A stretch of DNA of 64,000 nt from Deltaproteobacteria bacterium (GTDB taxonomy: Bacteria > Desulfobacterota > Deferrimicrobia > Deferrimicrobiales > Deferrimicrobiaceae). The stretch's first letter is position 1, and each line of letters starts with the position of its first letter. The translations under genes and the position numbers were made by a program. Shown here one piece after another: positions 1 through 64,000 of the stretch. Under the pieces are notes generated by a model. It searched no databases. It had not been told where the DNA came from and saw nothing but the letters and a program-made list of their open reading frames with translations. Location of the stretch: assembly GCA_016218975.1 (NCBI GenBank), contig JACRCO010000053.1, positions 15,523 to 79,522 on the forward strand, in the 5' to 3' direction.

Positions 1-185
1 TCCGCCCCGGTACCCCCGGGCGCTCCTGCCAGCTGTAAATTGAAATAATACTTCGTCGCATCGGATGTAAAGCTCGATCCGACGATGTCCTGCCCCGGCG
101 TCAGCGCAGCATGGCATGGCAACGACGATAACGCCGGTAGAAAAATCGAAAACGCCAGGACAGTTTTCAGCAACGCGCGCAACAT
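1..185 (-). CDS. Partial secreted hypothetical protein; 5' end at ATG 185, continues past the window start
   Basis: Strong RBS AAAGGAGGT 7 nt upstream of ATG at 185. N-terminus MLRALLKTVLAFSIFLPALSSLPCHAA is signal-peptide-like. The frame stays open to position 1. Not in the ORF track because it has no in-window stop. Confidence 0.4.
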   Translation of the reverse strand, partial: MLRALLKTVLAFSIFLPALSSLPCHAALTPGQDIVGSSFTSDATKYYFNLQLAGAPGGTGA

Positions 186-449
186 GTGTTACCTCCTTTT
201 TTGGTGGTTTTACGACCACTTGTATATACTTTGTATACACGGTGAGAACACCGTCTCACCTGGTGAAATTAACGACAAGGATAGATAATCCACTGCGAAA
301 TATAAGCATTCCCGCGCCTTAACTTCACGCATGTCCATAATTCAGCAATACGTGTGCCGATAAGTTGCCAGGAACATTTATTGCTGTACCGGTGGGCTAT
401 CATTTATGATGGCCATGTAAACAGACGATTCGGAAGGTATGAGCGTATT

Positions 450-902
450 ATGAAAAGGTCGTTGCTTACCTGTGTGTTTGCCGTCCTGTGCCTCGTCATG
501 TCTGAATGGAATACCGCGAATTCGTTCCCACGACCGGGAAAGGATCCGCAATCCATGCAGGGATGGCCTATCGTTTCGGGAACGGTCAACTGTCGCGAAC
601 GCGCCGATCTTCCCCGAACGGCTATGGTCCACGTCGAACTTATCGATTTATCGCAGAAGGATCCGACGAAGGCGTTATTGGGAGAAGAGTCGATCTGGCC
701 CGCAGGAATAAAGTTGCCCGTCACCTTCCGGATTCCGTACGACCCTTCGCGGATCGATCCGTCGCACATCTACGTTTTGCGCGCACGCATCACAGATGGC
801 GAGAAGACCTTGTTCGTAAGCTCGTCGATGTCGTACGTACTGACCAGGGGAGCGCCGAACATCGCCGATATCGTTGTCGTGCGGGTGATGATCCGTTATT
901 GA
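450..902 (+). CDS. YbaY-like secreted protein
   Basis: ORF 354..902 trimmed to ATG 450 (MKRSLLTCVFAVLCLVMS signal peptide). Architecture GTV...VHVELIDLS...IYVLRARITDGEKTLFV resembles the YbaY family. Confidence 0.5.
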   Translation: MKRSLLTCVFAVLCLVMSEWNTANSFPRPGKDPQSMQGWPIVSGTVNCRERADLPRTAMVHVELIDLSQKDPTKALLGEESIWPAGIKLPVTFRIPYDPSRIDPSHIYVLRARITDGEKTLFVSSSMSYVLTRGAPNIADIVVVRVMIRY

Positions 903-1338
903 ACCTGGCTTTTTATCAGGCGGCCGTACGGCAGGTGGCCTGCATTTCCAATAACGAAATAGAAGCTGTTTTGGGGGAATTCCCCGATCCACTGGGGAAA
1001 ATCACCCAATAGTTCCGGTCGGATCGCATCCCGCCCGAGTATTTTCTTTCGCCCTTCCATGCAGTCCCCCTCATACGGGGTTTACGGTTCTTCCCGCCGG
1101 AACGATCCGGGAGCGTGTATGCAATCGTAATCATTATATTTAAGGCTTGGCATCTATAGATGAAGTCCGTTCAGGCAAAGCGAACGGCCTGATTTGTCAA
1201 AGGAAAATAACTTCCCTTCTTTCCCTAAAATATCGGCTCCAGGCGGGACATCGTTCCCGGGTATGCATCTTGCTGTTTCCGCTGGTCCTGAAGTTTTAAC
1301 TGCCGCGAGTTACTTCGCTTTTTCATTCATGAAGGGGG

Positions 1339-4300
1339 ATGCAGATGGGAACGTTCACCGGATTGGATCATGCCATGTCGAAACGAAAGCGACGGGGGTG
1401 GACAGACCCGGTCATGCCCTTGTGCCTCGTACTTCTCTTTCTGTCGGTTGCAACAGCGCACGCACAGACAGGCATCTTCTGCGGGCCGACGGGAAGCGAA
1501 GCGATCCGCACCGACAAGTACGAATACCAGCCCGGCGAAGATGTCTACATAACCGGCACGGGCTTCCAGCCGCGCTGCGACGTATACGTCCGTGTGACGC
1601 GACCCGACGGGAAGGTCATGAAGGGCGACGGCACAACAACGCCGGGGATGGATATCGCAACAACCGACGATTCGGGAAATTTCGTCTCCGTATATGTCCG
1701 CCAGGGCAATTCCATCTCCGGGGAACACGTGGTCGATGTTCTGGACGGCGAAATAAACGTCGTCTCGTACTCCATCTTTTACAATCCCGAGCCTCCTGCG
1801 CCTCTCGCATGCCCCTTTACGGTCGATCCTTCGATCCCCGCGGACAACCTGGACGCGAGCACCTTCAAGACGATACAGTCCGCCGTCACCTATCTGCCCA
1901 ACCCCGGACCCTGCACGATCGAAGTGCTCCCCGGAACGTACGACGAGTTCGTAAACCTCGTAACGAAAAATACCGCCGCGGCCGACGAATCGCAGAGGAT
2001 CACGCTCGAAGCGCCGTACGGACCCGTCATCGTTGCCCCGAAAGTCCTGAATTCCGTCGGTTTCACATTGACCAATTCGAAATACATAACGATAACCGGC
2101 TTCACTGTGAAGGGAAGCAGCGTCCACAGAGGGATTTCGCTTAGCGGCGCAACCGGAAACTCCAACTGGGACATATCCATCGACGGGAATTTCCTGCAGG
2201 AAATCGGCACGCCTTCGGCCGCAGGGTCCGCCGGCATCGCGGTAGGATCGGGAAATCCGCGCACCTGGATAACCAACAACCTGATCAGGAACAACGCCAG
2301 GGGCGGCATCGACATTTCCAACGGGTCGGGCCCGACGTACATCGTCAACAACACGATTCACGGAAACGGATGGAACGGGATAACGCGGGCTTCCGGATCC
2401 GGAACCAATGCCGTGGCATCCATGATCAACAACCTGGTAACCGGCAACGGAGCCGCCGCGGACGTGGCATGGGGCAGGTGGGGGATTTACCAGTCCGGCA
2501 CCGGCAACGCCGCCCAGGCGACACTCCGGAACAACATGTTTTTCTACAACGGAGCTTACTCGGGAGGTGCGTTGTCCAGCGGCGGAGACATCTCGACCGC
2601 AGGGCTGCTCGATTCCACCGATTGGGACAATTACACGACGAACGGGCGCGCTTCCAGTTCATCCAGTCCGGCGACGGGCATCGCGGGGTGCATCTTCACG
2701 GACTGCTACCCATCCCACCTCTTCACGGAAATATATTCGGACACGGTGGATTACGTCCCGCTGAAGACCGCTTCCCTGTTATCGCCCGCCGTAGACAAGG
2801 GGCTTAACTCTTTCTACGACTCGGGATATGAATGGGTTCCGGCAGTCGATCTTTACGGCGGCCCCCGCGTACTGGACGGAGACGGGAACGGGACGGCCAT
2901 CGCGGACATGGGTTATTGCGAGGCTCCCGGAACCGATACGGCCCCGCCGGATACGATCATCGACAGCGGGCCTTCGGGGAGCGTAAATACGACATCGGCG
3001 ACTTTCACTTTCCATGCGACGGAACCCGGCAGCACGTTCCTGTGCAGCCTGGACGGCGGCGCGGAAGCCGCCTGCAACACCCGCTCCGCGAGCTACGGCG
3101 GCTTGACGGAAGGCAGCCACACTTTCTCGGTCCGGGCGACCGACGGTTCGGGAAACGCGGACCCGGATCCGGCGATCCGCACATGGACGGTCGATACGAC
3201 GCCTCCCGACACGATTATCGACACCGCTCCTCCATCGCCGGGAGGAGATACCGCCGCCTTTACGTTCCGCGCGACCGAGAGCGGAAGCACGTTCGAGTGC
3301 GGGATCGACGGCGGGCCGTTTACCGCCTGCACCAGCCCGAAATCGTATTCCGGACTGGCGGACGGCGGCCACAACTTCCAGGTGCGCGCAAAGGATCCGG
3401 CAGGCAACACCGACGCTTCGCCCGCCGTTTTTACCTGGACGGTGAACAACTTCCCCGATACTTTCATTACGATAAGTCCCCCGGCTATTTCCGGCAGCGG
3501 CAGCGCCGCATTCTATTTCACCGGGACCAAGGCGGGATCCAGCTTCGAGTGCAGCCTCGATGCCGCCGTTTTTGCGCCCTGTTCGAGCCCGGCAACCTGG
3601 TCCGGCTTGCAGGACGGCAGCCACTCGTTCTCCGTCAGGGCGATCGACGGAGCGGGCAAGATCGATCCGACTCCCGCAGCTTTCTCCTGGACGATCGACA
3701 CGGTTGCGCCGGACACGATCATCGACAGCGGCCCGGCCGATCCGGCCAACCTGCTGAGCGCGACCTTCACGTTCCGCTCGACCGAAGCCGGCGGCACGTT
3801 CGATTGCAGCCTTGACGGGGAAACGTTTTCAGCGTGTTCAAGCCCTAAAAGCTACATCGGTCTCGCTTCGGGGCCCCATACCTTCCAGGCAAGGGCAAAG
3901 GACGCGGCGGGCAACGCCGATCCATCGCCCGCCGTATCGAGCTTCAACTGGAGCGTCGACACGTCCACACTGACGGTCGTGACGGACGTGACGAAAACCT
4001 ACCAACCATATAACCAGGTGATTTACCTGACGGCCGCGATCAGTTCCTCCGCCGGACAGGTGAACGAAGGAAACGTGGTCTTCACGGTTAGGAACGCGTC
4101 ATCCACCGTGTTGGGGCCGATAACCTCGCCGCCGGTTTCCGGGGGAATCGCCACGACTTATACTATCCTTCCCGCCGGCACGCCTGCGGGCATCTACACT
4201 ATGGAAGCCAGGTACAGCGGCGGCCCTACATTCAAACCAGGCGTCGGGAACGGCGTACTGATCGTCAACCCGTGGCCCGCCACGATCACGTTGAGCAACC

Positions 4301-6423
4301 TGACCCGGAACTACGACGGCACGCCGAAGCAGGCAACCGTAACCACGAACCCGCCGGGGATCGCCGTCTCGGTGACATACGACGGCTCCGCATCTCCGCC
4401 GATAAACCCCGGCAGCTATGCGGTCGTGGCGTCCCTGGCCGATCCGAACTATGCGGGCCCGAATGCCGGCGGCGTGCTGAACATAATAGGGATGGCCGTT
4501 CCGGCGATTTCCTGGAACAACCCGGCGGACATCGTCTACCCGACTCCGTTGAGCAGCCTTCAGATGAACGCTTCCGCCGACGTTCCCGGCGCCTTCACCT
4601 ATGCGCCGTCCGCCGGAACGGTGCTCGATGCCGGCACGTCGCAGAGTCTGAGGGTCGATTTCGCGCCGGTGGACACCGCGAACTATATCGCCACATTCAA
4701 GGTCGTTTCGATCAACGTCCTGAAAGGAAGCCAGGCGATAAACTTCGGTCCTTTGGCGGACAAGGCATTCGGAGCCCCGGACTTCAACGTAACCGCGACC
4801 TCTTCATCGAACCTTCCCGTTACATTCGCCGCGAGCGGAAGCTGCACCGTCTCCGGGAACACTGTCGCCATAACGGGGGCGGGCTCATGCACCGTGACCG
4901 CATACCAGGCGGGAGACGCCAATTACAACCCCGCGCCTGAGTCGGCACAATTCTTCGACATCGCGAAGGCAACGGCGACGATTTCATTGGCCGGCCTTGC
5001 CCAGGTTTACGACGGCTCTCCCAAACCCGTCACCGCCTCCACCGATCCTCCCGGAGCGGGTTTCGTCGATATGACATATGACGGCCTGCCGGCGGCTCCG
5101 GCGGAAGCGGGCAGCCATACCTTAGTCGCATCGCTTGCAAGTTCGAATTACGAGGCTCCTGATGTCACCGCCACATTGCTGATTCTGAGGGCGGAGGCCG
5201 GCCAGGACCAGACGGCTGCCGAAAACAGCGGTGAGGTATCCATAGGCAGCGCGGCGAGCTTCGGAACGGTGTATGAATGGATCCAGCTTGCAGGGCCGCC
5301 CGCGGCGTTGAGCGATCCGGCGATTCCGTCCCCTTCCATTTTCGTTCCGTCGCTTGAAGGAGGCTTCGGATCTCAAGTCGTAACGTTCCGGTTGTCGGTG
5401 AGCGGCGGGGGCCTGTCGACATCGGATACGGTCAATATCACCGTCGTAAACGTCAATCACTCCCCCGTGGCCGAAACCGGCGGCGACCAGACCGTGAACG
5501 AAGACGCCGTCGTGACGCTCTCGGGAACCCATAGCTACGATCCCGACGGAGATACCGTCTCGTATCGATGGGTACAGACCGGCGGGCCTGCGGTGGCGAT
5601 CGCCGACGGAGATTCCGAATCCGTATCTTTCATGGCGCCATCGGTTCCCGGCGGCATCGGAGGGCGGGCCGTGTTGGCGTTCCAGCTCACCGTTTCGGAC
5701 GGCGAGCTCTCCGATACGGAAAACGTCGTCGTAACCGTCGAACAGGTCAACCACGTCCCGACTGCCGACGCGGGCGCGGACATGACCGTCAACGAAGGCA
5801 GTGAAGTTACGCTGAACGGCTCAGGCGCCGATCCGGACGGGGATTCCCTGGCCTATCGCTGGACGCAGACCGGCGGACCGGCCGTCGTCTTGACGGATAT
5901 CCAAAGCGCTTATCCATCCTTCACGGCGCCGCTCACGGGGCCGGGAGGCGCCACGCTGGCGTTCAGTCTCGTCACGAGCGACGGGGCTGCCGAAAGCATC
6001 CCGGACACGGTTACGGTCGCGATTCTCAACATCAACGATCCTCCGGTATGCAACCTTGCCCGTGCGAATCCGGAACTTCTCTGGCCGCCGAACCACAAGC
6101 TCGTCGAGGTCGGAATCACGGGTGTAAACGATTCCAACAACGATTCCGTGAAAATTACCGTAACAGGCGTCATGCAGGACGAGCCGGTGAACGGCCTCGG
6201 GGACGGAGACACGGGTCCGGATGCCGTCTTGCAGGGAGATAAGGCGCTGTTGCGCGCGGAACGGTCGGGAAGCGGGAACGGAAGGGTTTACAGGGTCGAC
6301 TTCGTGGCGGAGGACAATAACGGAGGATCGTGCACGGGATCGGTCCGCGTGACCGTTCCACAGAACATGGGGCGGGGAAAAACCGCGACCGACGACGGCC
6401 AGTCCTATGTATCGACGAACTAA
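1339..6423 (+). CDS. Giant secreted protein (about 1,690 aa): N-terminal right-handed beta-helix (NosD/pectate-lyase-like), four tandem ~86-aa Cys-pair domains, Ig/MBG-like and cadherin-like (VCBS/PKD-like) repeats
   Basis: Long ORF with RBS GAAGGGGG just upstream (best spaced for the second ATG at 1345). Signal peptide MSKRKRRGW..LFLSVATAHA. Beta-helix signatures (NNLIRNNARGGIDISNG, NNTIHGNGWNGI). Repeated DTII..TFTF..GSTF.C.LDGG..C.SP.SY.GL.DG.H.F.VRA.D..GN.D.SPA. Later repeats NHSPVAETGGDQTVNEDAVVTLSG..DPDGD. Confidence 0.85.
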   Translation: MQMGTFTGLDHAMSKRKRRGWTDPVMPLCLVLLFLSVATAHAQTGIFCGPTGSEAIRTDKYEYQPGEDVYITGTGFQPRCDVYVRVTRPDGKVMKGDGTTTPGMDIATTDDSGNFVSVYVRQGNSISGEHVVDVLDGEINVVSYSIFYNPEPPAPLACPFTVDPSIPADNLDASTFKTIQSAVTYLPNPGPCTIEVLPGTYDEFVNLVTKNTAAADESQRITLEAPYGPVIVAPKVLNSVGFTLTNSKYITITGFTVKGSSVHRGISLSGATGNSNWDISIDGNFLQEIGTPSAAGSAGIAVGSGNPRTWITNNLIRNNARGGIDISNGSGPTYIVNNTIHGNGWNGITRASGSGTNAVASMINNLVTGNGAAADVAWGRWGIYQSGTGNAAQATLRNNMFFYNGAYSGGALSSGGDISTAGLLDSTDWDNYTTNGRASSSSSPATGIAGCIFTDCYPSHLFTEIYSDTVDYVPLKTASLLSPAVDKGLNSFYDSGYEWVPAVDLYGGPRVLDGDGNGTAIADMGYCEAPGTDTAPPDTIIDSGPSGSVNTTSATFTFHATEPGSTFLCSLDGGAEAACNTRSASYGGLTEGSHTFSVRATDGSGNADPDPAIRTWTVDTTPPDTIIDTAPPSPGGDTAAFTFRATESGSTFECGIDGGPFTACTSPKSYSGLADGGHNFQVRAKDPAGNTDASPAVFTWTVNNFPDTFITISPPAISGSGSAAFYFTGTKAGSSFECSLDAAVFAPCSSPATWSGLQDGSHSFSVRAIDGAGKIDPTPAAFSWTIDTVAPDTIIDSGPADPANLLSATFTFRSTEAGGTFDCSLDGETFSACSSPKSYIGLASGPHTFQARAKDAAGNADPSPAVSSFNWSVDTSTLTVVTDVTKTYQPYNQVIYLTAAISSSAGQVNEGNVVFTVRNASSTVLGPITSPPVSGGIATTYTILPAGTPAGIYTMEARYSGGPTFKPGVGNGVLIVNPWPATITLSNLTRNYDGTPKQATVTTNPPGIAVSVTYDGSASPPINPGSYAVVASLADPNYAGPNAGGVLNIIGMAVPAISWNNPADIVYPTPLSSLQMNASADVPGAFTYAPSAGTVLDAGTSQSLRVDFAPVDTANYIATFKVVSINVLKGSQAINFGPLADKAFGAPDFNVTATSSSNLPVTFAASGSCTVSGNTVAITGAGSCTVTAYQAGDANYNPAPESAQFFDIAKATATISLAGLAQVYDGSPKPVTASTDPPGAGFVDMTYDGLPAAPAEAGSHTLVASLASSNYEAPDVTATLLILRAEAGQDQTAAENSGEVSIGSAASFGTVYEWIQLAGPPAALSDPAIPSPSIFVPSLEGGFGSQVVTFRLSVSGGGLSTSDTVNITVVNVNHSPVAETGGDQTVNEDAVVTLSGTHSYDPDGDTVSYRWVQTGGPAVAIADGDSESVSFMAPSVPGGIGGRAVLAFQLTVSDGELSDTENVVVTVEQVNHVPTADAGADMTVNEGSEVTLNGSGADPDGDSLAYRWTQTGGPAVVLTDIQSAYPSFTAPLTGPGGATLAFSLVTSDGAAESIPDTVTVAILNINDPPVCNLARANPELLWPPNHKLVEVGITGVNDSNNDSVKITVTGVMQDEPVNGLGDGDTGPDAVLQGDKALLRAERSGSGNGRVYRVDFVAEDNNGGSCTGSVRVTVPQNMGRGKTATDDGQSYVSTN
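2941..3966 (+). repeat. Four tandem ~255-270 bp coding repeats inside the giant secreted protein gene
   Basis: Protein-level repeat units start at about 2941, 3199, 3448 and 3703. Each encodes a PDTIID...TFTF...C...C...VRA.D..GN.D module. Confidence 0.7.
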
Positions 6424-6470
6424 GCGCTCAGGCTATTAACGACTGCAACTCGCAGTGGAGGAGCGAGCCG

Positions 6471-6506
6471 CCTCGCGGGGTGCCCCTCGCGGGGTACCCC
6501 GCGAGG
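6471..6506. terminator. GC-rich palindrome between convergent genes (possible bidirectional terminator)
   Basis: cctcgcgggg-ta-ccccgcgagg is a perfect 10-bp inverted repeat at 6485..6506, preceded by a direct copy of cctcgcgggg (6471..6480). Lies between the + gene ending 6423 and the - gene ending 6524. No clear U-tract. Confidence 0.35.
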
Positions 6507-6523
6507 CGTGCATAGCACCTCCC

Positions 6524-7426
6524 CTACTCGACGATCGTGAACGCCTCGACCCGGTTGTTCCCACGGTCCGCGATGAAGACGTTGCCGATTTCGTTGACGC
6601 ACATGTGTGCGGGGTAGCGGAGAAAGCCGTCTTTCCATCCCATGCTCAAACGCCGTCCGCGCACTGCGCCGTCTTGCCCGAGGATAAGAATGCCGCCGCC
6701 GTTCTGGTCCACCAGGTAGATGTTGCCCCTCCCGTCCGCGGCGATCGAAACCGGGAAATACGCGTCCTCCTTCAGGCTGGCCGATAACGGCAAAACGGCC
6801 GCGGAATCTTTCGCCGCCTTGTACACTCTCCCCTGCACGCTGTCTACCAGGAGGATGTTCCCGCCCGAATCGACGGCAAGATCGGAGAAGAAACCGTACT
6901 CCTTCGGGAACGGGATCTGGCGCTGCATCTTGCCCGCGGGATCGAGCACCAGTATCCGGGCTGAAAACACGTCGAGAACGAAGAGGTTGTCGTTTTTATC
7001 GATCCGGAAGCTCCTCGGCACGACAGCGCCTTGGACATCGCCCGAAACGGCGATGTACCCCTGGAACTCGCCCGAGGGAGAAATGCGGGCGATCCTGCGC
7101 ACCTTCCCGTCGAGAACGAAGATCTCACCCCTGGAATTCGCCTCCGCCCGGATGGGATTGGGCAATTGGGGCAGAACGATTTCGGCTCCCGGGGTCCAGC
7201 TCCCTTCCGACATCGCGTACCGCAGGATCCGGCCGTTCCCGGTATCGGCTACAAGCAGGGATCCGCCCCTGCAGCCGACGCCTTCGGGAAGCTTGATCCC
7301 CGCTCCCTTGCCGTCCACGTAAACTGGAGCGTTCATCCTGAATTTGACGGCCTCCGCGGCATGGCCGTCGGCGCCCGCGGCAAGGAGCACCGCCGCGAAC
7401 AGGGCCGCTTTCGGTATATTCCGCAT
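6524..7426 (-). CDS. NHL-repeat protein, secreted
   Basis: ORF 6524..7690 trimmed to ATG 7426 (MRNIPKAALFAAVLLAAGADGHA signal peptide). Repeated NHL-like blades (GNIYLVDQNGGGILILG, GNVFIADRGNNRVEAF). Confidence 0.8.
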   Translation of the reverse strand: MRNIPKAALFAAVLLAAGADGHAAEAVKFRMNAPVYVDGKGAGIKLPEGVGCRGGSLLVADTGNGRILRYAMSEGSWTPGAEIVLPQLPNPIRAEANSRGEIFVLDGKVRRIARISPSGEFQGYIAVSGDVQGAVVPRSFRIDKNDNLFVLDVFSARILVLDPAGKMQRQIPFPKEYGFFSDLAVDSGGNILLVDSVQGRVYKAAKDSAAVLPLSASLKEDAYFPVSIAADGRGNIYLVDQNGGGILILGQDGAVRGRRLSMGWKDGFLRYPAHMCVNEIGNVFIADRGNNRVEAFTIVE

Positions 7427-7431
7427 CCTGG

Positions 7432-8703
7432 TCACCTCTTGTATTTCTCGTGGCACTGAACGCAAAGATCCATCTTTATGTCGTAATGCACGAACCGCTT
7501 GTGCCCGGAGCCGTGGTTGCTGTGGCAGCTCTCGCAATCCATGCCGAGATTCCTGTTCCGCTTGTCGACCACCTTTTCGCCGATGGGATGGCTTGAGTGC
7601 TTCTGCCAGTCGTGGCACGCGCCGCACACGTTGATCGTGCTCGCGTTGTCCATAAGGAAAACGGAATTGGATGAGTGCGGCCTGTGGCACTTGGTGCAGT
7701 TACCCTCCTGAACGGGCTTGTGCTTTGTGAGGGATTTCTCCTGCTTCTCGATGGTATCGCGGTGGCATTCGCCGCACAGGGCCAGTTGGGGGCCTTTAAG
7801 AAGTGCGCTTTCCTTCGAGGCGTGCGGGTTGTGGCAATTCCCGCATGAGTTCCTGTCAAGCACGGGCCAGTGCATCCGGTTCCTGCCGAACGTCTCGTTC
7901 ATCATGTTGTTGTGGCATCCCCGGCAAAGTTCGTACCCGGCCTTCCTGGTCTTCAGCGCATCGGGGGAAGCCGCATCCTGGTGGCACTGGCTGCACATTT
8001 TATTGACGACCGGCTGGTGCCCTTTCCCGAGGAACATCCCCCGGCTGCCGGACCCGTGCGGGTCGTGGCACGATGTGCACCGCGATTTCGCCACGGGATA
8101 TCCCATATGCTGCTTTCCGAAGGATGGGGTTTCCGTCCTGTGGCATTTGACGCATATGCCCGGGACGTCTTCCTTGAGCAATGCCCGGGCATTAGATGAC
8201 GCATGGGGGTTATGGCAGTTGAGGCATCCCTTCTCCACGGGACTGTGCTTGAATTTGTTCCCGGCCACCGCCTTCGCGACGCTTTCATGGCAGCCGAAGC
8301 ACAGCTCGTTGCCCGCCCGCAGAAGGTTGTTCCTGTTCGCGGCCGCATGGGGGTCATGGCATTTTACGCAATTCCCCTCGACCGCCGGCCTGTGGGCGCT
8401 CGGCGCCTTGTCCGGAACGATCCCGTCGTGGCAGGAAAAACAGATCTTCTTCACGTCGTCCGCAAGGAGCTTTCCATGGGTGGAAGTGTGCGGATTGTGG
8501 CAGTCGGAGCAATCTCCCTTCTTTACCGGCGTGTGGAGAAACGGGAGCTTAAGCTTGTCCTTGAAGGTTTCGTGGCAGGTCACGCAGACTTTACCTTTCG
8601 CCCCCGGCTTGAGGCGGAACTTGTCCTGGGAGTGCGACAGGGAGACCGCCCCCAGGGATACGATCGCAAGGAGAACCAGTGCGAATTTGGTTCGAAGCGT
8701 CAT
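7432..8703 (-). CDS. Multiheme cytochrome c, 16 CxxCH motifs
   Basis: ORF trimmed to ATG 8703 (MTLRTKFALVLLAIVSLGAVSLS signal peptide). I counted 16 CxxCH motifs with regular c7-like spacing. Confidence 0.9.
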   Translation of the reverse strand: MTLRTKFALVLLAIVSLGAVSLSHSQDKFRLKPGAKGKVCVTCHETFKDKLKLPFLHTPVKKGDCSDCHNPHTSTHGKLLADDVKKICFSCHDGIVPDKAPSAHRPAVEGNCVKCHDPHAAANRNNLLRAGNELCFGCHESVAKAVAGNKFKHSPVEKGCLNCHNPHASSNARALLKEDVPGICVKCHRTETPSFGKQHMGYPVAKSRCTSCHDPHGSGSRGMFLGKGHQPVVNKMCSQCHQDAASPDALKTRKAGYELCRGCHNNMMNETFGRNRMHWPVLDRNSCGNCHNPHASKESALLKGPQLALCGECHRDTIEKQEKSLTKHKPVQEGNCTKCHRPHSSNSVFLMDNASTINVCGACHDWQKHSSHPIGEKVVDKRNRNLGMDCESCHSNHGSGHKRFVHYDIKMDLCVQCHEKYKR

Positions 8704-8716
8704 GTCTTCTCCTCTG

Positions 8717-10702
8717 TCATCGCTTTTCCGCGATATGGCATTCGTCGCAGGACCGGCCGGCGAAAGGCGCGTGCACATTTTCCTTGAAGAACTTGGGGTC
8801 CTTCGAAGCGTGCGGATCGTGGCAACTGCGGCAGTCGATCGCCGCCGGGTCTATATTCAGATGCGCCTTGCCGAAGGACGCATCCTTCACATTGTGGCAC
8901 TCGCCGCACAGCGCCTGCACGGGCTGCGACAGGAGAGCCGCCTGGCCGGAGTAGTGAGAGGCATGGCACCGCAGGCAGTCGCGTACGGCCGGGGAGTGGC
9001 CCTTTTCCTTCTGCATCTTCTCCTTCAGATTCCTGTGGCAGGTAAGGCACAGATCGGGAGATTCCACGAGCAGAAGCTTCGAAAGCTTCGACTTGTGCGG
9101 GCTGTGGCATTTTGTGCACTCTCCGCCCGATACCGGCTTATGCCCGCTTTTCCCGGCTTTCAACCCGTCCTTCAGGTCCGAGTGGCACTCGAAGCATACC
9201 TTGTCCTGCTTCGCGACGATCATCCCCGCGATGTTCGACGCGTGAGGATCGTGGCAGGTCAGGCATTCCCCGCCCTTGAAGGGGTCGTGGACCGTGCCCC
9301 CGGCGACCTCTTTCATCAGGTCTCCGTGGCAGTTCGCACAGAGGGCGGATCCGGCCTTGCGCACCAGTTTCTTTTCCTCCGATCCGTGCGCGAAGTGGCA
9401 CGCTGTGCAGTTGCCTATCATTACCGGCCGGTGGATGTTTCGCTTGAGGAAGTTCGACTCCGAGTCGGAGTGGCACCCGTAACAGACCTTGTCGGTCCGG
9501 TCTTTGAGGATCGCCGGAAGATCCGACCCGTGCGAATCGTGGCAGGATGCGCAATCCCCCTTGGCGAACGGCTCGTGCCGTGTTTTCGCTTTCTCAGCAG
9601 TCCTGACCTTCGCATGGCAGGAATAGCAAAGTTCCCCTACCCCTGCGGAAAGAAGTCCCTTGTTCTTCGCTGCGTGGGGCTTATGGCAGGAAAGGCACCC
9701 CTTCCCTTTATCGACCGCGGCGTGGGGCCTCGAAACCGTTTTCCCCTTTTCGGCGTGGCATTCCACGCAGAGCCCGTTCCCTTTCCTGGCAAGGAGTTTC
9801 GGGTTTACGGAAGAATGGGGATCGTGGCAGGATGTGCACTCGCCCTCCTTGAAGGGATTGTGCAGCACCGTTCCGTCCGCCTTCAGCTTCGCCTCGTCAT
9901 GGCACTGGTAGCAGAGCTTGCTCCCCTTCTCCGTCGCCGCGAAGGGCTTTTCGGACGTCGGTGACGGATGGCATGCATCACAGCTTTTTTCGACGACGGG
10001 GTTGTGGGCGCTCGCTTTCATCAGCTTCGGCCGGGAAGAGGAGTGCGGGTCGTGGCAACCTGTGCAGGAGGCGGACTCCACGGGATAGTTCCCGTGCGCT
10101 TTCCTGAATCCCCCCTTTCCCGCGTCGTGGCAGGAAAGGCAAAGAGGCGTCTTCGCCTTCACGAGCAGGTCGTTCTCGCCGGAGCCGTGCGGATTGTGGC
10201 AGGCGCGGCACCCCTCCTTTTCGAGCACGGCATGCTTCACATTCTGCGTGTACGCCTCTTTCTTGTGGCACTGGAAGCAGGCTTCCGATCCTTCCGCTTT
10301 CAGCAGGTGGCTTCCCTGGGAGGCGTGCGGGTTGTGGCAGGAGGTGCATTTGCCGGTTTTCAACGCCGTGTGGACCTTGGGGCGGTTCAACCCGACCTTT
10401 TCCTTCGCGTGGCATGCGTAGCAGATCTCGTTCCCTTCCTTTTTGAGGAGGAGCTTGGGGACGATCCCGTGACGAAGATGGCAGTCCTCGCACTTCCCCT
10501 GCTTGACGACGGCGTGGACGTCCTTCATCGAGAGATACTTGTCCGCGAACTTCTTGTGGCAATCGAGACATCCCTTCCGCTCGAACTTCCGTTGCTGCGC
10601 CCACGAGGAACCCTGGTGGAAAAGTGCCGCAGCCCCTCCAAGGAGCAGGAAAATTCCAAGGATGGTCAAAATCCTTTTTCGAAAGGCTGTCCTCATACGC
10701 AC
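8717..10702 (-). CDS. Multiheme cytochrome c, 26 CxxCH motifs
   Basis: 661-aa ORF with a signal peptide (RILTILGIFLLLGGAAALF). I counted 26 CxxCH motifs. It sits 14 bp upstream of the 16-heme gene. Confidence 0.9.
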   Translation of the reverse strand: MRMRTAFRKRILTILGIFLLLGGAAALFHQGSSWAQQRKFERKGCLDCHKKFADKYLSMKDVHAVVKQGKCEDCHLRHGIVPKLLLKKEGNEICYACHAKEKVGLNRPKVHTALKTGKCTSCHNPHASQGSHLLKAEGSEACFQCHKKEAYTQNVKHAVLEKEGCRACHNPHGSGENDLLVKAKTPLCLSCHDAGKGGFRKAHGNYPVESASCTGCHDPHSSSRPKLMKASAHNPVVEKSCDACHPSPTSEKPFAATEKGSKLCYQCHDEAKLKADGTVLHNPFKEGECTSCHDPHSSVNPKLLARKGNGLCVECHAEKGKTVSRPHAAVDKGKGCLSCHKPHAAKNKGLLSAGVGELCYSCHAKVRTAEKAKTRHEPFAKGDCASCHDSHGSDLPAILKDRTDKVCYGCHSDSESNFLKRNIHRPVMIGNCTACHFAHGSEEKKLVRKAGSALCANCHGDLMKEVAGGTVHDPFKGGECLTCHDPHASNIAGMIVAKQDKVCFECHSDLKDGLKAGKSGHKPVSGGECTKCHSPHKSKLSKLLLVESPDLCLTCHRNLKEKMQKEKGHSPAVRDCLRCHASHYSGQAALLSQPVQALCGECHNVKDASFGKAHLNIDPAAIDCRSCHDPHASKDPKFFKENVHAPFAGRSCDECHIAEKR

Positions 10703-10723
10703 TCCCGGGTCGATGGCGTTGCG

Positions 10724-12415
10724 CTACCTGGCGAGGGGTTTCACGATCCTGTCGAGCTTGTCGCCGGTGGCATAAATCTTCACTTCCGATGCCTTCCTCA
10801 GCTTCTCTTCCCAATCCCGAAGCGTCCGTTGGCGTTTATCGAGGAACAATTTCTGCCGGATGCCGTCTTTAACCGATTCGTATTTCTGCGGCTGCGGGGG
10901 AAAAACTTCACGGACGTACAACACGTAAGCGGGTCCTTCCGCTTCCGAATAAATCCGGAAATCCCCGCCGGTCGCCCCCGAGACCGCCTTTCGCGCTCCT
11001 TCCGGCAATTCCGTCACGATCATCGTCCCGCCGAATCGAAGCAGGTTTTCCGCCTTGGCCGGATCCACCCTGCCGTCGGCGTTCTCTTTCGTCCAAATGA
11101 AATCCGCGCCCTTCCGCAGCTTTTCGACAGCGTCCTCCGCATCCGCCCTCTTGTGAAAGGCGATGCTGTCCATCCGCATCATCTCCGGAGTCGTGTATTC
11201 CGCGATATGACCCTTCAGGTACTCCCTGATTTCCGCTTCGTCCACCTTGATTTCCGGGTCGATCGCTTTCCTGACGAACGTCCCGAACACCAGTTCGTTC
11301 CTGTAGCCATCGACCCGGGTCTTAAAAAACTCCGCCCGGTCCAGTTTTTTCAGTCTCGCCTCCTTGAGCGCGACCCGCCTTGCGAGGATCTCGTCGAGGA
11401 CAACAGGTTTCCTTTTGTTTATTTTCTTTTTCTCCGCCGCCTTTTCCGCACCGTGAAAGAATTTCCGCTGAAGCGCCGTCGTAAGGTCGGCCACCGTGAC
11501 GGGCGCCTCTCCCTTCACCTTCGCCACGACGCGCTTGTCCTCGAGCAGTTTTTCGAACCCCGGCTGAATCGAGTCGTAATCGAGGCCATCGAGGATCTTA
11601 CCGTTCACCTTCACATATTTTTTCTTGAGCTCTTCCGAGTATTTGCCGAGAACGACGACCCTTTTTGCCTTCAAGGCTTCCATTCCGGCCTTCTCTTTCG
11701 CCGCCGGATCGTCAGGGTAACGTACCCCCTCGAACTTGAGCATCGAGTAATGGTTCCCCACCTTTATCAGAGGGCTTATTTCGCCGGCCTTCATGGAAGA
11801 AACGGCGGCCGCCACATCGGGAGACAACGATTCGAATTTCATGTACCTGCCTTCCAGGCTCCCTTTCGCCTCTCCGGCGTCGAGCATCCGTTTCGCGGCG
11901 GATTCGAAATCCCTTCCGGACTTCACCTCGGCTTCCAGCCGCTTTCCTGTCTCCTCTTTCTCCATGAGCACGGACTTGACCTTGACCTCCTTGACTGTTT
12001 CGCGGTAAAGCCTGTCGATTTCCTTCTTGTCCCCCTTCTTCACGTTTTTAACCCGTTCTCCGTACAACATTCCTCTCAACGACTCTTCCTCGTAAGCCTT
12101 TACCGCCGCCGTCACCTCCGTCAATGAGTCCAGGCCTATATTCCGCGCTTCCTGCAGGATGAGCTTCGCGTTTATTATCCGTTCCAGTATCGCCGACGGG
12201 CTGGAGTGCGCCTTCGCCGAATTGTCGGACACTCCTTCGTGAATGGATGCAAGCACGTTGTAGAATTCATGGAGAGTGACCGGCTCGCCGTTGACCGAGG
12301 CAAGGGCTGGTTTTCCGCCGATTTCAGGCAGCTTCGGGTCTGCGGCGCCCCCTTCGATCGCGGCGAATGCCAGGAAACACACCACGATCGTCAACAGGAA
12401 ACATATTTTTCTCAT
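10724..12415 (-). CDS. SurA-N-domain periplasmic chaperone-like protein (SurA/PpiD family)
   Basis: ORF trimmed to ATG 12415 (MRKICFLLTIVVCFLAFAAIEG signal peptide). Lys/Glu-rich chaperone-like sequence with SurA-N-like motifs. No clear parvulin signature seen. Confidence 0.65.
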   Translation of the reverse strand: MRKICFLLTIVVCFLAFAAIEGGAADPKLPEIGGKPALASVNGEPVTLHEFYNVLASIHEGVSDNSAKAHSSPSAILERIINAKLILQEARNIGLDSLTEVTAAVKAYEEESLRGMLYGERVKNVKKGDKKEIDRLYRETVKEVKVKSVLMEKEETGKRLEAEVKSGRDFESAAKRMLDAGEAKGSLEGRYMKFESLSPDVAAAVSSMKAGEISPLIKVGNHYSMLKFEGVRYPDDPAAKEKAGMEALKAKRVVVLGKYSEELKKKYVKVNGKILDGLDYDSIQPGFEKLLEDKRVVAKVKGEAPVTVADLTTALQRKFFHGAEKAAEKKKINKRKPVVLDEILARRVALKEARLKKLDRAEFFKTRVDGYRNELVFGTFVRKAIDPEIKVDEAEIREYLKGHIAEYTTPEMMRMDSIAFHKRADAEDAVEKLRKGADFIWTKENADGRVDPAKAENLLRFGGTMIVTELPEGARKAVSGATGGDFRIYSEAEGPAYVLYVREVFPPQPQKYESVKDGIRQKLFLDKRQRTLRDWEEKLRKASEVKIYATGDKLDRIVKPLAR

Positions 12416-12494
12416 GTCATTGCCTTCCGTGGGATACCCGGGATTGTCGACTGTGTGCATTTTAACAAAGAATGATTCTCGGTATTGAAATAAA

Positions 12495-12539
12495 TTCTTC
12501 GGAAAATAAATATTTCACCCGGATCAGCGACGCTCCGGG
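12495..12539 (-). terminator. Rho-independent terminator candidate after the lipoprotein gene
   Basis: Minus-sense CCCGGAGCGUCGCUGAUCCGGG hairpin (plus 12518..12539) followed by U-rich UGAAAUAUUUAUUUUCC. Confidence 0.4.
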
Positions 12540-12541
12540 CT

Positions 12542-13708
12542 TCAGAAAGTTTCCGCCGCATTCCCGTCCTCGTCCATCATCCTCTCGACCACGGCGCGCG
12601 TCATGCCGGATGCCAGCGCATATGCGGTATTGACTCTCCCCTGGTTGAAGAAGATCACCCGGTCGTCGCCGCGGTTGAAACTTATCGACGACCATACGAC
12701 CTGCCTTGTTTTCGTGTCGTATATGCGGACCGTAAAGTTAACCTTCGGATTCCCTCCCGGGCCGCTATAATCGTCGTACTCGTAAACGTTACCCGACATG
12801 ACCAGATCGACACCGAGCATTTCACGCAGCAGGTCCGCCTGGGGGATGGACAGGCCCCCTTCCATGATCGTCCTCGACATGAGCAATGCCTGCCTCACCA
12901 CACCTGGCTCCGAAACTTCGAAAGATCCATGCTCCGAAAGTCTTCTCACCAAATGCAGGGCCATGATGTCGCCTGCGTTTCTCCGTGTGCTGTCGTTCGC
13001 AAGGGGAAGGACGGCGATCGACTTTTTTTCTCCTTCGAATGCACGGTTCCCGAGTCCCCTGAAGATATCCTTCGGCCGATACTTGTCCATCTCCTCTTCA
13101 TGCTTTTCAAGGGCTAACGCGCCTTGCGGAACGCTTCGCGGATTTTTTCCCGCAAGCCGATCCGCAAGTGAATCGACGACTTCGTCCCTGACCTTGTTCC
13201 ACAGCGCCCATGGATCATTGATCATGCCGAGAAGAAGGAAGCCCGGAGCATCGTTTCCCGCCATCGCCACGCCTTCCATCCAGAGGACCGCCGGCATCCC
13301 TGCGGTGGAAACCAGCCTCGCCGTCAAGGCCATTTTCGGCGGCGCCGCCTCATCGTATTGGTCGAGCGAGACGAAAAGGACGGCTTTCGTCCCTGTCTCG
13401 GAAAGGAAATCCTTTCCAAGGGCTTCGGTCAGCCCGCCGGCGTACCGGACCCGGTGCCTCTCCATGAATTTTTCCATCGAATCGTCATCCAGGAGAAGGA
13501 AGCCTTTCGACCGCAATCCCTCCTTCAGGGATTTCTCGATCCCCTTGAGCGGAACGGACGTTCCCGACAGGTTTTCCATCGGCATTACCGCAATCCGGAA
13601 GTCGCCGGCGGGGGCTCCCGTTTTCACGGGAGAAGCGGCGCAACCCGAAAACGCAAGCAACCCGATGAATATGACGACGGGGTATTTACTTGCCGAAAAG
13701 TTTGTCAA
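12542..13708 (-). CDS. Two-domain lipoprotein, CsgG/LpoB/DUF799-superfamily-like, tandem internal duplication
   Basis: Signal peptide plus Cys (LLAFSGCAAS). Two copies of the module IAVMPMENLSGT / IAVLPLANDST ... VDLVMSGNVYEY ... TRQVVW. Confidence 0.7.
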   Translation of the reverse strand: MTNFSASKYPVVIFIGLLAFSGCAASPVKTGAPAGDFRIAVMPMENLSGTSVPLKGIEKSLKEGLRSKGFLLLDDDSMEKFMERHRVRYAGGLTEALGKDFLSETGTKAVLFVSLDQYDEAAPPKMALTARLVSTAGMPAVLWMEGVAMAGNDAPGFLLLGMINDPWALWNKVRDEVVDSLADRLAGKNPRSVPQGALALEKHEEEMDKYRPKDIFRGLGNRAFEGEKKSIAVLPLANDSTRRNAGDIMALHLVRRLSEHGSFEVSEPGVVRQALLMSRTIMEGGLSIPQADLLREMLGVDLVMSGNVYEYDDYSGPGGNPKVNFTVRIYDTKTRQVVWSSISFNRGDDRVIFFNQGRVNTAYALASGMTRAVVERMMDEDGNAAETF

Positions 13709-14267
13709 GCAGTTCTTCCACCGCCTTCTGCGTCACGAAATTCATCGGTTCTCCGCCCCCGCCGAAAAGGCGGTCCGCCGTCGTCACCCCCCCCTTGGTG
13801 GTCGCCGCCGTCCAGACCACCTTTCCCGTCTGCGCTTCCATCATCTGGAGGCTCACCGAGATGACGTTCGCACTTGTCGATCCGGACCTCACTTCGCCGT
13901 ATTCCGAGACCGTTCCGGTTATCACCACGTCCGCGTTCAGGTTCTTGGCGAACTTGACGATCTCCTCGGCGGTGGGCGTCGCCGGACGCTCCACATTGGC
14001 CCGGGAAATTCCGCGCGACACTTCCCCGGGAGGGATGACGTAGAGGCCGCCCGTCGCCTGGAGCATCGTCATGAAGACGTCGCGCACCCTGTCGGCCGCA
14101 AGCTGCTCCCTCGTAAGGTTCGTGAACGGCAGGACGGCCACGGCCTGGATGGATCCGAAATCCATGTTCGGATCCCGGAACACGTTATGCGACGTCCCGG
14201 CGCACCCCGTCGCGACGAGCAGAAACAGAAAGACCGCCCTCAGGCGCCGCATCGGCTTTTCTTTCAT
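13686..14267 (-). CDS. Lipoprotein, CsgG/LpoB/DUF799-superfamily-like
   Basis: MKEKPMRRLRAVFLFLLVATGCAGT lipoprotein signal. Hallmark AVAVLPFTNLT...ADVVITGTVSEY...TGKVVW. Confidence 0.7.
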   Translation of the reverse strand: MKEKPMRRLRAVFLFLLVATGCAGTSHNVFRDPNMDFGSIQAVAVLPFTNLTREQLAADRVRDVFMTMLQATGGLYVIPPGEVSRGISRANVERPATPTAEEIVKFAKNLNADVVITGTVSEYGEVRSGSTSANVISVSLQMMEAQTGKVVWTAATTKGGVTTADRLFGGGGEPMNFVTQKAVEELLDKLFGK

Positions 14268-14335
14268 GATCCGGGTCCTCCCCCCATTAATATTACACTG
14301 CCCGCCTCAGGCCGGCCCGCATTCATCATGCGGGT

Positions 14336-16525
14336 TTAGAACCCCACATGGAACGTCCCGCCGTATGACTTCGTTGCGGTGGACAGCGCAGGACCTACGG
14401 TCTTCAGGTCCTGGTATGAAATGTCGAGGTACGATCGCGACGAGATGTTCCATCGCAAGCTCGGGATGACGGACCTCTCCCGCGAGTTGTCCTCCGGCCG
14501 TACGGTTTCGTTGTAAAAGAAGTTCAGGTGCAATGTCCCGTCCGGGAACGGCGCCCAGTTGGCGGTGTAGTTCCTGATGCGCCTGTCGCTTTTTTCGCCC
14601 CCCTCGTCCCGGTGCTCTATCCGGTAGGAACCGAACAAATAAATGGTCCGGACGGGCGTCAACCCCGCATTGGCCTCCCACGACCGGGTGATGTCCTTCC
14701 TTTCGCCGATCGTCTCCCCGCCTTTCGTTTTCGCCGAGGAATCGGTGAAGCCCAGGTTGAAGACGGCAACCGGATGCGGAACCAGGGTCGCGCTCGCGTT
14801 GACCTGGGTCTGGTCCGTCCTCCTCCCCGTGCCCGAAATCGACCGGCTCGCCCCTCCTCCGAGGTTCGCGTCGATCCCTTCGTACAATCTTGCGCTGTTG
14901 TAGAGATACAGGGAATTGGCGGTGCTGTTGCTTCCCGCCGTCGTTTCATCGCTTCCGCTGAAGACCAGGCTGTGCCGCAGCGTATCGTAGGGCACTGCCG
15001 CCACCGAGGCGGTGTACAAGTAGGCTACCCTGGTGCCCGCCCTCTCCTTTCCGTCTTCACGCGAAATCCGCGCCCTCCCCGAGAATACCCTCGAGTACTG
15101 CTGCTGGTACGCCAGCCCGTTGGAAACCGTGTAGATGGACGGGGACGGCTCCGCCTTTCTCAAAAAATAGGAAAACTCGTGGTAAAGGGAGGGCGAATCG
15201 AGGATCCGGGTCCGGATATCCAGGTTGTACAGGTGAGAGGTCGAGACGGTTTTGCCCGTGATTTCGGACGCCGGCCTTCGGACTTCCGCCTGGAGCTCCG
15301 TGACCAGGATATCCGGGAACCTGGTGGCGTTCGGTGTCGCAAGCGACAGGGGCGAGACGACAACCTTGATGAACCGCGCCGTGACGTTTAAGAAACGTAT
15401 CTCGAACCGCTGGAGAAAGGCGTTGAACGTCGCGGGAGAAACGGTCTGGCGCAATACCCAGTCCTGGTTGTTGGAACTGGTATAGATCCTCCAGGAAAAC
15501 GAGTCGGCGACCTCGGCGGCGTCCTGGCCGCCCGCAACGACCGTCACGAGCATGGTGTTGACTTCCGTATCGGCGCCGAAGTCCAGTCCCATGTTCCTCT
15601 GATTCGCATCTTCGCCCGCGGACGGGAGGCCGAGATCGATTCCGGCGCTTGCGACCAGGTCGCCGTTGGTGAGGAGCGTATTCGTTTCGAGCCGGACGTT
15701 TTCCGGGGTATTGCTTATGCCGGACAGGCCCGTTGCGAAGAAGATGCGGAACCCCACTTCCCCACCACCGCCGACGGCGGTTCTCACTTCATCGCGAACG
15801 AAGCTGTAATCGGAATTCACGGAAACGCGGCGCTGCCACAACCGGTCGGAATACACGATCTTCCCCGTATGGTTTACGTCTTCGACGGTCGTGTCGGTCA
15901 GGCGGTCCTCGCGGTCCCCCACGGAAAGCTGGTAGCGCAGGAACAGCGGGGTGACCGGACGGTATTGGGAAGTAACCCCGAACCGGCTGTCGGTCGTGTC
16001 CGTGACCCGGCGTTCCTTGTCGAAATTGTCGGTCCGGAAATACTCAAGCTTGACGTCGGGAAACCCGTCCGGCTTCCACTGGAACGCGGAAGACCAGGTT
16101 TCCCTCACCGTCGCGAACGGCGCAAGCCCGGAAGTCTTCCGTTTCTCCTCGCTTCGGTTGTATCCCGCGTCGGCGGAATAGAGCGGGGTGCGGAAATTGA
16201 GGCCGACGAACGGCCTGATGCGGGTGCTCGTCGAATCGGTCTCCACACCGCCCGATTCGAAAGCCGAATCCTGCTTCTCGAACAAACCTCCCGCAAGAAG
16301 TCCCAGGTTGGGATAGATCTTTCTGTCCAGGGTGATGCTGTACTTTTGCGTGAAGGAATCGGCGCTTGTCCTGGCGGACTGGCCCGCGGCATCCACGTTC
16401 GTGGTGTCGGTCCTGTTGATGCCGGCCTCGAGGTACCCGCTCAAGCCCTCAGCCGAGCACGTTCCGGCGATGAGACCAGAGACAGCCATCAGCGAAAGGA
16501 AAACAAGGAGGGCGCGCGATTCCAC
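14336..16525 (-). CDS. Predicted outer-membrane beta-barrel protein (about 730 aa), start probably GTG 16525
   Basis: C-terminal ...SYGGTFHVGF ends in an aromatic residue, as in OMP barrels. Signal peptide RALLVFLSLMAVSGLIAGTCSA. Ser/Thr/Asp/Arg-rich alternating-strand composition. The ATG at 16606 would overlap the upstream gene by 76 nt. GTG 16525 has a GGGGGAG RBS and lies 5 nt after the upstream stop. Confidence 0.6.
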   Translation of the reverse strand: MESRALLVFLSLMAVSGLIAGTCSAEGLSGYLEAGINRTDTTNVDAAGQSARTSADSFTQKYSITLDRKIYPNLGLLAGGLFEKQDSAFESGGVETDSTSTRIRPFVGLNFRTPLYSADAGYNRSEEKRKTSGLAPFATVRETWSSAFQWKPDGFPDVKLEYFRTDNFDKERRVTDTTDSRFGVTSQYRPVTPLFLRYQLSVGDREDRLTDTTVEDVNHTGKIVYSDRLWQRRVSVNSDYSFVRDEVRTAVGGGGEVGFRIFFATGLSGISNTPENVRLETNTLLTNGDLVASAGIDLGLPSAGEDANQRNMGLDFGADTEVNTMLVTVVAGGQDAAEVADSFSWRIYTSSNNQDWVLRQTVSPATFNAFLQRFEIRFLNVTARFIKVVVSPLSLATPNATRFPDILVTELQAEVRRPASEITGKTVSTSHLYNLDIRTRILDSPSLYHEFSYFLRKAEPSPSIYTVSNGLAYQQQYSRVFSGRARISREDGKERAGTRVAYLYTASVAAVPYDTLRHSLVFSGSDETTAGSNSTANSLYLYNSARLYEGIDANLGGGASRSISGTGRRTDQTQVNASATLVPHPVAVFNLGFTDSSAKTKGGETIGERKDITRSWEANAGLTPVRTIYLFGSYRIEHRDEGGEKSDRRIRNYTANWAPFPDGTLHLNFFYNETVRPEDNSRERSVIPSLRWNISSRSYLDISYQDLKTVGPALSTATKSYGGTFHVGF

Positions 16526-16529
16526 AACG

Positions 16530-17966
16530 CTACTTCTCCCCCATGACCGCCGCCTGGTAAGGGTCTTCGCCGACGTCGATCTCCGCCGCCGTCCCCTTCC
16601 CGACAAGCTGCAAAATCCTGAGGCGGCCGCTCTCAGGGAGTACGGAAAGGAGCCTGTTCCCGTCCCCGTCGATCGTCATGTACGACACTTCGCCTGCCCC
16701 CTGCAGGAAATCGACGGGAAGGAAGGAAAACGGATCGAAGACGTCTATTTCGCCGGTGAACCGTTTCGCAAGGTACACGAGGTCCGTGCGCTGGTCGACT
16801 TTAAGGGCGGCTCCGCCGGCGCCTACGTTGATCCTTCGCACGGTAGACAAGGTAAGCGGATCCACGACGGTCAAAAAGGGGGAATCCCGGTGGAGCACGT
16901 AGAGACGGCTTCCTGCCCTGTTGAACTGTCCCCTCACCGGCCCCGACTCGGTGGCGACCGTCGCCGCGACCGCTTCCGCTGCGATGTCGATGACCGATAT
17001 GCTGTTGGCAATCGCACTGAAGACATACGCCTTTCTTCCGTTGCGGTCGATCAGGATGGACTGCGGCCCCGCTCCGACCTGCAATCTCTTCCTCTCTATC
17101 AAGGACGCGCTATCGATAATGCTCACCGTGTTGGAGCCGTTGTTCGCGGAGAGCAGCGTCTTTCCGTCGGGGGTCAGCGCCAGCTCCTGCGGGTTGTCCC
17201 CCGCGGTCAGCCGCTGCCGGTCGATGACGGCTGCCTCGAGCAGGTCGACGGCTTCGACCGCGTCCTCCCCCTGGAGCGCGACATATGCCTTTCGGGAAGC
17301 CGGATCGACCACGATCCCCGCCGGAGATGCGCCGGTCGGTATGACACCTATTACCTGGCCGGTGTTCTTGTCGAACATCGTTACGGCGTTCTCCCGGCGG
17401 CCGGTAACAAGACCGATTGTCCCTATAGGGATTTTCCCGGGGACCGCCCCGGTAAACGAAGGAGCGAAACGGAACCCCTCCCGGACGGACTCCGCGTAAA
17501 GAAAACGCAATGCAAGCACCGTCGCTTTCTTCCCGGCCACGGCGAAGGGCATCGGGACCCGGGGTGAATCCTCAACCGGTTTGAGCGCAGTTTCTCCTTC
17601 CTCCCCCATGAGAGTCGCGCTCTTTAGCTGTAGAGTGAACCCCTCGTACTGTCCGGGAGGCATATCCCCCGATGCGAGGAGCCTCTCCCTTTTCATTTCC
17701 CTGCCGCTTAGATCTTTCACGTGGAGAGTGAGAGGAACCGTTCCTCCTCCCTGGCGCACGGCGGAAATCCCTTCCAGTCGAAAGGAGAGCCTGCCGGCGT
17801 CCTGGGGAAAGGTCTGGAGATATATGTACAGCGCCCCAGAATCGCCCAGTGGCGGTTTCACCAGTGACGGTCTGGGCTGGCAGGAGGAAAAGACCAGGGA
17901 AAGGGCGACCAGGGCCGCCGGGAGAGCCGCGAATCCATTCCGCCGCCCGGATCCGTTCTCCGTCAT
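16530..17966 (-). CDS. YVTN-family beta-propeller repeat lipoprotein
   Basis: Signal plus Cys (LVFSSCQ). Repeated ~40-aa blades (KAYVALQGEDAVEAVDL, GKTLLSANNGSNTVSIID, RKAYVFSAIANSISVIDI, SRLYVLHRDSPFLTVVD). Confidence 0.75.
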   Translation of the reverse strand: MTENGSGRRNGFAALPAALVALSLVFSSCQPRPSLVKPPLGDSGALYIYLQTFPQDAGRLSFRLEGISAVRQGGGTVPLTLHVKDLSGREMKRERLLASGDMPPGQYEGFTLQLKSATLMGEEGETALKPVEDSPRVPMPFAVAGKKATVLALRFLYAESVREGFRFAPSFTGAVPGKIPIGTIGLVTGRRENAVTMFDKNTGQVIGVIPTGASPAGIVVDPASRKAYVALQGEDAVEAVDLLEAAVIDRQRLTAGDNPQELALTPDGKTLLSANNGSNTVSIIDSASLIERKRLQVGAGPQSILIDRNGRKAYVFSAIANSISVIDIAAEAVAATVATESGPVRGQFNRAGSRLYVLHRDSPFLTVVDPLTLSTVRRINVGAGGAALKVDQRTDLVYLAKRFTGEIDVFDPFSFLPVDFLQGAGEVSYMTIDGDGNRLLSVLPESGRLRILQLVGKGTAAEIDVGEDPYQAAVMGEK

Positions 17967-18035
17967 GATCGTCTTCCCTTTCCTCGTACGGGTAATTCGA
18001 ATGCCGATGCGATGCTCCAGGCCATTCTATCGAAT

Positions 18036-18077
18036 CAAGAAAAAGGGAAGGGGGCCTTTTTGCATGCTGGCCCCCTT
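18036..18077 (-). terminator. Rho-independent terminator after the OmcS-family gene
   Basis: Minus-sense GGGGGCC-agcaugcaaaaa-GGCCCCC hairpin followed by UUCCCUUUUUCUUG. Confidence 0.65.
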
Positions 18078-18126
18078 CCCCGGTTTACTTCAGCCGGACA
18101 AGACGATTCCGGCTACACGATCGACA

Positions 18127-19395
18127 TCAGTCCTTCGCGTGGCACTTGTTGCAGAACACACGCTGATACGTCGCAAACTGTGTTACCGGCCTGTCATAGT
18201 ATGCCGTCTTCCACTCGGCCATCGTCCGGCCGCGGTGCTGGAGCGGTGCACGGGAACTGGTCATGGCGGGGTTGTCGCTTCCCAGGTAATTCGAAGCGAC
18301 TGTCATGAATTCATAGCCGTTGTCGTAGCGAAGCATTTCCGCCACGCCGGAGGCATGCGCCCTGTGGCAGGACAGGCACATGACCTGGTCGGTGCTTCCC
18401 GGACCCGCTTTGAGGGCGGAGGAGCCGTTGTTTCCGGCAAGAGCCGCAAGGGCCGTGTAATCGCCGCTGTTCGTCGCGAACGGAGCAAGGGACGAGAACG
18501 CGGTCGCCGAGGTTCCGGTCAGGTCGCCGGATTTTACATAGGAGTTGTAGTTGGCTGCAATGGTGCTGCCGAGCGATTCATCGACCGGGTGCACGTAGTT
18601 GCCGCTGGAATGCATGGCGCCGTGGCAGGTCGCGCACCACTGCCCCCAGGTTACGTGCCCGCTGGCCGTGGCGACACCGTATGCTACGCGGACCTGGTTG
18701 TCGGCCTCGGTCTGGTTGTAGGACGACGGGGCCTTGGCGGCGGGAACGCCGTTGAAGGTTATCCCGTCTTTCGTGTATCCCGCGCCGGCCAGGAGCCTGT
18801 ACACGCCGACCGCCTCGGTCGCCGTAGGCTCGTTGCTGGTGCCGTTATAGGAACCGGAAGCCTTTATGGGTGCTCCGGTCTTCGCGATCGTGCCGCTCTG
18901 GAGTCTCCTGTACTGGCCGTGAGGGTCATGGCAGGAATTGCAGGCGAGCTGCGCGGAGGGGAATGTCCCGCCCGGGGCCGCGGCATTGATCGGATCCACT
19001 ACGTATCCGAAGTCGCCCGCGATGATGTTGTGGCCGTGGATCGCGCCATCCTCGGTATTGGTAGTACCCTGATACGTATAGGTGTAGGTCTTCCTCAGCC
19101 AGCCGAAGTCGCCGCCGGGAGTCCGGTTCACGGGCGACACGCCGTCGCCCATGGCGGAGGCGGTGGTGCTGATATGGTAGCTCGACAGCGTGGGCCCGTC
19201 GTGGCAGGTAAGACACGTGGAGCTCTGGTCCCCTCCGACAAGCAGGAAGGACCCGCCAGCCTTGGGGCTGTGCATGCTGTGGCAGCCTTCGCACTCGGCG
19301 ACGCCGCCCGAATGGAACGCGTAAGCCGTGGTGCCCATTCCGACCGCAAAAAGCGCGGCCGATAGAACGATAAGTGTGATCTTTGCCGCTTTCAT
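18127..19395 (-). CDS. omcS: OmcS-family hexaheme c-type cytochrome (nanowire-type)
   Basis: The mature N-terminus AFHSGGVAECEGCHSMHS matches my recollection of G. sulfurreducens OmcS (FHSGGVAECEGCHTMH). Conserved TPGGDFGW, GHNI, CNSCHDPHGQYRR, CLSCHRAHASG, YQRVFCNKCHAKD. Six CxxCH motifs. RBS GGAGGAGAA. Confidence 0.85.
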   Translation of the reverse strand: MKAAKITLIVLSAALFAVGMGTTAYAFHSGGVAECEGCHSMHSPKAGGSFLLVGGDQSSTCLTCHDGPTLSSYHISTTASAMGDGVSPVNRTPGGDFGWLRKTYTYTYQGTTNTEDGAIHGHNIIAGDFGYVVDPINAAAPGGTFPSAQLACNSCHDPHGQYRRLQSGTIAKTGAPIKASGSYNGTSNEPTATEAVGVYRLLAGAGYTKDGITFNGVPAAKAPSSYNQTEADNQVRVAYGVATASGHVTWGQWCATCHGAMHSSGNYVHPVDESLGSTIAANYNSYVKSGDLTGTSATAFSSLAPFATNSGDYTALAALAGNNGSSALKAGPGSTDQVMCLSCHRAHASGVAEMLRYDNGYEFMTVASNYLGSDNPAMTSSRAPLQHRGRTMAEWKTAYYDRPVTQFATYQRVFCNKCHAKD

Positions 19396-19417
19396 TTCTC
19401 CTCCTTCAGTTCTCCGG

Positions 19418-19500
19418 CAGCCCGGCCGTCCTTGCCTAACGCAAGCACCCGTTGGCTTTGTGCCCCCGCCTTGCGACAGGTTTACCTTTTTCGGAGGAGT
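19418..19500 (-). promoter_or_regulatory. GEMM-I (c-di-GMP/cGAMP class) riboswitch candidate in the omcS-like leader
   Basis: Minus-sense GGUAAACC-UGUC[GCAA]GGCGGG-GGCACAAAGCC aligns with the GEMM-I P1 (GNRA tetraloop) and the conserved GGGACGCAAAGCC region. A P2 hairpin GCUUGC-GUUAG-GCAAG follows. The RBS follows directly. Confidence 0.65.
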
Positions 19501-19599
19501 TTTCAGGGTTCATTGCGACTACCGACCCGACATTGCGTAAATCCAGGTTGCCGTTCCCTCCACGATCTTGCCGGCAGCACCTCCTTTCGATAGATGGAA

Positions 19600-20589
19600 T
19601 CATTGCCGTCCCCCTTCCGTTCCGTAGGAAGACAGAGAAAAAACTGAAACCCCCCGGTTTCTCAACTGCGTCACGTACAGCTTTCCCGAATTGCCCACGG
19701 CCACTTCGTTCGGCCGAATCAGGTTCCAGGGTTTCTCTCCCCGGTATCCGAACTCCTGGACGAACCTGAATTCCCTGTCGAACACCATCACGACGCTGCG
19801 AAGCCGCTCGACCACCAGGTAATTGCCTTCGTCGTCGACCGCTATGCCGCTTATGACTCCGAACATTCCGGGAGCGGAACCGGACTTGCCGAAAGAGACG
19901 ATCAGCTTCCCTTCCGGCGACACTACGTACGCCTTGAAATGCACGGCGACCGTGAACAACATGTTCCCCGAACGATCCACGCTGAAACCGAAGATTTCGG
20001 TGGTCAGCCTGTCCTTCTCGGGAACATCGACGATCCGGCCGAAGTCATAACCTTTTTGGAATTTGCCGTTTCGATCGGTGACTATCGCCTGCATCCTGCT
20101 CGTGCTCACCAGGAGCAATTCCCCGCCGCGCATAAACATGCGGTTCGGGCAGAAACCATAAAAATCGCCCGGAAGACCGCCGATCCTGACCGTACCTTTC
20201 AGATCTCCGCGGTAATTGCACTTCGAAATCCAGTAATCGGGACCGTCTGCGGGGTGGCTGAAATCGAAGGAAAGGAGAAGCAGGTCACCCTTTTCATCGA
20301 CGGCGATATCGTAAATCGTGCCGAGCGCCCGATTATCGCCGAACCAGAACACTTCCATGCCGGTTTCGTTGAAAACCTTTACGATTCCGCGGTCAAGGAC
20401 GTATACCTCATCCCTTGCCCGGTCCACGTGAAGCCTTACATCGCTATAAGGAATCTTTCCCGAAAAATTAGAAAGGTTGTAAAGGTACGCGGACTTTACG
20501 TTCGTTGCGAACGCCGGGAAGGAACAAACCAGCAGAAGAAAGAAAGCCGGCAGAATCCTGATCGCTTGTTTTTTGTTGTAACTCCTCAT
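19600..20589 (-). CDS. NHL-repeat protein, secreted
   Basis: Signal peptide MRSYNKKQAIRILPAFFLLLVCSFPAFA. NHL-like repeats (GNYLVVERLRSVVMVFD, GKLYVTQLRNRGVSVF). Confidence 0.8.
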   Translation of the reverse strand: MRSYNKKQAIRILPAFFLLLVCSFPAFATNVKSAYLYNLSNFSGKIPYSDVRLHVDRARDEVYVLDRGIVKVFNETGMEVFWFGDNRALGTIYDIAVDEKGDLLLLSFDFSHPADGPDYWISKCNYRGDLKGTVRIGGLPGDFYGFCPNRMFMRGGELLLVSTSRMQAIVTDRNGKFQKGYDFGRIVDVPEKDRLTTEIFGFSVDRSGNMLFTVAVHFKAYVVSPEGKLIVSFGKSGSAPGMFGVISGIAVDDEGNYLVVERLRSVVMVFDREFRFVQEFGYRGEKPWNLIRPNEVAVGNSGKLYVTQLRNRGVSVFSLSSYGTEGGRQ

Positions 20590-20817
20590 GGCGAATCGTT
20601 ATCAGCAAGCCATATGCCAATCCAAATATAGGCATATTGGCCTTATATAACGACATGTTATGAGTTGCAGATTTCCGAAGGGACCGTTTTACGGGGAAAT
20701 AACGAGTGCAGCTTGGGGTTTTCACCGATGCCGGCTGATTTCAACAAACTGTCATATTTTTGACGCTTTGATATAAATTCCCACTATCGACCTTCCGAAA
20801 TATCCACGGGAGGCGCC

Positions 20818-22086
20818 ATGAAAACAATTTCGGACACCCCCTTATCGGCGGCATTCGTCATGACTGCACTTCTGGTTGCCTTCCCCATTCATCGAGCGGC
20901 AGCGTTCCACGCAGGAGGCGTGGGTGAGTGCTCAGGATGCCACTCCTCCCACAGCGCGGGGGCAAACAATCCCTTCCTTCTCGTTTCGGGCGACCCGAGT
21001 TCCACATGCCTCATGTGCCACATGCAGGCAGGAGAAACAGCCCCGAATGCGCATCACGTGGCAACCGACGAGTCGGACATGCCCTCAGGATCCCCTCCCG
21101 TACAGTTGACCCCCGGCGGAGATTTCGGATGGCTTAAGAAAAATTACAAATGGAATGCGGCCGACGGAGGGCCGGGCGGACAGAGCGCCGGCGAGCGGCA
21201 CGGGCATAACATCGTGGCAGCCGTTTACGGATTCGCGGCGGACACCACGCTGACGGCCGCCCCGGGGGGCGCCTACCCCGCAGCCGGTCTGTCCTGCACA
21301 AGCTGCCATGACCCCCACGGAAGATATCGCCGCCTGGCGGACGGAACCATACAATCCAAGGGATCGCCGGTAGTCGATTCTGGGTCGTACAAAACCAGCC
21401 CGGATCCCACGGAGACGACTGCGGTCGGCGTTTACAGGATGCTCGGCGGCAAGGGATACTCAAGGCCCGGGGCAAGCGAAACGTTCAACTTCGATCCTCC
21501 CGCGGCTGTCGCCCCGCCGGATTACAACCGGTCCGAAAGCGGTTCCGACACGCGGGTCGCCTACGGCGGCGGCATGTCGGAATGGTGCACGAATTGCCAC
21601 GGAGCCTACACCGGGAACCGCAACGCGCCCGGCCACCCGGCTGGAAGCCTCGTCAAGATGACGCCTCGCGCCGTCTCGAATTACAACGCATACGTGTCCT
21701 CCGGAAACGTCACCGGAACTTCTTCGACCGCCTACACGTCCCTCGTGCCGTTCGAAATGGGCACTTCCGATTACGCTCTCCTGAAAAAAGCGGCATCCAC
21801 GGACGGTTCGATGAAAGCGGGGCCGGATACCAACTCCAACGTGATGTGCGTCTCCTGCCACCGGGCGCACGCCTCCGCATGGGACCAGGCGGCCCGCTGG
21901 AACATGAAATCCGAATTCATCCTTTACAACGGAGACTATCCGGGCGCGGACAGGACCGATCTGCCCTTACGCATGTCACAGGGTCGCACGAAGACGGAAA
22001 CCAGGCGCGCTTACCATGAAAGACCGCCGATCGCTTTCGCGAGCTACCAGCGGACACTCTGCAACAAGTGCCACACCATGGATTGA
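20818..22086 (+). CDS. OmcS-family hexaheme c-type cytochrome, paralog
   Basis: AAFHAGGVGECSGCHSSHS, LTPGGDFGWLKK, GHNIVA, CTSCHDPHGRYRR, CVSCHRAHAS, YQRTLCNKCHTMD. RBS GGGAGG. Six CxxCH motifs. Confidence 0.85.
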   Translation: MKTISDTPLSAAFVMTALLVAFPIHRAAAFHAGGVGECSGCHSSHSAGANNPFLLVSGDPSSTCLMCHMQAGETAPNAHHVATDESDMPSGSPPVQLTPGGDFGWLKKNYKWNAADGGPGGQSAGERHGHNIVAAVYGFAADTTLTAAPGGAYPAAGLSCTSCHDPHGRYRRLADGTIQSKGSPVVDSGSYKTSPDPTETTAVGVYRMLGGKGYSRPGASETFNFDPPAAVAPPDYNRSESGSDTRVAYGGGMSEWCTNCHGAYTGNRNAPGHPAGSLVKMTPRAVSNYNAYVSSGNVTGTSSTAYTSLVPFEMGTSDYALLKKAASTDGSMKAGPDTNSNVMCVSCHRAHASAWDQAARWNMKSEFILYNGDYPGADRTDLPLRMSQGRTKTETRRAYHERPPIAFASYQRTLCNKCHTMD

Positions 22087-22263
22087 CCGGGGATTGACCG
22101 ATAGAATTAACATCGCGCATTCACCAATTGTGGGGAAATCCCCCTGCACAAGAGGGTATTTCGCCGAAAAAAACAATGTGATTCTTTCGATCCTGCTCCG
22201 CTCCTACGTTCAACATGCCGAATTATTAAAACAAACTTGCTATTGAAAATCCTTTTCTTTAAT

Positions 22264-22279
22264 AGGCATATAAATTGCT
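22264..22279 (+). promoter_or_regulatory. Sigma-54-like -24/-12 element (AGGCAT-N5-TTGCT)
   Basis: GG at 22265-66 and GC at 22277-78 have canonical spacing. The -12 GC lies ~14 nt upstream of ATG 22292, implying a nearly leaderless transcript. That is unusual. Confidence 0.3.
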
Positions 22280-22291
22280 CTCTTGCGGAGC

Positions 22292-22975
22292 ATGCTCGAA
22301 ACCGCCCTTAAACGGGTCCTCGTCGTCGACGACGACAACCTGATCTGCTGGGCTCTCGATAAGGAGTTCAACGGCTCCGGCCTGACATCGAATTCGGTGG
22401 AAAATATCGCGGATGCCCTCGAAGAATTGAAAAGGGAACACTACGACGTCGTGTTCCTCGACATCCGCCTGCCGGACGGAGACGGAATCGAAATACTGGC
22501 GGAGATCGGCAGGATATCGCCGGAGTCGCGAACCGTCGTCATGAGCGGAAACGCGAGCGAGGGAAACCGGCAAAGGGCGTTCGAACGGGGGGCGGTGAAA
22601 TTCCTCGAAAAACCTTTCGAGATCTCCGAGGCTCACGCCATATTGAGGGACGCATTGGCCGGACGGCTGAAGAAACGGCGGCATGTAAGGAACCCTTGCC
22701 GCGTCCCCTTGCGCATCACGATCGTGAAACCGTCCCCGGAGGAGGAGAGGTACAGCGTCACGAGCATACGGGCGGTTATGGCGGATGTGGGATTCGGAGG
22801 ATTCGGCATTCGGACGAAATATCTCCTGTCAGTCGGGCAATTCGTTCAGGCGCATGTCGACCCGGCGGGAGGGGATAACGTCATGAAGTATTTCACGCCG
22901 CAAACGACGGCCGAAGTGGTGTGGGTCGCGCCGTCCGTCGAAAGCTTAACGGCAGGCCTCAAGTTCGTTTCCTGA
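22292..22975 (+). CDS. Response-regulator receiver domain fused to a C-terminal PilZ domain (c-di-GMP binding)
   Basis: N-terminal KRVLVVDDD...DVVFLDIRLPDGDG receiver. C-terminal RRHVR...DVGFGGFGI matches PilZ RxxxR/DxSxGG. The track starts the ORF at TTG 22283; ATG 22292 is preferred. Confidence 0.7.
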   Translation: MLETALKRVLVVDDDNLICWALDKEFNGSGLTSNSVENIADALEELKREHYDVVFLDIRLPDGDGIEILAEIGRISPESRTVVMSGNASEGNRQRAFERGAVKFLEKPFEISEAHAILRDALAGRLKKRRHVRNPCRVPLRITIVKPSPEEERYSVTSIRAVMADVGFGGFGIRTKYLLSVGQFVQAHVDPAGGDNVMKYFTPQTTAEVVWVAPSVESLTAGLKFVS

Positions 22976-22990
22976 CCCGGACCGCCTGAC

Positions 22991-24375
<1,385 letters not shown>

Positions 24376-24379
<4 letters not shown>

Positions 24380-25830
24380 GTGGCCGTCTCCGCAGCAACG
24401 GCGGCGACGGGAAGCAGGATCCGGAACACCGTGCCGCCTCCCGGGTTGTCTGCGGCAGAAATTTCTCCGCCGTGCTGTTCGATCAGCTGTTTGGAAATGG
24501 CCAGTCCCAATCCAGTGCCCTTGGGCTTTGTCGTGAAGAACGGCTGGAAGATCTTTTCGATGTTTTCCCTCGGGATCCCCTTGCCGGTGTCGGCGAATTC
24601 GATCCGAAGGAAATCCGTTTCCTTTTCATGGGAGGTGCGCACCGAGAGCGTTCCCCCGTTGGGCATTGCATCCACGGCGTTCAGGACGAGGTTCAGGAAG
24701 ATCTGCTGGAGCTGCATGGGATCCGCCATCGTTTCCGGGAGCGGCTGAAGGTCCTTCTCTATACGGACGGCGTTCGGGCGGTCCGGCGCAGACGGGCGGC
24801 TTTTCATGTAAAAGGCAAGGACGGTGTTGACGAGGCTGTTTACGTTCAGATCCGCAAGCTGCGGCTTGGCCGGCTTGGCGAAGTTAAGGAAGTTCCTCAT
24901 CAGGGATTCCACGCGCACGACCTCCTGCGCGACTTTGCGGATGACTTCCCGGTCTTCCGCAGACATGCTCGTTTCCTCGGACAGAACGTGCATGGCCACC
25001 TTGATGCCCGCGAGCGGGTTCTTGATCTCGTGGGCAAGGCCCGCCGCCAGCTCGCCGACGATCACCATCTGCTCGGTCCGCTGCATCTTCAACATCTGTT
25101 CCTTGAGCGATGCCGCCATCTCGTTGAACGATGCAGCCAGCTCTCCGAATTCGTCCTTCAGGGCCTCGACCCGGTGATCCAGGTTTCCGGCTTTCAGCTT
25201 TCTCGTCGAATCGAGCAGCACGTTGACCGGGTTCGTCAGCCCGGACAGGAATATGTAGCCGAGGAACGCCGACATCAACGGGCCGATCCCGACGAGGAAA
25301 TACAGCATATACTTCGTCCGCGCGATGCGGATCATCGCCCTTTGCGTATTCTCCGCAAGCTTCGAGCTCGTGATCGCGATCACGTCCCGGACCTTGCCGA
25401 TCAGGTCCTCTCCGATCTGGAAGGCCGCATCCTCCTCCGCCAGGATCCTTGCGGTGTTCGCGCGAAGCGTCAGCACGCGGCTCAATGCGTCCTTGTAGGT
25501 CTCCGTCTGCTTTTTCAGGTCCTGGAGCCTCTCGGTCGCCTGCTGGTTGTGATGGCAGTCGAAACAGGTATCTACGATCCTTCCCATGCTGACGACGTTC
25601 TGGACGACGGTGTCGAAAGTACGCTTATGCCGCGTGTCCTTGAGGGTCAGGTCCGTTTGGACCCTTTTTACCTGCAGCAGGTAGTGCTCCCTCAGGATTT
25701 CCACCTGGTGGAGCGTTATCAGCCTGTCGAGCTCAGTCGTCGCGGACTGGATGATGTAGATGATGTAGATGCCGCAGAGGAGAAAAAACAGCGTATAGAT
25801 GCCAAGGCCGATGATTATCTTCTTCTTCAT
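24376..25830 (-). CDS. Sensor histidine kinase (TM, periplasmic domain with one CxxCH, TM, HAMP, HisKA, HATPase)
   Basis: TM1 IIIGLGIYTLFFLLCGIYII. Periplasmic loop contains VDTCFDCHHN (about 25552..25566). TM2, HAMP, H-box LAAGLAHEIKNPL, G-boxes DTGKGI / GTGLGLAIS. Overlaps the regulator gene by 4 nt. Confidence 0.85.
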
Positions 25831-25839
25831 AAATGAACG

Positions 25840-26748
25840 TCAGTCGTTGATGTAGTCGTAGGTGGCCAGGTTGAGATGGATTTCACTCGCGTAGTTCACG
25901 ACGGGGGTGTAATCCGCGTTCGTGGTTTCGATGAACCATCGCGCCCCGAACTGCTCCAGGACCGCCTTCCCCTCCGGATCTTCGTGCATTTTCAGAAGCG
26001 CATCCTTCATGCTGCTTCTCAACGCCTTATCGATATCCTTCCGGAGAGCCAGGCCGTTTTCGGGGACGTCGGGAGACTTCGCGAGAATCGTCAGCTCCTT
26101 CAGGATACGCGGGTCCGCCTTCGCGACCCGGTAGTACACCGTATTTTTCGCCGCTCCGACATCGGCTTTCCTGTTCAACACGTCGTATACGGCATCCTCG
26201 TGCGTCCCCGAGAAATACGCTTCCCCAAGGTATTTCTTCCAGTCGTCGATTCCCGCCTCGTGAAAATACCGCTTCGGGAACAGGTAGCCTGCGGTCGTGG
26301 CCTTGTCCACTAAGGCGAACCGCTTTCCCTTCATCTCCCGTCTGGACGCGATGCCGCTGTCCTTCCGCACGAAGATCAACCCGTGGTAGCTCGAGGTGTT
26401 GTCGAGCGCAACCGGCCTGGCCAGCACTTCCACCCCGATTTTGGCGTGGGCGAGCGCATATGTGAAACTCCCGAAGAATGCGCCGTCCAATCCCGCCATC
26501 TTGAAGTTGTCTATGATGTTCCCGTACCTGGGGAGGATCTTAAGCGTGATCCTCGTCCCGGTTTTCGACGAGAGATAGACGGCAAGGGGCTCGTATCGCT
26601 CGATCTGCTTGAAAATGTTCTGTTCCGGAATAAGGCCGATCAGTATGGTCTTTCGCTTGTCCGCGGAAGGCTTGAAAGGCGTATTTTCCTGGCTGCACCC
26701 GGCGAGAAGAAAAAGGAAGAGGCATGCGGCGAGCAGATGTCGGGCCAT
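25840..26748 (-). CDS. PhnD/SsuA-like periplasmic substrate-binding lipoprotein (phosphonate-ABC SBP family)
   Basis: MARHLLAACLFLFLLAGCSQ lipoprotein signal. LIGLIPEQNIFK...LPRYGNIIDNF...GAFFGSFTYA...VDKATTAGYL typical of the PhnD family. Confidence 0.8.
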   Translation of the reverse strand: MARHLLAACLFLFLLAGCSQENTPFKPSADKRKTILIGLIPEQNIFKQIERYEPLAVYLSSKTGTRITLKILPRYGNIIDNFKMAGLDGAFFGSFTYALAHAKIGVEVLARPVALDNTSSYHGLIFVRKDSGIASRREMKGKRFALVDKATTAGYLFPKRYFHEAGIDDWKKYLGEAYFSGTHEDAVYDVLNRKADVGAAKNTVYYRVAKADPRILKELTILAKSPDVPENGLALRKDIDKALRSSMKDALLKMHEDPEGKAVLEQFGARWFIETTNADYTPVVNYASEIHLNLATYDYIND

Positions 26749-26797
26749 CTTTTAGAATACTACCATATATTTCGATTACTTCGCCATAAATCAAGCG

Positions 26798-27706
26798 TCA
26801 GTCATTTATGTAGTCGTAGGTGGCGAGGCTCAGGCCGGCTTCTTTTGCATACCTTGCCACGGACTCGTAATCCTTGTTCGTGGTCTCGACGAATCTCCGC
26901 GCACCGAACTGCTCCAGCACCGACTTTCCCCTGGCGTCGAGGTGCATGTTCAGGAGCGCATCCTTCAAACCGGTTCGGAAGGAATCTTCGATATCCTTCC
27001 GGAGCGCCAGGGAGTTTTCCGGCATGTCGGGGGATGTTTCCAGGATCGACAACTCTCTTTTTATCCGCGGGTCGGATACCGCGACCCGGTTGAACACCGT
27101 GTTCTTCGACGCGCCTATGTCGGCCTTCCTGTTGAGCACATCGAAGATCGCGTCCTCGTGCGTTCCCGTAAAATAACCCTCCTTGAGATATTTTCTCCAA
27201 TCGATTCCCTTCTCATGGAAATATTTCAGGGGGAAAAGATAACCGGCGGTCGTCGCCTTGTCCACGAAAGCGAACCGCTTCCCTTTCATGCCGTCGATCG
27301 TCCTGATCCCGCTGTCCTTCCTTACGAAAATCATCCCGTGGTAGGTGGATGTGTTGTCGTTGTATTCCGGACGCGCAAGGACTTCCACCCCAAGCTTCGC
27401 GTGGGCAAGCGCGTACGTGAAACTCCCGAAAAATGCGCCGTCCAGCCCCGACATCCTGAAATTGTCGATGATGTTCCCGTACCTCGGGAGAATTTTAAGA
27501 GATATATTCATCCCGGTTTTCGCGGAGAGATACGCGGCCACGGGTTCGTATCTCTCCAACTGCTTGAATATGTTCTGCTCCGGTATCAGCCCGATAAGGA
27601 CGGTCTTCCGGTTGACCGCCGGGGATCTTGAAGGAGGATTGTCCTGGCTGCACCCTGCCGCAATAACAACTCCCAGGATAACGATAAAAGCCGATCTCCG
27701 GAACAT
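26798..27706 (-). CDS. PhnD/SsuA-like periplasmic substrate-binding lipoprotein, tandem paralog
   Basis: Same motifs as the 25840..26748 gene (LIGLIPEQNIFKQLERYEP...). Visibly similar at the DNA level. Confidence 0.8.
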   Translation of the reverse strand: MFRRSAFIVILGVVIAAGCSQDNPPSRSPAVNRKTVLIGLIPEQNIFKQLERYEPVAAYLSAKTGMNISLKILPRYGNIIDNFRMSGLDGAFFGSFTYALAHAKLGVEVLARPEYNDNTSTYHGMIFVRKDSGIRTIDGMKGKRFAFVDKATTAGYLFPLKYFHEKGIDWRKYLKEGYFTGTHEDAIFDVLNRKADIGASKNTVFNRVAVSDPRIKRELSILETSPDMPENSLALRKDIEDSFRTGLKDALLNMHLDARGKSVLEQFGARRFVETTNKDYESVARYAKEAGLSLATYDYIND

Positions 27707-27747
27707 TAATGGCCCCCGTTCATCAACATGAGGATATTGAAAGTTGG

Positions 27748-30700
27748 CTATAGTTCATGCTGGCCTTTCTTGTGGCAGCGCTTGCAGAGATCGGCCCGCT
27801 TGTTCGCATTCGTCATTTTTTCGAAATCGGATCCGTGCGGGTTATGGCAACTGATGCAATCGATGTACTTACCCGTTTTCGCATCCACGTATTTCCCTTT
27901 TCCCATCCCGTGGAGGTGAGTGTCGGGAACCTTCGGATGGCAACCAAGGCACAGTTTGTTCATGTCCGCCGAGAGCAGCTTGGGCTGTTCCCCCGTATGC
28001 GCCACGTGGCAGCTTTCGCAACCCTTCTCCACGGGTGGGTGCTTATAGGTAACCTTCGCCATTTCCGCGCCGTGGCAATCGAAGCACAGGCCCGGAGAAG
28101 AACGGTAAAGCAGGCCCTTCGCAGGCGCGGAGTGCGGCGAATGGCAGCTGCCGCATTTTTTGTCCGAATCGATCGGGAAGTGGCGTGTTTTCCCCGCAAA
28201 TCCCTTTTTCTTCACATCCTGGTGGCAGTTGAAGCAGAGGTCCGGGCCTCGGGCCGAAAGCTCCTTTTTCCCCTCTCCCGCATGGCATGATACGCACTTC
28301 CCCTCGGAATACGGCTGATGTCCGAAGTTGTGCGCCAGCGCCTTTGCGCCCTTTGCGCCGGCATGCGGGTCGTGGCAGGTGAGGCAATCGGCCCTCGAAA
28401 TATCCATTCCCCTGTGTTTCGGGGCCGCTCCGGCGGCATCGTGGCAGGTCCAGCAGATGTCCGGAACCGGCTTCGAGAGCAGCCGCCTCTGGTTCGTCCC
28501 GTGCGGATCGTGGCAGGAACCGCAGGCGCCTTCGGCGACCGGGTCGTGGAGTTTTTTCCCCGCGAGCCCCTGCCTGAACGATTCGTGGCACCCGTAGCAG
28601 AACTCCTTCTCCGGTTTCGGCAGAAGGAACCTGTTCCCCGCCGAGTGGGCGGCGTGGCACGCCTTGCACGATCCTTCCTCGAGGGGCTTGTGCCTGTATT
28701 TCCTTTGCGGAATGTCGGCCTTGTCGGAATGGCATGCGTTGCAGAATTTCGCACCCTGCGCGACGAGCAGTTTATCCCCCGAAGATGCATGCGGGTCGTG
28801 GCATGATACGCACTCTCCCTTCTTCACCGGTCCGTGCACCACAGGGTCCTTCTGCGTCTTCTCCATCCCGGAATGACAGGTGAAGCAGAGCTTCTCCTTC
28901 GGCGCGGCCAGCACGATTTCGCCGTTCGCCCCCGCCTTTCCGTGGCATGAATCGCATTTGCGGGTTTTGAACGGCTCGTGGGCCTTTGCCTTCATCAGCT
29001 TTCCGGTTACCGAAGAGTGCGGGTCGTGGCACGAGGCGCAGTTGGATTTCCTGTCCGCCATGTCCCGGTGGACCTTCCGGAATTCATCTTTCGTGAGGCT
29101 GTGGCAGGAGGCGCACAGGTCCCCCACCGGTTTCACGAGGCTGCCGGGATTGCTGGAGCCGTGTGGGGAGTGGCAGGTGTCGCACTTCTCCTTCTCCACC
29201 GGAAGGTGGACCTTCCCCTCCCTGAACCGCTTCTTCTCCTCCTTGTGGCAGGAGTAGCAGAGCTCGGCGCCGGCCAGTGAAAGAAGCTTCGGCCGGTCCG
29301 CGCCGTGCGGATCGTGGCAGCCGGCGCAGTCTCCCCGGGCCGCCGGCGTGTGCACCGCCCTTCGCTTGAAGATCTCCTTCAGATCGTCATGGCACGAAAG
29401 ACACAGCGATTTTTCATCCTTCGCCAGCATTGCCTTCGTGTCGCTGCCGTGAGGACCGTGGCAGGAAACGCACCCTTCCGTGGCGGGGGAGTGGGGGAAC
29501 TTCTTCGCCACGGCCTTCTTCATGTCCCCGTGGCACGTGTAGCACAGGCCGGCGCCTTCCTGCTTCGTTAGCCCCTTGCCCTCCGAGCGGTGCGGAGTGT
29601 GACAAACCGAACACCCCTGTTCGACAAGCGGTTTGTGCTTGCGGCGATATCCCCCGGCTTCCTTCAGGTCGCCGTGGCAGCCGGTGCACAGGACGGCTTC
29701 GGCCGCGACGAGCAGCTTCCCGTTCAGCGTCGAGTGGGCGCCGTGGCACGTCAGGCAGCCGTTGTCGTCTAAAGCCGCGTGGCGCGTCCCGGTCCGGGCG
29801 AGCTCCTTCGCGACCTTTTCGTGGCAGGAAAGGCAGAGTCCTTCCCCTGCGGACCTGACGAGTTTTTTGTTGTCCGATCCGTGCGATTCGTGGCAGGCGT
29901 CGCACCGGCTTTTCGCCATAGGAGCGTGTACCTGCGGCTTTTTGAAATCGTCGTCGAGGCGCAGGTGGCATTCGAGGCATATTCCCTTCAAATCGCCTTT
30001 CAGGAGGGGACGCGAAGCGCTTTTGTGCGGCGAGTGGCATTTCAGGCAGTCCCCGTCCCTGGCCGGGAAGTGCGAAACCGGTTTCTTCGTCTTTTTCGAG
30101 ATGTCGTCGTGGCAGTTGGCGCACAGCTCCTTGACCGGCTGGACCAGGGAGCTCTTCACCTTCCCTTCCGTTCCGACCTCGTGGCAGTCGGCGCAGTCCC
30201 CGCGCGCATACGGCTCGTGGACTTCCGGCAACACCCCGCCCTTTTTCGCCGTTCCGTGGGGGCTGTGGCAGGCGGTGCAGGACTGGTTCTTCACCTCCGC
30301 TATGTCGTGAGGCTTTTTCCCCGCCGTTTTTTCCGCCGCGTGGCAGGAGAAGCATAGGTCATTTCCAGCCTTCAGCAGCAGCCTCGGTTCGTCGGTCGAG
30401 TGAGGCGGGTGACAAAGCGAACACTCCCCGTTCCTGAACGGCGAATGGATCCAGACGCCGGACGAAAGCCGCTTCATCTCCTTGTGGCATTCGAAGCAGA
30501 CGGAGGACTTGTCGGCGGTTTCCCTGACGAGCCCTTTGAGGTTCGAAGCATGGGGGTCGTGGCAGGCGGTGCACTCGCCTTTTTTCGCCGGAGAGTGCAT
30601 CGTTTTCTTCCCGAACTTGTCCTTCAGGTCCTTGTGGCACGAATAGCAGAGCTGCGCGCCCTTTTCCTTGAGGATCAGCTTGTTCGAGAAGCCGTGGCGC

Positions 30701-30897
30701 CGGTGGCACGCCTCGCAGTCCTCCTTCGCCACGGGAGCGTGCACGAATTTCCTTTGATGCGCCGCCTTCGCTTTCGGGTGGCAGTCGTAGCAGCCCTTTT
30801 TCGCCGCCAGGATATCGCCCGCGCCACCGGCGAAAATGCAAAGGATTGCGACAGTAGATAAAGCGCCCAGGACCGCTATCCGCCGAACCGTTTTCAT
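27748..30897 (-). CDS. Giant multiheme cytochrome c, about 42 CxxCH motifs (1,049 aa)
   Basis: Signal peptide MKTVRRIAVLGALSTVAILCIFAGGAG. I counted 42 CxxCH motifs, regularly spaced (c7-polymer type), alternating CxxCHxxH and CxxCH. Confidence 0.9.
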   Translation of the reverse strand: MKTVRRIAVLGALSTVAILCIFAGGAGDILAAKKGCYDCHPKAKAAHQRKFVHAPVAKEDCEACHRRHGFSNKLILKEKGAQLCYSCHKDLKDKFGKKTMHSPAKKGECTACHDPHASNLKGLVRETADKSSVCFECHKEMKRLSSGVWIHSPFRNGECSLCHPPHSTDEPRLLLKAGNDLCFSCHAAEKTAGKKPHDIAEVKNQSCTACHSPHGTAKKGGVLPEVHEPYARGDCADCHEVGTEGKVKSSLVQPVKELCANCHDDISKKTKKPVSHFPARDGDCLKCHSPHKSASRPLLKGDLKGICLECHLRLDDDFKKPQVHAPMAKSRCDACHESHGSDNKKLVRSAGEGLCLSCHEKVAKELARTGTRHAALDDNGCLTCHGAHSTLNGKLLVAAEAVLCTGCHGDLKEAGGYRRKHKPLVEQGCSVCHTPHRSEGKGLTKQEGAGLCYTCHGDMKKAVAKKFPHSPATEGCVSCHGPHGSDTKAMLAKDEKSLCLSCHDDLKEIFKRRAVHTPAARGDCAGCHDPHGADRPKLLSLAGAELCYSCHKEEKKRFREGKVHLPVEKEKCDTCHSPHGSSNPGSLVKPVGDLCASCHSLTKDEFRKVHRDMADRKSNCASCHDPHSSVTGKLMKAKAHEPFKTRKCDSCHGKAGANGEIVLAAPKEKLCFTCHSGMEKTQKDPVVHGPVKKGECVSCHDPHASSGDKLLVAQGAKFCNACHSDKADIPQRKYRHKPLEEGSCKACHAAHSAGNRFLLPKPEKEFCYGCHESFRQGLAGKKLHDPVAEGACGSCHDPHGTNQRRLLSKPVPDICWTCHDAAGAAPKHRGMDISRADCLTCHDPHAGAKGAKALAHNFGHQPYSEGKCVSCHAGEGKKELSARGPDLCFNCHQDVKKKGFAGKTRHFPIDSDKKCGSCHSPHSAPAKGLLYRSSPGLCFDCHGAEMAKVTYKHPPVEKGCESCHVAHTGEQPKLLSADMNKLCLGCHPKVPDTHLHGMGKGKYVDAKTGKYIDCISCHNPHGSDFEKMTNANKRADLCKRCHKKGQHEL

Positions 30898-30919
30898 CTT
30901 TTGCGACCTTCCCTGCAGC

Positions 30920-31537
30920 CTATTTTCGAAGCGACGCGGAGAACGCCCTGGCCATCTCGGCCGCCGTCTCCTCCGCGAGGTTGTTGATGGAATGGATCCT
31001 GCCTATCCCGAAAACCGTTTCCCTGTCGCTGCCTCGCCGGGAGGCGTTGCCCGCCCAGACGATATCCCCCGTGGAGGCGTCGAGTATGCGAAGGGACATC
31101 GAGACCACCGGAATCTGTCCCGAGCCCCCCGCCCCCGTGGCGATCTGCATGTCGAAGTCGTGCACCGTTCCCATCATGAACAGGTCCACTCCGAGCCCTC
31201 TGCCCAGGGCGACGAGGGTCTCCCTGGGTATGCTGGTCGCCAGCCGTACCCTCTCCTTCGAAAGCATGGCGTTAACCTCGCCGGGATCGAGGACCATAAC
31301 CGGGGCGTTTTTCAGGAGTTCCACGAGGATGTAGCTTTCCATCGATTTCCCCGCCCCCTGGGTCTTGCTCAAATTCTCGAACGGCAGGATCGCCATCTTC
31401 ACCCCTTCGCCTTTCCTGAGGCCGGCGCCGGTGAACGGCTTCAGGGTGGGTCCGCACCCGAACAGCAGCGCGGAGACCAGCAGCAGGGCGGCGATCCGCA
31501 AACGAGACGATCGGCGTCCGGTAACGTGTATTCCCAT
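30920..31537 (-). CDS. Lipoprotein, CsgG/LpoB/DUF799-superfamily-like
   Basis: LLLVSALLFGCGPT lipobox. VKMAILPFENLSKT...VDLFMMGTVHDF...TGDIVW. Confidence 0.7.
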   Translation of the reverse strand: MGIHVTGRRSSRLRIAALLLVSALLFGCGPTLKPFTGAGLRKGEGVKMAILPFENLSKTQGAGKSMESYILVELLKNAPVMVLDPGEVNAMLSKERVRLATSIPRETLVALGRGLGVDLFMMGTVHDFDMQIATGAGGSGQIPVVSMSLRILDASTGDIVWAGNASRRGSDRETVFGIGRIHSINNLAEETAAEMARAFSASLRK

Positions 31538-31552
31538 CTTCGTACCCGCTTT

Positions 31553-32167
31553 CTATTTCGAATATGCCTTCTTGTAGAAATCCTTGACGACGATTGCGCA
31601 CGATTTTTGCGAAAGTTCCCCGAGCGTGAACGTTTCGCCGATGCTGACGACGGGGAGATACGGACCGCCGGTGGCATTTATGCTCCCTTGCCACGCCACT
31701 GTTCCGGTGGGAGCGTCGATGAACTTGACCGTCATGGAGATCATCGGGTATTGATCCCCGCCGAGCTGGATCAGCTTGAAGTCGTGGACCGTCCCCGTGA
31801 ATACCCCCTGGACTCCCGCGACGCTCGCAACCTGGGAAAGCTGGGAGGGACTCAATTCGAGCGTCGACGTCGGAGCGTTCGACCGGACGACCTGCGCCAC
31901 CACGGCGTTGAACTGCCCCGGGTCCATCACTTCCAGTTCTCCGGCGATAAGCAGCTCGGTCATGAAATTCTCCGTCACCTTCTCCCCCGCGAGCCGGTCC
32001 TCGGCCTGGTTGCGGAACGGCATGAGCCCTACCTTCTTGTAAAAAGCAAAGTCCGCCTGGGGGTTCAGGAAACTTCGAGTGCTGACCAGCGAAGAGCAGC
32101 CGGCCGCGCACGAGGCGAGCAGGAGCACGAAGCCGAAAAGCATTCTTCTTGCCATTCGATCTCCCAT
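31553..32167 (-). CDS. Lipoprotein, CsgG/LpoB/DUF799-superfamily-like
   Basis: FVLLLASCAAGCSS lipobox. KKVGLMPFRNQA...VQGVFTGTVHDF...TGTVAW. Confidence 0.7.
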   Translation of the reverse strand: MGDRMARRMLFGFVLLLASCAAGCSSLVSTRSFLNPQADFAFYKKVGLMPFRNQAEDRLAGEKVTENFMTELLIAGELEVMDPGQFNAVVAQVVRSNAPTSTLELSPSQLSQVASVAGVQGVFTGTVHDFKLIQLGGDQYPMISMTVKFIDAPTGTVAWQGSINATGGPYLPVVSIGETFTLGELSQKSCAIVVKDFYKKAYSK

Positions 32168-33924
32168 CAGAACGATTTGCTGAAACGGACCCGGAAGAAG
32201 TCTGTCCGTTCCTCCCTGAAAAGTTGCGTGCCGGAATAGGCAAGCTCCAGGCTGACACGCTTCCTGAATGCGAGCCCCAGCGTCCCCGAGAAGGTATGGT
32301 CGCTCCTGCCTGCCGCCTGCCTCGCGCCGTAGTTCAGGCTCATCTGGTGCCCGCGCCGGAAACGGTAGGCCATCGTTCCAGTGGCCGAATAAGACGATCT
32401 CCCGGTCTCCGGCAGCGACACCGTCCCGGAAAGGCCGTAGATGGTCCGCCGGTTGGCCATGTATGAAAGGGAAGTGTTGAAGTTCTGGTTGCCGATCCTG
32501 CCGAGGTCCAGCCGTTCGGCGGACGATGCCGAGGAATAGCTGAGCGCCAGGTTCGTCTTGTCGGTAGGTATCGCGTTCACCTGGACCGACTTGTTGACCG
32601 AATAACTTTCCGTGACCGGTTCGACGTGGGCCGTAAGGACCCAGTCTCCGATCGCGGTCGAGTTCTTCGTGTACAGGTCGTTGCCGACGACGTCGAAATA
32701 GGTGAAGCCGGGAGGACGGTCGTCGAACAGGACCCTGTCCGCCAGCGTCCCGGAAGCGTTGTAGCCGGCCGTGCTTACGAAAGTGCGCGACTCGCTCCGG
32801 TTCGCGTTCAGGTTCAGGCGCAGCGAGATCCGCTGCGTCAGGTCCATCGTGGAGTTGACCCCGAAATTGTCGCTTACGTTCCTGCCCTGGTCAGGGTCGG
32901 ATTCGACGCTCCGCGAACCGCTCGCCCCGAGAAGTACCCCCTCCCTTAGCTGCTTGCTGACGTTGGCGGCGTAAGTGACGAAATCGACGCTGCGCATCGT
33001 CTGCGCGTCGTTGAAACGCCTGTTTCCCGTCGTGCCCGAGAACCGCAGGAAGGGATATGGGTCGAGGTTGGCGGTCACGTCGGAGAACTGCTGCGTGGTC
33101 CTGGTCACGGCGGCGGACGGGGAATCGAAGTCGGTGTCCGTCCTCGAGTAATTCCCTGTGAATCCGAGCCACGGCAAGGGCCGCGTGTCGGCGCTCATGC
33201 GGAAGGCGTTGCCGATCGTCGCCGTCTCCTGCCCCGCGCCGCTCGTGGCGGAAAAGCGGTTGTAATCGTAGTCGCCCGTCAAGGTCGTCCTGGGCAGGAT
33301 TTCGTAGCTCCCCCCGAAACCCAGCAAGACGGTAGACGACTCCAGCCCCGCCTGCCCTCCGGACGTTCTCCGGTCGTTGGAATACCCCCCGCGGAAGTTC
33401 ATCCACTTGTACCGGTAGTCGCCGAAGAAGGATGCCGTGTCGCTCGACGTGACCGATCCCCCGGTCGCCGACTCGGTGCGCGAGAAGCTCGCCGAGAGCC
33501 GGGGGAGATCCTTGGGGGAAAGAGAAAGGGCCGCCCTGGAATTGCTCGTCTCGGTCAGCTGTGCGGCGGAGCTTATGGTGGAAAAACGGCTATGCTGGAG
33601 ATTCAGGGCGAACGCCTCCCCGGACAGATCCATACCCAGGTTGCCGACGGGGGATACGTTCAATACGCTCTCTTCGTCGGACCTGGTGTAGTTGAGGCGG
33701 AGGCTCAGGCGCGCCTGGATCTTTTTTTTCGTGGGCGGATATAAATCGAGGTTCACTCCGCCCTGGAAAAGCCTGGTGTCGTCCCGGGGCCCTCTCGCGT
33801 ATGTATCATCGAGGAAGAAATTACCGTTCACGCGTGTTATCGCCTCCGCGCGCTGCGGCGCGGCCGCCGTCAGCAGCGATGCAGCCGCCGCAAGAGCCAG
33901 AATTTCGAGCCATCCGGACTTCAA
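32167..33924 (-). CDS. Predicted outer-membrane beta-barrel protein, paralog-like of the 14336..16525 protein (start uncertain: TTG 33924 or ATG 33978)
   Basis: Ends ...FFRVRFSKSF (C-terminal aromatic). Signal peptide KSGWLEILALAAAASLLTAAAPQRAEA. Ser/Thr/Asn/Arg-rich strand-like composition. The full ORF would overlap the upstream cytochrome gene. Confidence 0.6.
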   Translation of the reverse strand: MKSGWLEILALAAAASLLTAAAPQRAEAITRVNGNFFLDDTYARGPRDDTRLFQGGVNLDLYPPTKKKIQARLSLRLNYTRSDEESVLNVSPVGNLGMDLSGEAFALNLQHSRFSTISSAAQLTETSNSRAALSLSPKDLPRLSASFSRTESATGGSVTSSDTASFFGDYRYKWMNFRGGYSNDRRTSGGQAGLESSTVLLGFGGSYEILPRTTLTGDYDYNRFSATSGAGQETATIGNAFRMSADTRPLPWLGFTGNYSRTDTDFDSPSAAVTRTTQQFSDVTANLDPYPFLRFSGTTGNRRFNDAQTMRSVDFVTYAANVSKQLREGVLLGASGSRSVESDPDQGRNVSDNFGVNSTMDLTQRISLRLNLNANRSESRTFVSTAGYNASGTLADRVLFDDRPPGFTYFDVVGNDLYTKNSTAIGDWVLTAHVEPVTESYSVNKSVQVNAIPTDKTNLALSYSSASSAERLDLGRIGNQNFNTSLSYMANRRTIYGLSGTVSLPETGRSSYSATGTMAYRFRRGHQMSLNYGARQAAGRSDHTFSGTLGLAFRKRVSLELAYSGTQLFREERTDFFRVRFSKSF

Positions 33925-33935
33925 CCTCCGCCGAC

Positions 33936-35339
33936 CTATCGCGGGTAGTTGACCGCGTACGATTTCGTCGCATGGCATGTCGGAGTGCAGCTTCCGCCGC
34001 CTCCGCCCGGGACGAAGCTCAGGATCCCCGGGCTCCTCCCTGTTGCTATAAGCGCCGGGAACTGCGGCGAGCCGTGGGAATCGTGGCATGCGTAGCACGG
34101 GATGTTCCGCTCTCCGACGTGGAAAGCGTGCCCCCTCGTCGAGGATGGGGGGTTGAACCGGCTCGCCTGCTGCTCCGGCGCCGATGAAAACGGATTCGCA
34201 TACGTCTCGAAGTTGTGGCAGAGGAAACAGAGCTCCTGCCTGGTGACGACGCGGTTGAAGCTTCGTGCGTCGTACGCCCTGCGGAGCAGGTTGGGGAACT
34301 GCGATCCGTGCGGCCCTTTAAGGTTCGAATCGTCGGAGCCGTGGCAGTCGGCGCAATGGATGACGCTCATTGCGTTCCTCCCCGCCACGAACGCTGCCGG
34401 GTTGATCCCCGTGTTTTTCCCCTGTGCTTCCACCGGATGGAAGGAGGCGTTGTTCACGTTGAACAAACGGGCCATGTCCTGCTCGCCCGGCGGCTGGTTC
34501 GTCCACGACGAGTGGCACTTGAAGCAGATCTCGTATTCCAGCACCGGGGTGCTTACGTCGTTCGCAGGACGGTACTCGTAGAAAGGAATGGTCCCAGCGG
34601 CTCCGTTCACGACCCTTATGCGGCTCACCCTCGAGTTGCGGTTGGAGGCCGCAGGCGGGGCCGGCGGCAAGGGGTCCGCGGAAACGGCGTGTGCGTTGTG
34701 GCAGTCGGCGCATTCCGCATGCCGGTTGCCGCCGACGTAGGAAAAGAGCGCAGGGTCGCCTCCCTCGCCGGCACGGTGTTTTCCGGCCGTAATGACCGCG
34801 GGGTGGCTGTACGGCTTGCGGATCTCGCGCGCGATGTCGCGGAACGAGGGGTCTCCGTCGTGGCAGGCCGTGCAGAGGCTTTCCTCCCGTGCGACCATCT
34901 GGCTCGGTATCGCTCCCCGACTGTCCTGGCGGCCATGGGGGTCGTGGCAGTTCAGGCATTTGCCCGCTGCGCCAGCCTCCCTCCTCGAAGGCGGATACGG
35001 TCCCGGCCAGACCGTGCGTCCGTCGGTGCGATGGTTCGATGATTCGTAAGCGATCCGGCCGGGGTAGGTGCCGGCTATATTTTCGTTCTGGTGGCACGTA
35101 AAACAGAGTTCGTTGTCGTTCTCCCGCCAAAGCGCCTTGGGAAACCTGGCCTGGGCGTCTTCGTCCACGTGGCAATGGTTGCACCCGCCCCTGGATATCG
35201 CAGGGTCGCGCAGAACGCCCGTGACGGGGTTTCCGTGCCCGGTTTCGGCGTAAACACCCGCGGCCGCCGGCAAGGCACAGACCGTCCCCGCCATGATCGC
35301 GATCGCGAAGTTTACGAGCGCATGCCGCCTGCGGCTCAT
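33936..35339 (-). CDS. Multiheme cytochrome c (nine CxxCH plus one CxxxCH)
   Basis: ORF trimmed to ATG 35339 (MSRRRHALVNFAIAIMAGTVCALPAAAG). Motifs include CNHCH, CFTCH, CLNCHDPH, CTACHDG, CADCHNAH, CFKCH, CADCHGS, CFLCH, CYACHDSH and CTPTCH. Confidence 0.85.
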   Translation of the reverse strand: MSRRRHALVNFAIAIMAGTVCALPAAAGVYAETGHGNPVTGVLRDPAISRGGCNHCHVDEDAQARFPKALWRENDNELCFTCHQNENIAGTYPGRIAYESSNHRTDGRTVWPGPYPPSRREAGAAGKCLNCHDPHGRQDSRGAIPSQMVAREESLCTACHDGDPSFRDIAREIRKPYSHPAVITAGKHRAGEGGDPALFSYVGGNRHAECADCHNAHAVSADPLPPAPPAASNRNSRVSRIRVVNGAAGTIPFYEYRPANDVSTPVLEYEICFKCHSSWTNQPPGEQDMARLFNVNNASFHPVEAQGKNTGINPAAFVAGRNAMSVIHCADCHGSDDSNLKGPHGSQFPNLLRRAYDARSFNRVVTRQELCFLCHNFETYANPFSSAPEQQASRFNPPSSTRGHAFHVGERNIPCYACHDSHGSPQFPALIATGRSPGILSFVPGGGGGSCTPTCHATKSYAVNYPR

Positions 35340-35368
35340 GCCCGTGGCGATCCTCCTTCCGGGCGCGT

Positions 35369-36379
35369 CTATCGGTTGTGGCACTGCTGGCACCCCGCTA
35401 TCGAATCGGCGGGCCTACCGGGTTCCTTGTACGGCCACACCAAGCCCTTCCGATATTTCCCGCCGTGCGCCAGGTGGCAGCTTCCGCACATGACCTGGTT
35501 GCTTGCCGACACGGTTTTCGACGAGGCGAAATCGACCGCCCCGGCCGCCTGGAACCGCAGCCTCGGCACTCCTTCCACAAGGTCGCCCGTCGCAGTTCCG
35601 AAGCCGGCCCCCGAGCCGTCCGCCCAGTGGGCCGGATCCGTCGGCCACCCGGAGGGATATCCCGCTCCGTCGATCGGAACGTCGGAAAGATGGTGGAGCC
35701 GGTTGCCCGGCAGGTTCACGCTCGACTTCAGCCGGTCGTGGCACTCGGCGCACCATGCGGACGTTCCGGCCTTGTATCCTTCGTTCGACTCCTTGTATGC
35801 GGCGGCCGTGGCCGCGGCCGACGGAGGATCGCCGGGAGGCGCCTCCCTGAATACGTCCTTTCCCATCTCCGTTCCGATCCCCTGCCCTCCCGCCGGCGCG
35901 GTGAGAACGTTCCTGTAGTTGGGGGTCCCATGCGGGTCGTGGCAGGAGGCGCAAGTAAGGGTCGCGTTCGAAAGGGTGCTGAAAGGGACGGACGTCGAAT
36001 TAATCCCGAGATCGTGCCCGTTCTGGTTGGCGGCGCCTCCGCTGTTGGAGAAAGATCCGGCCCCGGAGTGCTCGTCGCCGCTTCCCGAATACATCGTCAC
36101 GGGTTCGAGGACGTCGGGAGCCTTGGGGTCGCTGCCGTCGTGGCAGAAAAGACAGAGCTTGTTGGTGGTGGCCCGGACCAGGAGCCTGGGAAACGGCCCT
36201 CCCGGCTCCACCTTCGCGGGCACGCCGCCCGCCTCGCTGTAGTGAAGCGTGTGGCAGTCGCCGCACGGCTGCCGGTTCTTCTGCAGGTCGTGATAGTAGG
36301 CGTGCGACACGTGCCCGGCGGCCAGGAACAGGAAGAGTCCTCCCGCGATCGATCCGCAATACAGGGACGCTCGTCTCAT
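35369..36379 (-). CDS. Hexaheme c-type cytochrome with OmcS-like motif order (family C)
   Basis: Signal peptide, then YYHD...CGDCHTLH, CLFCHDG, CASCHDPHG, CAECHDRL, CGSCHLAHGG, C-terminal CQQCHNR. This parallels OmcS heme-motif order and spacing. Confidence 0.8.
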   Translation of the reverse strand: MRRASLYCGSIAGGLFLFLAAGHVSHAYYHDLQKNRQPCGDCHTLHYSEAGGVPAKVEPGGPFPRLLVRATTNKLCLFCHDGSDPKAPDVLEPVTMYSGSGDEHSGAGSFSNSGGAANQNGHDLGINSTSVPFSTLSNATLTCASCHDPHGTPNYRNVLTAPAGGQGIGTEMGKDVFREAPPGDPPSAAATAAAYKESNEGYKAGTSAWCAECHDRLKSSVNLPGNRLHHLSDVPIDGAGYPSGWPTDPAHWADGSGAGFGTATGDLVEGVPRLRFQAAGAVDFASSKTVSASNQVMCGSCHLAHGGKYRKGLVWPYKEPGRPADSIAGCQQCHNR

Positions 36380-36383
36380 CCGC

Positions 36384-37301
36384 CTAATCCTTCAGGTCTC
36401 CCACCTGGAAAACCTGGACGCGCTCCGCCCCTTTCTCGAGGACGAAGAGCTCCCCTTTCTCGCCGAAACAGAGATCGACCGGAAAGAAGAACCCCCCGCT
36501 TTCGGTCGTCTCTTCCAGCCGCCCGAAGTTGAAAAGGAACTCTCCTTCCGCGGAGAACACCTTCAGCCGGTGCTGGAACGGGTCGGCGATCCAGAGCCGG
36601 CCCTTCGCGTCGGATGCGAACCCGGTCGGAAACGACATGTTCCTGTCCGACTTGTCGCCATGGTCTCCGAAGGAACGCAGGAGCTTGCCGCCGTCGTCGA
36701 AGAGCTGCACCGCCTTCCCCTGTGCGCTGACGCCCACGATACGCCCGCCGCTTTCCCTCCCGGCTTTCTGGAGGTAATCGAACTTTCCCATCGACCGGAT
36801 AAAATCTCCCCGCGAGGACAAGAGAAGGATTTCATTGCCGTCCAGGTCGGCGACATAAACCCGGTCGTCCCTGCCAAGCGTGATCCGGCCGGGTGAAACC
36901 TTGCGGCCCGCCGCATGGGCGAGGTCTATTTCGTCGGAGATCGCCCCCCCCGGACTGAAGATCTTCAGCAGGCCGGTCCGCACCTCGCTGACGTAGATCC
37001 GGCCCGCGTTGTCCAGCGCAACGCCGTACGGCGTGACCAGGCCCGCATCCGCGCCCATCCTCTTGACGATAGACCCGGCTTTGTCGAGGATGACTACCTC
37101 GCCGGACTCGAAGCTCGAAACGATCAGTTCCCCGCTTTTTCCGTCCCGGACGATCGCGAGAGGGCTCCTCAACGCCCGCTCTCCACCCTCATCCTTGAAG
37201 ACGGCGATCCGCCGGATCTCGGGAGCCATGACCTGCGCGAACCCCGGATGCGCGGCAAAAAGCAAGTTCAAACCCGCTGCTGCGAGCAGGATCCGCACCA
37301 T
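36384..37301 (-). CDS. NHL-repeat protein, secreted
   Basis: ORF trimmed to ATG 37301 (MVRILLAAAGLNLLFAAHPGFAQ). NHL-like blades (GRIYVSEVRTGLLKIF, DRVYVADLDGNEILLL, GRLWIADPFQHRLKVF). Confidence 0.8.
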   Translation of the reverse strand: MVRILLAAAGLNLLFAAHPGFAQVMAPEIRRIAVFKDEGGERALRSPLAIVRDGKSGELIVSSFESGEVVILDKAGSIVKRMGADAGLVTPYGVALDNAGRIYVSEVRTGLLKIFSPGGAISDEIDLAHAAGRKVSPGRITLGRDDRVYVADLDGNEILLLSSRGDFIRSMGKFDYLQKAGRESGGRIVGVSAQGKAVQLFDDGGKLLRSFGDHGDKSDRNMSFPTGFASDAKGRLWIADPFQHRLKVFSAEGEFLFNFGRLEETTESGGFFFPVDLCFGEKGELFVLEKGAERVQVFQVGDLKD

Positions 37302-37416
37302 GAACGTCGCGCCGCCAAGCCGGCGGGCGAGCCCCCGCGAGGGACACCCCGTGAGGCGTGCGTAGCCCGGCACTGTAACGGAAAATATTTTCGGAGCGGA
37401 AGACATCGGCTGTCGC

Positions 37417-38328
37417 TCAGATACCGGCGATCGAAAACACCGAGATCCGATTCCCCCCTTCTTCAAGGACGTACAGGTTCTCGTGCGGATCGACGGCAAG
37501 GTCCGCCGGGGAGAACAGGCCCTCTCCGCTCATCGAGAAGATCACGTTCCCGAGCGGATCGAGCGCCTTTATCCCGCGACCCCCCTCCTCAACGACCCAT
37601 ATCCGGCTTCGCGCGTCTACCGCGAGGGCCTTGATCCTGAGCGGCTCCCTCGAGCGCAGGGTTGATGTTCCGATCGTCCGAAGCTGTTTCCCGCGGTCGT
37701 CGTACACCCGGATCCCCCCGAACCCCGGGTCCGCCACGTATATCTTTCCCGTACGGTCGACCCATATGTCCGCGGGCTCGCCGACGTCTGCGATGGAGAA
37801 ACGCAGCTTCTCGTCAGCCCCGAAGGCAAGGACCTGCCGGTTCCCCCGGTCGGCGACGTAAAGATCGCCGTTCCAGTCCGCGAAAAGCGCGGCCGGCTGC
37901 ACCGGCGACGTTCTTCTGTATTGCTTGAGATCTATCTCGCGGTACGCCTCGGCGGCAACGGCGTCGTACCCGTCGAGCGCCTTCACGATTTCGCTTTCCC
38001 TCCCGGCGATGAAAAGCTTCCCTCCGCGCGTTGCGGCCACAGCCCTCGGATATCCCAGCTCGCCGCCTTTCCCCAGGACCTTGACGATCTGTCCTTTGCG
38101 GTCCAGAACGGAAACCTGGTGCAGCAGCGGATTGGCGACCGAAAGGTATCCCCTTTGCTCGTCGTACCAGAGGCCTGTCGGGGAAAGTAAGGCGAGGTCC
38201 GGACCGGAAGGAACGATCGTGACGGACCTTTCCAGGCACAGCGTCCGGGCGGGTGCCGGCGCAAGGATCATGAGTGCGGCCGTCAGCACGACCGCGAAAA
38301 GATCCTTTCGTGAAAATACATGGCGCAT
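37417..38328 (-). CDS. NHL-repeat protein, secreted
   Basis: Signal peptide MRHVFSRKDLFAVVLTAALMILAPAPA. Repeats GDLYVADRGNRQVLAF, GKIYVADPGFGGIRVY, ENLYVLEEGGNRISVF. Confidence 0.8.
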   Translation of the reverse strand: MRHVFSRKDLFAVVLTAALMILAPAPARTLCLERSVTIVPSGPDLALLSPTGLWYDEQRGYLSVANPLLHQVSVLDRKGQIVKVLGKGGELGYPRAVAATRGGKLFIAGRESEIVKALDGYDAVAAEAYREIDLKQYRRTSPVQPAALFADWNGDLYVADRGNRQVLAFGADEKLRFSIADVGEPADIWVDRTGKIYVADPGFGGIRVYDDRGKQLRTIGTSTLRSREPLRIKALAVDARSRIWVVEEGGRGIKALDPLGNVIFSMSGEGLFSPADLAVDPHENLYVLEEGGNRISVFSIAGI

Positions 38329-38346
38329 CCCTGCCGGTTCCCTTCC

Positions 38347-40515
38347 CTATTCCTTTGCCGCGGGGTCGACCCGGCCGGGCTGCGCCGGTTTCAGGAAGAA
38401 TGGTCTTTTATCCGAGCCGTCGCTGTTCATGACGAACAGGCGCTCGTCGTTCTCATCCAGCGAGACGTAAACGATGGTCCCTTCCTCCGGAAGAAGCGCG
38501 GGGAATATCGCTCCCGTCTCCGTCAGCGGCGCCGGCTGGCCCCCCTCCGCCTTCACGGCGAATACGTTGGGAATTCCGTTATGCAAGGCCGTGAATATGA
38601 CGTGCTCGTCAGTCGCATCGAAAAACGGCCGGTGGGTATATTCCGGCTGGAACACCTGGAACTGGCTGTCCACCTCGCTGGAATGAAGTTTTTTCGTTTC
38701 CGTTCCGTCGGCGTTCGATGCGATGAGCTCGCGAACGACCTTCTTCCCGTCGTAAACTGTAAAGGTGTATCCGATCTTTTTCCCGGCCGCGGACCAGAAC
38801 GGATGGGAAGCCGTGGACGGAGGCCTGTCCTCGCCCTTGTTGCTCTCCGCGAACGATGTCACGCGAACCCTGCCGGTCCCGTCTCCCTTCATCGTCCAGA
38901 CATCGACCCCGTCCGTGAATGCGATCTTCTTCCCGTCGTTGGACCACTTCGGCTGAAGGTAAAGCTCGGCCGCGACCTCAGGGGCCGAAGGATAGCGCAG
39001 ATCGCTCAACCGGAACGCATTGTCCGACGCCGTCAGCATGTACAGGCCCGGCGTCTCGCCGTATCTCGGTATGGCGCTTACAAGGACCTTGTCGTCCTGG
39101 ATGGAAGCATCGGCGTCGAGATAGGACCTGAGATCGCCATTGTTGGGAAAATCGATCGGGCCCTTCTCCGAGAAGGCGTGCAGCCCCCTTGCCGAAAACA
39201 CAAGGAGCCCCTCGCTGCGCGGAAGCCAGAATATTCGGGTGTCGCCTTCAAGCGCGAAACCGGGATAAGAAGCCGATTCCTCTCCCGCGATACCCGCGAC
39301 CTTCAAGAATTCGACCCCTCCCTCGTTGGTGAAGAAGGCCACCTTCGTCGCGTCCGGAGAAGGCACTGGCATCCATGCGGAAGGCCTGCTCTTCGCGAGC
39401 GGTTTTACGCTTCCCGTAATCCCGTCAAGTAGGTAGAGCTCGGCGGAGCCGCTCCTCTCCGAAACCCCGGCGAGGACGATGTCTTTTCCGCCGGGGGAAA
39501 GCGAAAAATCGGACAGGTGCAGTTCGGGGGGCGAAATCCTCCTCTCGATGCCGGATGCCATATCAAGCCGCCAGAGCGCGTTGACGCCCACCTGCCTGTT
39601 GCCCGACTTCCTGGTCTCATGCGGCGCCCGCGGTTTTTCCCTGTCATCGTCCACCTTCGCGCCTGCGGTGTTGTCGGCTGCGACGGCGTTATCCGCAGGC
39701 ACGATCTCTATATCCTGCCCGATGTAAAAAATCCCCTTGCCGTCGACATCCCATGCGATACGTCGCCCCGCGAGCCTCGGGGCCTTGAGGACCGTGACCT
39801 CCTTGCCGGACAGATCCATGGTGCGGATCTCGAACTCGCCGGGGCTGGTGGGGAACGGATAGGCTATGAGCCCCGCCTTGTTCGAATAGGCCGGTGTCCC
39901 GATGTACTTGTTCAGAAGCGGCTTGCTCTCCATATCGGACAGGTCGATCTCCCAGATTCCGACTCCGTACGTCTTGCCGGCCTCGTAATAGACCTTTCGG
40001 CTGTCCGGGCTAAAAAAAACCGATCGGACGCTTATCTTTTCGGTCACCGCCTCGACCCTCGATCCGTCCGAGGTGCCGATCCACAGGTCCCGTACGTTTT
40101 GCTGTTCCCCGGGGGCCGTGAAAGCGAAAAGCTTCCCGTCCGGCGACTCGATCGGGATCCCTGCGTTGGGAGGGATACCGGGAATCCGTTCTTCCGGCCT
40201 GCCTCCGTCGATGCCGATCCGTAAAACCTCCTCGTACCCCTTGCGCCTGGCGGAGAACAGGATGGTTTTTCCGTCCGGCGCCCAGCGGAAATGAGAAACC
40301 CCGCGAGTCGTAAGCCGCCGTTTTCCGGAACCGTCGGCGTTCATCACCCAAAGGTCCGCAGGCGTATGCAATGTGGAGGAAAGAAAGGCTATCTTGCTTC
40401 CGTCGGGAGAGTGGACAGGGCTTCTGCCTCCGTTGGGTTCGGCGCTGTTGGCCGGGTTGAACGCAGACATGACAATTATAAAGATAACGGTTAACGACAG
40501 CAGATACTTTTTCAT
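38347..40515 (-). CDS. TolB-like periplasmic protein with multiple PD40/WD40-like beta-propeller repeats
   Basis: Signal peptide MKKYLLSLTVIFIIVMSAFNPANSA. Many SPDG.KIAF-type PD40 repeats (SPDGSKIAFLS, APDGKTILFSA, SPDGKLFAFTA, SPDSRKVYY, SPDATKVAFF, SNDGKKIAFTD). Confidence 0.8.
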   Translation of the reverse strand: MKKYLLSLTVIFIIVMSAFNPANSAEPNGGRSPVHSPDGSKIAFLSSTLHTPADLWVMNADGSGKRRLTTRGVSHFRWAPDGKTILFSARRKGYEEVLRIGIDGGRPEERIPGIPPNAGIPIESPDGKLFAFTAPGEQQNVRDLWIGTSDGSRVEAVTEKISVRSVFFSPDSRKVYYEAGKTYGVGIWEIDLSDMESKPLLNKYIGTPAYSNKAGLIAYPFPTSPGEFEIRTMDLSGKEVTVLKAPRLAGRRIAWDVDGKGIFYIGQDIEIVPADNAVAADNTAGAKVDDDREKPRAPHETRKSGNRQVGVNALWRLDMASGIERRISPPELHLSDFSLSPGGKDIVLAGVSERSGSAELYLLDGITGSVKPLAKSRPSAWMPVPSPDATKVAFFTNEGGVEFLKVAGIAGEESASYPGFALEGDTRIFWLPRSEGLLVFSARGLHAFSEKGPIDFPNNGDLRSYLDADASIQDDKVLVSAIPRYGETPGLYMLTASDNAFRLSDLRYPSAPEVAAELYLQPKWSNDGKKIAFTDGVDVWTMKGDGTGRVRVTSFAESNKGEDRPPSTASHPFWSAAGKKIGYTFTVYDGKKVVRELIASNADGTETKKLHSSEVDSQFQVFQPEYTHRPFFDATDEHVIFTALHNGIPNVFAVKAEGGQPAPLTETGAIFPALLPEEGTIVYVSLDENDERLFVMNSDGSDKRPFFLKPAQPGRVDPAAKE

Positions 40516-40583
40516 ACTACTTCACCACCCTTACGGCCCATTTCTATCGCATGTGATGGGAAACGGAAATCCACCGGGAGAGA

Positions 40584-40625
40584 ATGGAATTCTTCCATGT
40601 TTCCGACATGATGGAAATGGAAATA
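40584..40625. promoter_or_regulatory. Cluster of ATGGAA/TTCCAT inverted half-sites and GGAAAT direct repeats upstream of the TolB-like gene
   Basis: ATGGAAttcTTCCATgTTTCCgacatgATGGAAATGGAAAT. The same half-sites occur at 54347..54393. Confidence 0.3.
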
Positions 40626-40711
40626 TAACAATTTGAACCGTAGTTTGCAAGGCATAATTAAGAACCGTTATCAAACGATTCCCTGTCCTTTTTTCCCCAA
40701 AGTAACTATTA

Positions 40712-42052
40712 TCAAAATCCCTTGACGTAAGCTTTTGTCCCGCCCTTCTGATGGCACTTTCCGCACCCGAATGCAGGGTTGTCCCCGATCGAGACCGCGC
40801 CCGTGAAATCCTGCTGCCCGGCGGGGAGAAACGAGTGGGAGTTCGTGTCCCACCGGGTCATGTTTTCGTAGTTCGAAGCGTGCGCCTTGTGGCATGTGAG
40901 GCACATGATACGGTCCGTAGCCGCAAGCGTTGCCGGATCGGAGGCGGAGGCGACGTTCGCCCTGACGGAGAAGTCGGCATCCCCCTTAACCAAAGGGTAT
41001 TTCCAGTCATAACCAACGGGGTTCGGGTTGTTCCCCTGTGAATTCGTAACGGCCGCATTGTAGGTATCGATGCCGTACTTGCTTCCGGTCGATCTATCCA
41101 TAGTCACGTTGGTCGGGTGCCGTATCCATGCATCGCCCGACCGGGTCTTGTCGTTGTCGGCGTTCCTGTTCTCGCCGTTTCCTCCGTGGAAGTCGCCATG
41201 ACAGACGGCGCAGAACGAGGAGAAGCCGCCCCGGTAGACGTTCTTGTTCGTGTCCGACTCGGCCGTGTTCGGGTACAGTTTCGCGCCTTCGAGCGGGTTA
41301 CCGTCCTTGCGAGTATTCAAATACGTGGTCTCGTTCGGGCCTCCCCGTATGTCGCCGCGCGAGTTGGAAAGGATCGGCTCGTATCCCGGCGCGGTCGTCC
41401 CTTCGTTACCCCCATAGCTCTCGACGCCTTTCGCCGCCGTCTCGCTCCCCGTGTGAACGATCCCGTTCACCTTGCGGCGCAACTGTCTCCATGCCGCCAC
41501 GTTTTCACCGAACCGGTTGTGGGGATCGTGGCACGAGGCGCAGTCCCAGTCGTTCGTCGAAAATCCTCCTCCGGGAGACGCCGTCAACACCGGGTCCGAA
41601 GGCATGACCATCGACTGAACCCCCCTGCTCTTCCCCGGGTTGTGTCCCTTCTTCGGATCGTTGAAGCTCAAATGGAAATCCCCGCCCGGCAACGCGTAAT
41701 TCGACGGGATGTTCCCGGCGCTGCTCATCACCGCCGGGGCCTTGAATGCGGTGCTCGCGGGATAGAGATGGCATTGCAGGCATATGTCGGTGACCGTTGG
41801 CTGCTTGAGAAGTCTCGCGTACGGCCCGGGATTCCCCGTGGTCCCGGCGATGATCGGAGCGCCGTCCTCGCTGTTGTGTATCGTATGGCAGTCGTAGCAA
41901 ACCAGCCCGTCGTACGAGTGGTAAAGCCGCGTGTTCACGCTCCCGGTTATATAGTCGATAAAAGCGTATGCCGGAGGCGCGGCGCCGAAGCAAAGCGCGG
42001 CCATCGAACAAGCGAGGACGAAGCCGGCGGCGGCTCTGGTTCTTTTATTCAT
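40712..42052 (-). CDS. Hexaheme c-type cytochrome, divergent OmcS-related family B
   Basis: ORF trimmed to ATG 42052 (MNKRTRAAAGFVLACSMAALCFGAAPPAYA). YHSYDGLVCYDCHTIHNS, LPGGDF...KGHNPGK, CASCHDPHNRFG, CAVCHGDFHG, CLTCHKAHASNYENMTRWDTN (compare OmcS CLSCHRAHASGFDSMTRFN), C-terminal GCGKCHQKGG. Six CxxCH motifs. Confidence 0.8.
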   Translation of the reverse strand: MNKRTRAAAGFVLACSMAALCFGAAPPAYAFIDYITGSVNTRLYHSYDGLVCYDCHTIHNSEDGAPIIAGTTGNPGPYARLLKQPTVTDICLQCHLYPASTAFKAPAVMSSAGNIPSNYALPGGDFHLSFNDPKKGHNPGKSRGVQSMVMPSDPVLTASPGGGFSTNDWDCASCHDPHNRFGENVAAWRQLRRKVNGIVHTGSETAAKGVESYGGNEGTTAPGYEPILSNSRGDIRGGPNETTYLNTRKDGNPLEGAKLYPNTAESDTNKNVYRGGFSSFCAVCHGDFHGGNGENRNADNDKTRSGDAWIRHPTNVTMDRSTGSKYGIDTYNAAVTNSQGNNPNPVGYDWKYPLVKGDADFSVRANVASASDPATLAATDRIMCLTCHKAHASNYENMTRWDTNSHSFLPAGQQDFTGAVSIGDNPAFGCGKCHQKGGTKAYVKGF

Positions 42053-42138
42053 GATCACCCCCCGGAGGTGGTGAAGCCCTGCGGGCGTGGAGTCACGCCC
42101 GCAGGGCGGCATGAAACATTCTCAAATGGACAGGCGAT

Positions 42139-43536
42139 TTAGAACCCCTTCACGTACGCCTTCGTCCCGCCCTTCTGGTGGCACTTTCCGCAACCGAAGG
42201 TCGGGTTGTCGCCGACTGATGCTCCGGCAACCCAGGCGGTTCCGTTCCAGGTCTGGCCTTCCACATCCGCTCCCCCGTTCGGAAGGAACGCGTGGCCGTT
42301 GGTATCCCATCGTGTCATGTTCTCGAAACTGGATGCGTGCGCCTTGTGGCAGGTGAGGCACGAAAGCCGATCGTTGCCAGACAGCGTGGCGGGATCGGCG
42401 GCCGAAGCCGAAGTGCTCAGCACGGCGAAGTCCGCGTCCGCCTTGATGAGCGGATACCGGAAGTCGTAGCCGACCGGGTTAGGGTTGTTTGCCTGGGCGT
42501 TGGTGACGGTGGCCTTATAAGTGGTGATGCCGTATTTCCTGCTTGTCGGCGTCATATCCATTTTCAGGTTGGTCGGATGCTTCATCCAGACACCGGCGGT
42601 TTGGGTCTTGTCTGTCCCGCCTTCGGTCTGCTCGGTGCCGTGGAAATCCCCGTGGCATGCGGAGCAGAAGGAGGAGAAGCCGCCCTGGTAGACGTTCTTG
42701 TTCGTGTCGCTGTAATCGACAAAGAGGTCCGCGCCCTGGAGATCCTTGCCGTCCTGGCGCTTGTTGACGTAGGTCGTTCCCTGGATGTCGCCGCGGGAGT
42801 TCGACTTGATAGGCTCGTAAGCGGTGTTCTGGGTCTCGCCGCCCGCCGATGTCTCCACGCCGAACGATGTTACGTTGCCGGTAACCACGACGCCGTTCAC
42901 CTTCCGCTTGATCTGCCGCCATGCCGTGTAGCTGCCGCTGAACCGGGAGTGCATCCCGTGGCAGGAGTGGCAGGACCACTCGCCGTCCGTGATGGTGCCG
43001 CCCGGAGGCGCGTTCCCGAGAACCGTGTCAGCCGCCATCAGTTTGGAGGTGGGGCTTGCGGATCCCTTGGTATACGCCGGGTTGTGCCCTTTCTTCGGGT
43101 CCAAATTGGACTGATAGAAGTCGCCCGCAGGCATGGAGATGCCGGCCGGAATGGCGCCGGTGAGCGTCATGACGATCGGGGCGGTCCAGCCTGTGTTCTC
43201 CACGCCCACGAGATCGGCGGATGCGGAAGTGTTGTACCCCTGCTTGTGGCAGGAAAGGCACATATCGGTCCAGTCGCCCTTTTTCAGCAATTCGCGGTAA
43301 GACCCGCCCGCGCCGGGATTCCAGTCCGTGGCGCCGCCGTCCTGTAGCTTGTTACCGGATATGCGGGCGCCGCCATCGCTGTTGTGCAAGGTGTGGCAGT
43401 CCGTGCAGACGAGGCCGTCATAGGAGTGATACTGTGCCGTATTGGGACCGGCGCCCGTCGTCTGGCTGGGCACCGCCGCAATCGCCGGCGCGGCCGTCAG
43501 GGCCGCAATCGCGATCGATAGCAAGAATTTTTTCAT
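42139..43536 (-). CDS. Hexaheme c-type cytochrome, family B paralog
   Basis: ATG 43536 with GGAGGA RBS. MKKFLLSIAIAALTAAPAIAA signal peptide. Same motif set as the 40712..42052 gene. The 867-aa track ORF is a read-through extension. Confidence 0.85.
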   Translation of the reverse strand: MKKFLLSIAIAALTAAPAIAAVPSQTTGAGPNTAQYHSYDGLVCTDCHTLHNSDGGARISGNKLQDGGATDWNPGAGGSYRELLKKGDWTDMCLSCHKQGYNTSASADLVGVENTGWTAPIVMTLTGAIPAGISMPAGDFYQSNLDPKKGHNPAYTKGSASPTSKLMAADTVLGNAPPGGTITDGEWSCHSCHGMHSRFSGSYTAWRQIKRKVNGVVVTGNVTSFGVETSAGGETQNTAYEPIKSNSRGDIQGTTYVNKRQDGKDLQGADLFVDYSDTNKNVYQGGFSSFCSACHGDFHGTEQTEGGTDKTQTAGVWMKHPTNLKMDMTPTSRKYGITTYKATVTNAQANNPNPVGYDFRYPLIKADADFAVLSTSASAADPATLSGNDRLSCLTCHKAHASSFENMTRWDTNGHAFLPNGGADVEGQTWNGTAWVAGASVGDNPTFGCGKCHQKGGTKAYVKGF

Positions 43537-43556
43537 TGCATCCTCCGAAGTTTTCT

Positions 43557-43640
43557 CTGGCGGCCCGGCCGTCCTTCCATCGAAGGATCCGTGGGCTTTG
43601 CGTCCCCCGATTACTCGAGGTTTGCCTTTTTCAGAGGATT
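43557..43640 (-). promoter_or_regulatory. GEMM-I (c-di-GMP/cGAMP class) riboswitch candidate in the leader of the family-B hexaheme gene
   Basis: Minus-sense GGCAAACC-UCGA[GUAA]UCGGGG-GACGCAAAGCC aligns base-for-base with the Vc2-type GEMM-I P1 and core. P2 hairpin UCCUUC-GAUG-GAAGGA covaries with the 19418..19500 copy. The P1 overlaps the stop codon of the upstream NHL gene. Confidence 0.7.
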
Positions 43641-44675
43641 GTTGGGTGTTGACTGCGAAGCGATCCGTCGTTCCTGCGAATTTTCCGTGCACGCCGTTTT
43701 CGTTTCCTGCACCACCTCCTTCTCCTTGAGAAATCGAACCTTGAACACCTGCACACGCTTGAGCGTGTTCTCCAGTACGTAGATACGGTCCCTTCCGTCC
43801 GAGGCGATCCGGGAGGGCATGTAGAACTGGCCGTACCCCTCCCCGATCTTTCCGAACTCCTCGATGAACTCCCCCTCCCGGTCGAAGCAGGAGACCTTGT
43901 TGGTGACCGTGCTGACTACGAAGATATGGCCCGCATCGTCGGCGGCGATGCCGATGGGACGGTCGAGCTGGCCGTAGAGAACGCCGGGCGATCCGAAACG
44001 CTTGAATGTTTTTCCCCTGGGGTCGTAGATCACGACGGAATAGGGGCGCATGTCCGTAAAGAGAAACCGGCCGTTCCGATCGACGGCCATCCCGTAAATG
44101 GTGTTCGGCGCCCCCTCGCCGGAGATGGGGATCTCCTCGTGCGCCACGCCGTCGGGGTCCACCTTGACCACCCCCCCCCGCGTCTTGAGCACGTAGATTC
44201 CGCCGCTCCCCCCGTTGGCGATGGCCATTGGGCGGACGGCGCTTCCGGGCGCGTCTACGATCCCGGGGAGAAGAAGCGCGTCCAGGGGGTTCCCGCGGAA
44301 ATCGAGGATGCTGATCTTCGGGCTGTTCACGTGGCCGAGAAACATCCTTCCCTCGGCGTCCACCGCGACCATCCTCGCCGACCCTTCCTTCTCGCCGGGG
44401 TCGATCGCCTGCACGAACATGCCGTTCCGGTCGTATATAAGGATCTTCCGGATGGCGGCGTCCGCGATGTAGAGTTCGCCGGTTTTCCTGTCGACGAAGA
44501 TGTCCATCGGCTCCCGGAGCCTGTCGGAGCGCCCGCCTGCGTACTCGATCGCATAGAGGAACTCGACGCTCAGGAGGCCGCGATCCGTTCCCGCGGCCGG
44601 GGAGGGCGTTGCAGGCCATGGAATCATGAGGATCGCAAGGATGAGCAGAGCGGGAATTTTCAATCTCGACGGCAT
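43611..44675 (-). CDS. NHL-repeat protein, secreted
   Basis: Probable start ATG 44675 (MPSRLKIPALLILAILMIPWPATPSPAAG). NHL-like repeats (GELYIADAAIRKILIYD, GRFLFTDMRPYSVVIYD, GHIFVVSTVTNKVSCFD, DRIYVLENTLKRVQVF). Confidence 0.8.
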   Translation of the reverse strand: MPSRLKIPALLILAILMIPWPATPSPAAGTDRGLLSVEFLYAIEYAGGRSDRLREPMDIFVDRKTGELYIADAAIRKILIYDRNGMFVQAIDPGEKEGSARMVAVDAEGRMFLGHVNSPKISILDFRGNPLDALLLPGIVDAPGSAVRPMAIANGGSGGIYVLKTRGGVVKVDPDGVAHEEIPISGEGAPNTIYGMAVDRNGRFLFTDMRPYSVVIYDPRGKTFKRFGSPGVLYGQLDRPIGIAADDAGHIFVVSTVTNKVSCFDREGEFIEEFGKIGEGYGQFYMPSRIASDGRDRIYVLENTLKRVQVFKVRFLKEKEVVQETKTACTENSQERRIASQSTPNNPLKKANLE

Positions 44676-44786
44676 GACGCCCAAAGGTTTTGCATCGGGC
44701 ATGCCGCTTGCCCACGCCACCTGCAACCGCCCGATAATTCAAAGGGTTTAAAAAATCAGTCGAGACCGGTTACCCTCCTCGAAATC

Positions 44787-44876
44787 CGAAATGAACAAAC
44801 CTTTTGTTCATTTCGACAACGTATCGAAACGGAAACAATTGCGGCGGAAGGTTACGGATTCGGAAACGTGCGCAAT
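44787..44876. promoter_or_regulatory. 29-bp perfect palindrome plus three GGAAAC direct repeats in a divergent intergenic region
   Basis: CGAAATGAACAAA-cct-TTTGTTCATTTCG (44787..44815), then cgaaacGGAAACAATTGcgg and ttcGGAAACgtgcgcaat. GGAAACAATTG recurs as its reverse complement at 54343..54353. Confidence 0.3.
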
Positions 44877-44973
44877 ATCGCCCTCGTCGGGATATCGACC
44901 CGAATTTTCAGGAGATAATCGGCTTTTGAAAGCAGGAATTCCATCCGGCACGCCGATTGCGTATAAAAACGGC

Positions 44974-45366
44974 ATGACTTCGATGAAGGTATTGATCGTG
45001 GATGACAACCAGTTGCTGTGCTGGGGGCTCGGCAAAACACTTTCGAAGCGTGGCATCATCCATCACGCGGTGGAGAACGGGACCGACGCACTCTCCGAAA
45101 TTCGCAGCGCCTTCTACGATCTTGTTTTTCTCGACATAAAACTTCCGGATGCGAACGGGCTGGACCTGTTGCCGGTAATCCGCGGGATCTCTCCCGGAAC
45201 GAAAGTCGTCGTCATCAGTTCCAACGGGTCGGAAAGCAATGTACGCCGGGCGATGGCTGCGGGCGCCGTCCGGTTCATGGAAAAACCGTACACCTGCGAG
45301 GAGCTTGCGGAAGCGCTCGAAGCGGTCTTCCCCCGGAAATCCGAAGGGAAGCCTGCAAGCAAGTAG
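44974..45366 (+). CDS. Single-domain CheY-like response regulator
   Basis: MTSMKVLIVDDNQLL...LVFLDIKLPDANG...VVVISS...K receiver signature. The 44791 N-extension falls inside the palindrome and is probably not coding. Confidence 0.7.
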   Translation: MTSMKVLIVDDNQLLCWGLGKTLSKRGIIHHAVENGTDALSEIRSAFYDLVFLDIKLPDANGLDLLPVIRGISPGTKVVVISSNGSESNVRRAMAAGAVRFMEKPYTCEELAEALEAVFPRKSEGKPASK

Positions 45367-45370
45367 CCCC

Positions 45371-46759
45371 CTATTCCAACCCGAATTTCTTTATCTGGTA
45401 CCTCAGCGACTGATACGTGACGTTCAGGAGTTTCGCCGCCACCGACTTGTTCTGCCTGCTTCTGTCCAGCGCCTGCACGATGAAATCCCTTTCCACGTCA
45501 TCGAGCGAGATTCCCGATTCGGGCAGCAGGAACCGCACTTCGTTTCCGCTTTCCGGTGACGGCAGCGTGCGAACCATCTCCTTCGGCAGGTGTTCCGGCC
45601 GGATCGTATCCGCATTCTCCAGCACGACGAGCCTTTCGATCACGTTTTTCAATTCCCTGACGTTTCCGGGCCACCGGTAGGTCGTCAGCATTTTCGCGGC
45701 CTCCGGGGAAAATCCTTCCACGTTGCACTTGTTATATCTTTTACGGAAGTAGGAAAGGAAATGCTCCGCAAGGACGGGAATATCCTCCCTACGCTCCCTC
45801 AACGGAGGGATGTTGATGGAAAACGCGTTGAGCCGGTAATAGAGATCCATGCGGAAATCGCCCGTTTCGATCCCCTTCACCAGGTCCCGGTTCGTCGTGG
45901 CGATGACGGCGACGTCGACCGGGATCTCCGACCCGCCCCCGATCCTGCGCACCGCTTTCCGCTCCACGATCCGCAACAGCTTCGTCTGGCAGTTCTGCTT
46001 CATGTCGCCGATCTCGTCGAGAAGAATCGTCCCCTTGTTCGCCATTTCAAAGACGCCTTTTTTATCCGCCTTCGCGTCGGTGAAGGCGCCCTTTTCGTAC
46101 CCGAAGAGCTCGCTCTCCAGGAGAGATTCCGGCAGGGCGGTGCAGTTGACGGGGATGAAAGGCGCCCGCCGGGATGCTTCCTCCCCGTGGATCGACCGGT
46201 GGAGGAACCTCGCGATCACTTCCTTCCCCGTGCCGCTTTCCCCGGTGATAAGCAGCGTGGAAACACGCGCCTGCACCATCTTCCGGATCTTTTCCCGGAT
46301 CTCGCCCGCGGCATCGGAAGCGCCTATGAACTCCGCTTCCGAAAGGTCCGAATGGACAAGCCGGAGGGACTGGACCTCCCGCTCGAGCCGGTCTTTCTCG
46401 AAAACCTTGTCGATGACGATTCCGACCTCTTCGAGGTTGAACGGCTTGGTCAGGTAGTCCACGGCGCCCAGTTTCATCGCCTTGATCGCCGTTTCGGCGG
46501 TGTCGTCCGAGGTAAGCATGATCACCTTCGTATCGATCCGGCTGGCGGTGATTTCCTGGAGGATCTCGATGCCGTTCTTCACGGGCAGCTTTATGTCCAG
46601 GAGGACGATGTCGGGAAGGAACGAGTTGACCAGCCCGAGGACGTCATCGCATTTCGTGTCGGGTTGGATCTCGTATCCCTGCTTCCTGAACCATCTCGAC
46701 AGCGTGGCGACGATCAGCGGATCGTCGTCGACGAGCATTATCTTTCCTCTCGCCGTCAT
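45371..46759 (-). CDS. Sigma-54-dependent response regulator (NtrC family), paralog of the 22991..24379 gene
   Basis: Receiver (IMLVDDDPLIV), AAA+ (GESGTGKE, ESELFGYEKGAFTDA), C-terminal HTH. Confidence 0.9.
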   Translation of the reverse strand: MTARGKIMLVDDDPLIVATLSRWFRKQGYEIQPDTKCDDVLGLVNSFLPDIVLLDIKLPVKNGIEILQEITASRIDTKVIMLTSDDTAETAIKAMKLGAVDYLTKPFNLEEVGIVIDKVFEKDRLEREVQSLRLVHSDLSEAEFIGASDAAGEIREKIRKMVQARVSTLLITGESGTGKEVIARFLHRSIHGEEASRRAPFIPVNCTALPESLLESELFGYEKGAFTDAKADKKGVFEMANKGTILLDEIGDMKQNCQTKLLRIVERKAVRRIGGGSEIPVDVAVIATTNRDLVKGIETGDFRMDLYYRLNAFSINIPPLRERREDIPVLAEHFLSYFRKRYNKCNVEGFSPEAAKMLTTYRWPGNVRELKNVIERLVVLENADTIRPEHLPKEMVRTLPSPESGNEVRFLLPESGISLDDVERDFIVQALDRSRQNKSVAAKLLNVTYQSLRYQIKKFGLE

Positions 46760-48216
46760 CCCGGTTTCCCTTCTTCCTCCACCGTTTTTCGCGGAAGAAC
46801 GATCCGGACAAGGATGCCCCCCGCCGGATTGTTCCCCACGGTGATATCGCCGCCGTGCTGCCCGATGAGCTGCCTGCAGATCGCGAGTCCAAGACCGGTC
46901 CCCTTCGATTTCGTGGTGAAGAAGGGCTGGAAAATCTTGCAGATCATGTCCGGGTCGATTCCCTTGCCCGTGTCCGTGATGTCGATCAGGATGGAATCGC
47001 CGGAGACGTCGTAGTGGGTTCCCACGGCGAACATGCCCCCGCCCGGCATGGCGTCGATGGAATTCAGGAGCAGGTTCAGGAAGACCTGCTGGAGCTGGAC
47101 CGGGTCGGCCATCGTCAAGGGAATCCGGTCGTCAAGGTCCTTGACGATCCGGATGCCGTTTTGCCCTTCGGGGGAAGAACGGTTGGATTTCAGGTAGAAA
47201 TCTATCGTCGTGGCGATGATTTCGTTCAGATCGACGCTCTCCCACTGCGGCTTGGGAGGCTTGGCGAAGTTGAGGAAATTCTTCATCAGGGTTTCGAGCC
47301 TGCCCACTTCGTCGACGATCTGCGAAAAGAGGATCCGGTCCTCGTTCCGCAGCGTCAGTTCCTCGGAGAGCAGGTTCACCGCCGCCTTGATCCCGGCGAG
47401 CGGGTTCTTCACCTCGTGCCCCAATCCCGCCGCCAATTCCCCGACAACCGCCATCTGTTCCGTCCGCTGCATCTGGAGCATCTGCTCCTTGAGGGATCTC
47501 GCCATTTTGTTGAAGGAAGCAGACACCTCCCCGAACTCGTCCTTCAGTCCCTCGATCCGGTAATCGAGATCGCCGCTCTCCAGTCTCCGCGTGGCGGTGA
47601 GAAGCTCGTTCATGGGGCGCGCCAGTCCCCGTATGGACACATACGCGAAGATGACCGAGAAGACGGGTCCCGCCGCGATAAGGACGAAGAGCATCGTCTT
47701 CATCAGCGCAATCTGGCGGAACGCCACCTGGGTGTTCGACGAAAGGTTCCTGCTCGTCAGGGCGACTATGCTGTTCACCTTTTCGATCAGCCCCTGCCCC
47801 GTTACGATGGCGCGGTCCTTCTCGGTCTCCAGCCGGTCGCTCCCTGCGCCGAGCGTCAACACGCGGCTTAAGGCATCCTTGTAATTCTCCGTCATGCGCT
47901 TCAGGTCGTTCAGGTTTTCCAACACCTCGGGCGAGTGGTGGCACGTGAAACACTTGTCGGCCACTTTCCCCATGTGAATGCTGTGGGTCACGATGGTATC
48001 GACGCTGCTGGCGTACCGCGTTCCGCTCAAGGTGAGGTCGGACTGCACGCCCTTGATATGGATCAGCAGGTGTTCCCGGAGAATTTCGACCTGGTGCAGC
48101 TTGATGAGCTTGTCGAGCTTCGAAGTCGCCCGTTCGACGGTGACGATGATGTAGATTCCGCAAAGCGTGAACAGGAAACAGATTACACCCAGGGCGATGA
48201 TGATCTTCTTTTTCAT
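46756..48216 (-). CDS. Sensor histidine kinase with CxxCH in the periplasmic loop, paralog of the 24376..25830 gene
   Basis: N-terminal MKKKIIIALGVICFLFTLCGIYII. Periplasmic KVADKCFTCHHS (about 47938..47952). H-box LAAGLGHEVKNPL, HATPase G-boxes. Confidence 0.85.
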   Translation of the reverse strand: MKKKIIIALGVICFLFTLCGIYIIVTVERATSKLDKLIKLHQVEILREHLLIHIKGVQSDLTLSGTRYASSVDTIVTHSIHMGKVADKCFTCHHSPEVLENLNDLKRMTENYKDALSRVLTLGAGSDRLETEKDRAIVTGQGLIEKVNSIVALTSRNLSSNTQVAFRQIALMKTMLFVLIAAGPVFSVIFAYVSIRGLARPMNELLTATRRLESGDLDYRIEGLKDEFGEVSASFNKMARSLKEQMLQMQRTEQMAVVGELAAGLGHEVKNPLAGIKAAVNLLSEELTLRNEDRILFSQIVDEVGRLETLMKNFLNFAKPPKPQWESVDLNEIIATTIDFYLKSNRSSPEGQNGIRIVKDLDDRIPLTMADPVQLQQVFLNLLLNSIDAMPGGGMFAVGTHYDVSGDSILIDITDTGKGIDPDMICKIFQPFFTTKSKGTGLGLAICRQLIGQHGGDITVGNNPAGGILVRIVLPRKTVEEEGKPG

Positions 48217-49194
48217 CTACTCGTTCGAAAACCGGTAGGTGGCAAGGTCGATTCCGAGTTCCCTGGTATAGGACAGCACCGGCTCGTAGTCGGCATCGGT
48301 CGTCCTGATGAAACTCCGCGCCCCGAACGCCTTCAATACTTTCGCTCCTTCCGGGTCCGCATGCATGGTGACCAGCGCCTCCGAAATCTTCCGTTTCACC
48401 GCATCCTCGAGGGTTTTCCGCAACGCCAGGCCGTTTTCGGGCACATCCGCCGATCTCGCCAGGATCGTGAGCTCGCGGCCGATCCGGGGGTCCTCCGCGG
48501 CAAGCCTTTTGAAAACCGTGTTTTTCGCGGCGCCGATATCCGCCGCGTTTTCGAGCACGTCCCGCACCGTGCCTTCGTGCGTACCCGTAAAGTGCACGTC
48601 GCCGAAATAGGAGTCGATGTTCCCGACCCCGGCCCTTTTCATATGGATCAAGGGGAACAGGTACCCCGCGGTGGTCGCCCTGGCCACCAGCGCGAGCCGC
48701 TTCCCCTTCATCCGGCCGACCGTCCTGATTCCGCTGTTTTTCCGGACGAAGATGACCCCATGATACGTCGATGTCCCGTCCGGCTCTTCTGGCCTGGCGA
48801 GGACCTCGACGCCGAGTTTCGCCTTGGCCAACGAATAGCCGAAACTTCCGAAGAAAGCGCCGTCGAGTTTCAGGGCCTCGAAGTTGTCTATTACATTCCC
48901 GTAGTAGGTCAGCACCTTCAATTTGATCCGGACCCCCGCTTTCTTCGACAGGTAGTCGGCGAGGGGCTCGTACCGCTCGATCTGCTTGAAGATGTTCTGT
49001 TCGGGGATAAGGCCGATGAGAAGAGTGGTTTCCGGAGGCGGCTGCTCGGCCGTTTCCCGGTCTCTCTGCCCGCAGCCCGTAAAAAAAGCGAAGAAGAGAA
49101 AAAGGAATGCCAGGAAACGGGGGAACGCCCGGCGAACCCGGGTTTCGCTCAGAAGGCTTTCCGGAACGCTTTCGAGCCCCCCATACGATGGCAC
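48217..49194 (-). CDS. PhnD/SsuA-like periplasmic substrate-binding lipoprotein (start uncertain)
   Basis: The C-terminal ~300 aa of the 792-aa track ORF matches the PhnD-like paralogs (LIGLIPEQNIFKQIERYEPLADYL...). Lipoprotein N-terminus RRAFPRFLAFLFLFFAFFTGCGQ has no in-frame ATG. The nearest candidate is GTG 49194, which overlaps the upstream gene by ~45 nt. Confidence 0.65.
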   Translation of the reverse strand: MPSYGGLESVPESLLSETRVRRAFPRFLAFLFLFFAFFTGCGQRDRETAEQPPPETTLLIGLIPEQNIFKQIERYEPLADYLSKKAGVRIKLKVLTYYGNVIDNFEALKLDGAFFGSFGYSLAKAKLGVEVLARPEEPDGTSTYHGVIFVRKNSGIRTVGRMKGKRLALVARATTAGYLFPLIHMKRAGVGNIDSYFGDVHFTGTHEGTVRDVLENAADIGAAKNTVFKRLAAEDPRIGRELTILARSADVPENGLALRKTLEDAVKRKISEALVTMHADPEGAKVLKAFGARSFIRTTDADYEPVLSYTRELGIDLATYRFSNE

Positions 49195-50456
49195 TTGCCG
49201 CAGCCGTGCGCCGGGTTGTCTCCCGTCGAAGCGACGCCGGACGGATCCTTCTCTCCGGCGGCAAGAAACGAGCGGGCGCCCGTATCCCAGCGCGTCATGT
49301 TCGCGAAGGGGGATGCATGCGCCTTGTGGCACGTCAGGCAGGATATCCGGTCGCTTCCCGCGATCGTGGCAGGGTCGTTCGCGGACGCAGCGCGGCTTCT
49401 CACGGAAAAATCGGCTTCCGCCTTGACCAGCGGATACTTCCAGTCGTAGCCGGCAGGATTGGGGTTGGCGCCCTGCGAATTTACGACCGCGGCCGCATAC
49501 GAGGCGATCCCGTGCTTCGCCCCCGATTCGCCCATCGGCATGTTGGCCGGGTGCCGGATCCACCCTCCCCCGGCGCGCGTTTTCCCGTTGTCGGAGGATC
49601 GCGTTTCCCCGCTCCCCCCGTGGAAGTCGCCGTGGCAGGCCGAACAGAAGGAGGAAAATCCCCCGCGGTAGACGTTCTTGTTGTCGTCCCCTTCCGTTTT
49701 GGATAGATCCGCACTCTCGAGTTCCTGTCCGTCCTTGCGCCGGTTCAGGTAGGAAGTCCCCTGGATGTCGCCGCGAGAATTGGAAAGGATGGGCTCGAAG
49801 CCCGGCGACGTCGCCCCCAAGGTTCCTCCGGAGCTCTCCACCCCTTTTTCCACGGTTTCGTTCCCGGTATGAACGATCCCGTTGACCCTCCGCTTCAGTT
49901 GCCGCCACGCCGCCACCGTCTCCCCGAACCGGTCGTGGGGATCGTGGCAGCTTACGCAGTCGAAGTTGTTGGCCGAAAAGTTCCCTCCTGGCGCGACGGT
50001 CAGGACCGGATCCGAAGGGATCGATGAGGACTGCGCGCCGCGGGTCTTCCCCGGGCTGTGCCCCTTCCGCGGATCCGTCGAACTCCAGTAGAAATCGCCG
50101 GCGGGAAGGGAGGTTCCGCCCGGCGCGGCGCCGTTGGAAGTCATCACGGCAGGGGCCTTGAATGCGGCATTGCCGGGGGCGAGATGACACTGGAGGCAGA
50201 GGTCCGTCACCGACGGTTTCTTCAGAAGGATAGCGGAAGGGCCGCCGGAGGCCGTCCCCGTGGGCTTCGCCGCACCGTCCTCGCCCGAATGGAGAACGTG
50301 GCAATCGCTGCAAACGAGGCCGTCGGCGGAATGGTAAAGCTTCGTGTTCACGCTCAGGGATATGTCCACGTAGGGGAAGGACGGTGAGGGAAAAACGATT
50401 ATCGACCCGATGGCCAGCGTAAAGAAAATAACGGCAGAAGATTTTGTTCCGATCAC
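49149..50456 (-). CDS. Hexaheme c-type cytochrome, family B paralog (start probably GTG 50456)
   Basis: YHSADGLVCSDCHVLHSG, LPAGDF...KGHSPGK, CVSCHDPHDRFG, CSACHGDFHGG, CLTCHKAHASPFANMTRWDTG, C-terminal GCGKCHRMGG. Signal peptide VIGTKSSAVIFFTLAIGSIIVF after GTG with a GGAGAC RBS. Confidence 0.8.
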   Translation of the reverse strand: MIGTKSSAVIFFTLAIGSIIVFPSPSFPYVDISLSVNTKLYHSADGLVCSDCHVLHSGEDGAAKPTGTASGGPSAILLKKPSVTDLCLQCHLAPGNAAFKAPAVMTSNGAAPGGTSLPAGDFYWSSTDPRKGHSPGKTRGAQSSSIPSDPVLTVAPGGNFSANNFDCVSCHDPHDRFGETVAAWRQLKRRVNGIVHTGNETVEKGVESSGGTLGATSPGFEPILSNSRGDIQGTSYLNRRKDGQELESADLSKTEGDDNKNVYRGGFSSFCSACHGDFHGGSGETRSSDNGKTRAGGGWIRHPANMPMGESGAKHGIASYAAAVVNSQGANPNPAGYDWKYPLVKAEADFSVRSRAASANDPATIAGSDRISCLTCHKAHASPFANMTRWDTGARSFLAAGEKDPSGVASTGDNPAHGCGKCHRMGGSKAFRKAF

Positions 50457-50614
50457 CGTCAGAGTCTCCGCTCGATTCTTCCGAAGGAACCCGTTTGCCG
50501 GGATTCCCGATGGCAACTTTCATTTCGGAAGAAGGAACGGATACCCTTAGCAGCATAACGTCAAGTTTTTGACATATTCGGTAATAAATATTCAATGCAG
50601 GTCCTTGATAGCCG

Positions 50615-50685
50615 GCCGGGGCCCTTAAGCGGCAAAGGGCCCCGGCATCAAATTACCGGGGCCCCCGAGGGGAGGAGAGCCCCGG
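50615..50685 (-). terminator. Two GC-rich stem-loops between the MtrB-like gene and the downstream hexaheme gene
   Basis: gccggggccc-N12-gggccccggc (50615..50646) and ccggggc-N16-gccccgg (50656..50685). No clear U-tract. Possible attenuator or processing site. Confidence 0.35.
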
Positions 50686-50697
50686 CCTCGCTGTCGG

Positions 50698-53172
50698 TTA
50701 GAACTTGTACACCAGGTAGACCTGGCCGACGTGCGCTTCGTAACTCTTGTAAGTCGCGTCGGCGAAGACGAACCTGGTCGAATTCTCGGCCGTCAGCCCC
50801 GCCATGTAGGGCTGCAGGTTGTCCCAGGCGAAATCGTCGAGCTTGTACCACTCGAACAGGTAGCCGACCCCAACCGTCACGTTGCTGAACCACTTGTAGG
50901 CAAGGTTGGCCTTGACCTCGTGCAGCCGGTTGACCACGGAGGGCCAGGGCTGCGCCACCGCGTTGGAGAGCTTTGCGCCGTTGGTGAACCCGTTGGCGAT
51001 AGCCAGGTCCCTGTTGGGGTTGAAGGTGTTGTAGTCCGCTTTGCTGTAAGACAGGTTGTAAGAGGTATCGAGCGTCAGCTTGTTGGGTACGAGCTGCAGC
51101 TTGGCGCCCAAACCCACCGTGTCCGTCGTTTCCTTGATGTCGGTGCTCCAGTAGTTCAGAGGGTTGAAGTTTCCGAAAAGCGTCGTCTCGTTGTCCGTTG
51201 TGGAGGCGATGTCGAAGGAGTCGTCCTTGGCGGCCGAGTCCATCCTGCTCTTCCGGTACTCTCGCAGGTAGCTGAGGATGAGGGAGACCCTCTCGGTTGG
51301 CGTGTAAGTTACATCCAGGCCGCCCCCGGCGTTCTCGACCTTCTTGAGTCCGAACCGGCTGTCCTGGGCCAACTTGTCCCGTAAATACAGGCCGTGGATA
51401 CCGAGAGAAAGGATATCCGACGGGTCGTATGAGAACCTTGCATCTGCCTTGTGGCGCACGCGGTCGGCCCAATCGTAATTCCTCAAGCCCACCGCCTCGG
51501 GGTTTTCCGCCCTGTCGCCCGCCTTGTAACCGTCGACGGTCCGCTTCGCATATTTGTAGGCGGCCTTCAGGTTCGCGGTTTTCGTCGGCTTGTAAAGGAA
51601 GCCGGCGCCGGCGCTCCATTCCGTGGTGGAGTCGATCCGGAGCTTCTCCCGTTTCCATCCCTCCCACCCGGCGTCGAACAGGAGTGTCAGCGGCTTCGAA
51701 GCGTGATAGTCGAGGAGCAGGTTTGCGGTCTGCCGGGTGAAGGAGAGCGGCTCGTTGAAAACGGCCGCGTCGGTTGTGCTGGTGTCGTTTTTGATCAACC
51801 GCCAGTAGGATTCGCCGAATCCGGCATAGCCGGGGAACCGGATCTCGCTCGAATCGTTGTTGTAATCGTAGAAGCGGTACTTAAGCGTCGCCTTGAGCGG
51901 TTCGATCGGCCTGCCGGTGATCTTGAAGCTCCCTGCAAGCGTCTTTACATCGCCGTCCAGGTTCGACTTGGGAAGGCTCCCTGCGTTCGTCACATCGAAG
52001 GTGGGGGATGCTCCAGGGGCGCCGGAGAAGGTCAGGTTGTTCAGGGCGCTGTTCAACGAGTAGGGAACGAACGGGCTGTCCTGCGTGATCCATCCGTAAC
52101 TGACGGTGCCGGAAAACCTGCCGCGGTACGGCAGGTCCGCCCCCCCCGACACGGTGAAGTCGTGCGACTTGCTGTCGGGCGGAAGGGAAAGCTGGCCGCG
52201 TGCGAACCGGCCGCGTTCGAAACCGTTGTCACCGGCCGCGGCCGAAGCGCCTGCCGAGCTCGTCGCGGTGTTGTCGGAGATACGGAACGGGTTGTCCCAG
52301 ATCAGCGCGCCATTGCCGTTGTTGAAATCGGTAAACGTGTATTCGAGGTCCGCCAGCCAGCTTTTCTTGTAGATCCCCGCTCCGACCGAAACGGAGGTCG
52401 TGCGGTAGTCGATCGGCTCCGCAAGGTCGGCCCCGCTCACCACGAACAGGTCGGCGGTGTGCGCAAGCCCGCTTCCCTGGGCGTAGCGTTCGTACGTCCC
52501 GGCCGTGATCACCCTGGCGCCGGTCCGCTTTTCGTTCGTCACCTTGGCCCAGGTTTTGACGTCCTGGGAAATGTTCAGTTCGAGCGAGAAGCCGGCCTTC
52601 TCACGCTTGAGCTTGAACGTGAACGGATTGGCTTCCGAATAAAGTCCCCTGACGATCGACTGGGCAAGCGCGTCCTCACCGGTGGTATCGGTGATAACGT
52701 TCCCGCGCTCCACGCGCGTTTGTTCCACCGCCTGGAGGGCGCTCTGGACGTTATCGGGAATGGAGAGCCGGTTGGTCCCTGCGCCGTTGAACAGGAGCGT
52801 GCCGCCGCTGAAGTTGTGGGGTATGGTGTCGAAGTAGATGTTGTACTTGAACTTGCCGTGCTTCCCGCCCGTCACGCTGTAGTATTCGTTTTCCTGCGCG
52901 GGATTCTTGATCTTCACGTCGAGGAAGTACCCCGCGTCTCGCTCCATCTTGAACGCGGCATCGTTGAACAGGAAGCCGTTCTTCACGTCGCGGTACTCCT
53001 CGAACTTCTCGTCGGAGCCCCTGACGTTCTTCTGCTGCACGGCGGCGTCGACCTGCCCGGAGGTCTCCCCGATCCAGGCGCCGAACTGCTGCTGGGCTTG
53101 CGCCGTTCCGGCGTACAGCGCGAGCGACAGGAGCAGGGCGGCCGCCGCGCATGCGATTTTTCCGCGAATCAT
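50698..53172 (-). CDS. MtrB/PioB-family outer-membrane porin candidate (decaheme-associated beta-barrel), about 825 aa
   Basis: ORF trimmed to ATG 53172 (GGAGGAA RBS; MIRGKIACAAAALLLSLALYAGTAQA). Ends YLVYKF. Gly/Tyr/Asp-rich barrel-like repeats. Immediately downstream of an MtrA/DmsE-family decaheme gene; size close to PioB/MtoB. Confidence 0.7.
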   Translation of the reverse strand: MIRGKIACAAAALLLSLALYAGTAQAQQQFGAWIGETSGQVDAAVQQKNVRGSDEKFEEYRDVKNGFLFNDAAFKMERDAGYFLDVKIKNPAQENEYYSVTGGKHGKFKYNIYFDTIPHNFSGGTLLFNGAGTNRLSIPDNVQSALQAVEQTRVERGNVITDTTGEDALAQSIVRGLYSEANPFTFKLKREKAGFSLELNISQDVKTWAKVTNEKRTGARVITAGTYERYAQGSGLAHTADLFVVSGADLAEPIDYRTTSVSVGAGIYKKSWLADLEYTFTDFNNGNGALIWDNPFRISDNTATSSAGASAAAGDNGFERGRFARGQLSLPPDSKSHDFTVSGGADLPYRGRFSGTVSYGWITQDSPFVPYSLNSALNNLTFSGAPGASPTFDVTNAGSLPKSNLDGDVKTLAGSFKITGRPIEPLKATLKYRFYDYNNDSSEIRFPGYAGFGESYWRLIKNDTSTTDAAVFNEPLSFTRQTANLLLDYHASKPLTLLFDAGWEGWKREKLRIDSTTEWSAGAGFLYKPTKTANLKAAYKYAKRTVDGYKAGDRAENPEAVGLRNYDWADRVRHKADARFSYDPSDILSLGIHGLYLRDKLAQDSRFGLKKVENAGGGLDVTYTPTERVSLILSYLREYRKSRMDSAAKDDSFDIASTTDNETTLFGNFNPLNYWSTDIKETTDTVGLGAKLQLVPNKLTLDTSYNLSYSKADYNTFNPNRDLAIANGFTNGAKLSNAVAQPWPSVVNRLHEVKANLAYKWFSNVTVGVGYLFEWYKLDDFAWDNLQPYMAGLTAENSTRFVFADATYKSYEAHVGQVYLVYKF

Positions 53173-53210
53173 CTGCCGTTCCTCCGTGGAATGTATATTC
53201 GTCATGTTCG

Positions 53211-54116
53211 TCACCTCTGCAGGACCGGTCCGGACGGGTTGTTGGACCCGTGGATCATCGGGTGGCAGTTCAGGCAGGACCTGTTTATGGCGTAGGCGGA
53301 GTTCGTGGAGAGGGTCCCCGTCTGATGCCTTCCCTGCATGTGGCACTGCTGGCAGAGGCGCGGCGCTTTCTGTACCAGCATCTTGTCGAAGGAAGACCCG
53401 TGCGCGGCGTGGCAGGTGAGGCAGTCCTCCTTGACCGGCGAATGTTCCCAGAGAACCGGCGCCTTCTTCTCCGCGTGGCATTCGTAACACTTGTCGTTGA
53501 CGGACTTGGCGTTTATGAGCTTCTCGCTCCTTGCTCCGTGCGGGTTGTGGCATGCGGAGCAGCCCATCTTCCCCTCCTGGGTCGGGGAAGAGGAATCCCG
53601 CATCGGGTGCTTCGACCTCTTAAGCATCGTGGCGCGCACCTCTCCGTGGCAACCGAAGCAGACCTGCTTTTCATCGGCATTGGAAAGAAGGTGCTGCTTC
53701 CCTCCATGCACCTTGTGGCAGGCGACGCAGCCGGCTTCCTGGCTGTCGTGGGCGCTCCCCTTCCAGAACAACTGCACCTTGTCTTTGGAATGGCAGGAAG
53801 CGCAGACCGCCGTGGCGGCTTCCGCCGCGATTTTGGCCGGGTTGACGATTTTGGTCTTGTCCCCCTCTTTCACGTGTTCCGCCGCGGGGCCGTGGCACGA
53901 TTCGCAGCCGCTTATCTTCGCGCCGTAGTACGCGGTCTTAGAGTGGATGTTGGTGCGGAAAGGTCCGACGATCGCTTCATGGCACTCCTTGCATTTCTCG
54001 CTTCCGACGTAGCCGCCGCCGTCCGCGGCGAGCACGAGCATGGCCGCCGCCAGGATCAGAAAGACCGCCAGCGCCGCCACCCGGACGAGCCTTACGGGCT
54101 TAGCCGTTTCTCTCAT
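53211..54116 (-). CDS. MtrA/PioA/DmsE-family periplasmic decaheme cytochrome c
   Basis: ORF trimmed to ATG 54116 (AAGGAGG RBS; MRETAKPVRLVRVAALAVFLILAAAMLVLAA). Exactly 10 CxxCH motifs in about 300 aa, ending ...CQQCHMQGRHQ...CLNCHPMIHGSN as in the MtrA family. Confidence 0.85.
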   Translation of the reverse strand: MRETAKPVRLVRVAALAVFLILAAAMLVLAADGGGYVGSEKCKECHEAIVGPFRTNIHSKTAYYGAKISGCESCHGPAAEHVKEGDKTKIVNPAKIAAEAATAVCASCHSKDKVQLFWKGSAHDSQEAGCVACHKVHGGKQHLLSNADEKQVCFGCHGEVRATMLKRSKHPMRDSSSPTQEGKMGCSACHNPHGARSEKLINAKSVNDKCYECHAEKKAPVLWEHSPVKEDCLTCHAAHGSSFDKMLVQKAPRLCQQCHMQGRHQTGTLSTNSAYAINRSCLNCHPMIHGSNNPSGPVLQR

Positions 54117-54331
54117 CAAACCGAACCTCCTTTGTCTGTGCGTTTCTATCGATCGATCCCGAAAAGCTTCAACTGCTTCCTGAGATGTTGAAAAAAACAA
54201 TTTTGATTTATCCAGAGGGATTCTCAGCAATCGGCATGCCGATTATGGCAGGCGGAAGCGCTGACGAATTTTCAAACTATTATCGAAAGGTTAGGGGGCG
54301 AATGACTGAGACGTCTCACTGCAGGCAAGTT

Positions 54332-54393
54332 GTTGAAGTCAACAATTGTTTCCATAGGGAAACAAAGAGAAGGCCACGTTTCCATATGGAAAC
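54332..54393. promoter_or_regulatory. Three adjacent palindromes upstream of the mtrA-like gene
   Basis: GTTGAagTCAAC (54332..54343), TGTTTCCATAGGGAAACA (54347..54364), and the perfect 16-bp GTTTCCATATGGAAAC (54378..54393). They lie ~215-285 bp upstream of the mtrA-like start and are candidate activator sites. Confidence 0.35.
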
Positions 54394-54424
54394 ATGGCCG
54401 GTCGTATCCGGGAGTAATCCTTCT

Positions 54425-55792
54425 CTATCCTTTCAGGCGCTCCCAAAGAGCCTTGCGGCCTATGCCCAAAAGCTCCGAGGCGCCGGTCTTGCTTCCCCCC
54501 GTTGCCCTTAGCGCCCGCTGAATATGATCGAGCTCGAACCGCCTTACCGCCTCCTTCAACGGGAGGATCGCCCGGGGGTCGGAATTCTCACCGGAGGATG
54601 TATTGAGCGAGTCCGGGATCTCCGGTGGAAGGTGCCTGGGCTCGATCGTCCCTTCCCTGCAAAGAATGGTGGCGCGCTCGACGATGTTCCACAATTCCCG
54701 GACGTTCCCCGGGTAACCGTAGTTCATGAGGAGCGACATCGAGCTTTCGGAGACGCTGCGGTTGCCTCCGAGTTTCCCGACGAAATTTTCGACGAGCAGG
54801 GGAACGTCCTCGAGCCGATCGCGCAGCGGGGGAAGCCGGATCGCGAAGACGTTCAACCGATAAAACAGGTCCTCCCGAAACCCACCCTCGGCGACCATCG
54901 ACTTCAGGTCGTCCTTGTTCGTTGCAGTGACTATGCGGATGTCGACCGGAACGTTTTCGTGCCCGCCGATCCTCGTGATGACGCGCTCCTGGAGCACACG
55001 CAAAAGCTTCGCCTGCGCCGGGAGCGGCATATCCGCTATTTCGTCGAGGAAAAGGGTGCCCCCGCCTGCCTGCTCGATCTTGCCTTCGGTGCGTTTCAGC
55101 GCCCCGGTGAAGGCGCCCTTCTCGAAACCGAAAAGCTCCGCTTCGAACAGGGTTTCGGGTATCGCCGCGCAGTTGAGCGCCACGAACGGCCCGTCTTTCC
55201 TTTTTCCACGCCGGTGGACCGCCCTCGCGACCAGCTCTTTACCGGTGCCGCTCTCCCCGAGGATAAGCACAGTGGCGTCGGTATCGGCTACAAGCGTGAC
55301 GAGGTCGAAAACCTCCCGCATTGGCTTGCTCTTTCCGATCAGCTCCTCGAAACGCGACTGCGATGCGATGAGCTTCTTAAGGTCCCGGTTTTCCTCTTCG
55401 AGCGCCCTGACGCGCAGGACCTTGTTCAGCAGCAGCATGAACTCTTCCATCGAGAACGGCTTGGTCAGGTAATCTTCGGCGCCGAGTTTCATCGCCGCCA
55501 CGGCGGATTCGACGCTGCCGAAACCGGTGATGGTTATGACTGACGGAGCCGGGGTTTTCGACTTCGCCTCCTTGAGGACTTCCAGCCCGTCTTTGCCGGG
55601 AAGCCTTATGTCCGTAACGACGATGTCGAACGTTTCCGAAGCGAGCAGGCGGACCGCATCCCCGCCGTCGTCCGCGGAGGAGACGGCGTATCCCGCTTCT
55701 TCAAGGTTGTCCGTCAAGGTGAAGCGCAATCCAGGATCGTCTTCCACGACCAGGATCCGTCGGCAAGGCGTGTCCATCGTGGCCCCTTTCAT
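54425..55792 (-). CDS. Sigma-54-dependent response regulator (NtrC family)
   Basis: Receiver (RILVVEDDPGLR...DIVVTDIRLPGKDG), AAA+ (GESGTGKE, EAELFGFEKGAFTGA), C-terminal HTH. Start is ATG 55792 or 55777. Confidence 0.9.
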   Translation of the reverse strand: MKGATMDTPCRRILVVEDDPGLRFTLTDNLEEAGYAVSSADDGGDAVRLLASETFDIVVTDIRLPGKDGLEVLKEAKSKTPAPSVITITGFGSVESAVAAMKLGAEDYLTKPFSMEEFMLLLNKVLRVRALEEENRDLKKLIASQSRFEELIGKSKPMREVFDLVTLVADTDATVLILGESGTGKELVARAVHRRGKRKDGPFVALNCAAIPETLFEAELFGFEKGAFTGALKRTEGKIEQAGGGTLFLDEIADMPLPAQAKLLRVLQERVITRIGGHENVPVDIRIVTATNKDDLKSMVAEGGFREDLFYRLNVFAIRLPPLRDRLEDVPLLVENFVGKLGGNRSVSESSMSLLMNYGYPGNVRELWNIVERATILCREGTIEPRHLPPEIPDSLNTSSGENSDPRAILPLKEAVRRFELDHIQRALRATGGSKTGASELLGIGRKALWERLKG

Positions 55793-57277
55793 CTATGTAG
55801 GCGAGCACGGCAGAGAGATGAAAAACGTCGTGCCGTCTCCCGGCCTGGAGGTAACGCGCATTCTCCCCCCGTGCTGTTCCACGATTTTCTTGCAAACCGC
55901 GAGCCCAAGTCCGGTCCCCTTCCCCGCTACTTTCGTCGTGAAGAACGGCTCGAATATCCTTTCGTGGTTCTCCTCCGGGATCCCGCAGCCCGTATCCGCC
56001 ACGACAAGGGTATGGAATTGCCCGTCGTTCATGTGCCCGATATCCAGCTTTCCCCCGGAAGGCATGGCGGCGACGGCGTTCAGCACCAGGTTGACCATGA
56101 CCTGTTCGATCTTGTGGGCGTCCGCTCTCACGGTCACGGAAGGAACGCGGTTCGCCACCTCTATCCGCCCCTTGTCGAGCTGGAAGTCCAGGAGCTCGAG
56201 CGTCTTCCCGACGAGGACCCGGAGGTTGCATTCGGAATAGTGCGTCGCATGCACCGTCGAGTAGTCGAGAAGCTGCGAGACCGCACGGTGGATGCTTTCG
56301 AGACTTTCGCCGACCACCGTAAGGTACTGCTCCCGCTTGTGGGGAGGCAGCGACTCCTTCTTAAGCGCCTGGACTCCGTGCATCGCCCCCGTCAGCGGGC
56401 TGTTGACTTCGTGCGCAAGTCCGGCGGCCAGCGTCCCGATAGTCGCCATTTTCTCGGTGCCGGTCAGAAGCTCCTGGGTCCTTTTTCGCTCGACCTCCTC
56501 TTCTCTCAGCCGGTTCACCATGATCCGGTAGCTGTCGTAGAGCTTGCCCAGCTCGTCGTTACGGCCGGGGAGCGGGGCGGGGTCGAGGTTTCCCAGCCGC
56601 ACCGAATCAAGCGCGTCCGACAATCGGCGGATCGGCCTCGTCATTATCCTGGCGGCGGCGAAGACGGCAAATACGAGGACGAACGCGGCGGAAAGCGATA
56701 TGAACAGGATTTTCCTGCTCAGCGCGTTGACTTCATCGGCCATTCCCGCGAGGGAATAGCCGATGCGCAGGGTCCCGAACCGCTTGGATGAGATGCTCAA
56801 CGGCGCCGCCACGTCGATCAAGCCGCCGTCCAGCGGCTCCCCGACCATGGTGAGTGTTATGTCGGAGGCGGACAGCGCCTTCGCGGTCAAGGGGTCGTCC
56901 GGATGCTTGCGAAACTGCGTCAGGTCGCTGTGGGAGAGGACGACGCCGTCCGGACCGAGGACCATGGCGTAGGTCACGCGCATGTCCTTGTTTCCGGCAA
57001 GCCGCGCAATGTAGAGGTCCAGCAGCCCCGCCTCGGCCACAAGGCCGATCTCTTCATAGAGCAAAACCTGGGTGATGGGAAACCGCATCGAAACGGCCAG
57101 GGTCCGCGCCGCACGCCTCTCCCTTTCCAGGAGATGGCTCTTTTCCTCCTCGACGAGGGAAACATGCAGGGCCAGCGCGAAGAAAAAGATGGCTGCCACT
57201 CCCGCGGTCGTGAACTTCCCCGCCAGAGAGGAAAAGGGGCGTCTTATTATTTCAGGAACGGATTCGATGAGTGGCAA
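55793..57277 (-). CDS. Sensor histidine kinase (two TM helices, periplasmic domain without heme motif, HAMP, HisKA, HATPase); start uncertain (TTG 57277?)
   Basis: H-box LAAGLAHEVNSPL, G-boxes DTGCGIP / GTGLGLAVCK. No ATG between the upstream stop and TM1; TTG 57277 would overlap the PhnD-like gene by 30 nt. Confidence 0.75.
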   Translation of the reverse strand: MPLIESVPEIIRRPFSSLAGKFTTAGVAAIFFFALALHVSLVEEEKSHLLERERRAARTLAVSMRFPITQVLLYEEIGLVAEAGLLDLYIARLAGNKDMRVTYAMVLGPDGVVLSHSDLTQFRKHPDDPLTAKALSASDITLTMVGEPLDGGLIDVAAPLSISSKRFGTLRIGYSLAGMADEVNALSRKILFISLSAAFVLVFAVFAAARIMTRPIRRLSDALDSVRLGNLDPAPLPGRNDELGKLYDSYRIMVNRLREEEVERKRTQELLTGTEKMATIGTLAAGLAHEVNSPLTGAMHGVQALKKESLPPHKREQYLTVVGESLESIHRAVSQLLDYSTVHATHYSECNLRVLVGKTLELLDFQLDKGRIEVANRVPSVTVRADAHKIEQVMVNLVLNAVAAMPSGGKLDIGHMNDGQFHTLVVADTGCGIPEENHERIFEPFFTTKVAGKGTGLGLAVCKKIVEQHGGRMRVTSRPGDGTTFFISLPCSPT

Positions 57278-58182
57278 CGGATGCCGCAACCCCCGGCGCC
57301 GGTTATCGAAGTGATCTTGCGGTAAAGGAAATCGTACTCTTCGCCGTGCGCTGTAACGAATCCCCCGCGGATTTCCGGCCCGAGGCCTTCCGATCCGGAC
57401 CGCCCTCTTTCCTTCGTTTCGTCGATCGACAGGAGGGCCCCCGTCAACGCCTTCTCCGCATCCATGGAAAGGGACGGACCCGCTGCGATCGGCGCGTTCG
57501 GCAGCTCTTCCGACACGGCGACGACCCGCAGCCCCTGATCCTTGTACTTCCACGCGACGACGTCCTTCACGGCCCCCGCTTCGAAAACCCCCTTCAGAAC
57601 CGCCCTTGCAACCTCCTCGTGATTGCGCAGATTCTTCCTGCGACCGAGTTTGTCGGGGGTCACGCCCGCTTCGCAAAGCATTATCGTGGGAATCAGGCTG
57701 CCGGTCGTGGAACGCCGGGCTCCGAACGCGAAACTTCGTCCTTTCAGATCGGACAATTTCCGGACGGGGCTGTCGCTCCGAACGATGATGTTGCACCGAT
57801 ACGCCGACTTCCCCTGCGCGTTCAATGGCTTTACGAGCGCCCGTGCGCCGAATCGGTGCCTGGCAAGGGCGTAAGTCGCGCCGCCGAGATACGCGACGTC
57901 GGTGACTCCCTTGCGCAGATCTTCTATCGTTTCCATGTAAGATCGGCCGATCCGGAGCTCGAATCTATATGGGGTATTCCGCGAAAGGTAATCCATCAGC
58001 GGCTGGTAATATTCGTACATCACGTGAGGATTGAACCTCGGGATGACGCCGAAACGGATGGTCCTGTTTCCCGAATTTTCGGGAAAGCCCGCTGTCGCGG
58101 GAGCCGCAATGAGGAAAGCAAGAAAAAAGGCCCCCCACACCCTGTGGCGGGCAATGAGCACACTCTTCAATACGCTTCGCAT
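57247..58182 (-). CDS. PhnD-like (phosphate/phosphonate ABC) periplasmic substrate-binding protein
   Basis: Signal peptide MRSVLKSVLIARHRVWGAFFLAFLIAAPATA. RFGVIPRFNP...VAYLGGATYA...RSTTGSLIP pattern of the PhnD/TIGR01098-like family. Confidence 0.75.
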   Translation of the reverse strand: MRSVLKSVLIARHRVWGAFFLAFLIAAPATAGFPENSGNRTIRFGVIPRFNPHVMYEYYQPLMDYLSRNTPYRFELRIGRSYMETIEDLRKGVTDVAYLGGATYALARHRFGARALVKPLNAQGKSAYRCNIIVRSDSPVRKLSDLKGRSFAFGARRSTTGSLIPTIMLCEAGVTPDKLGRRKNLRNHEEVARAVLKGVFEAGAVKDVVAWKYKDQGLRVVAVSEELPNAPIAAGPSLSMDAEKALTGALLSIDETKERGRSGSEGLGPEIRGGFVTAHGEEYDFLYRKITSITGAGGCGIRCHSSNPFLK

Positions 58183-58229
58183 CGGCTAATGCTTCCCGCT
58201 AATAGTATACATGCGCGGGGAACGGAGAT

Positions 58230-58308
58230 AACCCGTATTTCTCACCACGGTTCGTCGCGAGGCGGTGGAGACGGGTATGGCTACAAGACGTACTGAGAAA
58301 TGCGGGTT
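58230..58308. repeat. 15-bp inverted repeat pair (1 mismatch) upstream of the third PhnD-kinase-regulator operon
   Basis: AACCCGTATTTCTCA (58230..58244) and TGAGAAATGCGGGTT (58294..58308), separated by ~50 bp. Confidence 0.3.
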
Positions 58309-58358
58309 AAGTCCAATTAAATGCAAACGCATCTGGCTAACCGGAAACCCCGTCGGCT

Positions 58359-59333
58359 TCAGGCCTTGCCGGTCACGATCCCCACCCCCCGTGGATCCGG
58401 CTTGTCCGGGCTGACATGCCGGTATCCGGCGGCCTTCAACATCGAGACGATCTCGCCACGGGAATATGCCCTTCCTCCTTCGGTAACTGCGACCATGTGG
58501 ACCGAGAAAAAAGCCGGGCCAGGCGGTGAGGTTTTGTTCTCCTCAAGGATAAACTCCTGGACGGCGAGCGTTCCTCCGGAAGCCAGCGCGCGCTTCGCTT
58601 TCCGCAATAAGGCGATGCAGTCCTTTTCGGAGTATGCATGGAAGATATGGGAAATCCATATGAAGTCGAATGGGCCTCCGAGCGGATCCCTGGTAAAATC
58701 GCCTTCCGCGAGGCGGACCAGGCGTGAAGCACCATTTTCCTTCAGAATCTTCCTGGTCACCCGCAGCGTTTCGGGAATGTCATAGACCGTGATCTCCGAC
58801 CCCGGGTACATCCTCGCCCATTCGACCGCGTAAGTTCCCGGGCCGCCGCCGAGATCAAGAACGCGTTCCCCGGCCCGGAGGGGGAACCTTGCGGCGACCT
58901 GGGCGGCGCGTTCCCGCGCGTTCTCCTCCATGCCGCGGATGAAATTTTCCTGGAATCCGCTCCCCTCCGGCCGCCCCTTGCCGTCTCCGCGTATCTTTTT
59001 TTCGAGCGCCGCCCAGTCGCGCCAGCAATCGAGGTGGTGCAGAAGGATGAAGCGCCGCGAACGAGGGCCGTCCGCAAGGAAATTTTCCGCAACCTCCGTG
59101 TTCCGGTACTTGTCGCCTCCCTTGGCCAGCAACCCCATCGCGACGAGGGCGTTCAGGAGGATGGCGAGATTCCGCGGGTCCGCCGCGATCCCGCCGGCAA
59201 GCGTCCTGGCGTCTTTCGCCCCCCCCGCGAGCGCGGAGAACACGTCGAGCCGCAACGCAACGAACAGCGTCATCGACCACTGGTATCCGTGCGCCGTCTC
59301 CATCAAGGAGTCGAGGCTTCTTACGGGCATCAT
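58359..59333 (-). CDS. Class I SAM-dependent O-methyltransferase-like protein
   Basis: VLDLGGGPGTYA SAM-binding motif plus an N-terminal dimerisation-like domain. Overlaps cysS by 4 nt. Confidence 0.7.
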   Translation of the reverse strand: MMPVRSLDSLMETAHGYQWSMTLFVALRLDVFSALAGGAKDARTLAGGIAADPRNLAILLNALVAMGLLAKGGDKYRNTEVAENFLADGPRSRRFILLHHLDCWRDWAALEKKIRGDGKGRPEGSGFQENFIRGMEENARERAAQVAARFPLRAGERVLDLGGGPGTYAVEWARMYPGSEITVYDIPETLRVTRKILKENGASRLVRLAEGDFTRDPLGGPFDFIWISHIFHAYSEKDCIALLRKAKRALASGGTLAVQEFILEENKTSPPGPAFFSVHMVAVTEGGRAYSRGEIVSMLKAAGYRHVSPDKPDPRGVGIVTGKA

Positions 59334-60778
59334 CCGTTTCCCCTTCCCACGATTTTTTTCACCCGCGGAGGCCCGCTACCCTCGTCGACGACATCGTACC
59401 CGGTCTCGCGGATCTTATCCCTGAGCGTGTCGGCTTCCTTGAAATCGCGCGCCTTCCTCGCCGCCTCGCGCCGCTCGACGAGTTCCACCACCGGGGCCGG
59501 CAGAAAGGAAGCGTCGCCCGCAACCTTTTCCCCGGCTTCCCCCGTTTCCGCGCCTGCGGCGGGAATGAGACCCAATCCGAGCACCGTATCCCATTCGGCA
59601 GCAAGCTCGCGTAACGCCGCCCCCGGCAGGCCCGCATGCGCCGCCTCGTGGACGACGCCGACCGCCTTCGGGAGGTTGAGGTCGTCCTCCACCGATTCAC
59701 GGAACTTTCGACGAAACCCGGCCGCCGCTTCCTGGCCCGGTCCGGCCGCCGTCGCGGACCCGGAAAAGGCCTTTTTCAATCTGGAAAACGCCTTGGCGGC
59801 CGCGGCCTGGCCCTCCCAGGTGAAATTCATCGGCGTCCTGTAGTGAAGTGTCAGGCAGTAATACCTGAAATCCATCGGGTCGACGCCGCGGGACGAAAGG
59901 TCGTCCAGCGTGTATTCGTTCTTCATCGATTTGGACATCTTGTGCCCCTCCACCAGGAGGTGCGCCGCATGCATCCAGAGGCCCGCGAACCGGCCGTCCG
60001 TCGCGGTCATCGCCATCGACCGCGAATTCTCGTGATGCGGGAACCGGAGGTCCGAGCCTCCGACGTGGATGTCGAAGTCGTCGCCGAGATACTTCAGGGC
60101 CATCGCCGCGCATTCGATGTGCCAGCCGGGCCAACCCCTGCCCCACGGGCTGTCCCAGCTGAACTCTCTCCCCGGCTCCGCAGGCAGCCACAGGGTGAAG
60201 TCCTCGGGGTGCCTTTTCCTGCGGTGGATGGATACGTCCGTGCGCTCCGCCGCCTCCCCCTCTCCCAACCGCGCACCCGAAAGCTCGCCGTATCCCTTCG
60301 CGCGGGCCACGTCGAAGTAGACGTAATCCCCTTCCCGGTACGCCGCGCCGCGCCGCTCGAGTTCGCGGGCGATCGCGATCATTTCGGGAACGTGCGCGGA
60401 CGCACGCGGATACACGTCCGCCGGAAGGAAATTCATGCGCCGGCAGTCGGCGAAAAACGCCTCCGTGAAGTACTCCGCTATTTCCCGGCCCGTCTTCCCG
60501 GCAGCGCGGGCCGCCGCGATCACCTTGTCCTCGACCCGGTCGAGCGCCTCCTCGTGCATGTGGCCCATGTCGGTTATGTTCTGTACGGCGAACGGAACGA
60601 TCCCCTCGAACCTCAAGCTCCGGATCAGCAGGTCCGTCAGCAGGTAGGTTCTCAGGTTGCCTATGTGGGCGTAGCGGTAAACGGTGGGGCCGCAGGTATA
60701 GATTCCCGCGCGCCCGGGCCGAAGCGGAACGAACGTCGTCTTTTTTCTTGCCGCGGTATCGTAAAGGGAGAGCGCCAA
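59330..60778 (-). CDS. cysS: Cysteine--tRNA ligase
   Basis: HIGN motif (YRYAHIGNLRTY), KMSKS, Zn-binding Cys residues, CysRS-type C-terminal domain. Confidence 0.93.
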   Translation of the reverse strand: MALSLYDTAARKKTTFVPLRPGRAGIYTCGPTVYRYAHIGNLRTYLLTDLLIRSLRFEGIVPFAVQNITDMGHMHEEALDRVEDKVIAAARAAGKTGREIAEYFTEAFFADCRRMNFLPADVYPRASAHVPEMIAIARELERRGAAYREGDYVYFDVARAKGYGELSGARLGEGEAAERTDVSIHRRKRHPEDFTLWLPAEPGREFSWDSPWGRGWPGWHIECAAMALKYLGDDFDIHVGGSDLRFPHHENSRSMAMTATDGRFAGLWMHAAHLLVEGHKMSKSMKNEYTLDDLSSRGVDPMDFRYYCLTLHYRTPMNFTWEGQAAAAKAFSRLKKAFSGSATAAGPGQEAAAGFRRKFRESVEDDLNLPKAVGVVHEAAHAGLPGAALRELAAEWDTVLGLGLIPAAGAETGEAGEKVAGDASFLPAPVVELVERREAARKARDFKEADTLRDKIRETGYDVVDEGSGPPRVKKIVGRGNG

Positions 60779-60818
60779 GTGTCCCCCCCGATATCCCGCA
60801 TTTCCGAATGCGGGAGCG

Positions 60819-61019
60819 CTACATCTCCTGGTAGATTTCCTTCTCGATCTCTTCCTGGAGAAGCTTCACGTGTTTCTTCTCCTCCTCAACGAGGAAGAGG
60901 AACATTTCGCGGATGGACTTGTCCTCCGCGGTCTGTGCGAACTCGTTGTATTCCTGCACGGCTTCCTTTTCCCGCTCCAGCGCCATGCGGATGACCTCGA
61001 TCGGGTTCTGCGCCATCAT
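60819..61019 (-). CDS. Small rubrerythrin/ferritin-like (half-ferritin) protein
   Basis: 66 aa: MALEREKEAVQEYNEFA...EEEKKHVKLLQEEIE. E...E..H diiron-type motifs. Paralog at 62707..62937. Confidence 0.45.
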   Translation of the reverse strand: MMAQNPIEVIRMALEREKEAVQEYNEFAQTAEDKSIREMFLFLVEEEKKHVKLLQEEIEKEIYQEM

Positions 61020-61075
61020 TTCCCTCCTGGATTGTCAAGGATGCGATACCTGAGCGATACACTTGGCTTCCATCG

Positions 61076-61456
61076 TCAAGGGCGCCTCTTCGCGTAATCG
61101 TCCAGCGCGGCCTTGACCGCCTGCTCCGCCATCACCGAGCAGTGGATTTTCACCGGAGGAAGCCCGTCGAGCGCTTCGGATACCTGCTGGTTCGTTATCG
61201 CGCGCGCCTCATCGACCGACTTCCCCTTGATCATTTCCGTCAGCATGGAGCTGGAGGCGATCGCCGCGCCGCAACCGAAGGTCCGGAACTTCGCCTCCAC
61301 GACCTTCCCATCCTCCACTTTCACGTACAGCCGCATCATGTCGCCGCACGCAGGATTGCCGACTTCCCCCACGCCGTCGGCGTTCTCGATCTCGCCCACG
61401 TTTCTCGGGTTCATGAAGTGGTCCATCACCTTCGCGCTGTACGGTCCGCCCGCCAT
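61076..61456 (-). CDS. iscU: Fe-S cluster scaffold protein IscU/NifU-type
   Basis: ORF trimmed to ATG 61456 (GGGGAGGAAAG RBS). NPACGDMMRLYVKV..., FRTFGCGAAIASSS, PPVKIHCS conserved Cys triad. Confidence 0.88.
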   Translation of the reverse strand: MAGGPYSAKVMDHFMNPRNVGEIENADGVGEVGNPACGDMMRLYVKVEDGKVVEAKFRTFGCGAAIASSSMLTEMIKGKSVDEARAITNQQVSEALDGLPPVKIHCSVMAEQAVKAALDDYAKRRP

Positions 61457-61458
61457 GG

Positions 61459-62673
61459 CTACTTTCCTCCCCTTGCGGTCTGCTTCTGATAGTCGAGATA
61501 GGTCGGGGACATCTCCCAGAGCCGCCGCACGATCCCCGGCAAAACTCCCAGGACCTCGTCGACCTCCTCCTCCGTGTTCCCCTTCCCCATGCTGAAGGTT
61601 ATCGAGCCCGTGCAGATGTCCGTAGGGACTCCGATGGCCCGCAGGACGGGCGACGCCACCAGGTCCTCCTCGTCGCGGCCGCGCAGGTTCGAACTGCACG
61701 CCGAACCCGAAGCCGCCATTATTCCGTGAACGTTCAAAAAGAGGAGCAGCGACTCCCCTTCGGCATATTCCACCCAGAAACTCACATGGCCGGGCAGCCG
61801 GTCCGTCGGATGCCCCGTGAGGTGAAGATGTTCCACCGACGCCTCGATGCCGCCGCGCAGTTTCTTCTCCAGCGCCCGCAGGCGCACAGCCCACTCCCTG
61901 TTCTCTTTCGCCGCGATCCCGGCGGCCGCACCCATTCCGACGATGGCCGGGACATTTTCCGTTCCTGCGCGAAATCCCCTCTCCTGGAACCCTCCGTCGA
62001 TCTGCGAGGCGAGCGCCACGCCCTCGCGTACGAATAGTGCGCCGACCCCCTTGGGTCCGTAGAAGTTGTGGGCGGAGAGGGTGACGAGGTCGGCCCCGAT
62101 TTCACTTACGTCGAGCGGTACGTGCCCGGCGGAGGCCGTGGCGTCGGTATGGAAAAGGACACCACGGTCCCGCGTGATCCGGCCGATTTCGGCGACGGGT
62201 TCCATGGTCCCTATTTCCGCATTGGCGTGCATCACCGAGACGAGGACCGTATCCGGGCGGATCGCCTTGCGCACGTCCCCGGGGTCTACCTTGCCGTCCC
62301 GGTCCACTCCGAGGATGGTCACCTCGAATCCCCTGTTGCGCAGGGGAATGAGGGCGTTCAACACGGAGAAGTGTTCGACCTCCGATGCGACTATATGTTT
62401 CCCCTTGCCCGCCCTTGCCTCGGCTGCTCCCTTGACCGCAAGGTTGTTCGCTTCGGTCGCTCCCGACGTGAAAACGATCTCCTCCGGGCGCGCGCCGATC
62501 AACGCCGCCACCGATCCCCGCGCCGCATCCACGCCTTTCAGGGCCGCCTGCCCCTGGTCGTGGATGTGCGAAGACGGGTTCCCGTAGAAATCCGTGAAAT
62601 ACGGCGCCATCGCCGCGAAAACCCGCGGATCGAGCGGCGTGGTGGAAATGTGATCGAAAAAAATGCGCGCCAT
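61459..62673 (-). CDS. iscS: Cysteine desulfurase (IscS/NifS family)
   Basis: PLP-fold class V: FTSGATEANN, SAHNFYGPKGVGALF, SGSACSS active-site Cys loop. Confidence 0.88.
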   Translation of the reverse strand: MARIFFDHISTTPLDPRVFAAMAPYFTDFYGNPSSHIHDQGQAALKGVDAARGSVAALIGARPEEIVFTSGATEANNLAVKGAAEARAGKGKHIVASEVEHFSVLNALIPLRNRGFEVTILGVDRDGKVDPGDVRKAIRPDTVLVSVMHANAEIGTMEPVAEIGRITRDRGVLFHTDATASAGHVPLDVSEIGADLVTLSAHNFYGPKGVGALFVREGVALASQIDGGFQERGFRAGTENVPAIVGMGAAAGIAAKENREWAVRLRALEKKLRGGIEASVEHLHLTGHPTDRLPGHVSFWVEYAEGESLLLFLNVHGIMAASGSACSSNLRGRDEEDLVASPVLRAIGVPTDICTGSITFSMGKGNTEEEVDEVLGVLPGIVRRLWEMSPTYLDYQKQTARGGK

Positions 62674-62706
62674 GGGGTTTCCCGCGTAGCTGGCCGTACC
62701 CTGCGG

Positions 62707-62937
62707 CTACTCCTTCACCTTGAGCTGCGCCATCTTGTCCCGGATCAGCTTCGCGTGCTTCTTCTCCTCTTCGGCCAGGAATGTTAACATCGCTTTCAAC
62801 GAGGGAATCTGCGCCTCGTTCGCTCCTTTCTGGTACTCGCCGAAATGAGTCATTTCGAGCCTCAACGCCCTGCGCAGGACTTCTTCCATCGTCCACTTTG
62901 CCATAGGTGTCCTCCCCGTAGGTGTTCGGGCATACAA
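62707..62937 (-). CDS. Small rubrerythrin/ferritin-like (half-ferritin) protein, paralog
   Basis: LRLEMTHFGEYQ...FLAEEEKKHAKLIRDKMAQL, similar to the 60819..61019 protein. Confidence 0.45.
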   Translation of the reverse strand: MYARTPTGRTPMAKWTMEEVLRRALRLEMTHFGEYQKGANEAQIPSLKAMLTFLAEEEKKHAKLIRDKMAQLKVKE

Positions 62938-63115
62938 GCCCGCATATCCTGCTGAAACCGGGCGCCGCCGCCCGTTCGCGCATTCTTCCCGATTTTATTA
63001 GGATTGATGAAGGGTCCCTGCCGTTTCAGGGGCATTGACCCGAAACCCGTAAAATACCCTCTCCGTATATAATCTCAACATCGACAAGGGGTCAAGGTAT
63101 TGTAATATCGAACTT

Positions 63116-63652
63116 ATGAAAAAATCATCCATACTGTTGGCCGTGACGGCGGCCGTCGTCCTTATCGCCGCCTTCCTCTGGTACCGCGGCAGGCCGGTCG
63201 CGCCGGGCGGCGGGACGGCATCTCCGCCGGCGGCTTCCGTCGACCGTATCGCGCCCCCGTTTACGTTGAGCGACATAAGCGGCAACAACGTCTCTTCCTC
63301 GCAGTTCCTCGGGAAACCCACAGTCATAAACTTCTTCGCGACATGGTGCCCCCCCTGCCGCGAAGAGATCCCGGGCTTCGTGGAAATCTACAAAAAGTAC
63401 AAGAACAGCGGATTCGAGCTTGTGGGGATCGCCCTCGACACCGACACAAGGTCGACGCTTCCCCAGTTCCTTGTACAGAACAGGATCGAATACCGGATCC
63501 TCATCGGCGACGTGGCGGCCGTCAGGGCATACGGCGGCGTCCGCTCCATCCCCACCACCTTTTTCGTAGGCAAGGACGGCAAGATCCGCAATGTCCACGT
63601 CGGTTATATCGACAAGGACTCCTTCGAACGGGAAGTCCGGAAGCTCCTGTAA
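63116..63652 (+). CDS. TlpA/ResA-family thiol:disulfide oxidoreductase (thioredoxin fold, membrane-anchored)
   Basis: N-terminal TM anchor, INFFATWCPPCREE (WCxxC), FELVGIALD, IPTTFFVGKDGKI. Confidence 0.85.
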   Translation: MKKSSILLAVTAAVVLIAAFLWYRGRPVAPGGGTASPPAASVDRIAPPFTLSDISGNNVSSSQFLGKPTVINFFATWCPPCREEIPGFVEIYKKYKNSGFELVGIALDTDTRSTLPQFLVQNRIEYRILIGDVAAVRAYGGVRSIPTTFFVGKDGKIRNVHVGYIDKDSFEREVRKLL

Positions 63653-63653
63653 C

Positions 63654-63790
63654 CTTAGAAACAGGGGACGTTCCCGTACTTAAAAACGGGGACGTTCCTG
63701 AACTTTTTCTGACGTGTGATAAAAAAAAGTTCAGGAACGTCCCCGTTTTTAAGTACGGGAACGTCCCCTGCTTCTAAGAACGTCCCCTGC
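63654..63790. repeat. Near-perfect ~55-bp-arm inverted repeat (hairpin) containing GGGGACGTTCC unit repeats, between convergent genes
   Basis: Left arm 63655..63709, loop tgacgtgtgat, right arm 63721..63778 (54 of 55 bp match). Each arm carries two GGGGACGTTCC(C/T)G units. A third GAACGTCCCCTG copy lies at 63779..63790. Confidence 0.8.
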
Positions 63791-63839
63791 CGGGTGCTGC
63801 GGGCGGCTTCTTCGCCCTTTGCGGAATGCGGGTAACCCG

Positions 63840-64000
63840 CTACGCCGGAACGCACGCAGCGGTGGGACACACCCCTGCGCAAGCGGCGCAATCGGTGCAC
63901 TTGCCCGCATCGATCGTGTAAATGGGGTCCCCCTCCGAAATGCACTGGGCGGGGCACTCCGGAACGCACGCGCCGCAAGCGATGCATTCCTCGGTTATTT
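63840..64000 (-). CDS. 2x[4Fe-4S] ferredoxin, C-terminal part only (5' end beyond window)
   Basis: Minus frame reads ...ITEECIACGACVPECPAQCISEGDPIYTIDAGKCTDCAACAGVCPTAACVPA*, two CxxCxxCxxxCP motifs, stop at 63840. Not in the ORF track (no in-window start). Confidence 0.6.
   Translation of the reverse strand, partial: ITEECIACGACVPECPAQCISEGDPIYTIDAGKCTDCAACAGVCPTAACVPA

What the first reader, a model, noticed from the sequence alone, without database searches (positions are those of the whole stretch)
19418..19500. GEMM-I cyclic-dinucleotide riboswitch candidate in the OmcS-family leader
The minus-sense leader reads GGUAAACC-UGUC[GCAA]GGCGGG-GGCACAAAGCC, then a P2 hairpin and the RBS. This matches the GEMM-I (c-di-GMP-I/cGAMP) architecture. 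P1 carries a GNRA tetraloop and is followed by the conserved ACGCAAAGCC-like segment. A rho-independent terminator at 18036..18077 closes the gene, so this omcS-like gene appears to be a riboswitch-gated monocistronic unit.
Basis: partly seen in the sequence, partly recalled or inferred. Interest (0 to 1): 0.75.

Follow-up and report, generated by a model that had tools for sequence, protein, structure and literature searches.

The report
c-di-GMP riboswitch before OmcS-like cytochrome gene
The leader of this OmcS-type "nanowire" cytochrome gene carries a genuine GEMM-I cyclic-dinucleotide riboswitch, most likely sensing c-di-GMP and unmasking the ribosome-binding site when bound; it is a counterpart of the known Geobacter omcS riboswitch, so it is a solid but ordinary new example.

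Summary
Rfam places a GEMM-I-clan aptamer at 19412-19495(-) (60.8 bits, E 6.8e-12), 17 nt upstream of a 422-aa hexaheme OmcS homologue (PDB 6EF8, E 4e-108). The best-scoring model is the "c-di-GMP-I-GGC" variant, but the nucleotide that separates that consensus from the ordinary one (position 47) is A here. The ligand triplet is the canonical G20/A47/C92, so I predict c-di-GMP, not cGAMP.

A model built here finds the same aptamer directly upstream of 35 of 80 OmcS homologues from Thermodesulfobacteriota, Nitrospirota, Acidobacteriota and Schekmanbacteria MAGs. It also finds the one upstream of Geobacter omcS, which has A20. Covariation supports the fold: 95% of cells paired, 11 compensatory pairs.

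The expression platform is conserved. The 5' strand of the outer closing helix lies inside an anti-SD (CUCCUCC). It can pair either with CGGAG, closing the aptamer, or with the SD GGAGGAG. Without ligand the SD is predicted fully paired; with the closing helix enforced it opens. I infer a translational ON switch.

The terminator at 18037-18081 is real. "Monocistronic" is unproven: the gene sits in a conserved NHL-OmcS-propeller cassette and no promoter was found in the leader. GEMM-OmcS linkage was published in 2007, so this is a new member of a known kind.

The parts
19412..19495 (-). GEMM-I (c-di-GMP-I clan) aptamer as delimited by Rfam
   Evidence: RF03167 at 60.8 bits, E 6.8e-12, full model. 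The model R1 built here gives 89.7 bits over 19412-19499. The fold is supported by covariation over 33 homologues.
19493..19499 (-). Anti-SD CUCCUCC. Its last four bases are also the first four of the 5' strand of the outer closing helix (CUCCG, 19492-19496).
   Evidence: It pairs with the SD in the unconstrained MFE. A 7-bp anti-SD:SD helix is kept in at least 31 of 33 homologous leaders, with an A-U to C-G exchange at its end.
19486..19486 (-). Nucleotide equivalent to Vc2 G20, which recognises the first base of the ligand. It is G here.
   Evidence: Position read from the Rfam alignment. G20 goes with c-di-GMP and A20 with cGAMP (PMC6140456). In the model alignment only L004, L040, L072 and Geobacter L081 have A.
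19465..19480 (-). First hairpin (P1 of Weinberg 2007), 6 bp, capped by the GCAA tetraloop at 19471-19474
   Evidence: Three of its six pairs show compensatory changes.
19459..19461 (-). A45-C46, which pair with G21-U22 at 19484-19485, followed by A47 (19459), the base that intercalates between the ligand bases
   Evidence: alignment. The 22:45 pair is U-A in 22, C-G in 8 and U-G in 3 sequences. A47 is invariant in the 33-sequence alignment.
19419..19457 (-). Second hairpin (P2) with an AA bulge and one G-G mismatch
   Evidence: the mismatch is flagged v. Six of 12 pairs show compensatory changes.
19412..19417 (-). C92 (19417) followed by the 3' strand of the closing helix, CGGAG (19412-19416), an SD look-alike that competes with the real SD for the anti-SD
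   Evidence: (C92 invariant).
19398..19404 (-). Shine-Dalgarno GGAGGAG; the start codon AUG is at 19393-19395
   Evidence: Predicted P(unpaired) is 0.00-0.01 in the free ensemble and 0.28-0.90 with the closing helix enforced.
18127..19395 (-). Regulated gene: a 422-aa hexaheme c-type cytochrome of the OmcS family
   Evidence: PDB 6EF8/6NEF OmcS, E 3.8e-108, over residues 27-422. Six CxxCH motifs. Pfam Paired_CXXCH_1.
18037..18081 (-). Intrinsic terminator after the OmcS-like gene
   Evidence: 13-bp stem plus U-tract; the fold of 18028-18130 has z = -4.73 and 0 of 200 shuffles fold as well.
19578..19587 (-). Conserved SD-like AAAGGAGGUG in the NHL-OmcS spacer. Function unknown and not shown to belong to the switch.
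   Evidence: RGGRGGUG lies 65-149 nt upstream of the aptamer in 24 of 34 leaders, against 0.03 expected per window. It also occurs in 11 of 27 leaders that lack the riboswitch.

Best explanation
This is a GEMM-I (c-di-GMP-I class) riboswitch in the leader of an OmcS-family cytochrome gene. It most likely binds c-di-GMP and works as a translational ON switch. The sequence CUCCUCC (19493-19499) has two mutually exclusive partners. Without ligand it pairs with the Shine-Dalgarno GGAGGAG (19398-19404), looping out the aptamer and blocking initiation. With ligand bound at the three-helix junction, the closing helix CUCCG/CGGAG forms. CGGAG acts as a decoy SD that holds the anti-SD, and the real SD is released. 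Shown here: the aptamer, its covariation, the conserved alternative pairing and the predicted energetics. Inferred: the ligand identity (from G20/A47/C92) and the direction of regulation.
For: Aptamer: the Rfam hit and its alignment.

Homologues: model R1 finds 38 strong matches (E at or below 1.2e-12), 35 of them directly upstream of 80 OmcS-homologue genes. These include L020, L036, L057, L064 and Geobacter L081, none of which were in the seed alignment.

Covariation: 95.3% of cells paired, 11 pairs with double changes, 0 of 500 shuffles as high, and slid controls at 35-49% paired.

Ligand: G20, A47 and C92 are read. Wild-type Vc2 (G20) binds c-di-GMP at picomolar Kd and cGAMP only at about 10 uM. 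G20A becomes bispecific, and natural cGAMP aptamers carry A at this site (PMC6140456).

Platform: the unconstrained MFE pairs anti-SD with SD (-45.4 kcal/mol). Enforcing the closing helix reproduces the Rfam fold (-34.3). SD accessibility rises from 0.00 to 0.3-0.9.

The second riboswitch at 43555-43639 uses different letters for the same scheme: AUCCUCUG, CAGAG and CGGAGGAU.

In 33 leaders the 7-bp anti-SD:SD core is paired in at least 31. Its outer pair is A-U in 23, C-G in 7 and U-A in 1.

ON logic is supported independently. Homologue L020 instead has an intrinsic terminator whose stem uses the aptamer's 3' strands. In G. sulfurreducens, loss of the cGAMP synthase lowers omcST expression 2-3 fold (PMC6456294).
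Against: No ligand binding or reporter data exist for this RNA. The best Rfam model is nominally the GGC variant, whose ligand I could not establish. The predicted gap between the two states (about 11 kcal/mol) is large and ignores tertiary and ligand energies, so switching may be kinetic rather than thermodynamic. Much of the anti-SD:SD helix is invariant (CCUCC/GGAGG), and only one or two pairs covary. The sequences are related, so the shuffle control overstates significance. The Geobacter omcST riboswitch is reported to respond to both cGAMP and c-di-GMP, so specificity in this subfamily may not follow position 20 alone. P2 carries a G-G mismatch.
Confidence: 0.7

Rival explanations
1. The aptamer senses 3',3'-cGAMP, or both cGAMP and c-di-GMP, like the Geobacter GEMM-Ib riboswitches. 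The platform would be the same.
For: The orthologous position in Geobacter, upstream of omcS and with the same NHL-riboswitch-omcS synteny and the same platform, holds an A20 aptamer. That riboswitch is reported to be sensitive to both ligands (PMC6456294). A20 also occurs in three other OmcS leaders: L004, L040 and L072.
Against: Both riboswitches in this window have G at position 20. G20 Vc2 discriminates against cGAMP by orders of magnitude. L004 (A20) and L001/L009 (G20) are otherwise nearly identical, which suggests position 20 is the switched determinant.
Confidence: 0.17
2. It is a true member of the c-di-GMP-I-GGC variant class (RF03167) with altered, unknown ligand specificity.
For: RF03167 is the top-scoring family, at 60.8 bits against a gathering score of 59. 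It is also the top family for homologues L001, L002, L018 and L072.
Against: The two Rfam consensus lines differ in the conserved core at position 47: GCGAAgCc in RF03167 and GCAAAgCc in RF01051. This RNA and all 33 homologues have A there. L072, which has A20, also passes RF03167, so the model does not discriminate between subtypes. The margin over the threshold is under 2 bits. In every case an overlapping same-clan match above its own threshold was suppressed.
Confidence: 0.05
3. The switch is OFF-type or not a switch. Either the anti-SD:SD helix simply extends the closing helix and coexists with ligand binding, so that ligand stabilises sequestration, or the aptamer is a relic and the SD is constitutively masked.
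For: The anti-SD:SD helix encloses the aptamer topologically. The first hairpin and P2 persist in the sequestered fold of the 43.6-kb copy. Degenerate aptamers that keep the anti-SD and SD exist in L011, L015 and L050.
Against: The closing helix and the anti-SD:SD helix share four nucleotides, so they cannot coexist. C92 and the junction need the closing helix. All ligand-contact nucleotides are intact and covariation shows purifying selection. The terminator-type homologue L020 and the Geobacter genetics both indicate ON.
Confidence: 0.06

Closest known systems
Geobacter omcS/omcT GEMM-I riboswitch. GEMM-OmcS association: Weinberg et al. 2007, PMC1950547. Reported by PMC6456294, citing Kellenberger 2015, to respond to cGAMP and c-di-GMP.
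   Same: The gene context matches: sigma-54 response regulator, NHL protein, riboswitch, OmcS. The aptamer fold matches (RF01051 56.8 bits; R1 87.7 bits). The platform matches: UUUCCUCCG ... CCGGAG ... UGGAGGAAAUGAUG, read directly.
   Different: Position 20 is A in Geobacter and G here. The OmcS proteins are clear homologues (E 3.8e-108; about half the aligned residues identical by my reading of the alignment). In Geobacter omcT follows omcS. Here a terminator and a YncE-like propeller gene follow.
Vibrio cholerae Vc2 c-di-GMP-I riboswitch (RF01051; structures 3IRW and 3MXH as cited in PMC6140456)
   Same: G20/A47/C92 triplet, a 2+6-bp first hairpin with a GNRA loop, the AAA linker, and P2.
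   Different: This RNA has a GCAA rather than a GAAA tetraloop. It has no 11-nt receptor and instead an AA bulge at the base of P2, the receptor-less type described in PMC1950547. It has G rather than A at position 43 and a U22-A45 pair. Its platform works by SD sequestration.
GEMM-Ib cGAMP riboswitch Gs1761 (pgcA leader)
   Same: Same scaffold, and the same general biology: an extracellular cytochrome under cyclic-dinucleotide control, ON-type.
   Different: Gs1761 has A at the position-20 equivalent and acts through a transcription terminator (PMC6456294). This RNA has G20 and no terminator between aptamer and start codon; only 17 nt separate them.
c-di-GMP-I-GGC (RF03167)
   Same: It gives the best bit score. 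It shares the flanking closing-helix pairs and a short P2.
   Different: The model consensus has G at position 47, and this RNA has A. I could not read the defining paper. That the name means G20-G47-C92 is my inference from the two consensus lines and from recollection.

Membership tests
c-di-GMP-I / GEMM-I riboswitch (Rfam clan CL00126, RF01051) | A significant covariance-model match | tested here: met
   The clan member RF03167 scores 60.8 bits, E 6.8e-12, over the full model. One further overlapping same-clan match above its own gathering score was suppressed. I infer it is RF01051, because 4 of 4 RF03167 hits show the same pattern. The RF01051 score itself was not displayed.
c-di-GMP-I / GEMM-I riboswitch (Rfam clan CL00126, RF01051) | Two-hairpin architecture: 2-bp and 6-bp stems with a 3-nt internal loop and GNRA loop, an AAA linker, and P2, with covariation | tested here: met
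   95.3% of cells paired, 11 compensatory pairs, and the AAA linker invariant.
c-di-GMP-I / GEMM-I riboswitch (Rfam clan CL00126, RF01051) | Ligand-contact nucleotides G20, A47 and C92 | tested here: met
   G at 19486, A at 19459, C at 19417. The roles of these positions are from PMC6140456.
c-di-GMP-I / GEMM-I riboswitch (Rfam clan CL00126, RF01051) | Position in a 5' leader on the same strand as a downstream gene, with an expression platform | tested here: met
   The aptamer ends 17 nt before the AUG. The anti-SD/SD alternative pairing is present.
c-di-GMP-I / GEMM-I riboswitch (Rfam clan CL00126, RF01051) | Selective binding of c-di-GMP and ligand-dependent gene control | not testable with these tools
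   Needs in-line probing or ITC and reporter assays.
GEMM-Ib (3',3'-cGAMP riboswitch) | Adenine at the position equivalent to Vc2 G20 | tested here: not met
   G at 19486. The Geobacter omcS leader has A.
c-di-GMP-I-GGC variant (RF03167) | Bit score at or above the family gathering score of 59 | tested here: met
   60.8 bits, a margin under 2 bits.
c-di-GMP-I-GGC variant (RF03167) | G instead of A at position 47. This definition is inferred from the RF03167 and RF01051 consensus lines; the defining paper was not readable. | tested here: not met
   The model has G where the sequence has A (19459) in the alignment. A is invariant across the 33 homologues.
OmcS family hexaheme cytochrome (the regulated gene) | Full-length homology to OmcS and six CxxCH motifs | tested here: met
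   6EF8, E 3.8e-108, residues 27-422 against 1-407. Six CxxCH. Filament formation was not tested.
Intrinsic (rho-independent) terminator | A G+C-rich hairpin followed directly by a U-tract, downstream of the stop codon | tested here: met
   13-bp stem then UUUUUCUU, starting 46 nt after the stop codon; z = -4.73. Termination activity was not tested.

The most novel reading that the evidence does not exclude
The riboswitch plus its decoy-SD/anti-SD/SD translational platform may travel with the OmcS nanowire-cytochrome cassette (NHL propeller, OmcS, YncE-like propeller) across at least four phylum-level groups of uncultivated bacteria. It is mostly in the G20 (c-di-GMP) form. If so, c-di-GMP control of OmcS-type cytochromes would be the widespread, probably ancestral state, and the cGAMP (A20) wiring of Geobacter a derived minority. 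The conserved 16S-complementary AAGGAGGUGAU element upstream might be a further, undescribed leader component, for example a STAB-SD-like stabiliser or a ribosome standby site.
Probability: 0.35. Interest if true: 0.5.

Novelty: new member of a known kind. Interest (0 to 1): 0.3.

Why it matters
It adds no new mechanism class. GEMM riboswitches upstream of omcS have been known since 2007, and their ligands since 2008 and 2015. Its value is as annotation and as a lead. It predicts that this uncultured deltaproteobacterium turns on an OmcS-like extracellular cytochrome in response to c-di-GMP rather than cGAMP. The comparative set assembled here (35 of 80 OmcS loci, natural G20/A20 pairs such as L001 and L004, and SD-sequestering versus terminator platforms) gives a ready panel for testing how ligand specificity and platform type evolve around one gene family.

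Tried and rejected
1. RF03167 membership at face value was rejected. Position 47 is A, and the model also accepts an A20 sequence.

2. The terminator-like hairpin at 19646-19661(-), found by the scan, was considered as the end of the upstream transcript. It lies in the conserved C-terminal coding sequence of the NHL gene, so it is probably not a terminator.

3. A sigma-70 promoter was sought at 17800-20000 and none was found. A strict sigma-54 pattern within 200 nt upstream of any of the riboswitches also gave nothing. A window-wide sigma-54 search gives only chance-level counts (19 found, 18.8 expected). The one 1-mismatch site next to a gene start is upstream of the NHL ORF.

4. The upstream GGAGGUG was considered as a third pairing partner for the anti-SD. 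Worked out by hand, it offers no complementarity beyond GGAGG:CCUCC. The motif also occurs in leaders without a riboswitch.

5. Small-ORF readings of the upstream SD-like motif were rejected: there is no conserved start codon at workable spacing (sequences).

6. Weinberg 2017, Kellenberger 2015 and Nelson 2015 could not be retrieved.

7. The source contig could not be located by exact protein look-up.

8. The closest OmcS relative, at 79% identity (L083), was fetched for leader footprinting. It has no riboswitch.

Full report
**1. What is in the sequence**

On the minus strand, 19499 to 19393 reads:

CUCCUCCG-AAAAAG-GU-AAA-CCUGUC[GCAA]GGCGGG-GGC-AC-AAA-GCC..(P2)..GGCU-GC-CGGAG-AACUGAA-GGAGGAG-AA-AUG.

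A gathering-threshold Rfam scan of the whole window returns two riboswitch hits:
- 19412-19495(-): RF03167 c-di-GMP-I-GGC, 60.8 bits (gathering score 59), E 6.8e-12, full-length.
- 43556-43636(-): RF01051 c-di-GMP-I, 62.2 bits.

One lower-scoring overlapping hit from the same clan was suppressed.

The ORF that starts 17 nt after the aptamer (18127-19395, 422 aa) is a clear OmcS homologue. It matches PDB 6EF8/6NEF with E 3.8e-108 across the whole mature protein, and it has six CxxCH motifs.

Downstream of the stop codon lies a 13-bp G+C-rich hairpin followed by UUUUUCUU (18037-18081). Its fold has z = -4.7.

**2. Which GEMM-I subtype**

The roles of the ligand-contact nucleotides are documented in PMC6140456:
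- G20 reads the first ligand base. It is A in natural cGAMP aptamers.
- C92 forms a Watson-Crick pair with the second ligand base.
- Wild-type Vc2 binds c-di-GMP at picomolar Kd and cGAMP at about 10 uM. The G20A mutant is bispecific.

That A47 intercalates between the two ligand bases is from my own recollection of the Vc2 structure papers.

In the alignment this RNA has G20 (19486), A47 (19459) and C92 (19417), the canonical triplet.

The two Rfam consensus lines differ in the conserved core at position 47: GCGAAgCc in RF03167 and GCAAAgCc in RF01051. This RNA has A there. So do all 33 homologues aligned.

RF03167 also wins for L072, which has A20, so it does not discriminate subtypes. It probably scores slightly higher because it models the outer closing helix and a short P2. 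I therefore do not file the element as a GGC variant. I could not read the paper that defines that class. That GGC means G20-G47-C92 is my inference.

The GCAA tetraloop and the AA bulge at the base of P2 match the receptor-less GEMM type described in 2007 (PMC1950547).

**3. Relatives**

The OmcS-like protein is 100% identical to a protein from a 'Deltaproteobacteria bacterium' MAG, on a contig of 276 kb.

A scan of species-representative genomes with an alignment of homologues returned 80 loci. Their record titles name Thermodesulfobacteriota and Desulfobulbaceae, Nitrospirota, Acidobacteriota, Rokubacteria, Methylomirabilota and Schekmanbacteria MAGs.

A pattern search found the aptamer directly upstream of the OmcS-like ORF, on the same strand, in 31 loci. 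A covariance model built from those sequences raised this to 35 of the 80. The additional hits L020, L036, L057 and L064 were not in the seed alignment.

On the 33-sequence alignment the Rfam-type structure behaves as follows:
- It is paired in 95.3% of cells; partners slid by 1-3 columns give 35-49%.
- Eleven of 25 pairs show double changes, across 58 cells.
- No shuffle out of 500 reaches the observed values.
- The 22:45 pair is U-A in 22 sequences, C-G in 8 and U-G in 3.

I rebuilt mature G. sulfurreducens OmcS from the alignment and used it to find the Geobacter OmcS protein and then its locus. The Geobacter omcS leader has an RF01051 hit of 56.8 bits.

That locus has the same gene order as here: sigma-54 response regulator, NHL protein, riboswitch, omcS. 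It has the same platform, but A at position 20 (AAAAGAGUAAACC). A20 also occurs in L004, L040 and L072. All other strong hits have G.

**4. How it most likely works**

Only 17 nt separate the aptamer from the AUG, and they hold no terminator. Control must therefore act at translation initiation or mRNA stability.

The heptamer CUCCUCC (19493-19499) overlaps the 5' strand of the outer closing helix (CUCCG). It is complementary both to CGGAG (19412-19416, the 3' strand of that helix) and to the SD GGAGGAG (19398-19404). Four nucleotides are shared, so the two helices exclude each other.

Predicted energetics:
- Unconstrained folding pairs anti-SD with SD (-45.4 kcal/mol).
- Enforcing the closing helix reproduces the Rfam consensus fold unaided (-34.3 kcal/mol).
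- The probability that SD bases are unpaired is 0.00-0.01 in the free ensemble. It is 0.28-0.90 with the closing helix enforced.

The second riboswitch in the window builds the same scheme from different letters: AUCCUCUG, CAGAG and CGGAGGAU, with energies of -40.7 against -33.2 kcal/mol.

Across 33 leaders the 7-bp anti-SD:SD core is paired in at least 31. Its outer pair is A-U in 23, C-G in 7 and U-A in 1. In the Desulfobulbaceae-type leaders the helix extends into the A-rich joiner, pairing AAA with UUU.

The inferred logic is that ligand stabilises the closing helix, the decoy CGGAG captures the anti-SD, the SD is freed, and translation turns ON. Two independent observations agree with ON:
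- Homologue L020 replaces this platform with an intrinsic terminator whose stem uses the aptamer's 3' strands.
- In G. sulfurreducens, deleting the cGAMP synthase lowers omcST expression 2-3 fold (PMC6456294).

Caveats:
- Most of the anti-SD:SD helix is invariant.
- The sequences are related, so the shuffle control overstates significance.
- Nearest-neighbour energies ignore tertiary and ligand contributions.

**5. Context, and the 'monocistronic' claim**

The window is an extracellular-electron-transfer island. It contains:
- Three copies of a PhnD-like binding protein, HAMP histidine kinase and sigma-54 response regulator set.
- Three NHL-propeller genes, each followed by a multihaem cytochrome gene. 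Two of these pairs have GEMM-I riboswitches between the genes.
- An MtrB/PioB porin.
- A 1049-aa multihaem cytochrome with 19 matched doubled-CXXCH stretches.

The order NHL, OmcS homologue, YncE-like propeller is kept in nearly all 80 loci, with or without the riboswitch. An association of NHL propellers with OmcS-like cytochromes has been reported (PMC5815863).

No sigma-70-like promoter was found in the leader. The best sigma-54-like site, TGGCATATGGCTTGCT at 20604-20619(-), lies just upstream of the NHL ORF. However, matches to that pattern in the window are no more frequent than chance.

The terminator after the OmcS-like gene is real. Whether the transcript starts in the 104-nt spacer or at the NHL gene remains open, so 'monocistronic' is unproven.

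**6. Comparison with what is known, and novelty**

GEMM was linked to omcS in G. sulfurreducens when the motif was first described (PMC1950547). The ligands and the G20/A20 rule are established.

This element is therefore a new member of a known kind: the counterpart of the Geobacter omcS riboswitch in an uncultured relative. It carries the c-di-GMP-type nucleotide at position 20.

Several points went beyond what I found in the papers I could read:
- The module is widespread across phyla.
- The decoy-SD platform is uniform across those loci.
- G20 predominates over A20.

These are incremental.

**7. Verdict**

The ligand is refined to c-di-GMP (probability about 0.75). The mechanism is a translational ON switch by SD sequestration (about 0.75). 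'Monocistronic' is not established. Interest is 0.3.

Noticed in passing
window 43555-43639 (-), with genes 42139-43536 (-) and 40712-42112 (-): A second GEMM-I riboswitch (RF01051, 62.2 bits; G20/A47/C92) has the same anti-SD / closing-helix / SD design written in different letters. It lies upstream of two tandem hexaheme cytochromes (465 and 466 aa) that are only 22-28% identical to the OmcS-like proteins. It too is preceded by an NHL-propeller gene.
   Followed up: partly
window 19578-19587 (-); also about 86 nt upstream of the 43.6-kb aptamer; L001-L081 leaders: A conserved motif, AAGGAGGUG(A/G)U, is by my recollection of the 16S rRNA 3' end a near-perfect complement to it. It sits in the spacer after the NHL stop codon. 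It lies 65-149 nt upstream of the aptamer in 24 of 34 riboswitch leaders (0.03 expected) and occurs in 11 of 27 leaders without a riboswitch. No start codon follows at usable spacing, and its function is unknown. A STAB-SD-like or standby-site role is speculation.
   Followed up: partly
L001-L080 (for example L001 1257-2252, 2501-3772, 4045-5394); window 16530-20589 (-): A three-gene cassette, NHL propeller then OmcS homologue then YncE-like beta-propeller, is conserved on one strand in nearly all 80 loci from several phyla, whether or not the riboswitch is present. This fits a shared role in cytochrome assembly or anchoring. A partial precedent is PMC5815863.
   Followed up: partly
window 20604-20619 (-): A sigma-54-type promoter-like site, TGGCATATGGCTTGCT (1 mismatch), lies immediately upstream of the NHL ORF 19600-20589 (-). 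Sigma-54 response regulators are encoded at 22991-24379, 45371-46759 and 54425-55792. Overall counts for the pattern in the window are at chance level.
   Followed up: no
window 24376-27706, 46756-50595, 55793-57796 (-): A set of PhnD-like periplasmic binding protein, HAMP histidine kinase and sigma-54 response regulator recurs next to the cytochrome modules. The two response regulators next to the riboswitch modules are 55% identical.
   Followed up: no
window 27748-30897 (-) and 50698-53553 (-): A 1049-aa multihaem cytochrome with 19 matched doubled-CXXCH stretches and MtrC/MtrF-like domains, and an MtrB/PioB-type outer-membrane porin. The window is an extracellular-electron-transfer island.
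   Followed up: no
L011 2405-2478, L050 2408-2478, and L015 about 2440-2500: Three Acidobacteriota OmcS leaders show a similar pattern. L011 and L050 keep the anti-SD/closing helix, GGCAAACC, the first hairpin and the SD, but the GCAAAGCC/P2 half is replaced; model scores are only 23-24 bits. For L015 only the 3' part was seen, and it resembles L050. These are either decaying riboswitches or a divergent variant.
   Followed up: no
L020 2338-2460: A Nitrospirota OmcS paralogue has the GEMM-I aptamer coupled to an intrinsic terminator (GCUUCGGUGAGCCCGG followed by U7) that overlaps the aptamer's 3' strands. It also has a compensated C21-G46 pair.
   Followed up: partly
L083 1300-1615: The closest OmcS relative found (79% identity, GCA_040960625.1) has the same NHL-OmcS-propeller order and the upstream AAGGAGGUGG motif but no riboswitch. 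Presence of the riboswitch is therefore patchy even among close relatives.
   Followed up: partly
window 19646-19661 (-): A terminator-like hairpin plus T-run, reported by the consensus scan, lies within the conserved C-terminal coding sequence of the NHL gene. The relatives align there. It is probably a coding coincidence rather than a terminator.
   Followed up: yes
window 20818-22086 (+): A second OmcS-family paralogue (422 aa, 47% identical, six CxxCH) is transcribed divergently from the NHL gene. No Rfam riboswitch hit lies upstream of it.
   Followed up: partly

Follow-up and report, generated by a model that had tools for sequence, protein, structure and literature searches.

A conserved sigma-54-type promoter set against the start codon of a receiver-PilZ gene in OmcS cytochrome clusters of uncultured Deferrimicrobiaceae-like bacteria

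Can a sigma-54 promoter lie so close to a start codon that its transcript would have almost no leader, or is such a motif a coincidence? The question is raised by a 64,000-nucleotide stretch of DNA (the window) from an uncultured Deferrimicrobiaceae-like lineage, in which a sequence-only reading had noticed AGGCAT-N5-TTGCT with exact -24/-12 spacing about 14 nt before the ATG of a gene for a CheY-type receiver fused to a PilZ domain. That reading allowed that the match might be coincidental, the leader being so short. Both sigma-54 promoters and leaderless mRNAs are familiar, but usually from separate discussions of different organisms and promoter classes, since leaderless genes have been linked to -10 elements. 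The features at the centre of the question are the following.

22264-22279, plus strand: sigma-54-type -24/-12 promoter AGGCATATAAATTGCT, GG-N10-GC with TTGCT
22292-22975, plus strand: receiver-PilZ response regulator gene, 227 aa, assigned with Pfam
22316-22645, plus strand: receiver domain, residues 9-118 (Response_reg PF00072, E 2.5e-24)
22673-22969, plus strand: PilZ domain, residues 128-226 (PF07238, E 2.8e-7, 31.2 bits against a cut-off of 22.5)

The motif has its GG at 22265-66 and its GC at 22277-78, a spacing of exactly GG-N10-GC, and matches TGGCAC-N5-TTGCW at 9 of 12 core positions (GGCA and TTGCT). The three mismatches are A for T, T for C and A for G, and the -24 element at 22264 reads AGGCAT rather than TGGCAC; the extended sigma-54 consensus, in the form quoted in PMC2725144, is mrNrYTGGCACG-N4-TTGCWNNw. 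The pairing of GG and GC one helical turn apart with a TTGCW -12 element is that of glnAp2/NtrC, nifH/NifA and Geobacter RpoN promoters. Three core positions off consensus, together with a leader that would be unusually short, are what a fortuitous match in AT-rich intergenic DNA would predict, with the gene transcribed from elsewhere. Conservation argues strongly against this. GGYAY-N5-TTG(C/T) is kept at the same place in all 22 orthologous loci, every one of them from an uncultured metagenome assembly, at protein identities of 37-66%, while the flanks are not conserved. The GG is invariant, TTGC occurs in 22 of 23 orthologous sites (TTGT in the remaining one), and the GG-N10-GC spacing holds in 23/23, one of them with GT replacing GC. 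The family consensus is GGCAT(A/G)-N4-TTGCT, and this motif is the sole information-rich block in the surrounding 65 nt of orthologue upstream DNA. Within the window, GGCAY-N5-TTGCW is enriched about tenfold (four matches against 0.37 expected, with none of 100 shuffles reaching four), and all four matches are intergenic and oriented toward the downstream gene. Moreover, many loci have the receiver-PilZ gene and its neighbour pointing away from each other, which confines the promoter to the 250-350-bp spacer between them. A second conserved element, a pair of palindromes kept at a fixed distance from the motif, likewise speaks against chance, to which we give next to no weight.

These palindromes and the genes beyond the receiver-PilZ gene provide the expected surroundings of an activator-dependent promoter.

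22132-22143, no strand: upstream palindromic box 1 GGGGAAATCCCC, distal; probable enhancer-binding protein site
22154-22165, no strand: upstream palindromic box 2 GGGTATTTCGCC, proximal; at the same fixed position, -112/-110, in orthologues
22991-24379, minus strand: NtrC-type sigma-54 enhancer-binding response regulator with REC, AAA+ and HTH_8 domains (Sigma54_activat E 1.6e-61)
24376-25830, minus strand: sensor histidine kinase with HAMP, HisKA and HATPase_c domains
25840-26748 and 26798-27706, minus strand: two PhnD-like periplasmic binding-protein genes (Phosphonate-bd E 8e-59), upstream of the kinase

Box 1 starts 133 bp and box 2 about 111 bp upstream of the promoter GG, with a spacing of 21-22 bp, about two helical turns. 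In 21 of the 23 loci, paired GGnnAwwTnnCC palindromes precede the motif by some 110-133 bp; boxes of the looser form GGnnWnnWnnCC occur between -160 and -100 in 21/23 loci, against an expectation of 11% (binomial p ~1e-18), and cluster at -140 to -110 from the GG. The NtrC-type regulator is the convergent neighbour of the receiver-PilZ gene and adjoins it in all loci of sufficient length, as part of a conserved synteny of activator, kinase and binding protein. It has a Walker A motif and the loop motif GSFTDA; that the sigma-54 activators here carry GAFTDA or GSFTDA instead of the canonical GAFTGA counts somewhat against the sigma-54 reading. The kinase has an invariant CxxCH in its periplasmic loop, with residues C89, C92 and H93, and probably senses haem together with the PhnD-like binding proteins. 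Paired activator sites about 110-135 bp from the -24 element and an adjacent REC-AAA+-HTH_8 activator with its cognate kinase are features of classical sigma-54 promoters; by this guilt by association, we infer that the boxes are bound by the adjacent regulator, which is the probable activator of the receiver-PilZ promoter. No rpoN gene lies within the 64-kb window, which contains three sigma-54 activator genes; for this reason the genome very likely encodes one.

The same evidence bears on whether the conserved block might instead be a sigma-70-type promoter or the site of another factor, with the TATAAA of the spacer serving as a -10 element or with sigma-54 acting as a roadblock or repressor. 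The N5 spacer is indeed AT-rich in most orthologues (TATAAA, TTTAAT, TAAATA), but it is GG and TTGC that are most conserved, rather than the spacer, and a scan of the plus strand of the intergenic region for sigma-70-type promoters found no -35/-10 pair. A -10 element at 22270-75 would place the start at about 22282 and leave an 8-10-nt leader devoid of a ribosome-binding site, which is no improvement, and boxes at -110/-133 next to an AAA+ activator gene are the signature of sigma-54 control. We therefore regard this reading as very unlikely. A permissive Rfam scan of the intergenic region returned no RNA element, and with both scans negative neither a sigma-70 promoter nor an RNA element in the 5' UTR was retained as an explanation. 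Sequence, conservation, the enhancer-like palindrome pair and the adjacent NtrC-type activator gene all lead to the same assignment: on these comparative grounds, the element before the receiver-PilZ gene is a genuine sigma-54-type -24/-12 promoter, as the sequence-only reading had suspected.

Where, then, would its transcript begin? The motif ends at 22279 and the ATG starts at 22292, leaving 12 nt between them and 14 nt from the C of the GC to the A of the ATG. Mapped sigma-54 promoters of C. jejuni have GGaa-N6-tTGCTt 8-13 nt upstream of the transcription start (PMC3847290), which translates into a start about 10-15 nt from the C of the GC; our estimate of this distance is based on that dRNA-seq statement and on general knowledge.

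22289-22292, plus strand: predicted transcription start zone, placed by promoter geometry 11-14 nt past the C of the GC

The predicted 5' end of the mRNA thus falls at the receiver-PilZ start codon or within 5 nt of it, and C22291/A22292 forms a pyrimidine-purine step exactly there. Orthologues preserve this arrangement: the start codon follows the C by 13 nt in six loci, 14 in eight, 15 in five, 16 in three and 17 in one, and the base preceding the start codon is C or T in 23/23, while the 11-15 nt between TTGCW and the start codon are not conserved. The near-leaderless geometry proposed from sequence therefore withstands comparison. The distances of 16-17 nt (four of 23 loci and most of the beta-propeller promoters described below) exceed the usual sigma-54 start position and imply leaders of 2-5 nt, which are not strictly leaderless. 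None of the 23 loci has a GGAG-like or Shine-Dalgarno element at a usable spacing, whereas other genes at the locus have such sites (GGGAGG for OmcS_a, GGAGGAG for OmcS_b). Start codons are ATG in 19 of 23 loci and GTG in four (the related loci L084, L085, L087 and L088).

A leader of normal length could be recovered if the start codon were mis-assigned, and gene callers do disagree wildly in the paralogous family of stand-alone receivers described below, with products of 127-182 aa. In the receiver-PilZ protein, however, the receiver's first strand and its acidic pocket start as early as residues 8-15, and between 22292 and the pocket (D13-D15) there is no in-frame ATG, GTG or TTG. The only other candidate start of the open reading frame is a TTG at 22283, inside the promoter; most orthologous loci have no other in-frame start codon, and in most an upstream extension is closed by stop codons or enters the promoter. 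N-terminal lengths agree among more than 70 family members, and the paralogous family itself keeps only one start in every locus, the ATG 14 nt from the C. A mis-assigned start is accordingly extremely improbable.

A more serious competitor concerns the transcript. The promoter may be real and yet contribute only a minor mRNA, the protein being made mainly from a longer one, either by read-through from an OmcS gene or from an unrecognised upstream promoter, with internal initiation independent of a Shine-Dalgarno site. The cytochrome genes of the cluster are arranged as follows.

20818-22086, plus strand: OmcS homologue OmcS_a, full-length (PDB 6ef8, E 2e-118), with Shine-Dalgarno GGGAGG
18127-19395, minus strand: OmcS homologue, full-length (PDB 6ef8, E 4e-108)
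19412-19495, minus strand: c-di-GMP-I-GGC riboswitch aptamer, scoring 60.8 bits (gathering score 59)

On the plus strand, 205 nt separate OmcS_a from the receiver-PilZ gene that follows it, with no terminator-like hairpin recognised in between, so that a read-through transcript could also carry the receiver-PilZ gene. The window and four other loci have such an upstream OmcS gene on the same strand, none of them with a terminator that could be recognised, and leaderless GUG starts, as would apply to the four GTG orthologues, are inefficient: in E. coli, GTG serves poorly as the start codon of a leaderless mRNA (O'Donnell and Janssen, cited in PMC3616915). Conversely, OmcS placement varies, the gene standing before or after the receiver-PilZ gene, and at least 10 loci have a divergent neighbour in place of a same-strand upstream gene with the promoter geometry unchanged. 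A long transcript would gain nothing in translation, since every orthologue lacks a Shine-Dalgarno site, and the C or T kept in front of the start codon is consistent with selection acting on an initiating dinucleotide rather than on a ribosome-binding site. A dominant longer mRNA is thus unlikely, and the receiver-PilZ gene is very probably expressed from an activator-dependent mRNA with almost no leader. A general habit of sigma-54 promoters in this lineage was also considered as the source of the short leader and rejected: elsewhere in the window and in related loci, sigma-54 motifs are followed by leaders of some 55-150 nt, several of which include a clear Shine-Dalgarno site, and this makes the short layout gene-specific.

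The layout is shared by a small set of other genes, at the divergent beta-propeller gene and in a paralogous module of the window.

20604-20618, minus strand: second sigma-54-type promoter GGCATATGGCTTGCT, 16 nt (C to A) before the ATG at 20589
19600-20589, minus strand: NHL-like beta-propeller gene, downstream of promoter 20604-20618 and divergent from the receiver-PilZ gene
20715-20726, no strand: palindromic box GGGGTTTTCACC, 97 bp upstream of the beta-propeller promoter
44947-44961, plus strand: paralogous sigma-54-type promoter GGCACGCCGATTGCG, 14 nt (C to A) before the ATG at 44974
44974-45366, plus strand: stand-alone receiver paralogue behind promoter 44947-44961
44691-44705, minus strand: paralogous divergent promoter GGCATGCCCGATGCA, 17 nt before the ATG at 44675
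43611-44675, minus strand: second beta-propeller gene behind promoter 44691-44705

In each of the 15 loci holding the first beta-propeller gene, GGCAY-N5-TTGCN precedes cATG by 14-17 nt, and loci with adjacent divergent genes carry the same box family between both promoters. The riboswitch lies between the first beta-propeller gene and the OmcS homologue at 18127-19395, directly before the latter. Stand-alone receivers show GGYAC-N5-(A/T)TTGC, 12 nt and then ATG in seven of seven distinct homologous sequences (nine loci); callers picked at least five different starts for this family, in which the ATG 14 nt from the C is the only start conserved throughout. The layout of the second beta-propeller promoter recurs in loci L161, L162 and L165. 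Other divergent genes of this lineage, of a different type, carry a sigma-54 motif some 70 nt upstream together with an evident AAGGAG(G) site. Start-abutting promoters at the beta-propeller gene and in the module at 44.7-45.4 kb indicate that the arrangement belongs to the design of this module family and did not arise by accident, and the idea that the short leader marks a coincidental promoter does not survive: the short distance is itself conserved, and it recurs at the beta-propeller and paralogous receiver genes. Among the best 120 matches listed in a search with the beta-propeller protein, all were environmental relatives and none was from Geobacter.

Our results suggest the following course of events. 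Sigma-54 RNA polymerase would bind the GG (-24) and GC (-12) elements at 22265-22278, whose sequence, spacing and conservation are plain. The kinase encoded at 24376-25830 would phosphorylate the NtrC-type regulator (22991-24379), which would in turn bind the boxes at 22132-22165 and open the promoter by ATP hydrolysis; the boxes, their position and the synteny are observed, and the identity of the binder is the presumed element. Initiation would then occur at a pyrimidine-purine step 11-14 nt past the C, at or just before A22292, and the resulting mRNA with a 0-5-nt leader would be translated by a leaderless route, through 70S ribosomes or IF2-dependent recognition of a 5'-proximal AUG. We consider it likely that this enhancer-dependent promoter starts transcription at the receiver-PilZ start codon or about 3-5 nt from it, which would yield an mRNA lacking a Shine-Dalgarno leader. 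The product would integrate the same two-component signal with c-di-GMP through a phosphorylatable NtrC-type receiver and a PilZ beta-barrel, next to other outputs of the cluster, the OmcS-type cytochromes, one of them behind a cyclic-dinucleotide riboswitch. With somewhat less assurance, we lean towards a broader proposal: a conserved class of enhancer-dependent sigma-54 promoters may be hard-wired to the start codon, so that an activator-requiring polymerase yields a leaderless mRNA, with the -12-to-AUG spacing and C(-1)/A(+1) under selection in at least three families (receiver-PilZ, stand-alone receiver and secreted beta-propeller) in OmcS-cytochrome clusters of this uncultured Deferrimicrobiaceae-like lineage.

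Such promoters would differ from both of the groups that they resemble. Unlike in classical sigma-54 promoters, the start codon lies 13-17 nt past the -12 C, which predicts an mRNA with virtually no 5' UTR, and there is no Shine-Dalgarno site; G. sulfurreducens RpoN promoters located by primer extension, for instance, are drawn with ribosome-binding sites (PMC2725144). With leaderless sigma-70/sigmaA mRNAs (lambda cI, Deinococcus, Mycobacterium) they share a start codon at most 5 nt from the 5' end, here a predicted one, the lack of a Shine-Dalgarno site, pyrimidine(-1)/purine(+1) at the start codon and an occurrence in small regulators. Comparison cases include Myxococcus pexR (PMC12754779) and genes with a -10 box adjacent to the open reading frame (PMC12340547). 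Described leaderless genes have a -10 element, often an extended TGnTA (PMC4842269), whereas the abutting element here is a -24/-12 site, expected to be silent without an ATP-driven activator. The literature searched, in which transcriptome papers predominated, yielded no description of a sigma-54-dependent leaderless mRNA, a silence that is not proof. If the broader proposal is correct, expression of these genes would require two unusual steps in series, activator-driven opening and Shine-Dalgarno-independent initiation. Start-abutting -24/-12 promoters would offer a natural system for asking where sigma-54 polymerase starts and how tightly that position is set, and the module would put leaderless translation, GUG starts included, to the test in a Desulfobacterota-type bacterium that uses Shine-Dalgarno sites. 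The divergent start calls in the paralogous receiver family also serve as a warning for annotation.

The product is a receiver-PilZ fusion by Pfam assignment, motifs and fold, as the sequence-only reading had it. Both domains were matched in 34 of 34 family members scanned (PilZ E <= 0.001, best E 1.2e-9). In the receiver pocket, D13, D14, D57 and K107-P108 are invariant and S85 is present in at least 90%; the nearest solved relatives of this domain are the receivers of NtrC and NtrC1. The PilZ arginines of RxxxR, R129 and R133, are invariant in the 34 sequences, and in the second motif, D165-x-G-x-x-G170, D165 is kept in at least 90% and G170 is invariant. The Ser position of (D/N)xSxxG is Gly in most members (DVGxGG) and Ser in few; the PilZ domains of PixB likewise lack the Ser of the second motif (PMC8316039). 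By sequence, whether single or as a profile, the PilZ part gave no meaningful match in PDB. An AF2 model of the domain (pLDDT 82) has the six-stranded beta-barrel of the PilZ fold, and the first 45 PDB matches listed by Foldseek for the PilZ-only model were all PilZ domains (TM ~0.6-0.67), including BcsA, PP4397, VCA0042, MotI, YcgR, Alg44, PA0012, MapZ and MrkH. The domain is a putative c-di-GMP receptor. Myxococcus xanthus PixA similarly joins a receiver and a PilZ domain with RxxxR in one polypeptide that has no DNA-binding or enzymatic output (PMC8316039). The domain order differs, PilZ preceding REC in PixA and REC being N-terminal here, as does the second PilZ motif ((D/N)xSxxG against DxGxxG), and pixA is an orphan whereas the present gene lies beside a kinase/activator pair. 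If the broader proposal holds, a haem-sensing kinase in control of nanowire cytochromes would have in the receiver-PilZ protein either a second output, gated by c-di-GMP, or a phosphate sink.

The genomic setting corroborates the proposed adjacency to an OmcS paralogue and a riboswitch-controlled omcS-like gene, through the matches to PDB 6ef8 and the c-di-GMP-I-GGC aptamer. The parts described would form a compact and widely conserved module for the regulation of OmcS-type 'nanowire' cytochromes outside Geobacter: the CxxCH sensor kinase and the sigma-54 activator, the paired enhancer boxes, both divergent promoters, the cyclic-dinucleotide riboswitch and the receiver-PilZ protein. The omcS locus of Geobacter sulfurreducens comprises omcS (GSU2504), GSU2505, a sigma-54-dependent regulator (GSU2506) and a sensor kinase (GSU2507) (PMC10599522, PMC11077965); the Geobacter RpoN paper's supplements give only omcS up-regulation and the GSU2506-2507 operon. 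Both loci place OmcS-family cytochromes beside a sigma-54 activator/kinase pair (PMC10599522, PMC11077965), and both have a GEMM-I-type riboswitch before an OmcS-like gene, of the cGAMP/c-di-GMP-I type in Geobacter. They part in the input of the activator (a receiver domain here, PAS in Geobacter), in the kinase (a CxxCH loop here, a Cache domain there) and in the receiver-PilZ gene, which, unlike in the Geobacter omcS locus, is part of the cluster.

A sigma-54-type promoter lies immediately in front of the receiver-PilZ gene and is accompanied upstream by two palindromic boxes and downstream by a gene for a sigma-54 activator.

22264-22279, forward strand: sigma-54-type -24/-12 promoter, AGGCATATAAATTGCT
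22292-22975, forward strand: receiver-PilZ gene, 227 residues; receiver at residues 9-118 (E 2.5e-24), PilZ at 128-226 (E 2.8e-7, above the Pfam cut-off)
22132: palindromic box 1, -133 from the promoter GG, GGGGAAATCCCC
22154: palindromic box 2, -111 from the promoter GG, GGGTATTTCGCC
22991-24379, convergent neighbour of the receiver-PilZ gene: sigma-54 enhancer-binding protein gene (receiver, Sigma54_activat AAA+ domain, E 1.6e-61, Fis-type HTH)

The sequence-only reading had proposed exact -24/-12 spacing, a distance of about 14 nt to the ATG and a receiver fused to PilZ, and each of these holds. Exactly ten bases stand between the GG (22265-66) and the GC (22277-78), and TTGCT forms the -12 element; the motif ends at 22279, the first in-frame ATG stands at 22292, 14 nt from the C of the GC doublet to the A, and the open reading frame matches both Pfam domains. 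The start codon does not lie farther downstream, as there is no ATG, GTG or TTG between 22292 and the first receiver strand and acidic pocket, which start at residues 8-15. Nine of the 12 core positions agree with the consensus TGGCAC-N5-TTGCW. Across the window, GGCAY-N5-TTGCW occurs four times against 0.37 expected, a number reached in none of 100 shuffles, and all four sites are intergenic and directed at a gene. Scans of the receiver-PilZ intergenic region for sigma-70-type promoters (promoter strand) and Rfam elements were negative.

That reading had also feared coincidence, given so short a leader, a doubt removed by conservation of the motif. The receiver-PilZ family numbers about 80 members, 218-235 aa long, whose sequences come entirely from metagenomes or MAGs (the window copy from a 'Deltaproteobacteria bacterium' MAG, one relative labelled Candidatus Deferrimicrobiaceae). 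GG(C/T)A(C/T)-N5-TTG(C/T) precedes the gene in all 22 orthologous loci compared (37-66% protein identity), and in a motif-anchored alignment of the 65-nt neighbourhood the information content is near zero outside GG-A and TTGC. We thus regard this as very probably a real sigma-54 promoter, and the earlier interpretation as a whole is supported.

The distance to the start codon is conserved as well. Counting the window copy, the C of the doublet lies 13 nt from the start codon in six loci, 14 in eight, 15 in five, 16 in three and 17 in one; 19 loci start with ATG and four with GTG, and a pyrimidine precedes the start codon in all 23 (C in 17). An alternative in-frame start codon is absent in most of the loci. 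The 11-15 nt between motif and start show no conservation and offer no Shine-Dalgarno sequence that could be used, whereas the neighbouring OmcS homologue genes at 20818-22086 (forward) and 18127-19395 (reverse) carry GGGAGG and GGAGGAG, respectively.

By convention, the GC of a sigma-54 promoter occupies -13/-12. In differential RNA-seq of C. jejuni, mapped starts follow the motif GGaa-N6-tTGCTt by 8-13 nt, placing the start about 10-15 nt past the C (PMC3847290), and transcription prefers to start at a purine after a pyrimidine (PMC12403871). In the 19 loci with distances of 13-15 nt, the start codon's own A or G is a plausible +1; a leader of 2-5 nt is more likely at the remaining loci and at the propeller promoters described below, in which the R of TC-R-CC-ATG sits 14 nt from the C. 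Either predicted RNA would count as leaderless if the operational limit of 5 nt is applied (Beck and Moll, cited in PMC12754779), and we consider a receiver-PilZ leader of at most 5 nt quite probable. Such an mRNA would work like the leaderless messages in the literature consulted, but those are tied to -10-type promoters (PMC4842269, PMC12340547, PMC12754779), and here the promoter is of the sigma-54 type. Open-access literature on leaderless messages together with sigma-54, RpoN or enhancer-binding proteins consisted mainly of transcriptome papers; none of those consulted joins the two, which is not proof of novelty.

The same layout recurs at other genes, including a second, paralogous module at 42-48 kb (42139-48216) in the order cytochrome <- c-di-GMP-I riboswitch <- beta-propeller / stand-alone receiver / activator <- kinase.

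20604-20618, reverse strand: NHL-like propeller promoter, GGCATATGGCTTGCT; its C is 16 nt from the A of the ATG that opens the gene at 19600-20589 (reverse)
43556-43636: c-di-GMP-I riboswitch of the paralogous module
43611-44675: second beta-propeller gene; promoter at 44691-44705, 17 nt before the ATG at 44675
44974-45366: stand-alone receiver gene; promoter GGCACGCCGATTGCG at 44947-44961, 14 nt before the ATG at 44974
45371-46759: second sigma-54 activator gene
46756-48216, reverse strand: second kinase gene

The propeller motif is conserved in 15 of 15 loci with the gene, with cATG at 14-17 nt, often as TC(G/A)CC-ATG; in many loci this promoter and that of the receiver-PilZ gene form a divergent pair across about 250 bp, and the palindromic boxes lie between them. 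Both divergent promoters of the paralogous module likewise abut start codons. Nine stand-alone receiver loci, reached via seven homologues, gave seven distinct sequences, all with GGYAC-N5-(A/T)TTGC, 12 nt and ATG. Gene calls in this family vary (127, 129, 146, 149, 156, 161 or 182 aa), and only the ATG 14 nt past the -12 C is kept in every locus. It looks as though the gene callers diverged because they sought a ribosome-binding site where none exists. The window copy is annotated with a TTG start at 44926, giving 146 aa (region 44926-44974; protein family P0112-P0169).

Other sigma-54 motifs have ordinary leaders, of roughly 55-150 nt in the window.

344-358, reverse strand: sigma-54-type motif, with the gene of a secreted protein starting about 150 nt downstream
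1260-1274, forward strand: sigma-54-type motif, with a 1694-aa ORF starting about 55 nt downstream
54226-54240, reverse strand: sigma-54-type motif, with a multihaem cytochrome gene starting about 110 nt downstream
54425-55792, reverse strand: third sigma-54 activator gene, directly upstream of the preceding motif

At four stand-alone receiver loci, a divergent gene of another type is preceded by its sigma-54 motif at about 70 nt, and a clear AAGGAG(G) stands before its ATG. Given these longer leaders, the start-codon-abutting layout is, on the sequences compared, specific to the receiver-PilZ, stand-alone receiver and propeller families and not lineage-wide.

Paired boxes with a spacing of about 21 bp, situated roughly 110-135 bp before the -24 element, are the classical arrangement for a bacterial enhancer-binding protein. 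Here, 12-bp palindromes, GG(G/T)nAwwTnnCC, recur at fixed offsets upstream of the promoter motif, with at least one between -160 and -100 in 21 of 23 loci against 11% expected (binomial about 1e-18). The activator gene is followed by a HAMP-HisKA-HATPase kinase and then PhnD-like binding proteins, a block syntenic in all loci long enough to reveal it. Judged by sequence, the defining features of a sigma-54/enhancer system are present. Three sigma-54 activators are encoded in the window, which makes it very likely that the genome uses sigma-54; rpoN lies outside the window. All activators of both modules (window 23700-23740 and 46080-46120, reverse; related loci L001-L170) have GAFTDA or GSFTDA instead of canonical GAFTGA, Asp replacing the second Gly of the sigma-54-contacting loop. 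In the paralogous module the upstream palindrome is another, longer one: loci L163, L167, L170 and L172 carry TGTTGAAAnCAAC...GTTGnTTTCAACA some 110-140 bp before the receiver promoter, and GAAATGAACAAA-cc-TTTTGTTCATTTC at 44790-44825 is its window counterpart, which fits a separate enhancer sequence for each activator paralogue.

The receiver of the receiver-PilZ protein keeps D13, D14, D57, S85 and K107 across the family. Among solved structures its nearest relatives are the NtrC and NtrC1 receivers, which suggests that this domain derives from the activator's own receiver, perhaps competing with it for the adjacent kinase. The C-terminal domain passes Pfam PilZ in 34 of 34 family members, and its model is a six-stranded barrel (pLDDT 82) whose first 45 matches among PDB folds are all PilZ domains. 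Binding of c-di-GMP is likely but not assured, as both arginines of RxxxR are invariant but most members have DxGxxG as the second motif in place of (D/N)xSxxG; that Ser is likewise missing from the PilZ domains of M. xanthus PixB (PMC8316039).

The wider cluster reads YncE-like propeller <- OmcS homologue <- riboswitch <- NHL-like propeller / receiver-PilZ / activator <- kinase <- binding protein, the other OmcS gene standing before or after the receiver-PilZ gene depending on the locus. The proposed context is borne out: both flanking cytochromes are full-length OmcS homologues, and one is preceded by an aptamer.

19412-19495, reverse strand: c-di-GMP-I-GGC aptamer before the OmcS homologue gene at 18127-19395

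In the G. sulfurreducens omcS locus, a sigma-54 regulator and kinase (GSU2506/2507) also adjoin omcS, but the input domains differ and the receiver-PilZ gene is extra in the window cluster. In the most likely mechanism, an activator-dependent sigma-54 promoter would drive a leaderless transcript encoding the receiver-PilZ signalling protein, whose gene would belong to a conserved module controlling OmcS-type cytochromes; with the start position predicted, we hold this whole chain to be reasonably probable.

The aptamer ends 16 nt from the OmcS ATG and its 3' strand enters the Shine-Dalgarno sequence GAAGGAGGAG (19395-19495, reverse), which suggests translational control rather than termination; it is intra-operonic, 3' of the beta-propeller gene, without an obvious promoter of its own. 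The OmcS gene found at 20818-22086 in the window differs in placement among loci: it follows the receiver-PilZ gene in L003, L090, L092, L093 and L096 and precedes it in the window, L002, L082, L085 and L087; in the window the inserted gene parts the two divergent promoters, with palindromic boxes on both sides (20715; 22132/22154). A C-x-x-C-H(-H) motif at residue 89 is invariant in the kinases at 24376-25830 and 46756-48216 (both reverse) and in the seven orthologues checked (loci L001, L002, L003, L085, L088, L161 and L170). It falls in a predicted periplasmic stretch between two membrane helices, and these proteins are probably sensor kinases with covalent c-type haem that control the OmcS clusters in response to redox state or a ligand.

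Follow-up and report, generated by a model that had tools for sequence, protein, structure and literature searches.

What do two sensor kinases perceive when each appears to carry a c-type haem motif outside the cytoplasm, and which genes do they control? The question is raised by K1 (24376..25830, minus strand) and its paralogue K2 (46756..48216, minus strand), both encoded in the 64,000-nucleotide stretch of a Deferrimicrobiaceae contig that we refer to as the window. On our best reading, their sensor domains represent the periplasmic haem-c sensor in a new variant of fold, one that probably responds to redox state and controls genes for extracellular electron transfer. Taken as a whole, the picture of a four-helix sensor with a covalent haem c, set in an AioXSR-like module and exerting sigma-54 control over extracellular electron-transfer cytochromes, has in our judgement an even chance of being right.

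The haem motif and its topology

K1 is a sensor histidine kinase of 484 residues, recognized from its open reading frame, Pfam matches and hydropathy. It is laid out as TM1, a haem-motif four-helix sensor, TM2, HAMP (residues 198-244), HisKA (259-319) and HATPase_c (370-476), the last three spans being those of Pfam. K2 has 486 residues and is 55% identical to K1 overall and 52% identical in the sensor domain. The initial annotation had reported a single CxxCH between TM1 and TM2 of both proteins, at about residues 89-93, and translation and hydropathy agree. In K1 the motif reads CFDCHH (residues 89-94; 25549..25566, minus strand), which translation and conservation mark as a putative haem c attachment site; in K2 the translation gives CFTCHH (residues 89-94; 47935..47952, minus strand). 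Neither loop has a cysteine besides the CxxCH pair. Shuffling the loop residues 200,000 times yields a CxxCH in 0.04-0.06% of cases, and 18 proteins encoded in the window that are not cytochromes (9,950 aa in all) contain none. The third kinase, K3 (55793..57277, minus strand), had been described as lacking the motif; Pfam assigns its loop to sCache_3_2, and inspection of that loop finds no CxxCH.

Kyte-Doolittle windows place TM1 at about residues 5-27 and TM2 at about 175-197 in both K1 and K2. Since the N-terminus is MKKK and the Pfam HAMP match starts at residue 198, straight after TM2, the 147-residue loop between the two transmembrane segments is periplasmic and not cytoplasmic, a point on which the haem proposal had been staked. 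In K1 this predicted four-helix bundle spans residues 28-174 (25309..25749, minus strand). Within the motif His93 is the putative proximal ligand, and the near-invariant His94 stands next to it. Conservation and an AF2 model also draw attention to a stretch of helix 1 from His41 to Arg47 (within LHQVEILR; 25690..25710, minus strand), where we infer that His41 is a candidate distal ligand and Arg47 a candidate partner of a haem propionate.

Fold of the sensor domain

Two AF2 models, with pLDDT values of 83 and 86, are all-helical and free of strands. They describe an up-down-up-down four-helix bundle in which helices 1 and 4 are continuous with TM1 and TM2, and in which the invariant CxxCHH occupies the turn that joins helices 2 and 3 close to the membrane. 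Confidence reaches its minimum exactly around the motif, as expected if a cofactor is missing from the model. LytS-N is among the top-ranked natural fold matches. A fold check for a cytochrome-c'-like or PAS-like haem pocket had been suggested, and here the expectation has to be revised: as modelled, the sensor fold is a Tar/NarX/LytS-type four-helix bundle, neither PAS/Cache-like nor a relative of cytochrome c'.

Two known classes were considered and set aside. Identity with sCache_haem (DUF3365/Tll0287) disagrees with the all-helical models, and Pfam gives no DUF3365 match. Cytochrome c' (class II cytochrome c) is a soluble bundle with its CxxCH near the C-terminus, features that the K1 and K2 domains do not share. 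In the literature that can be read without a subscription, we found no four-helix-bundle haem-c sensor.

A small family of sensor domains

The CxxCH motif was left out of the pattern used to scan for related genomic loci, of which 80 were collected. All 80 encode exactly one CxxCH, always 48 residues past the His of HQxEIxR and with no indel between. A word-free HMM search over 1.84 billion representatives returned only 293 clusters, and 132 near-full-length domains, each a cluster representative, were compared. Conservation of the motif in orthologues was the other point on which the proposal could have failed; C89, C92 and H93 are present in all 132 and are the sole invariant residues of the sensor domain. 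Close behind come H94 (131/132), the arginine R47 (129/132) and the histidine H41 (122/132). In the other 10 members residue 41 is Tyr, Gln, Asn or Ser, which rules out strict bis-His ligation as a scheme for the whole family. The two middle residues of CxxCH are variable, the first being F, S, L, T or Y and the second S, G, D, T or E.

HAMP follows the sensor in all 67 members whose architecture was compared, with HisKA/HATPase outputs in 54-55, GGDEF in 8 and EAL in 6. The hosts are anaerobes from sediments and groundwater, represented by MAGs that include Deferrimicrobiaceae, Nitrospirota/Thermodesulfovibrionia, Acidobacteriota and Desulfobacterales. Ten cluster representatives that we looked up bear generic metagenome names, with no haem annotation and no cultured organism among them. 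Residues 28-174 of K1 and K2 match no Pfam or NCBIfam family at E <= 0.01, matches being confined to HAMP or the kinase core. Likewise, of the 33 families found in the 67 members, the 25 most frequent include no curated four-helix sensor profile (4HB_MCP_1, TarH, PilJ, CHASE3 and similar), and the family profile finds only HAMP matches among PDB sequences. K1 and K2 are members of an extracytoplasmic sensor-domain family that is small and unannotated.

Cytochrome genes beside the kinases

The initial annotation placed these kinases with sigma-54 activators next to cytochrome genes. This holds at both loci: a regulator gene overlaps the stop of each kinase gene, and cytochrome genes flank K1 and K2 alike. 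The cytochromes can now be named more closely, as hexahaem proteins of the OmcS family. Near K1 are two of 422 residues, one at 18127..19395 (minus strand; six CxxCH, phmmer match to PDB 6ef8 at 3.8e-108 over the full length) and one at 20818..22086 (plus strand; 2.1e-118 to 6ef8). Near K2, OmcS-related hexahaem genes lie downstream of the NHL gene of that locus (42139..43536, minus strand; 2.5e-10 to 6ef8) and between an MtrB-like porin gene and the binding-protein gene SBP2 (49149..50516, minus strand; 1.3e-22 to 6ef8). At least nine multihaem cytochrome genes are found in the window, one of them with 42 CxxCH motifs, and this number implies a cytochrome c maturation system elsewhere in the genome, as no ccm or ccs gene was identified within the window. 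Among the related loci, a multihaem gene lies within 6 kb in 42 of 80. The closest relatives show a strong link between kinase and cytochrome genes, which does not extend to the whole family.

Between the two 422-residue cytochrome genes lies NHL329 (19600..20589, minus strand), an open reading frame with a signal peptide whose secreted product is a homologue of the NHL-repeat propeller genes of the window. It matches no Pfam family at E <= 0.001. Homologues occur in 12 loci, and some could equally be assigned to the NHL-positive genes 43611..44675/44726 and 36384..37499. NHL329 is the putative first gene of a target operon.

This context bears on a rival account, in which the haem is a sensor of a diatomic gas (NO, CO or O2), as in cytochrome c' or the sCache_haem receptors, with a sixth position that is open or weakly ligated and a switch thrown by gas binding. 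The incomplete conservation of His41, with Tyr, Gln, Asn or Ser as alternatives, fits a residue of a distal pocket better than an obligatory ligand. Some members have GGDEF or EAL outputs, as NO sensors often do, and NO and CO are ligands of the best-studied haem-c sensors of the periplasm (PMC8396549, PMC12889525). Yet the genes around the kinases speak of extracellular electron transfer and not of NO or nitrogen-oxide metabolism, and the hosts are sediment and groundwater anaerobes. We regard gas sensing as unlikely and prefer a redox signal, with K1 and K2 probably helping to switch on the adjoining OmcS-type "nanowire" cytochrome genes.

Binding proteins and regulators

A gene for a PhnD/PtxB-family binding protein lies directly upstream of each of K1, K2 and K3. 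At K1 it encodes SBP1a (25840..26748, minus strand; Pfam PF12974, 8e-59), by its LAGC sequence and visible signal peptide a probable lipoprotein, whose relatives in the PDB are PtxB (1.5e-30) and, at about 1e-12, ArrX and AioX. Next to it is a second PhnD-like gene, SBP1b (26798..27706, minus strand), with a product 71% identical to SBP1a. At K2 the corresponding gene is SBP2 (48217..49194, minus strand; PF12974, 1.6e-62), for which a start-codon scan gives GTG 49194 as the only in-frame start preceding the signal peptide. The binding-protein gene is a third component of these loci, absent from the initial annotation.

Downstream, K1 is paired with a sigma-54-dependent response regulator (22991..24379, minus strand) and K2 with another (45371..46759, minus strand) that is 55% identical to the first. 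Both are NtrC-type, with Pfam domains REC, Sigma54_activat and HTH_8, the central one an AAA+ domain, and the start of each overlaps the stop of its kinase gene, an arrangement of translational coupling. Convergent with the K1-locus regulator is a REC-PilZ gene (22292..22975, plus strand), and convergent with the K2-locus regulator is a single-domain receiver gene (44974..45366, plus strand). Both are assigned by Pfam and have homologues in 26 and 22 related loci, respectively, and a small receiver gene is found in 48 of 80. A PhnD-like gene is present in 69 of 80 loci and stands directly upstream of the kinase in at least 60 of 74; the sigma-54 regulator is directly downstream in 54 of 66. 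By gene content and order, the binding protein, kinase and sigma-54 regulator form a conserved module with the AioXSR layout.

In view of this three-component layout, a second, ligand input may be integrated, and a further rival account goes beyond that: the primary signal would be a small oxyanion-like ligand on the binding protein, as in AioX/AioS/AioR, and the haem would be structural or gating. The frequent presence of the gene directly upstream and its duplication at K1 speak for this, and the haem-less K3 has the same partner, so the binding protein alone may suffice for signalling in this scaffold. Two of the PDB relatives, AioX and ArrX, are binding proteins that act in signalling (PMC5908839), and LytS-N, one of the top-ranked natural fold matches, signals only through its bound binding protein (PMC8050422). 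Against it, the sensor domain is invariant only in its haem motif and not in a docking surface, a haem with no more than a structural role would be unusual and expensive for the cell, and no oxyanion transporter or enzyme genes were found in the loci. Moreover, several relatives have no adjacent binding-protein gene (e.g. loci L012, L014 and L024), which supports the haem as an autonomous sensor. We consider an oxyanion as primary signal improbable, much as we do the gas, and retain the haem as the likelier site of signal input.

Sigma-54 elements

Taken alone, the window is a poor guide to sigma-54 promoters: the strict consensus has 2 matches against 1.02 expected, and 29 of 100 shuffles do equally well. 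We therefore replaced the strict window-only scan with a comparative scan with controls. One candidate promoter, AGGCATATAAATTGCT (22264..22279, plus strand), has its GC 13 nt before ATG 22292 of the REC-PilZ gene; another, CGGCACGCCGATTGCG (44946..44961, plus strand), lies 13 nt before ATG 44974 of the single-domain receiver gene and is identical in a syntenic locus (L040). A third candidate, TGGCATATGGCTTGCT (20604..20619, minus strand), precedes the NHL and OmcS-like gene pair, and a weaker element of the same type, CGGCATGCCCGATGCA (44691..44706, minus strand), precedes the K2-locus NHL gene at 43611..44675. Across the related loci, -24/-12 elements occur upstream of 20 of the 24 REC-PilZ homologues with enough upstream sequence and of 22 of 23 scanned single-domain receiver homologues (42/47 receiver-gene homologues in all), as well as 12 of 14 NHL-gene homologues. 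In the controls, such elements precede 4/66 binding-protein genes and 0/15 cyt422b homologues. These counts point to candidate RpoN-type promoters at the neighbouring genes.

Proposed mechanism

The maturation of such a domain would require little that is special. The Ccm system demands little beyond an exported CxxCH; cytochrome b562, a four-helix bundle, is matured to a c-type haem protein when given an engineered CxxCH; and in a Ccm- or Ccs-proficient cell an exported CxxCH is normally haem-loaded. After Sec export of K1 or K2, the cytochrome c maturation machinery of the host would most likely link one haem to Cys89 and Cys92, with His93 as its proximal ligand. A haem-free CxxCHH that joins His41 in binding a periplasmic metal (Zn, Cu or Fe), or that acts as a thiol/disulfide redox switch, is very improbable: two cysteines with two or three histidines could chelate a metal and CxxC can cycle between dithiol and disulfide, but a His right after the second Cys in every one of the 132 domains is the attachment signature of haem c, the middle residues vary freely, unlike those of thioredoxin-type or zinc-knuckle motifs, the family is found in MAGs of Deferrimicrobiaceae and others with multihaem genes near more than half of the loci, and the general rule of haem loading just given speaks against it as well.

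With haem c in place, the cofactor would pack on a stripe of helix 1 (L40, H41, E44, R47, L50) and a stripe of helix 4 (M150, A154, L158, T162). This placement is derived only from the lengths of the helices and their conservation stripes, and the His41-to-haem geometry only from the lengths. Signalling would begin with an altered oxidation or ligation state of the haem, probably as His41 binds or leaves as the sixth ligand. Helix 1 would move relative to helix 4, and this movement, relayed through the membrane to HAMP, would determine the activity of the kinase. The bundle is probably also a docking site for one or two of the PhnD/PtxB-family binding proteins, in the way XylFII docks on LytS. 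The phosphorylated sigma-54 activator would then act at -24/-12 promoters before the small receiver gene (REC-PilZ or REC only) and before operons that pair an OmcS-like gene with a beta-propeller gene, either one of the NHL-repeat genes or the homologue at 19600..20589. The module would thereby tune the supply of cytochromes for extracellular electron transfer to periplasmic redox poise.

A bolder form of this proposal seems to us possible, though we would sooner bet against it. K1, K2 and their relatives would be an unrecognized class of extracytoplasmic haem sensor (with family membership judged in a comparison that excludes the G. sulfurreducens haem-motif kinases GSU0283, 0303, 0356, 1302, 2314, 2816 and 2916), in which the Tar/NarX four-helix bundle, a type of receptor fold without a cofactor, would have gained a covalently bound haem c at the hairpin next to the membrane. 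This haem would sense the redox poise of the pool of periplasmic electron carriers and, jointly with a PhnD-family binding protein, would govern the sigma-54-dependent expression of OmcS-type nanowire cytochromes and their NHL partners in uncultured Deferrimicrobia, Nitrospirota, Acidobacteriota and relatives.

Significance

The periplasmic haem-c sensors characterized so far are only Cache/PAS-like (GSU0582, GSU0935, Tll0287). If K1 and K2 are haem-bearing four-helix receptors, the second major extracytoplasmic sensor fold has also recruited a covalent cofactor. As the helices presumed to contact the haem run directly into TM1 and TM2, the domain would make a very simple system for the study of transmembrane signalling. 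How cytochrome nanowires are regulated is little understood, and there is debate over what they do physiologically (PMC11077965). A regulator dedicated to redox sensing would open a direct test of when and why nanowires are made, and would be a candidate redox-responsive switch for bioelectrochemical engineering.

Comparison with known systems

A close parallel is sCache_haem, or DUF3365-Tll0287 (G. sulfurreducens GSU0582 and GSU0935; PMC12889525, PMC8396549). Like the K1/K2 family, these domains have a single strictly conserved CxxCH, lie outside the cytoplasm between two transmembrane segments, are followed by HAMP and by kinase, chemoreceptor or c-di-GMP outputs, and are found in metal-reducing anaerobes. 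Their fold, however, is the alpha/beta Cache fold, in which a short inserted helix bears the motif, whereas the K1/K2 domain is predicted to be an all-helical bundle with the motif at the turn of helices 2 and 3; their distal ligand is Met, where we propose His41, or none, for K1 and K2. Cytochrome c' and cytochrome b562 likewise hold one haem in an antiparallel four-helix bundle, and that of cytochrome c' is covalently attached through CxxCH and gas-reactive. Both are soluble, with the ligands of the haem close to the C-terminal end of helix 4, whereas the K1/K2 motif is mid-domain in a membrane-tethered protein.

In gene order the parallel is AioX/AioS/AioR, together with ArxXSR and ArrXSR (PMC5908839): a PhnD/PtxB-family protein, a two-TM kinase and a sigma-54 regulator, with RpoN-type promoters at the targets and control over respiratory electron-transfer enzymes. 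The AioS sensor has been modelled as sCache-like, with no haem reported (PMC8050422), a description that suits K3 and not K1 or K2. The targets also differ, being arsenic enzymes there, whereas the putative ones near K1 and K2 are NHL proteins and OmcS-like cytochromes. We found no arsenic genes in the window, and the binding proteins of the K1 and K2 loci are nearer to PtxB than to AioX.

The XylFII-LytS xylose sensor (PDB 5xsd/5xsj), in which the docked binding protein activates LytS, resembles the proposed arrangement. LytS, Adeh_2942 (4k0d), the Vc1313 LBD (8bsa), NarQ/NarX and Tar are four-helix sensors that are cofactor-free and 7-13% identical to the K1/K2 domain. The binding-protein families differ, Peripla_BP_4 for LytS against Phosphonate-bd at K1 and K2. 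The partner regulator of LytS is presumably also of a different type from the sigma-54 regulators of K1 and K2.

Finally, Geobacter sulfurreducens has a kinase and a sigma-54 regulator (GSU2507/GSU2506) beside omcS (GSU2504), as is the case here. The two papers on that locus report no PhnD-like gene beside GSU2507, its neighbours being the hypothetical GSU2505 and the TPR protein GSU2508. By annotation, the sensor of GSU2507 is a Cache_1 domain (PMC10599522), and the protein stands outside the list of G. sulfurreducens haem-motif signal proteins (PMC8396549). Its loss alters the transcript levels of omcB and pilA (PMC11077965).

A haem motif in the periplasmic loop of two kinases

Two paralogous sensor kinases have intact ORFs on the minus strand: K1 (24376..25830, 484 aa) and K2 (46756..48216, 486 aa). 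The initial annotation had described a single CxxCH between TM1 and TM2 of each and none in a third kinase, and both observations hold. Hydropathy places TM1 at residues ~5-27 and TM2 at ~175-197; given the MKKK N-terminus and the HAMP domain immediately after TM2, the 147-residue loop between them is periplasmic, not cytoplasmic. Pfam assigns, in order, HAMP (198-244), HisKA (259-319) and HATPase_c (about 370-477). Each loop has two cysteines, both in the motif at residues 89-94, CFDCH(H) in K1 and CFTCH(H) in K2. With 55% identity between the kinases over their full length, and 52% within the sensor, this counts as one observation rather than two. CxxCH arises in 0.04-0.06% of shuffles of the loop residues and does not occur in 18 window proteins that are not cytochromes (9,950 aa in total); a chance origin is excluded. 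The third kinase, K3 (55793..57277, minus strand), has an sCache_3_2 loop without CxxCH.

Conservation of the sensor family

The motif proves to be conserved. A word-based search with K1 residues 1-222 recovered 43 relatives, and H41, Q42, E44, I45, R47, C89, F90, C92 and H93 are invariant in 26 aligned sequences (43-70% identity). Scanning 185,579 species-representative genomes with the pattern HQVEILRE, which does not contain the motif, gave 156 relatives; exactly one CxxCH is present in 80/80 fetched loci, always 48 residues past the His of HQxEIxR. When a trimmed sensor profile was run as a word-free HMM search against 1.84 billion cluster representatives, just 293 clusters matched at E <= 1e-3, 237 of them at <= 1e-10. 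C89, C92 and H93 are kept in 100% of the 132 near-full-length domains, while the two positions between the cysteines vary freely. R47 is kept in 129 of these, and position 41 is His in 122, with Tyr (5), Gln (3), Asn (1) or Ser (1) in the others. What defines the family is the haem-attachment signature. His94 (K1 nt 25549..25551), after the proximal His of CxxCHH, is kept in 131/132 members. It cannot serve as a ligand on the haem face that His93 occupies; candidate roles are a second ligand state, a propionate or proton relay, or a partner contact.

Family members come from MAGs or metagenomes and have generic names only. The best match (~68% identity) is from Candidatus Deferrimicrobium / Deferrimicrobiaceae, and further hosts carry the labels Nitrospirota/Thermodesulfovibrionia, Acidobacteriota, Dissulfurispiraceae, Desulfobacterales and Syntrophales. 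Judged by the closest relatives, the window seems to come from a Deferrimicrobiaceae-like organism.

A predicted four-helix bundle and haem site

The sensor region has no sequence match in Pfam, NCBIfam or the PDB, and no database family includes it. Two AlphaFold2 models (residues 1-220, pLDDT 83; residues 24-182, pLDDT 85.9, pTM 0.74) both show four helices, 25-62, 72-90/91, 96-121 and 126 onward into TM2, with the motif at the helix 2/3 turn. Confidence is lowest exactly at the motif, as expected where a cofactor is missing from the model. Fold comparison named the four-helix-bundle sensors PcaY, McpN, HK9, NarQ, QseE, Tsr, NarX and TorS, and Foldseek agreed (TM 0.70-0.78). From the helix lengths, the turn lies level with residues ~41-48 of helix 1 and ~154-162 of helix 4, where conserved stripes run (L40, H41, E44, R47, L50; M150, A154, L158, T162). 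We infer that the predicted haem would pack at this level, ~20-30 Angstrom above the membrane, against the two helices that lead on into TM1 and TM2.

The domain behaves as a module, followed by HAMP in 67/67 scanned members and joined to outputs that include histidine kinases (54-55), hybrid kinases with receivers (21), GGDEF (8) and EAL (6).

A three-component gene module

A PF12974 (PhnD-type) binding-protein gene precedes each of the three kinases, and an overlapping sigma-54 NtrC-type regulator gene lies downstream. The gene is tandemly duplicated at K1 (25840..26748 and 26798..27706, minus strand; 71% identity) and single at K2; one copy was scored in most related loci. PDB relatives are PtxB (1.5e-30), PhnD, HtxB and the signalling proteins ArrX and AioX (~1e-12). 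The binding proteins of the window have signal peptides, and a Cys past the hydrophobic core makes those at K1 and K2 probable lipoproteins. Among 80 related loci, 69 contain a PhnD-like gene (strictly next to the kinase in at least 60 of the 74 with room), the regulator is directly downstream of the kinase in 54/66, and in 48 the regulator meets a small receiver gene tail to tail (REC-PilZ 26, REC only 22). In the window these receivers are 22292..22975 (REC-PilZ, plus strand) at K1 and 44974..45366 (REC only, plus strand) at K2; they carry their own sigma-54 elements and could provide feedback or a branch output, possibly c-di-GMP-linked through PilZ.

This layout of binding protein, kinase and sigma-54 regulator is that of AioX/AioS/AioR (PMC5908839). 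The K3 module (57247..58182, 55793..57277 and 54425..55792, minus strand) has it in canonical form, and AioS, modelled as sCache-like (PMC8050422), corresponds to K3; in K1 and K2 the same scaffold bears the haem-motif bundle instead. One related locus, L001, shares the CysS / O-methyltransferase flank of K3, but there the next genes form a haem-motif kinase module, pointing to a swap of sensor domains within one scaffold.

Reports of haem-c motifs in Geobacter signal proteins go back to the genome paper, and 12 such proteins are listed (PMC8396549); of these, GSU0582 and GSU0935 have been characterised and are now classed as sCache_haem (PMC12889525). The G. sulfurreducens kinase and sigma-54 regulator GSU2507/GSU2506 likewise adjoin omcS and influence omcB and pilA expression, although the GSU2507 sensor is annotated as Cache_1 (PMC11077965, PMC10599522). 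A haem-c sensor built as a four-helix bundle is not described in the literature searched. K1 and K2 represent a predicted periplasmic haem-c sensor in a new fold, within an AioXSR-type module.

Neighbouring cytochrome genes

The proposed placement beside sigma-54 activators and cytochrome genes is borne out at both loci. Four hexahaem genes are, by their matches to PDB 6ef8, relatives of the nanowire cytochrome OmcS: 18127..19395 (minus strand, 3.8e-108), 20818..22086 (plus, 2.1e-118), 49149..50516 (minus, 1.3e-22) and 42139..43536 (minus, 2.5e-10). A further candidate for this set is 40712..42112 (minus). NHL-repeat beta-propeller genes (36384..37499, 37417..38328, 43611..44726 and 6524..7690), or the homologous 19600..20589 with no Pfam match of its own, share clusters with the OmcS-like genes. 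The closest relatives (L001-L011) conserve the order binding protein, kinase, regulator, small receiver, OmcS-like, NHL, OmcS-like, and at one of the related loci, L040, the K2 locus recurs in full, MtrB-like porin included.

Upstream of the K2 binding-protein, kinase and regulator genes lie an MtrA-like decahaem gene (53211..54116, minus) and an MtrB/PioB porin gene (50698..53199, minus; Pfam 1.5e-130), with the OmcS-like 49149..50516 in the MtrC position directly before the kinase operon. The shared strand, immediate adjacency and a sigma-54-type element in front (54241..54226, minus, ~110 nt before the MtrA-like gene) indicate that this operon may be co-transcribed with the porin-cytochrome conduit.

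Directly upstream of both K1-locus binding-protein genes, 27748..30897 (minus) encodes a 1049-aa cytochrome with 42 CxxCH in 21 paired-CXXCH repeats; homologues precede the module in several loci labelled Acidobacteria/Acidobacteriota (L016, L019, L025, L034). It adjoins a CsgG/LpoB-like lipoprotein gene (30920..31537). Large ORFs of the cytochrome island (30920..34098, minus; 7718..16606) lack a Pfam match (643, 748, 719, 756 and 513 aa), and at its left edge 1339..6423 (plus) encodes a 1694-aa, presumably surface or adhesin-like protein with beta-helix, MBG, Big and PKD domains.

Proposed mechanism and alternatives

Haem binding by K1 and K2 is predicted with high confidence, and the original interpretation as haem-based sensors is supported with refinements. 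In the best-supported reading, which we hold with moderate confidence, haem c would be bound covalently to the sensor domain; a change in its redox or ligation state, probably via His41 on helix 1, would move helix 1 against helix 4 and signal through HAMP, with the binding protein as a second input. That the haem instead senses a gas has precedent and would suit the imperfect conservation of His41, but the electron-transfer context makes it unlikely. We consider it equally doubtful that the binding-protein ligand is the main signal and the haem an accessory: the AioXSR analogy and K3 favour this, yet the invariant part is the haem motif, not a docking surface, and the binding-protein gene is missing in some relatives (L012, L014, L024), where the haem domain presumably suffices for sensing. 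A non-haem metal or disulfide site is very improbable: the second Cys is invariably followed by His, and the many multihaem genes of the window imply a host that matures cytochromes.

Candidate sigma-54 promoters

The output of the favoured redox or ligation switch would pass to the sigma-54 regulators. A comparative scan of related loci for GG-N10-GC elements found one upstream of 20/24 REC-PilZ, 22/23 REC-only and 12/14 NHL genes, against 4/66 binding-protein genes and 0/15 cyt422b homologues in the two control sets. The window has such elements at 22264..22279 and 44946..44961 (plus), 20619..20604 (minus) and, weaker, 44706..44691 (minus), besides 54241..54226 (minus) ahead of the MtrA-like gene. 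We infer that the regulators activate these candidate promoters. The -12 GC lies 13-14 nt before the start codon at the first three and ~16 nt before it at the weaker element, and an equal offset recurs in many related loci, which implies near-leaderless sigma-54-dependent transcripts, unusual if so.
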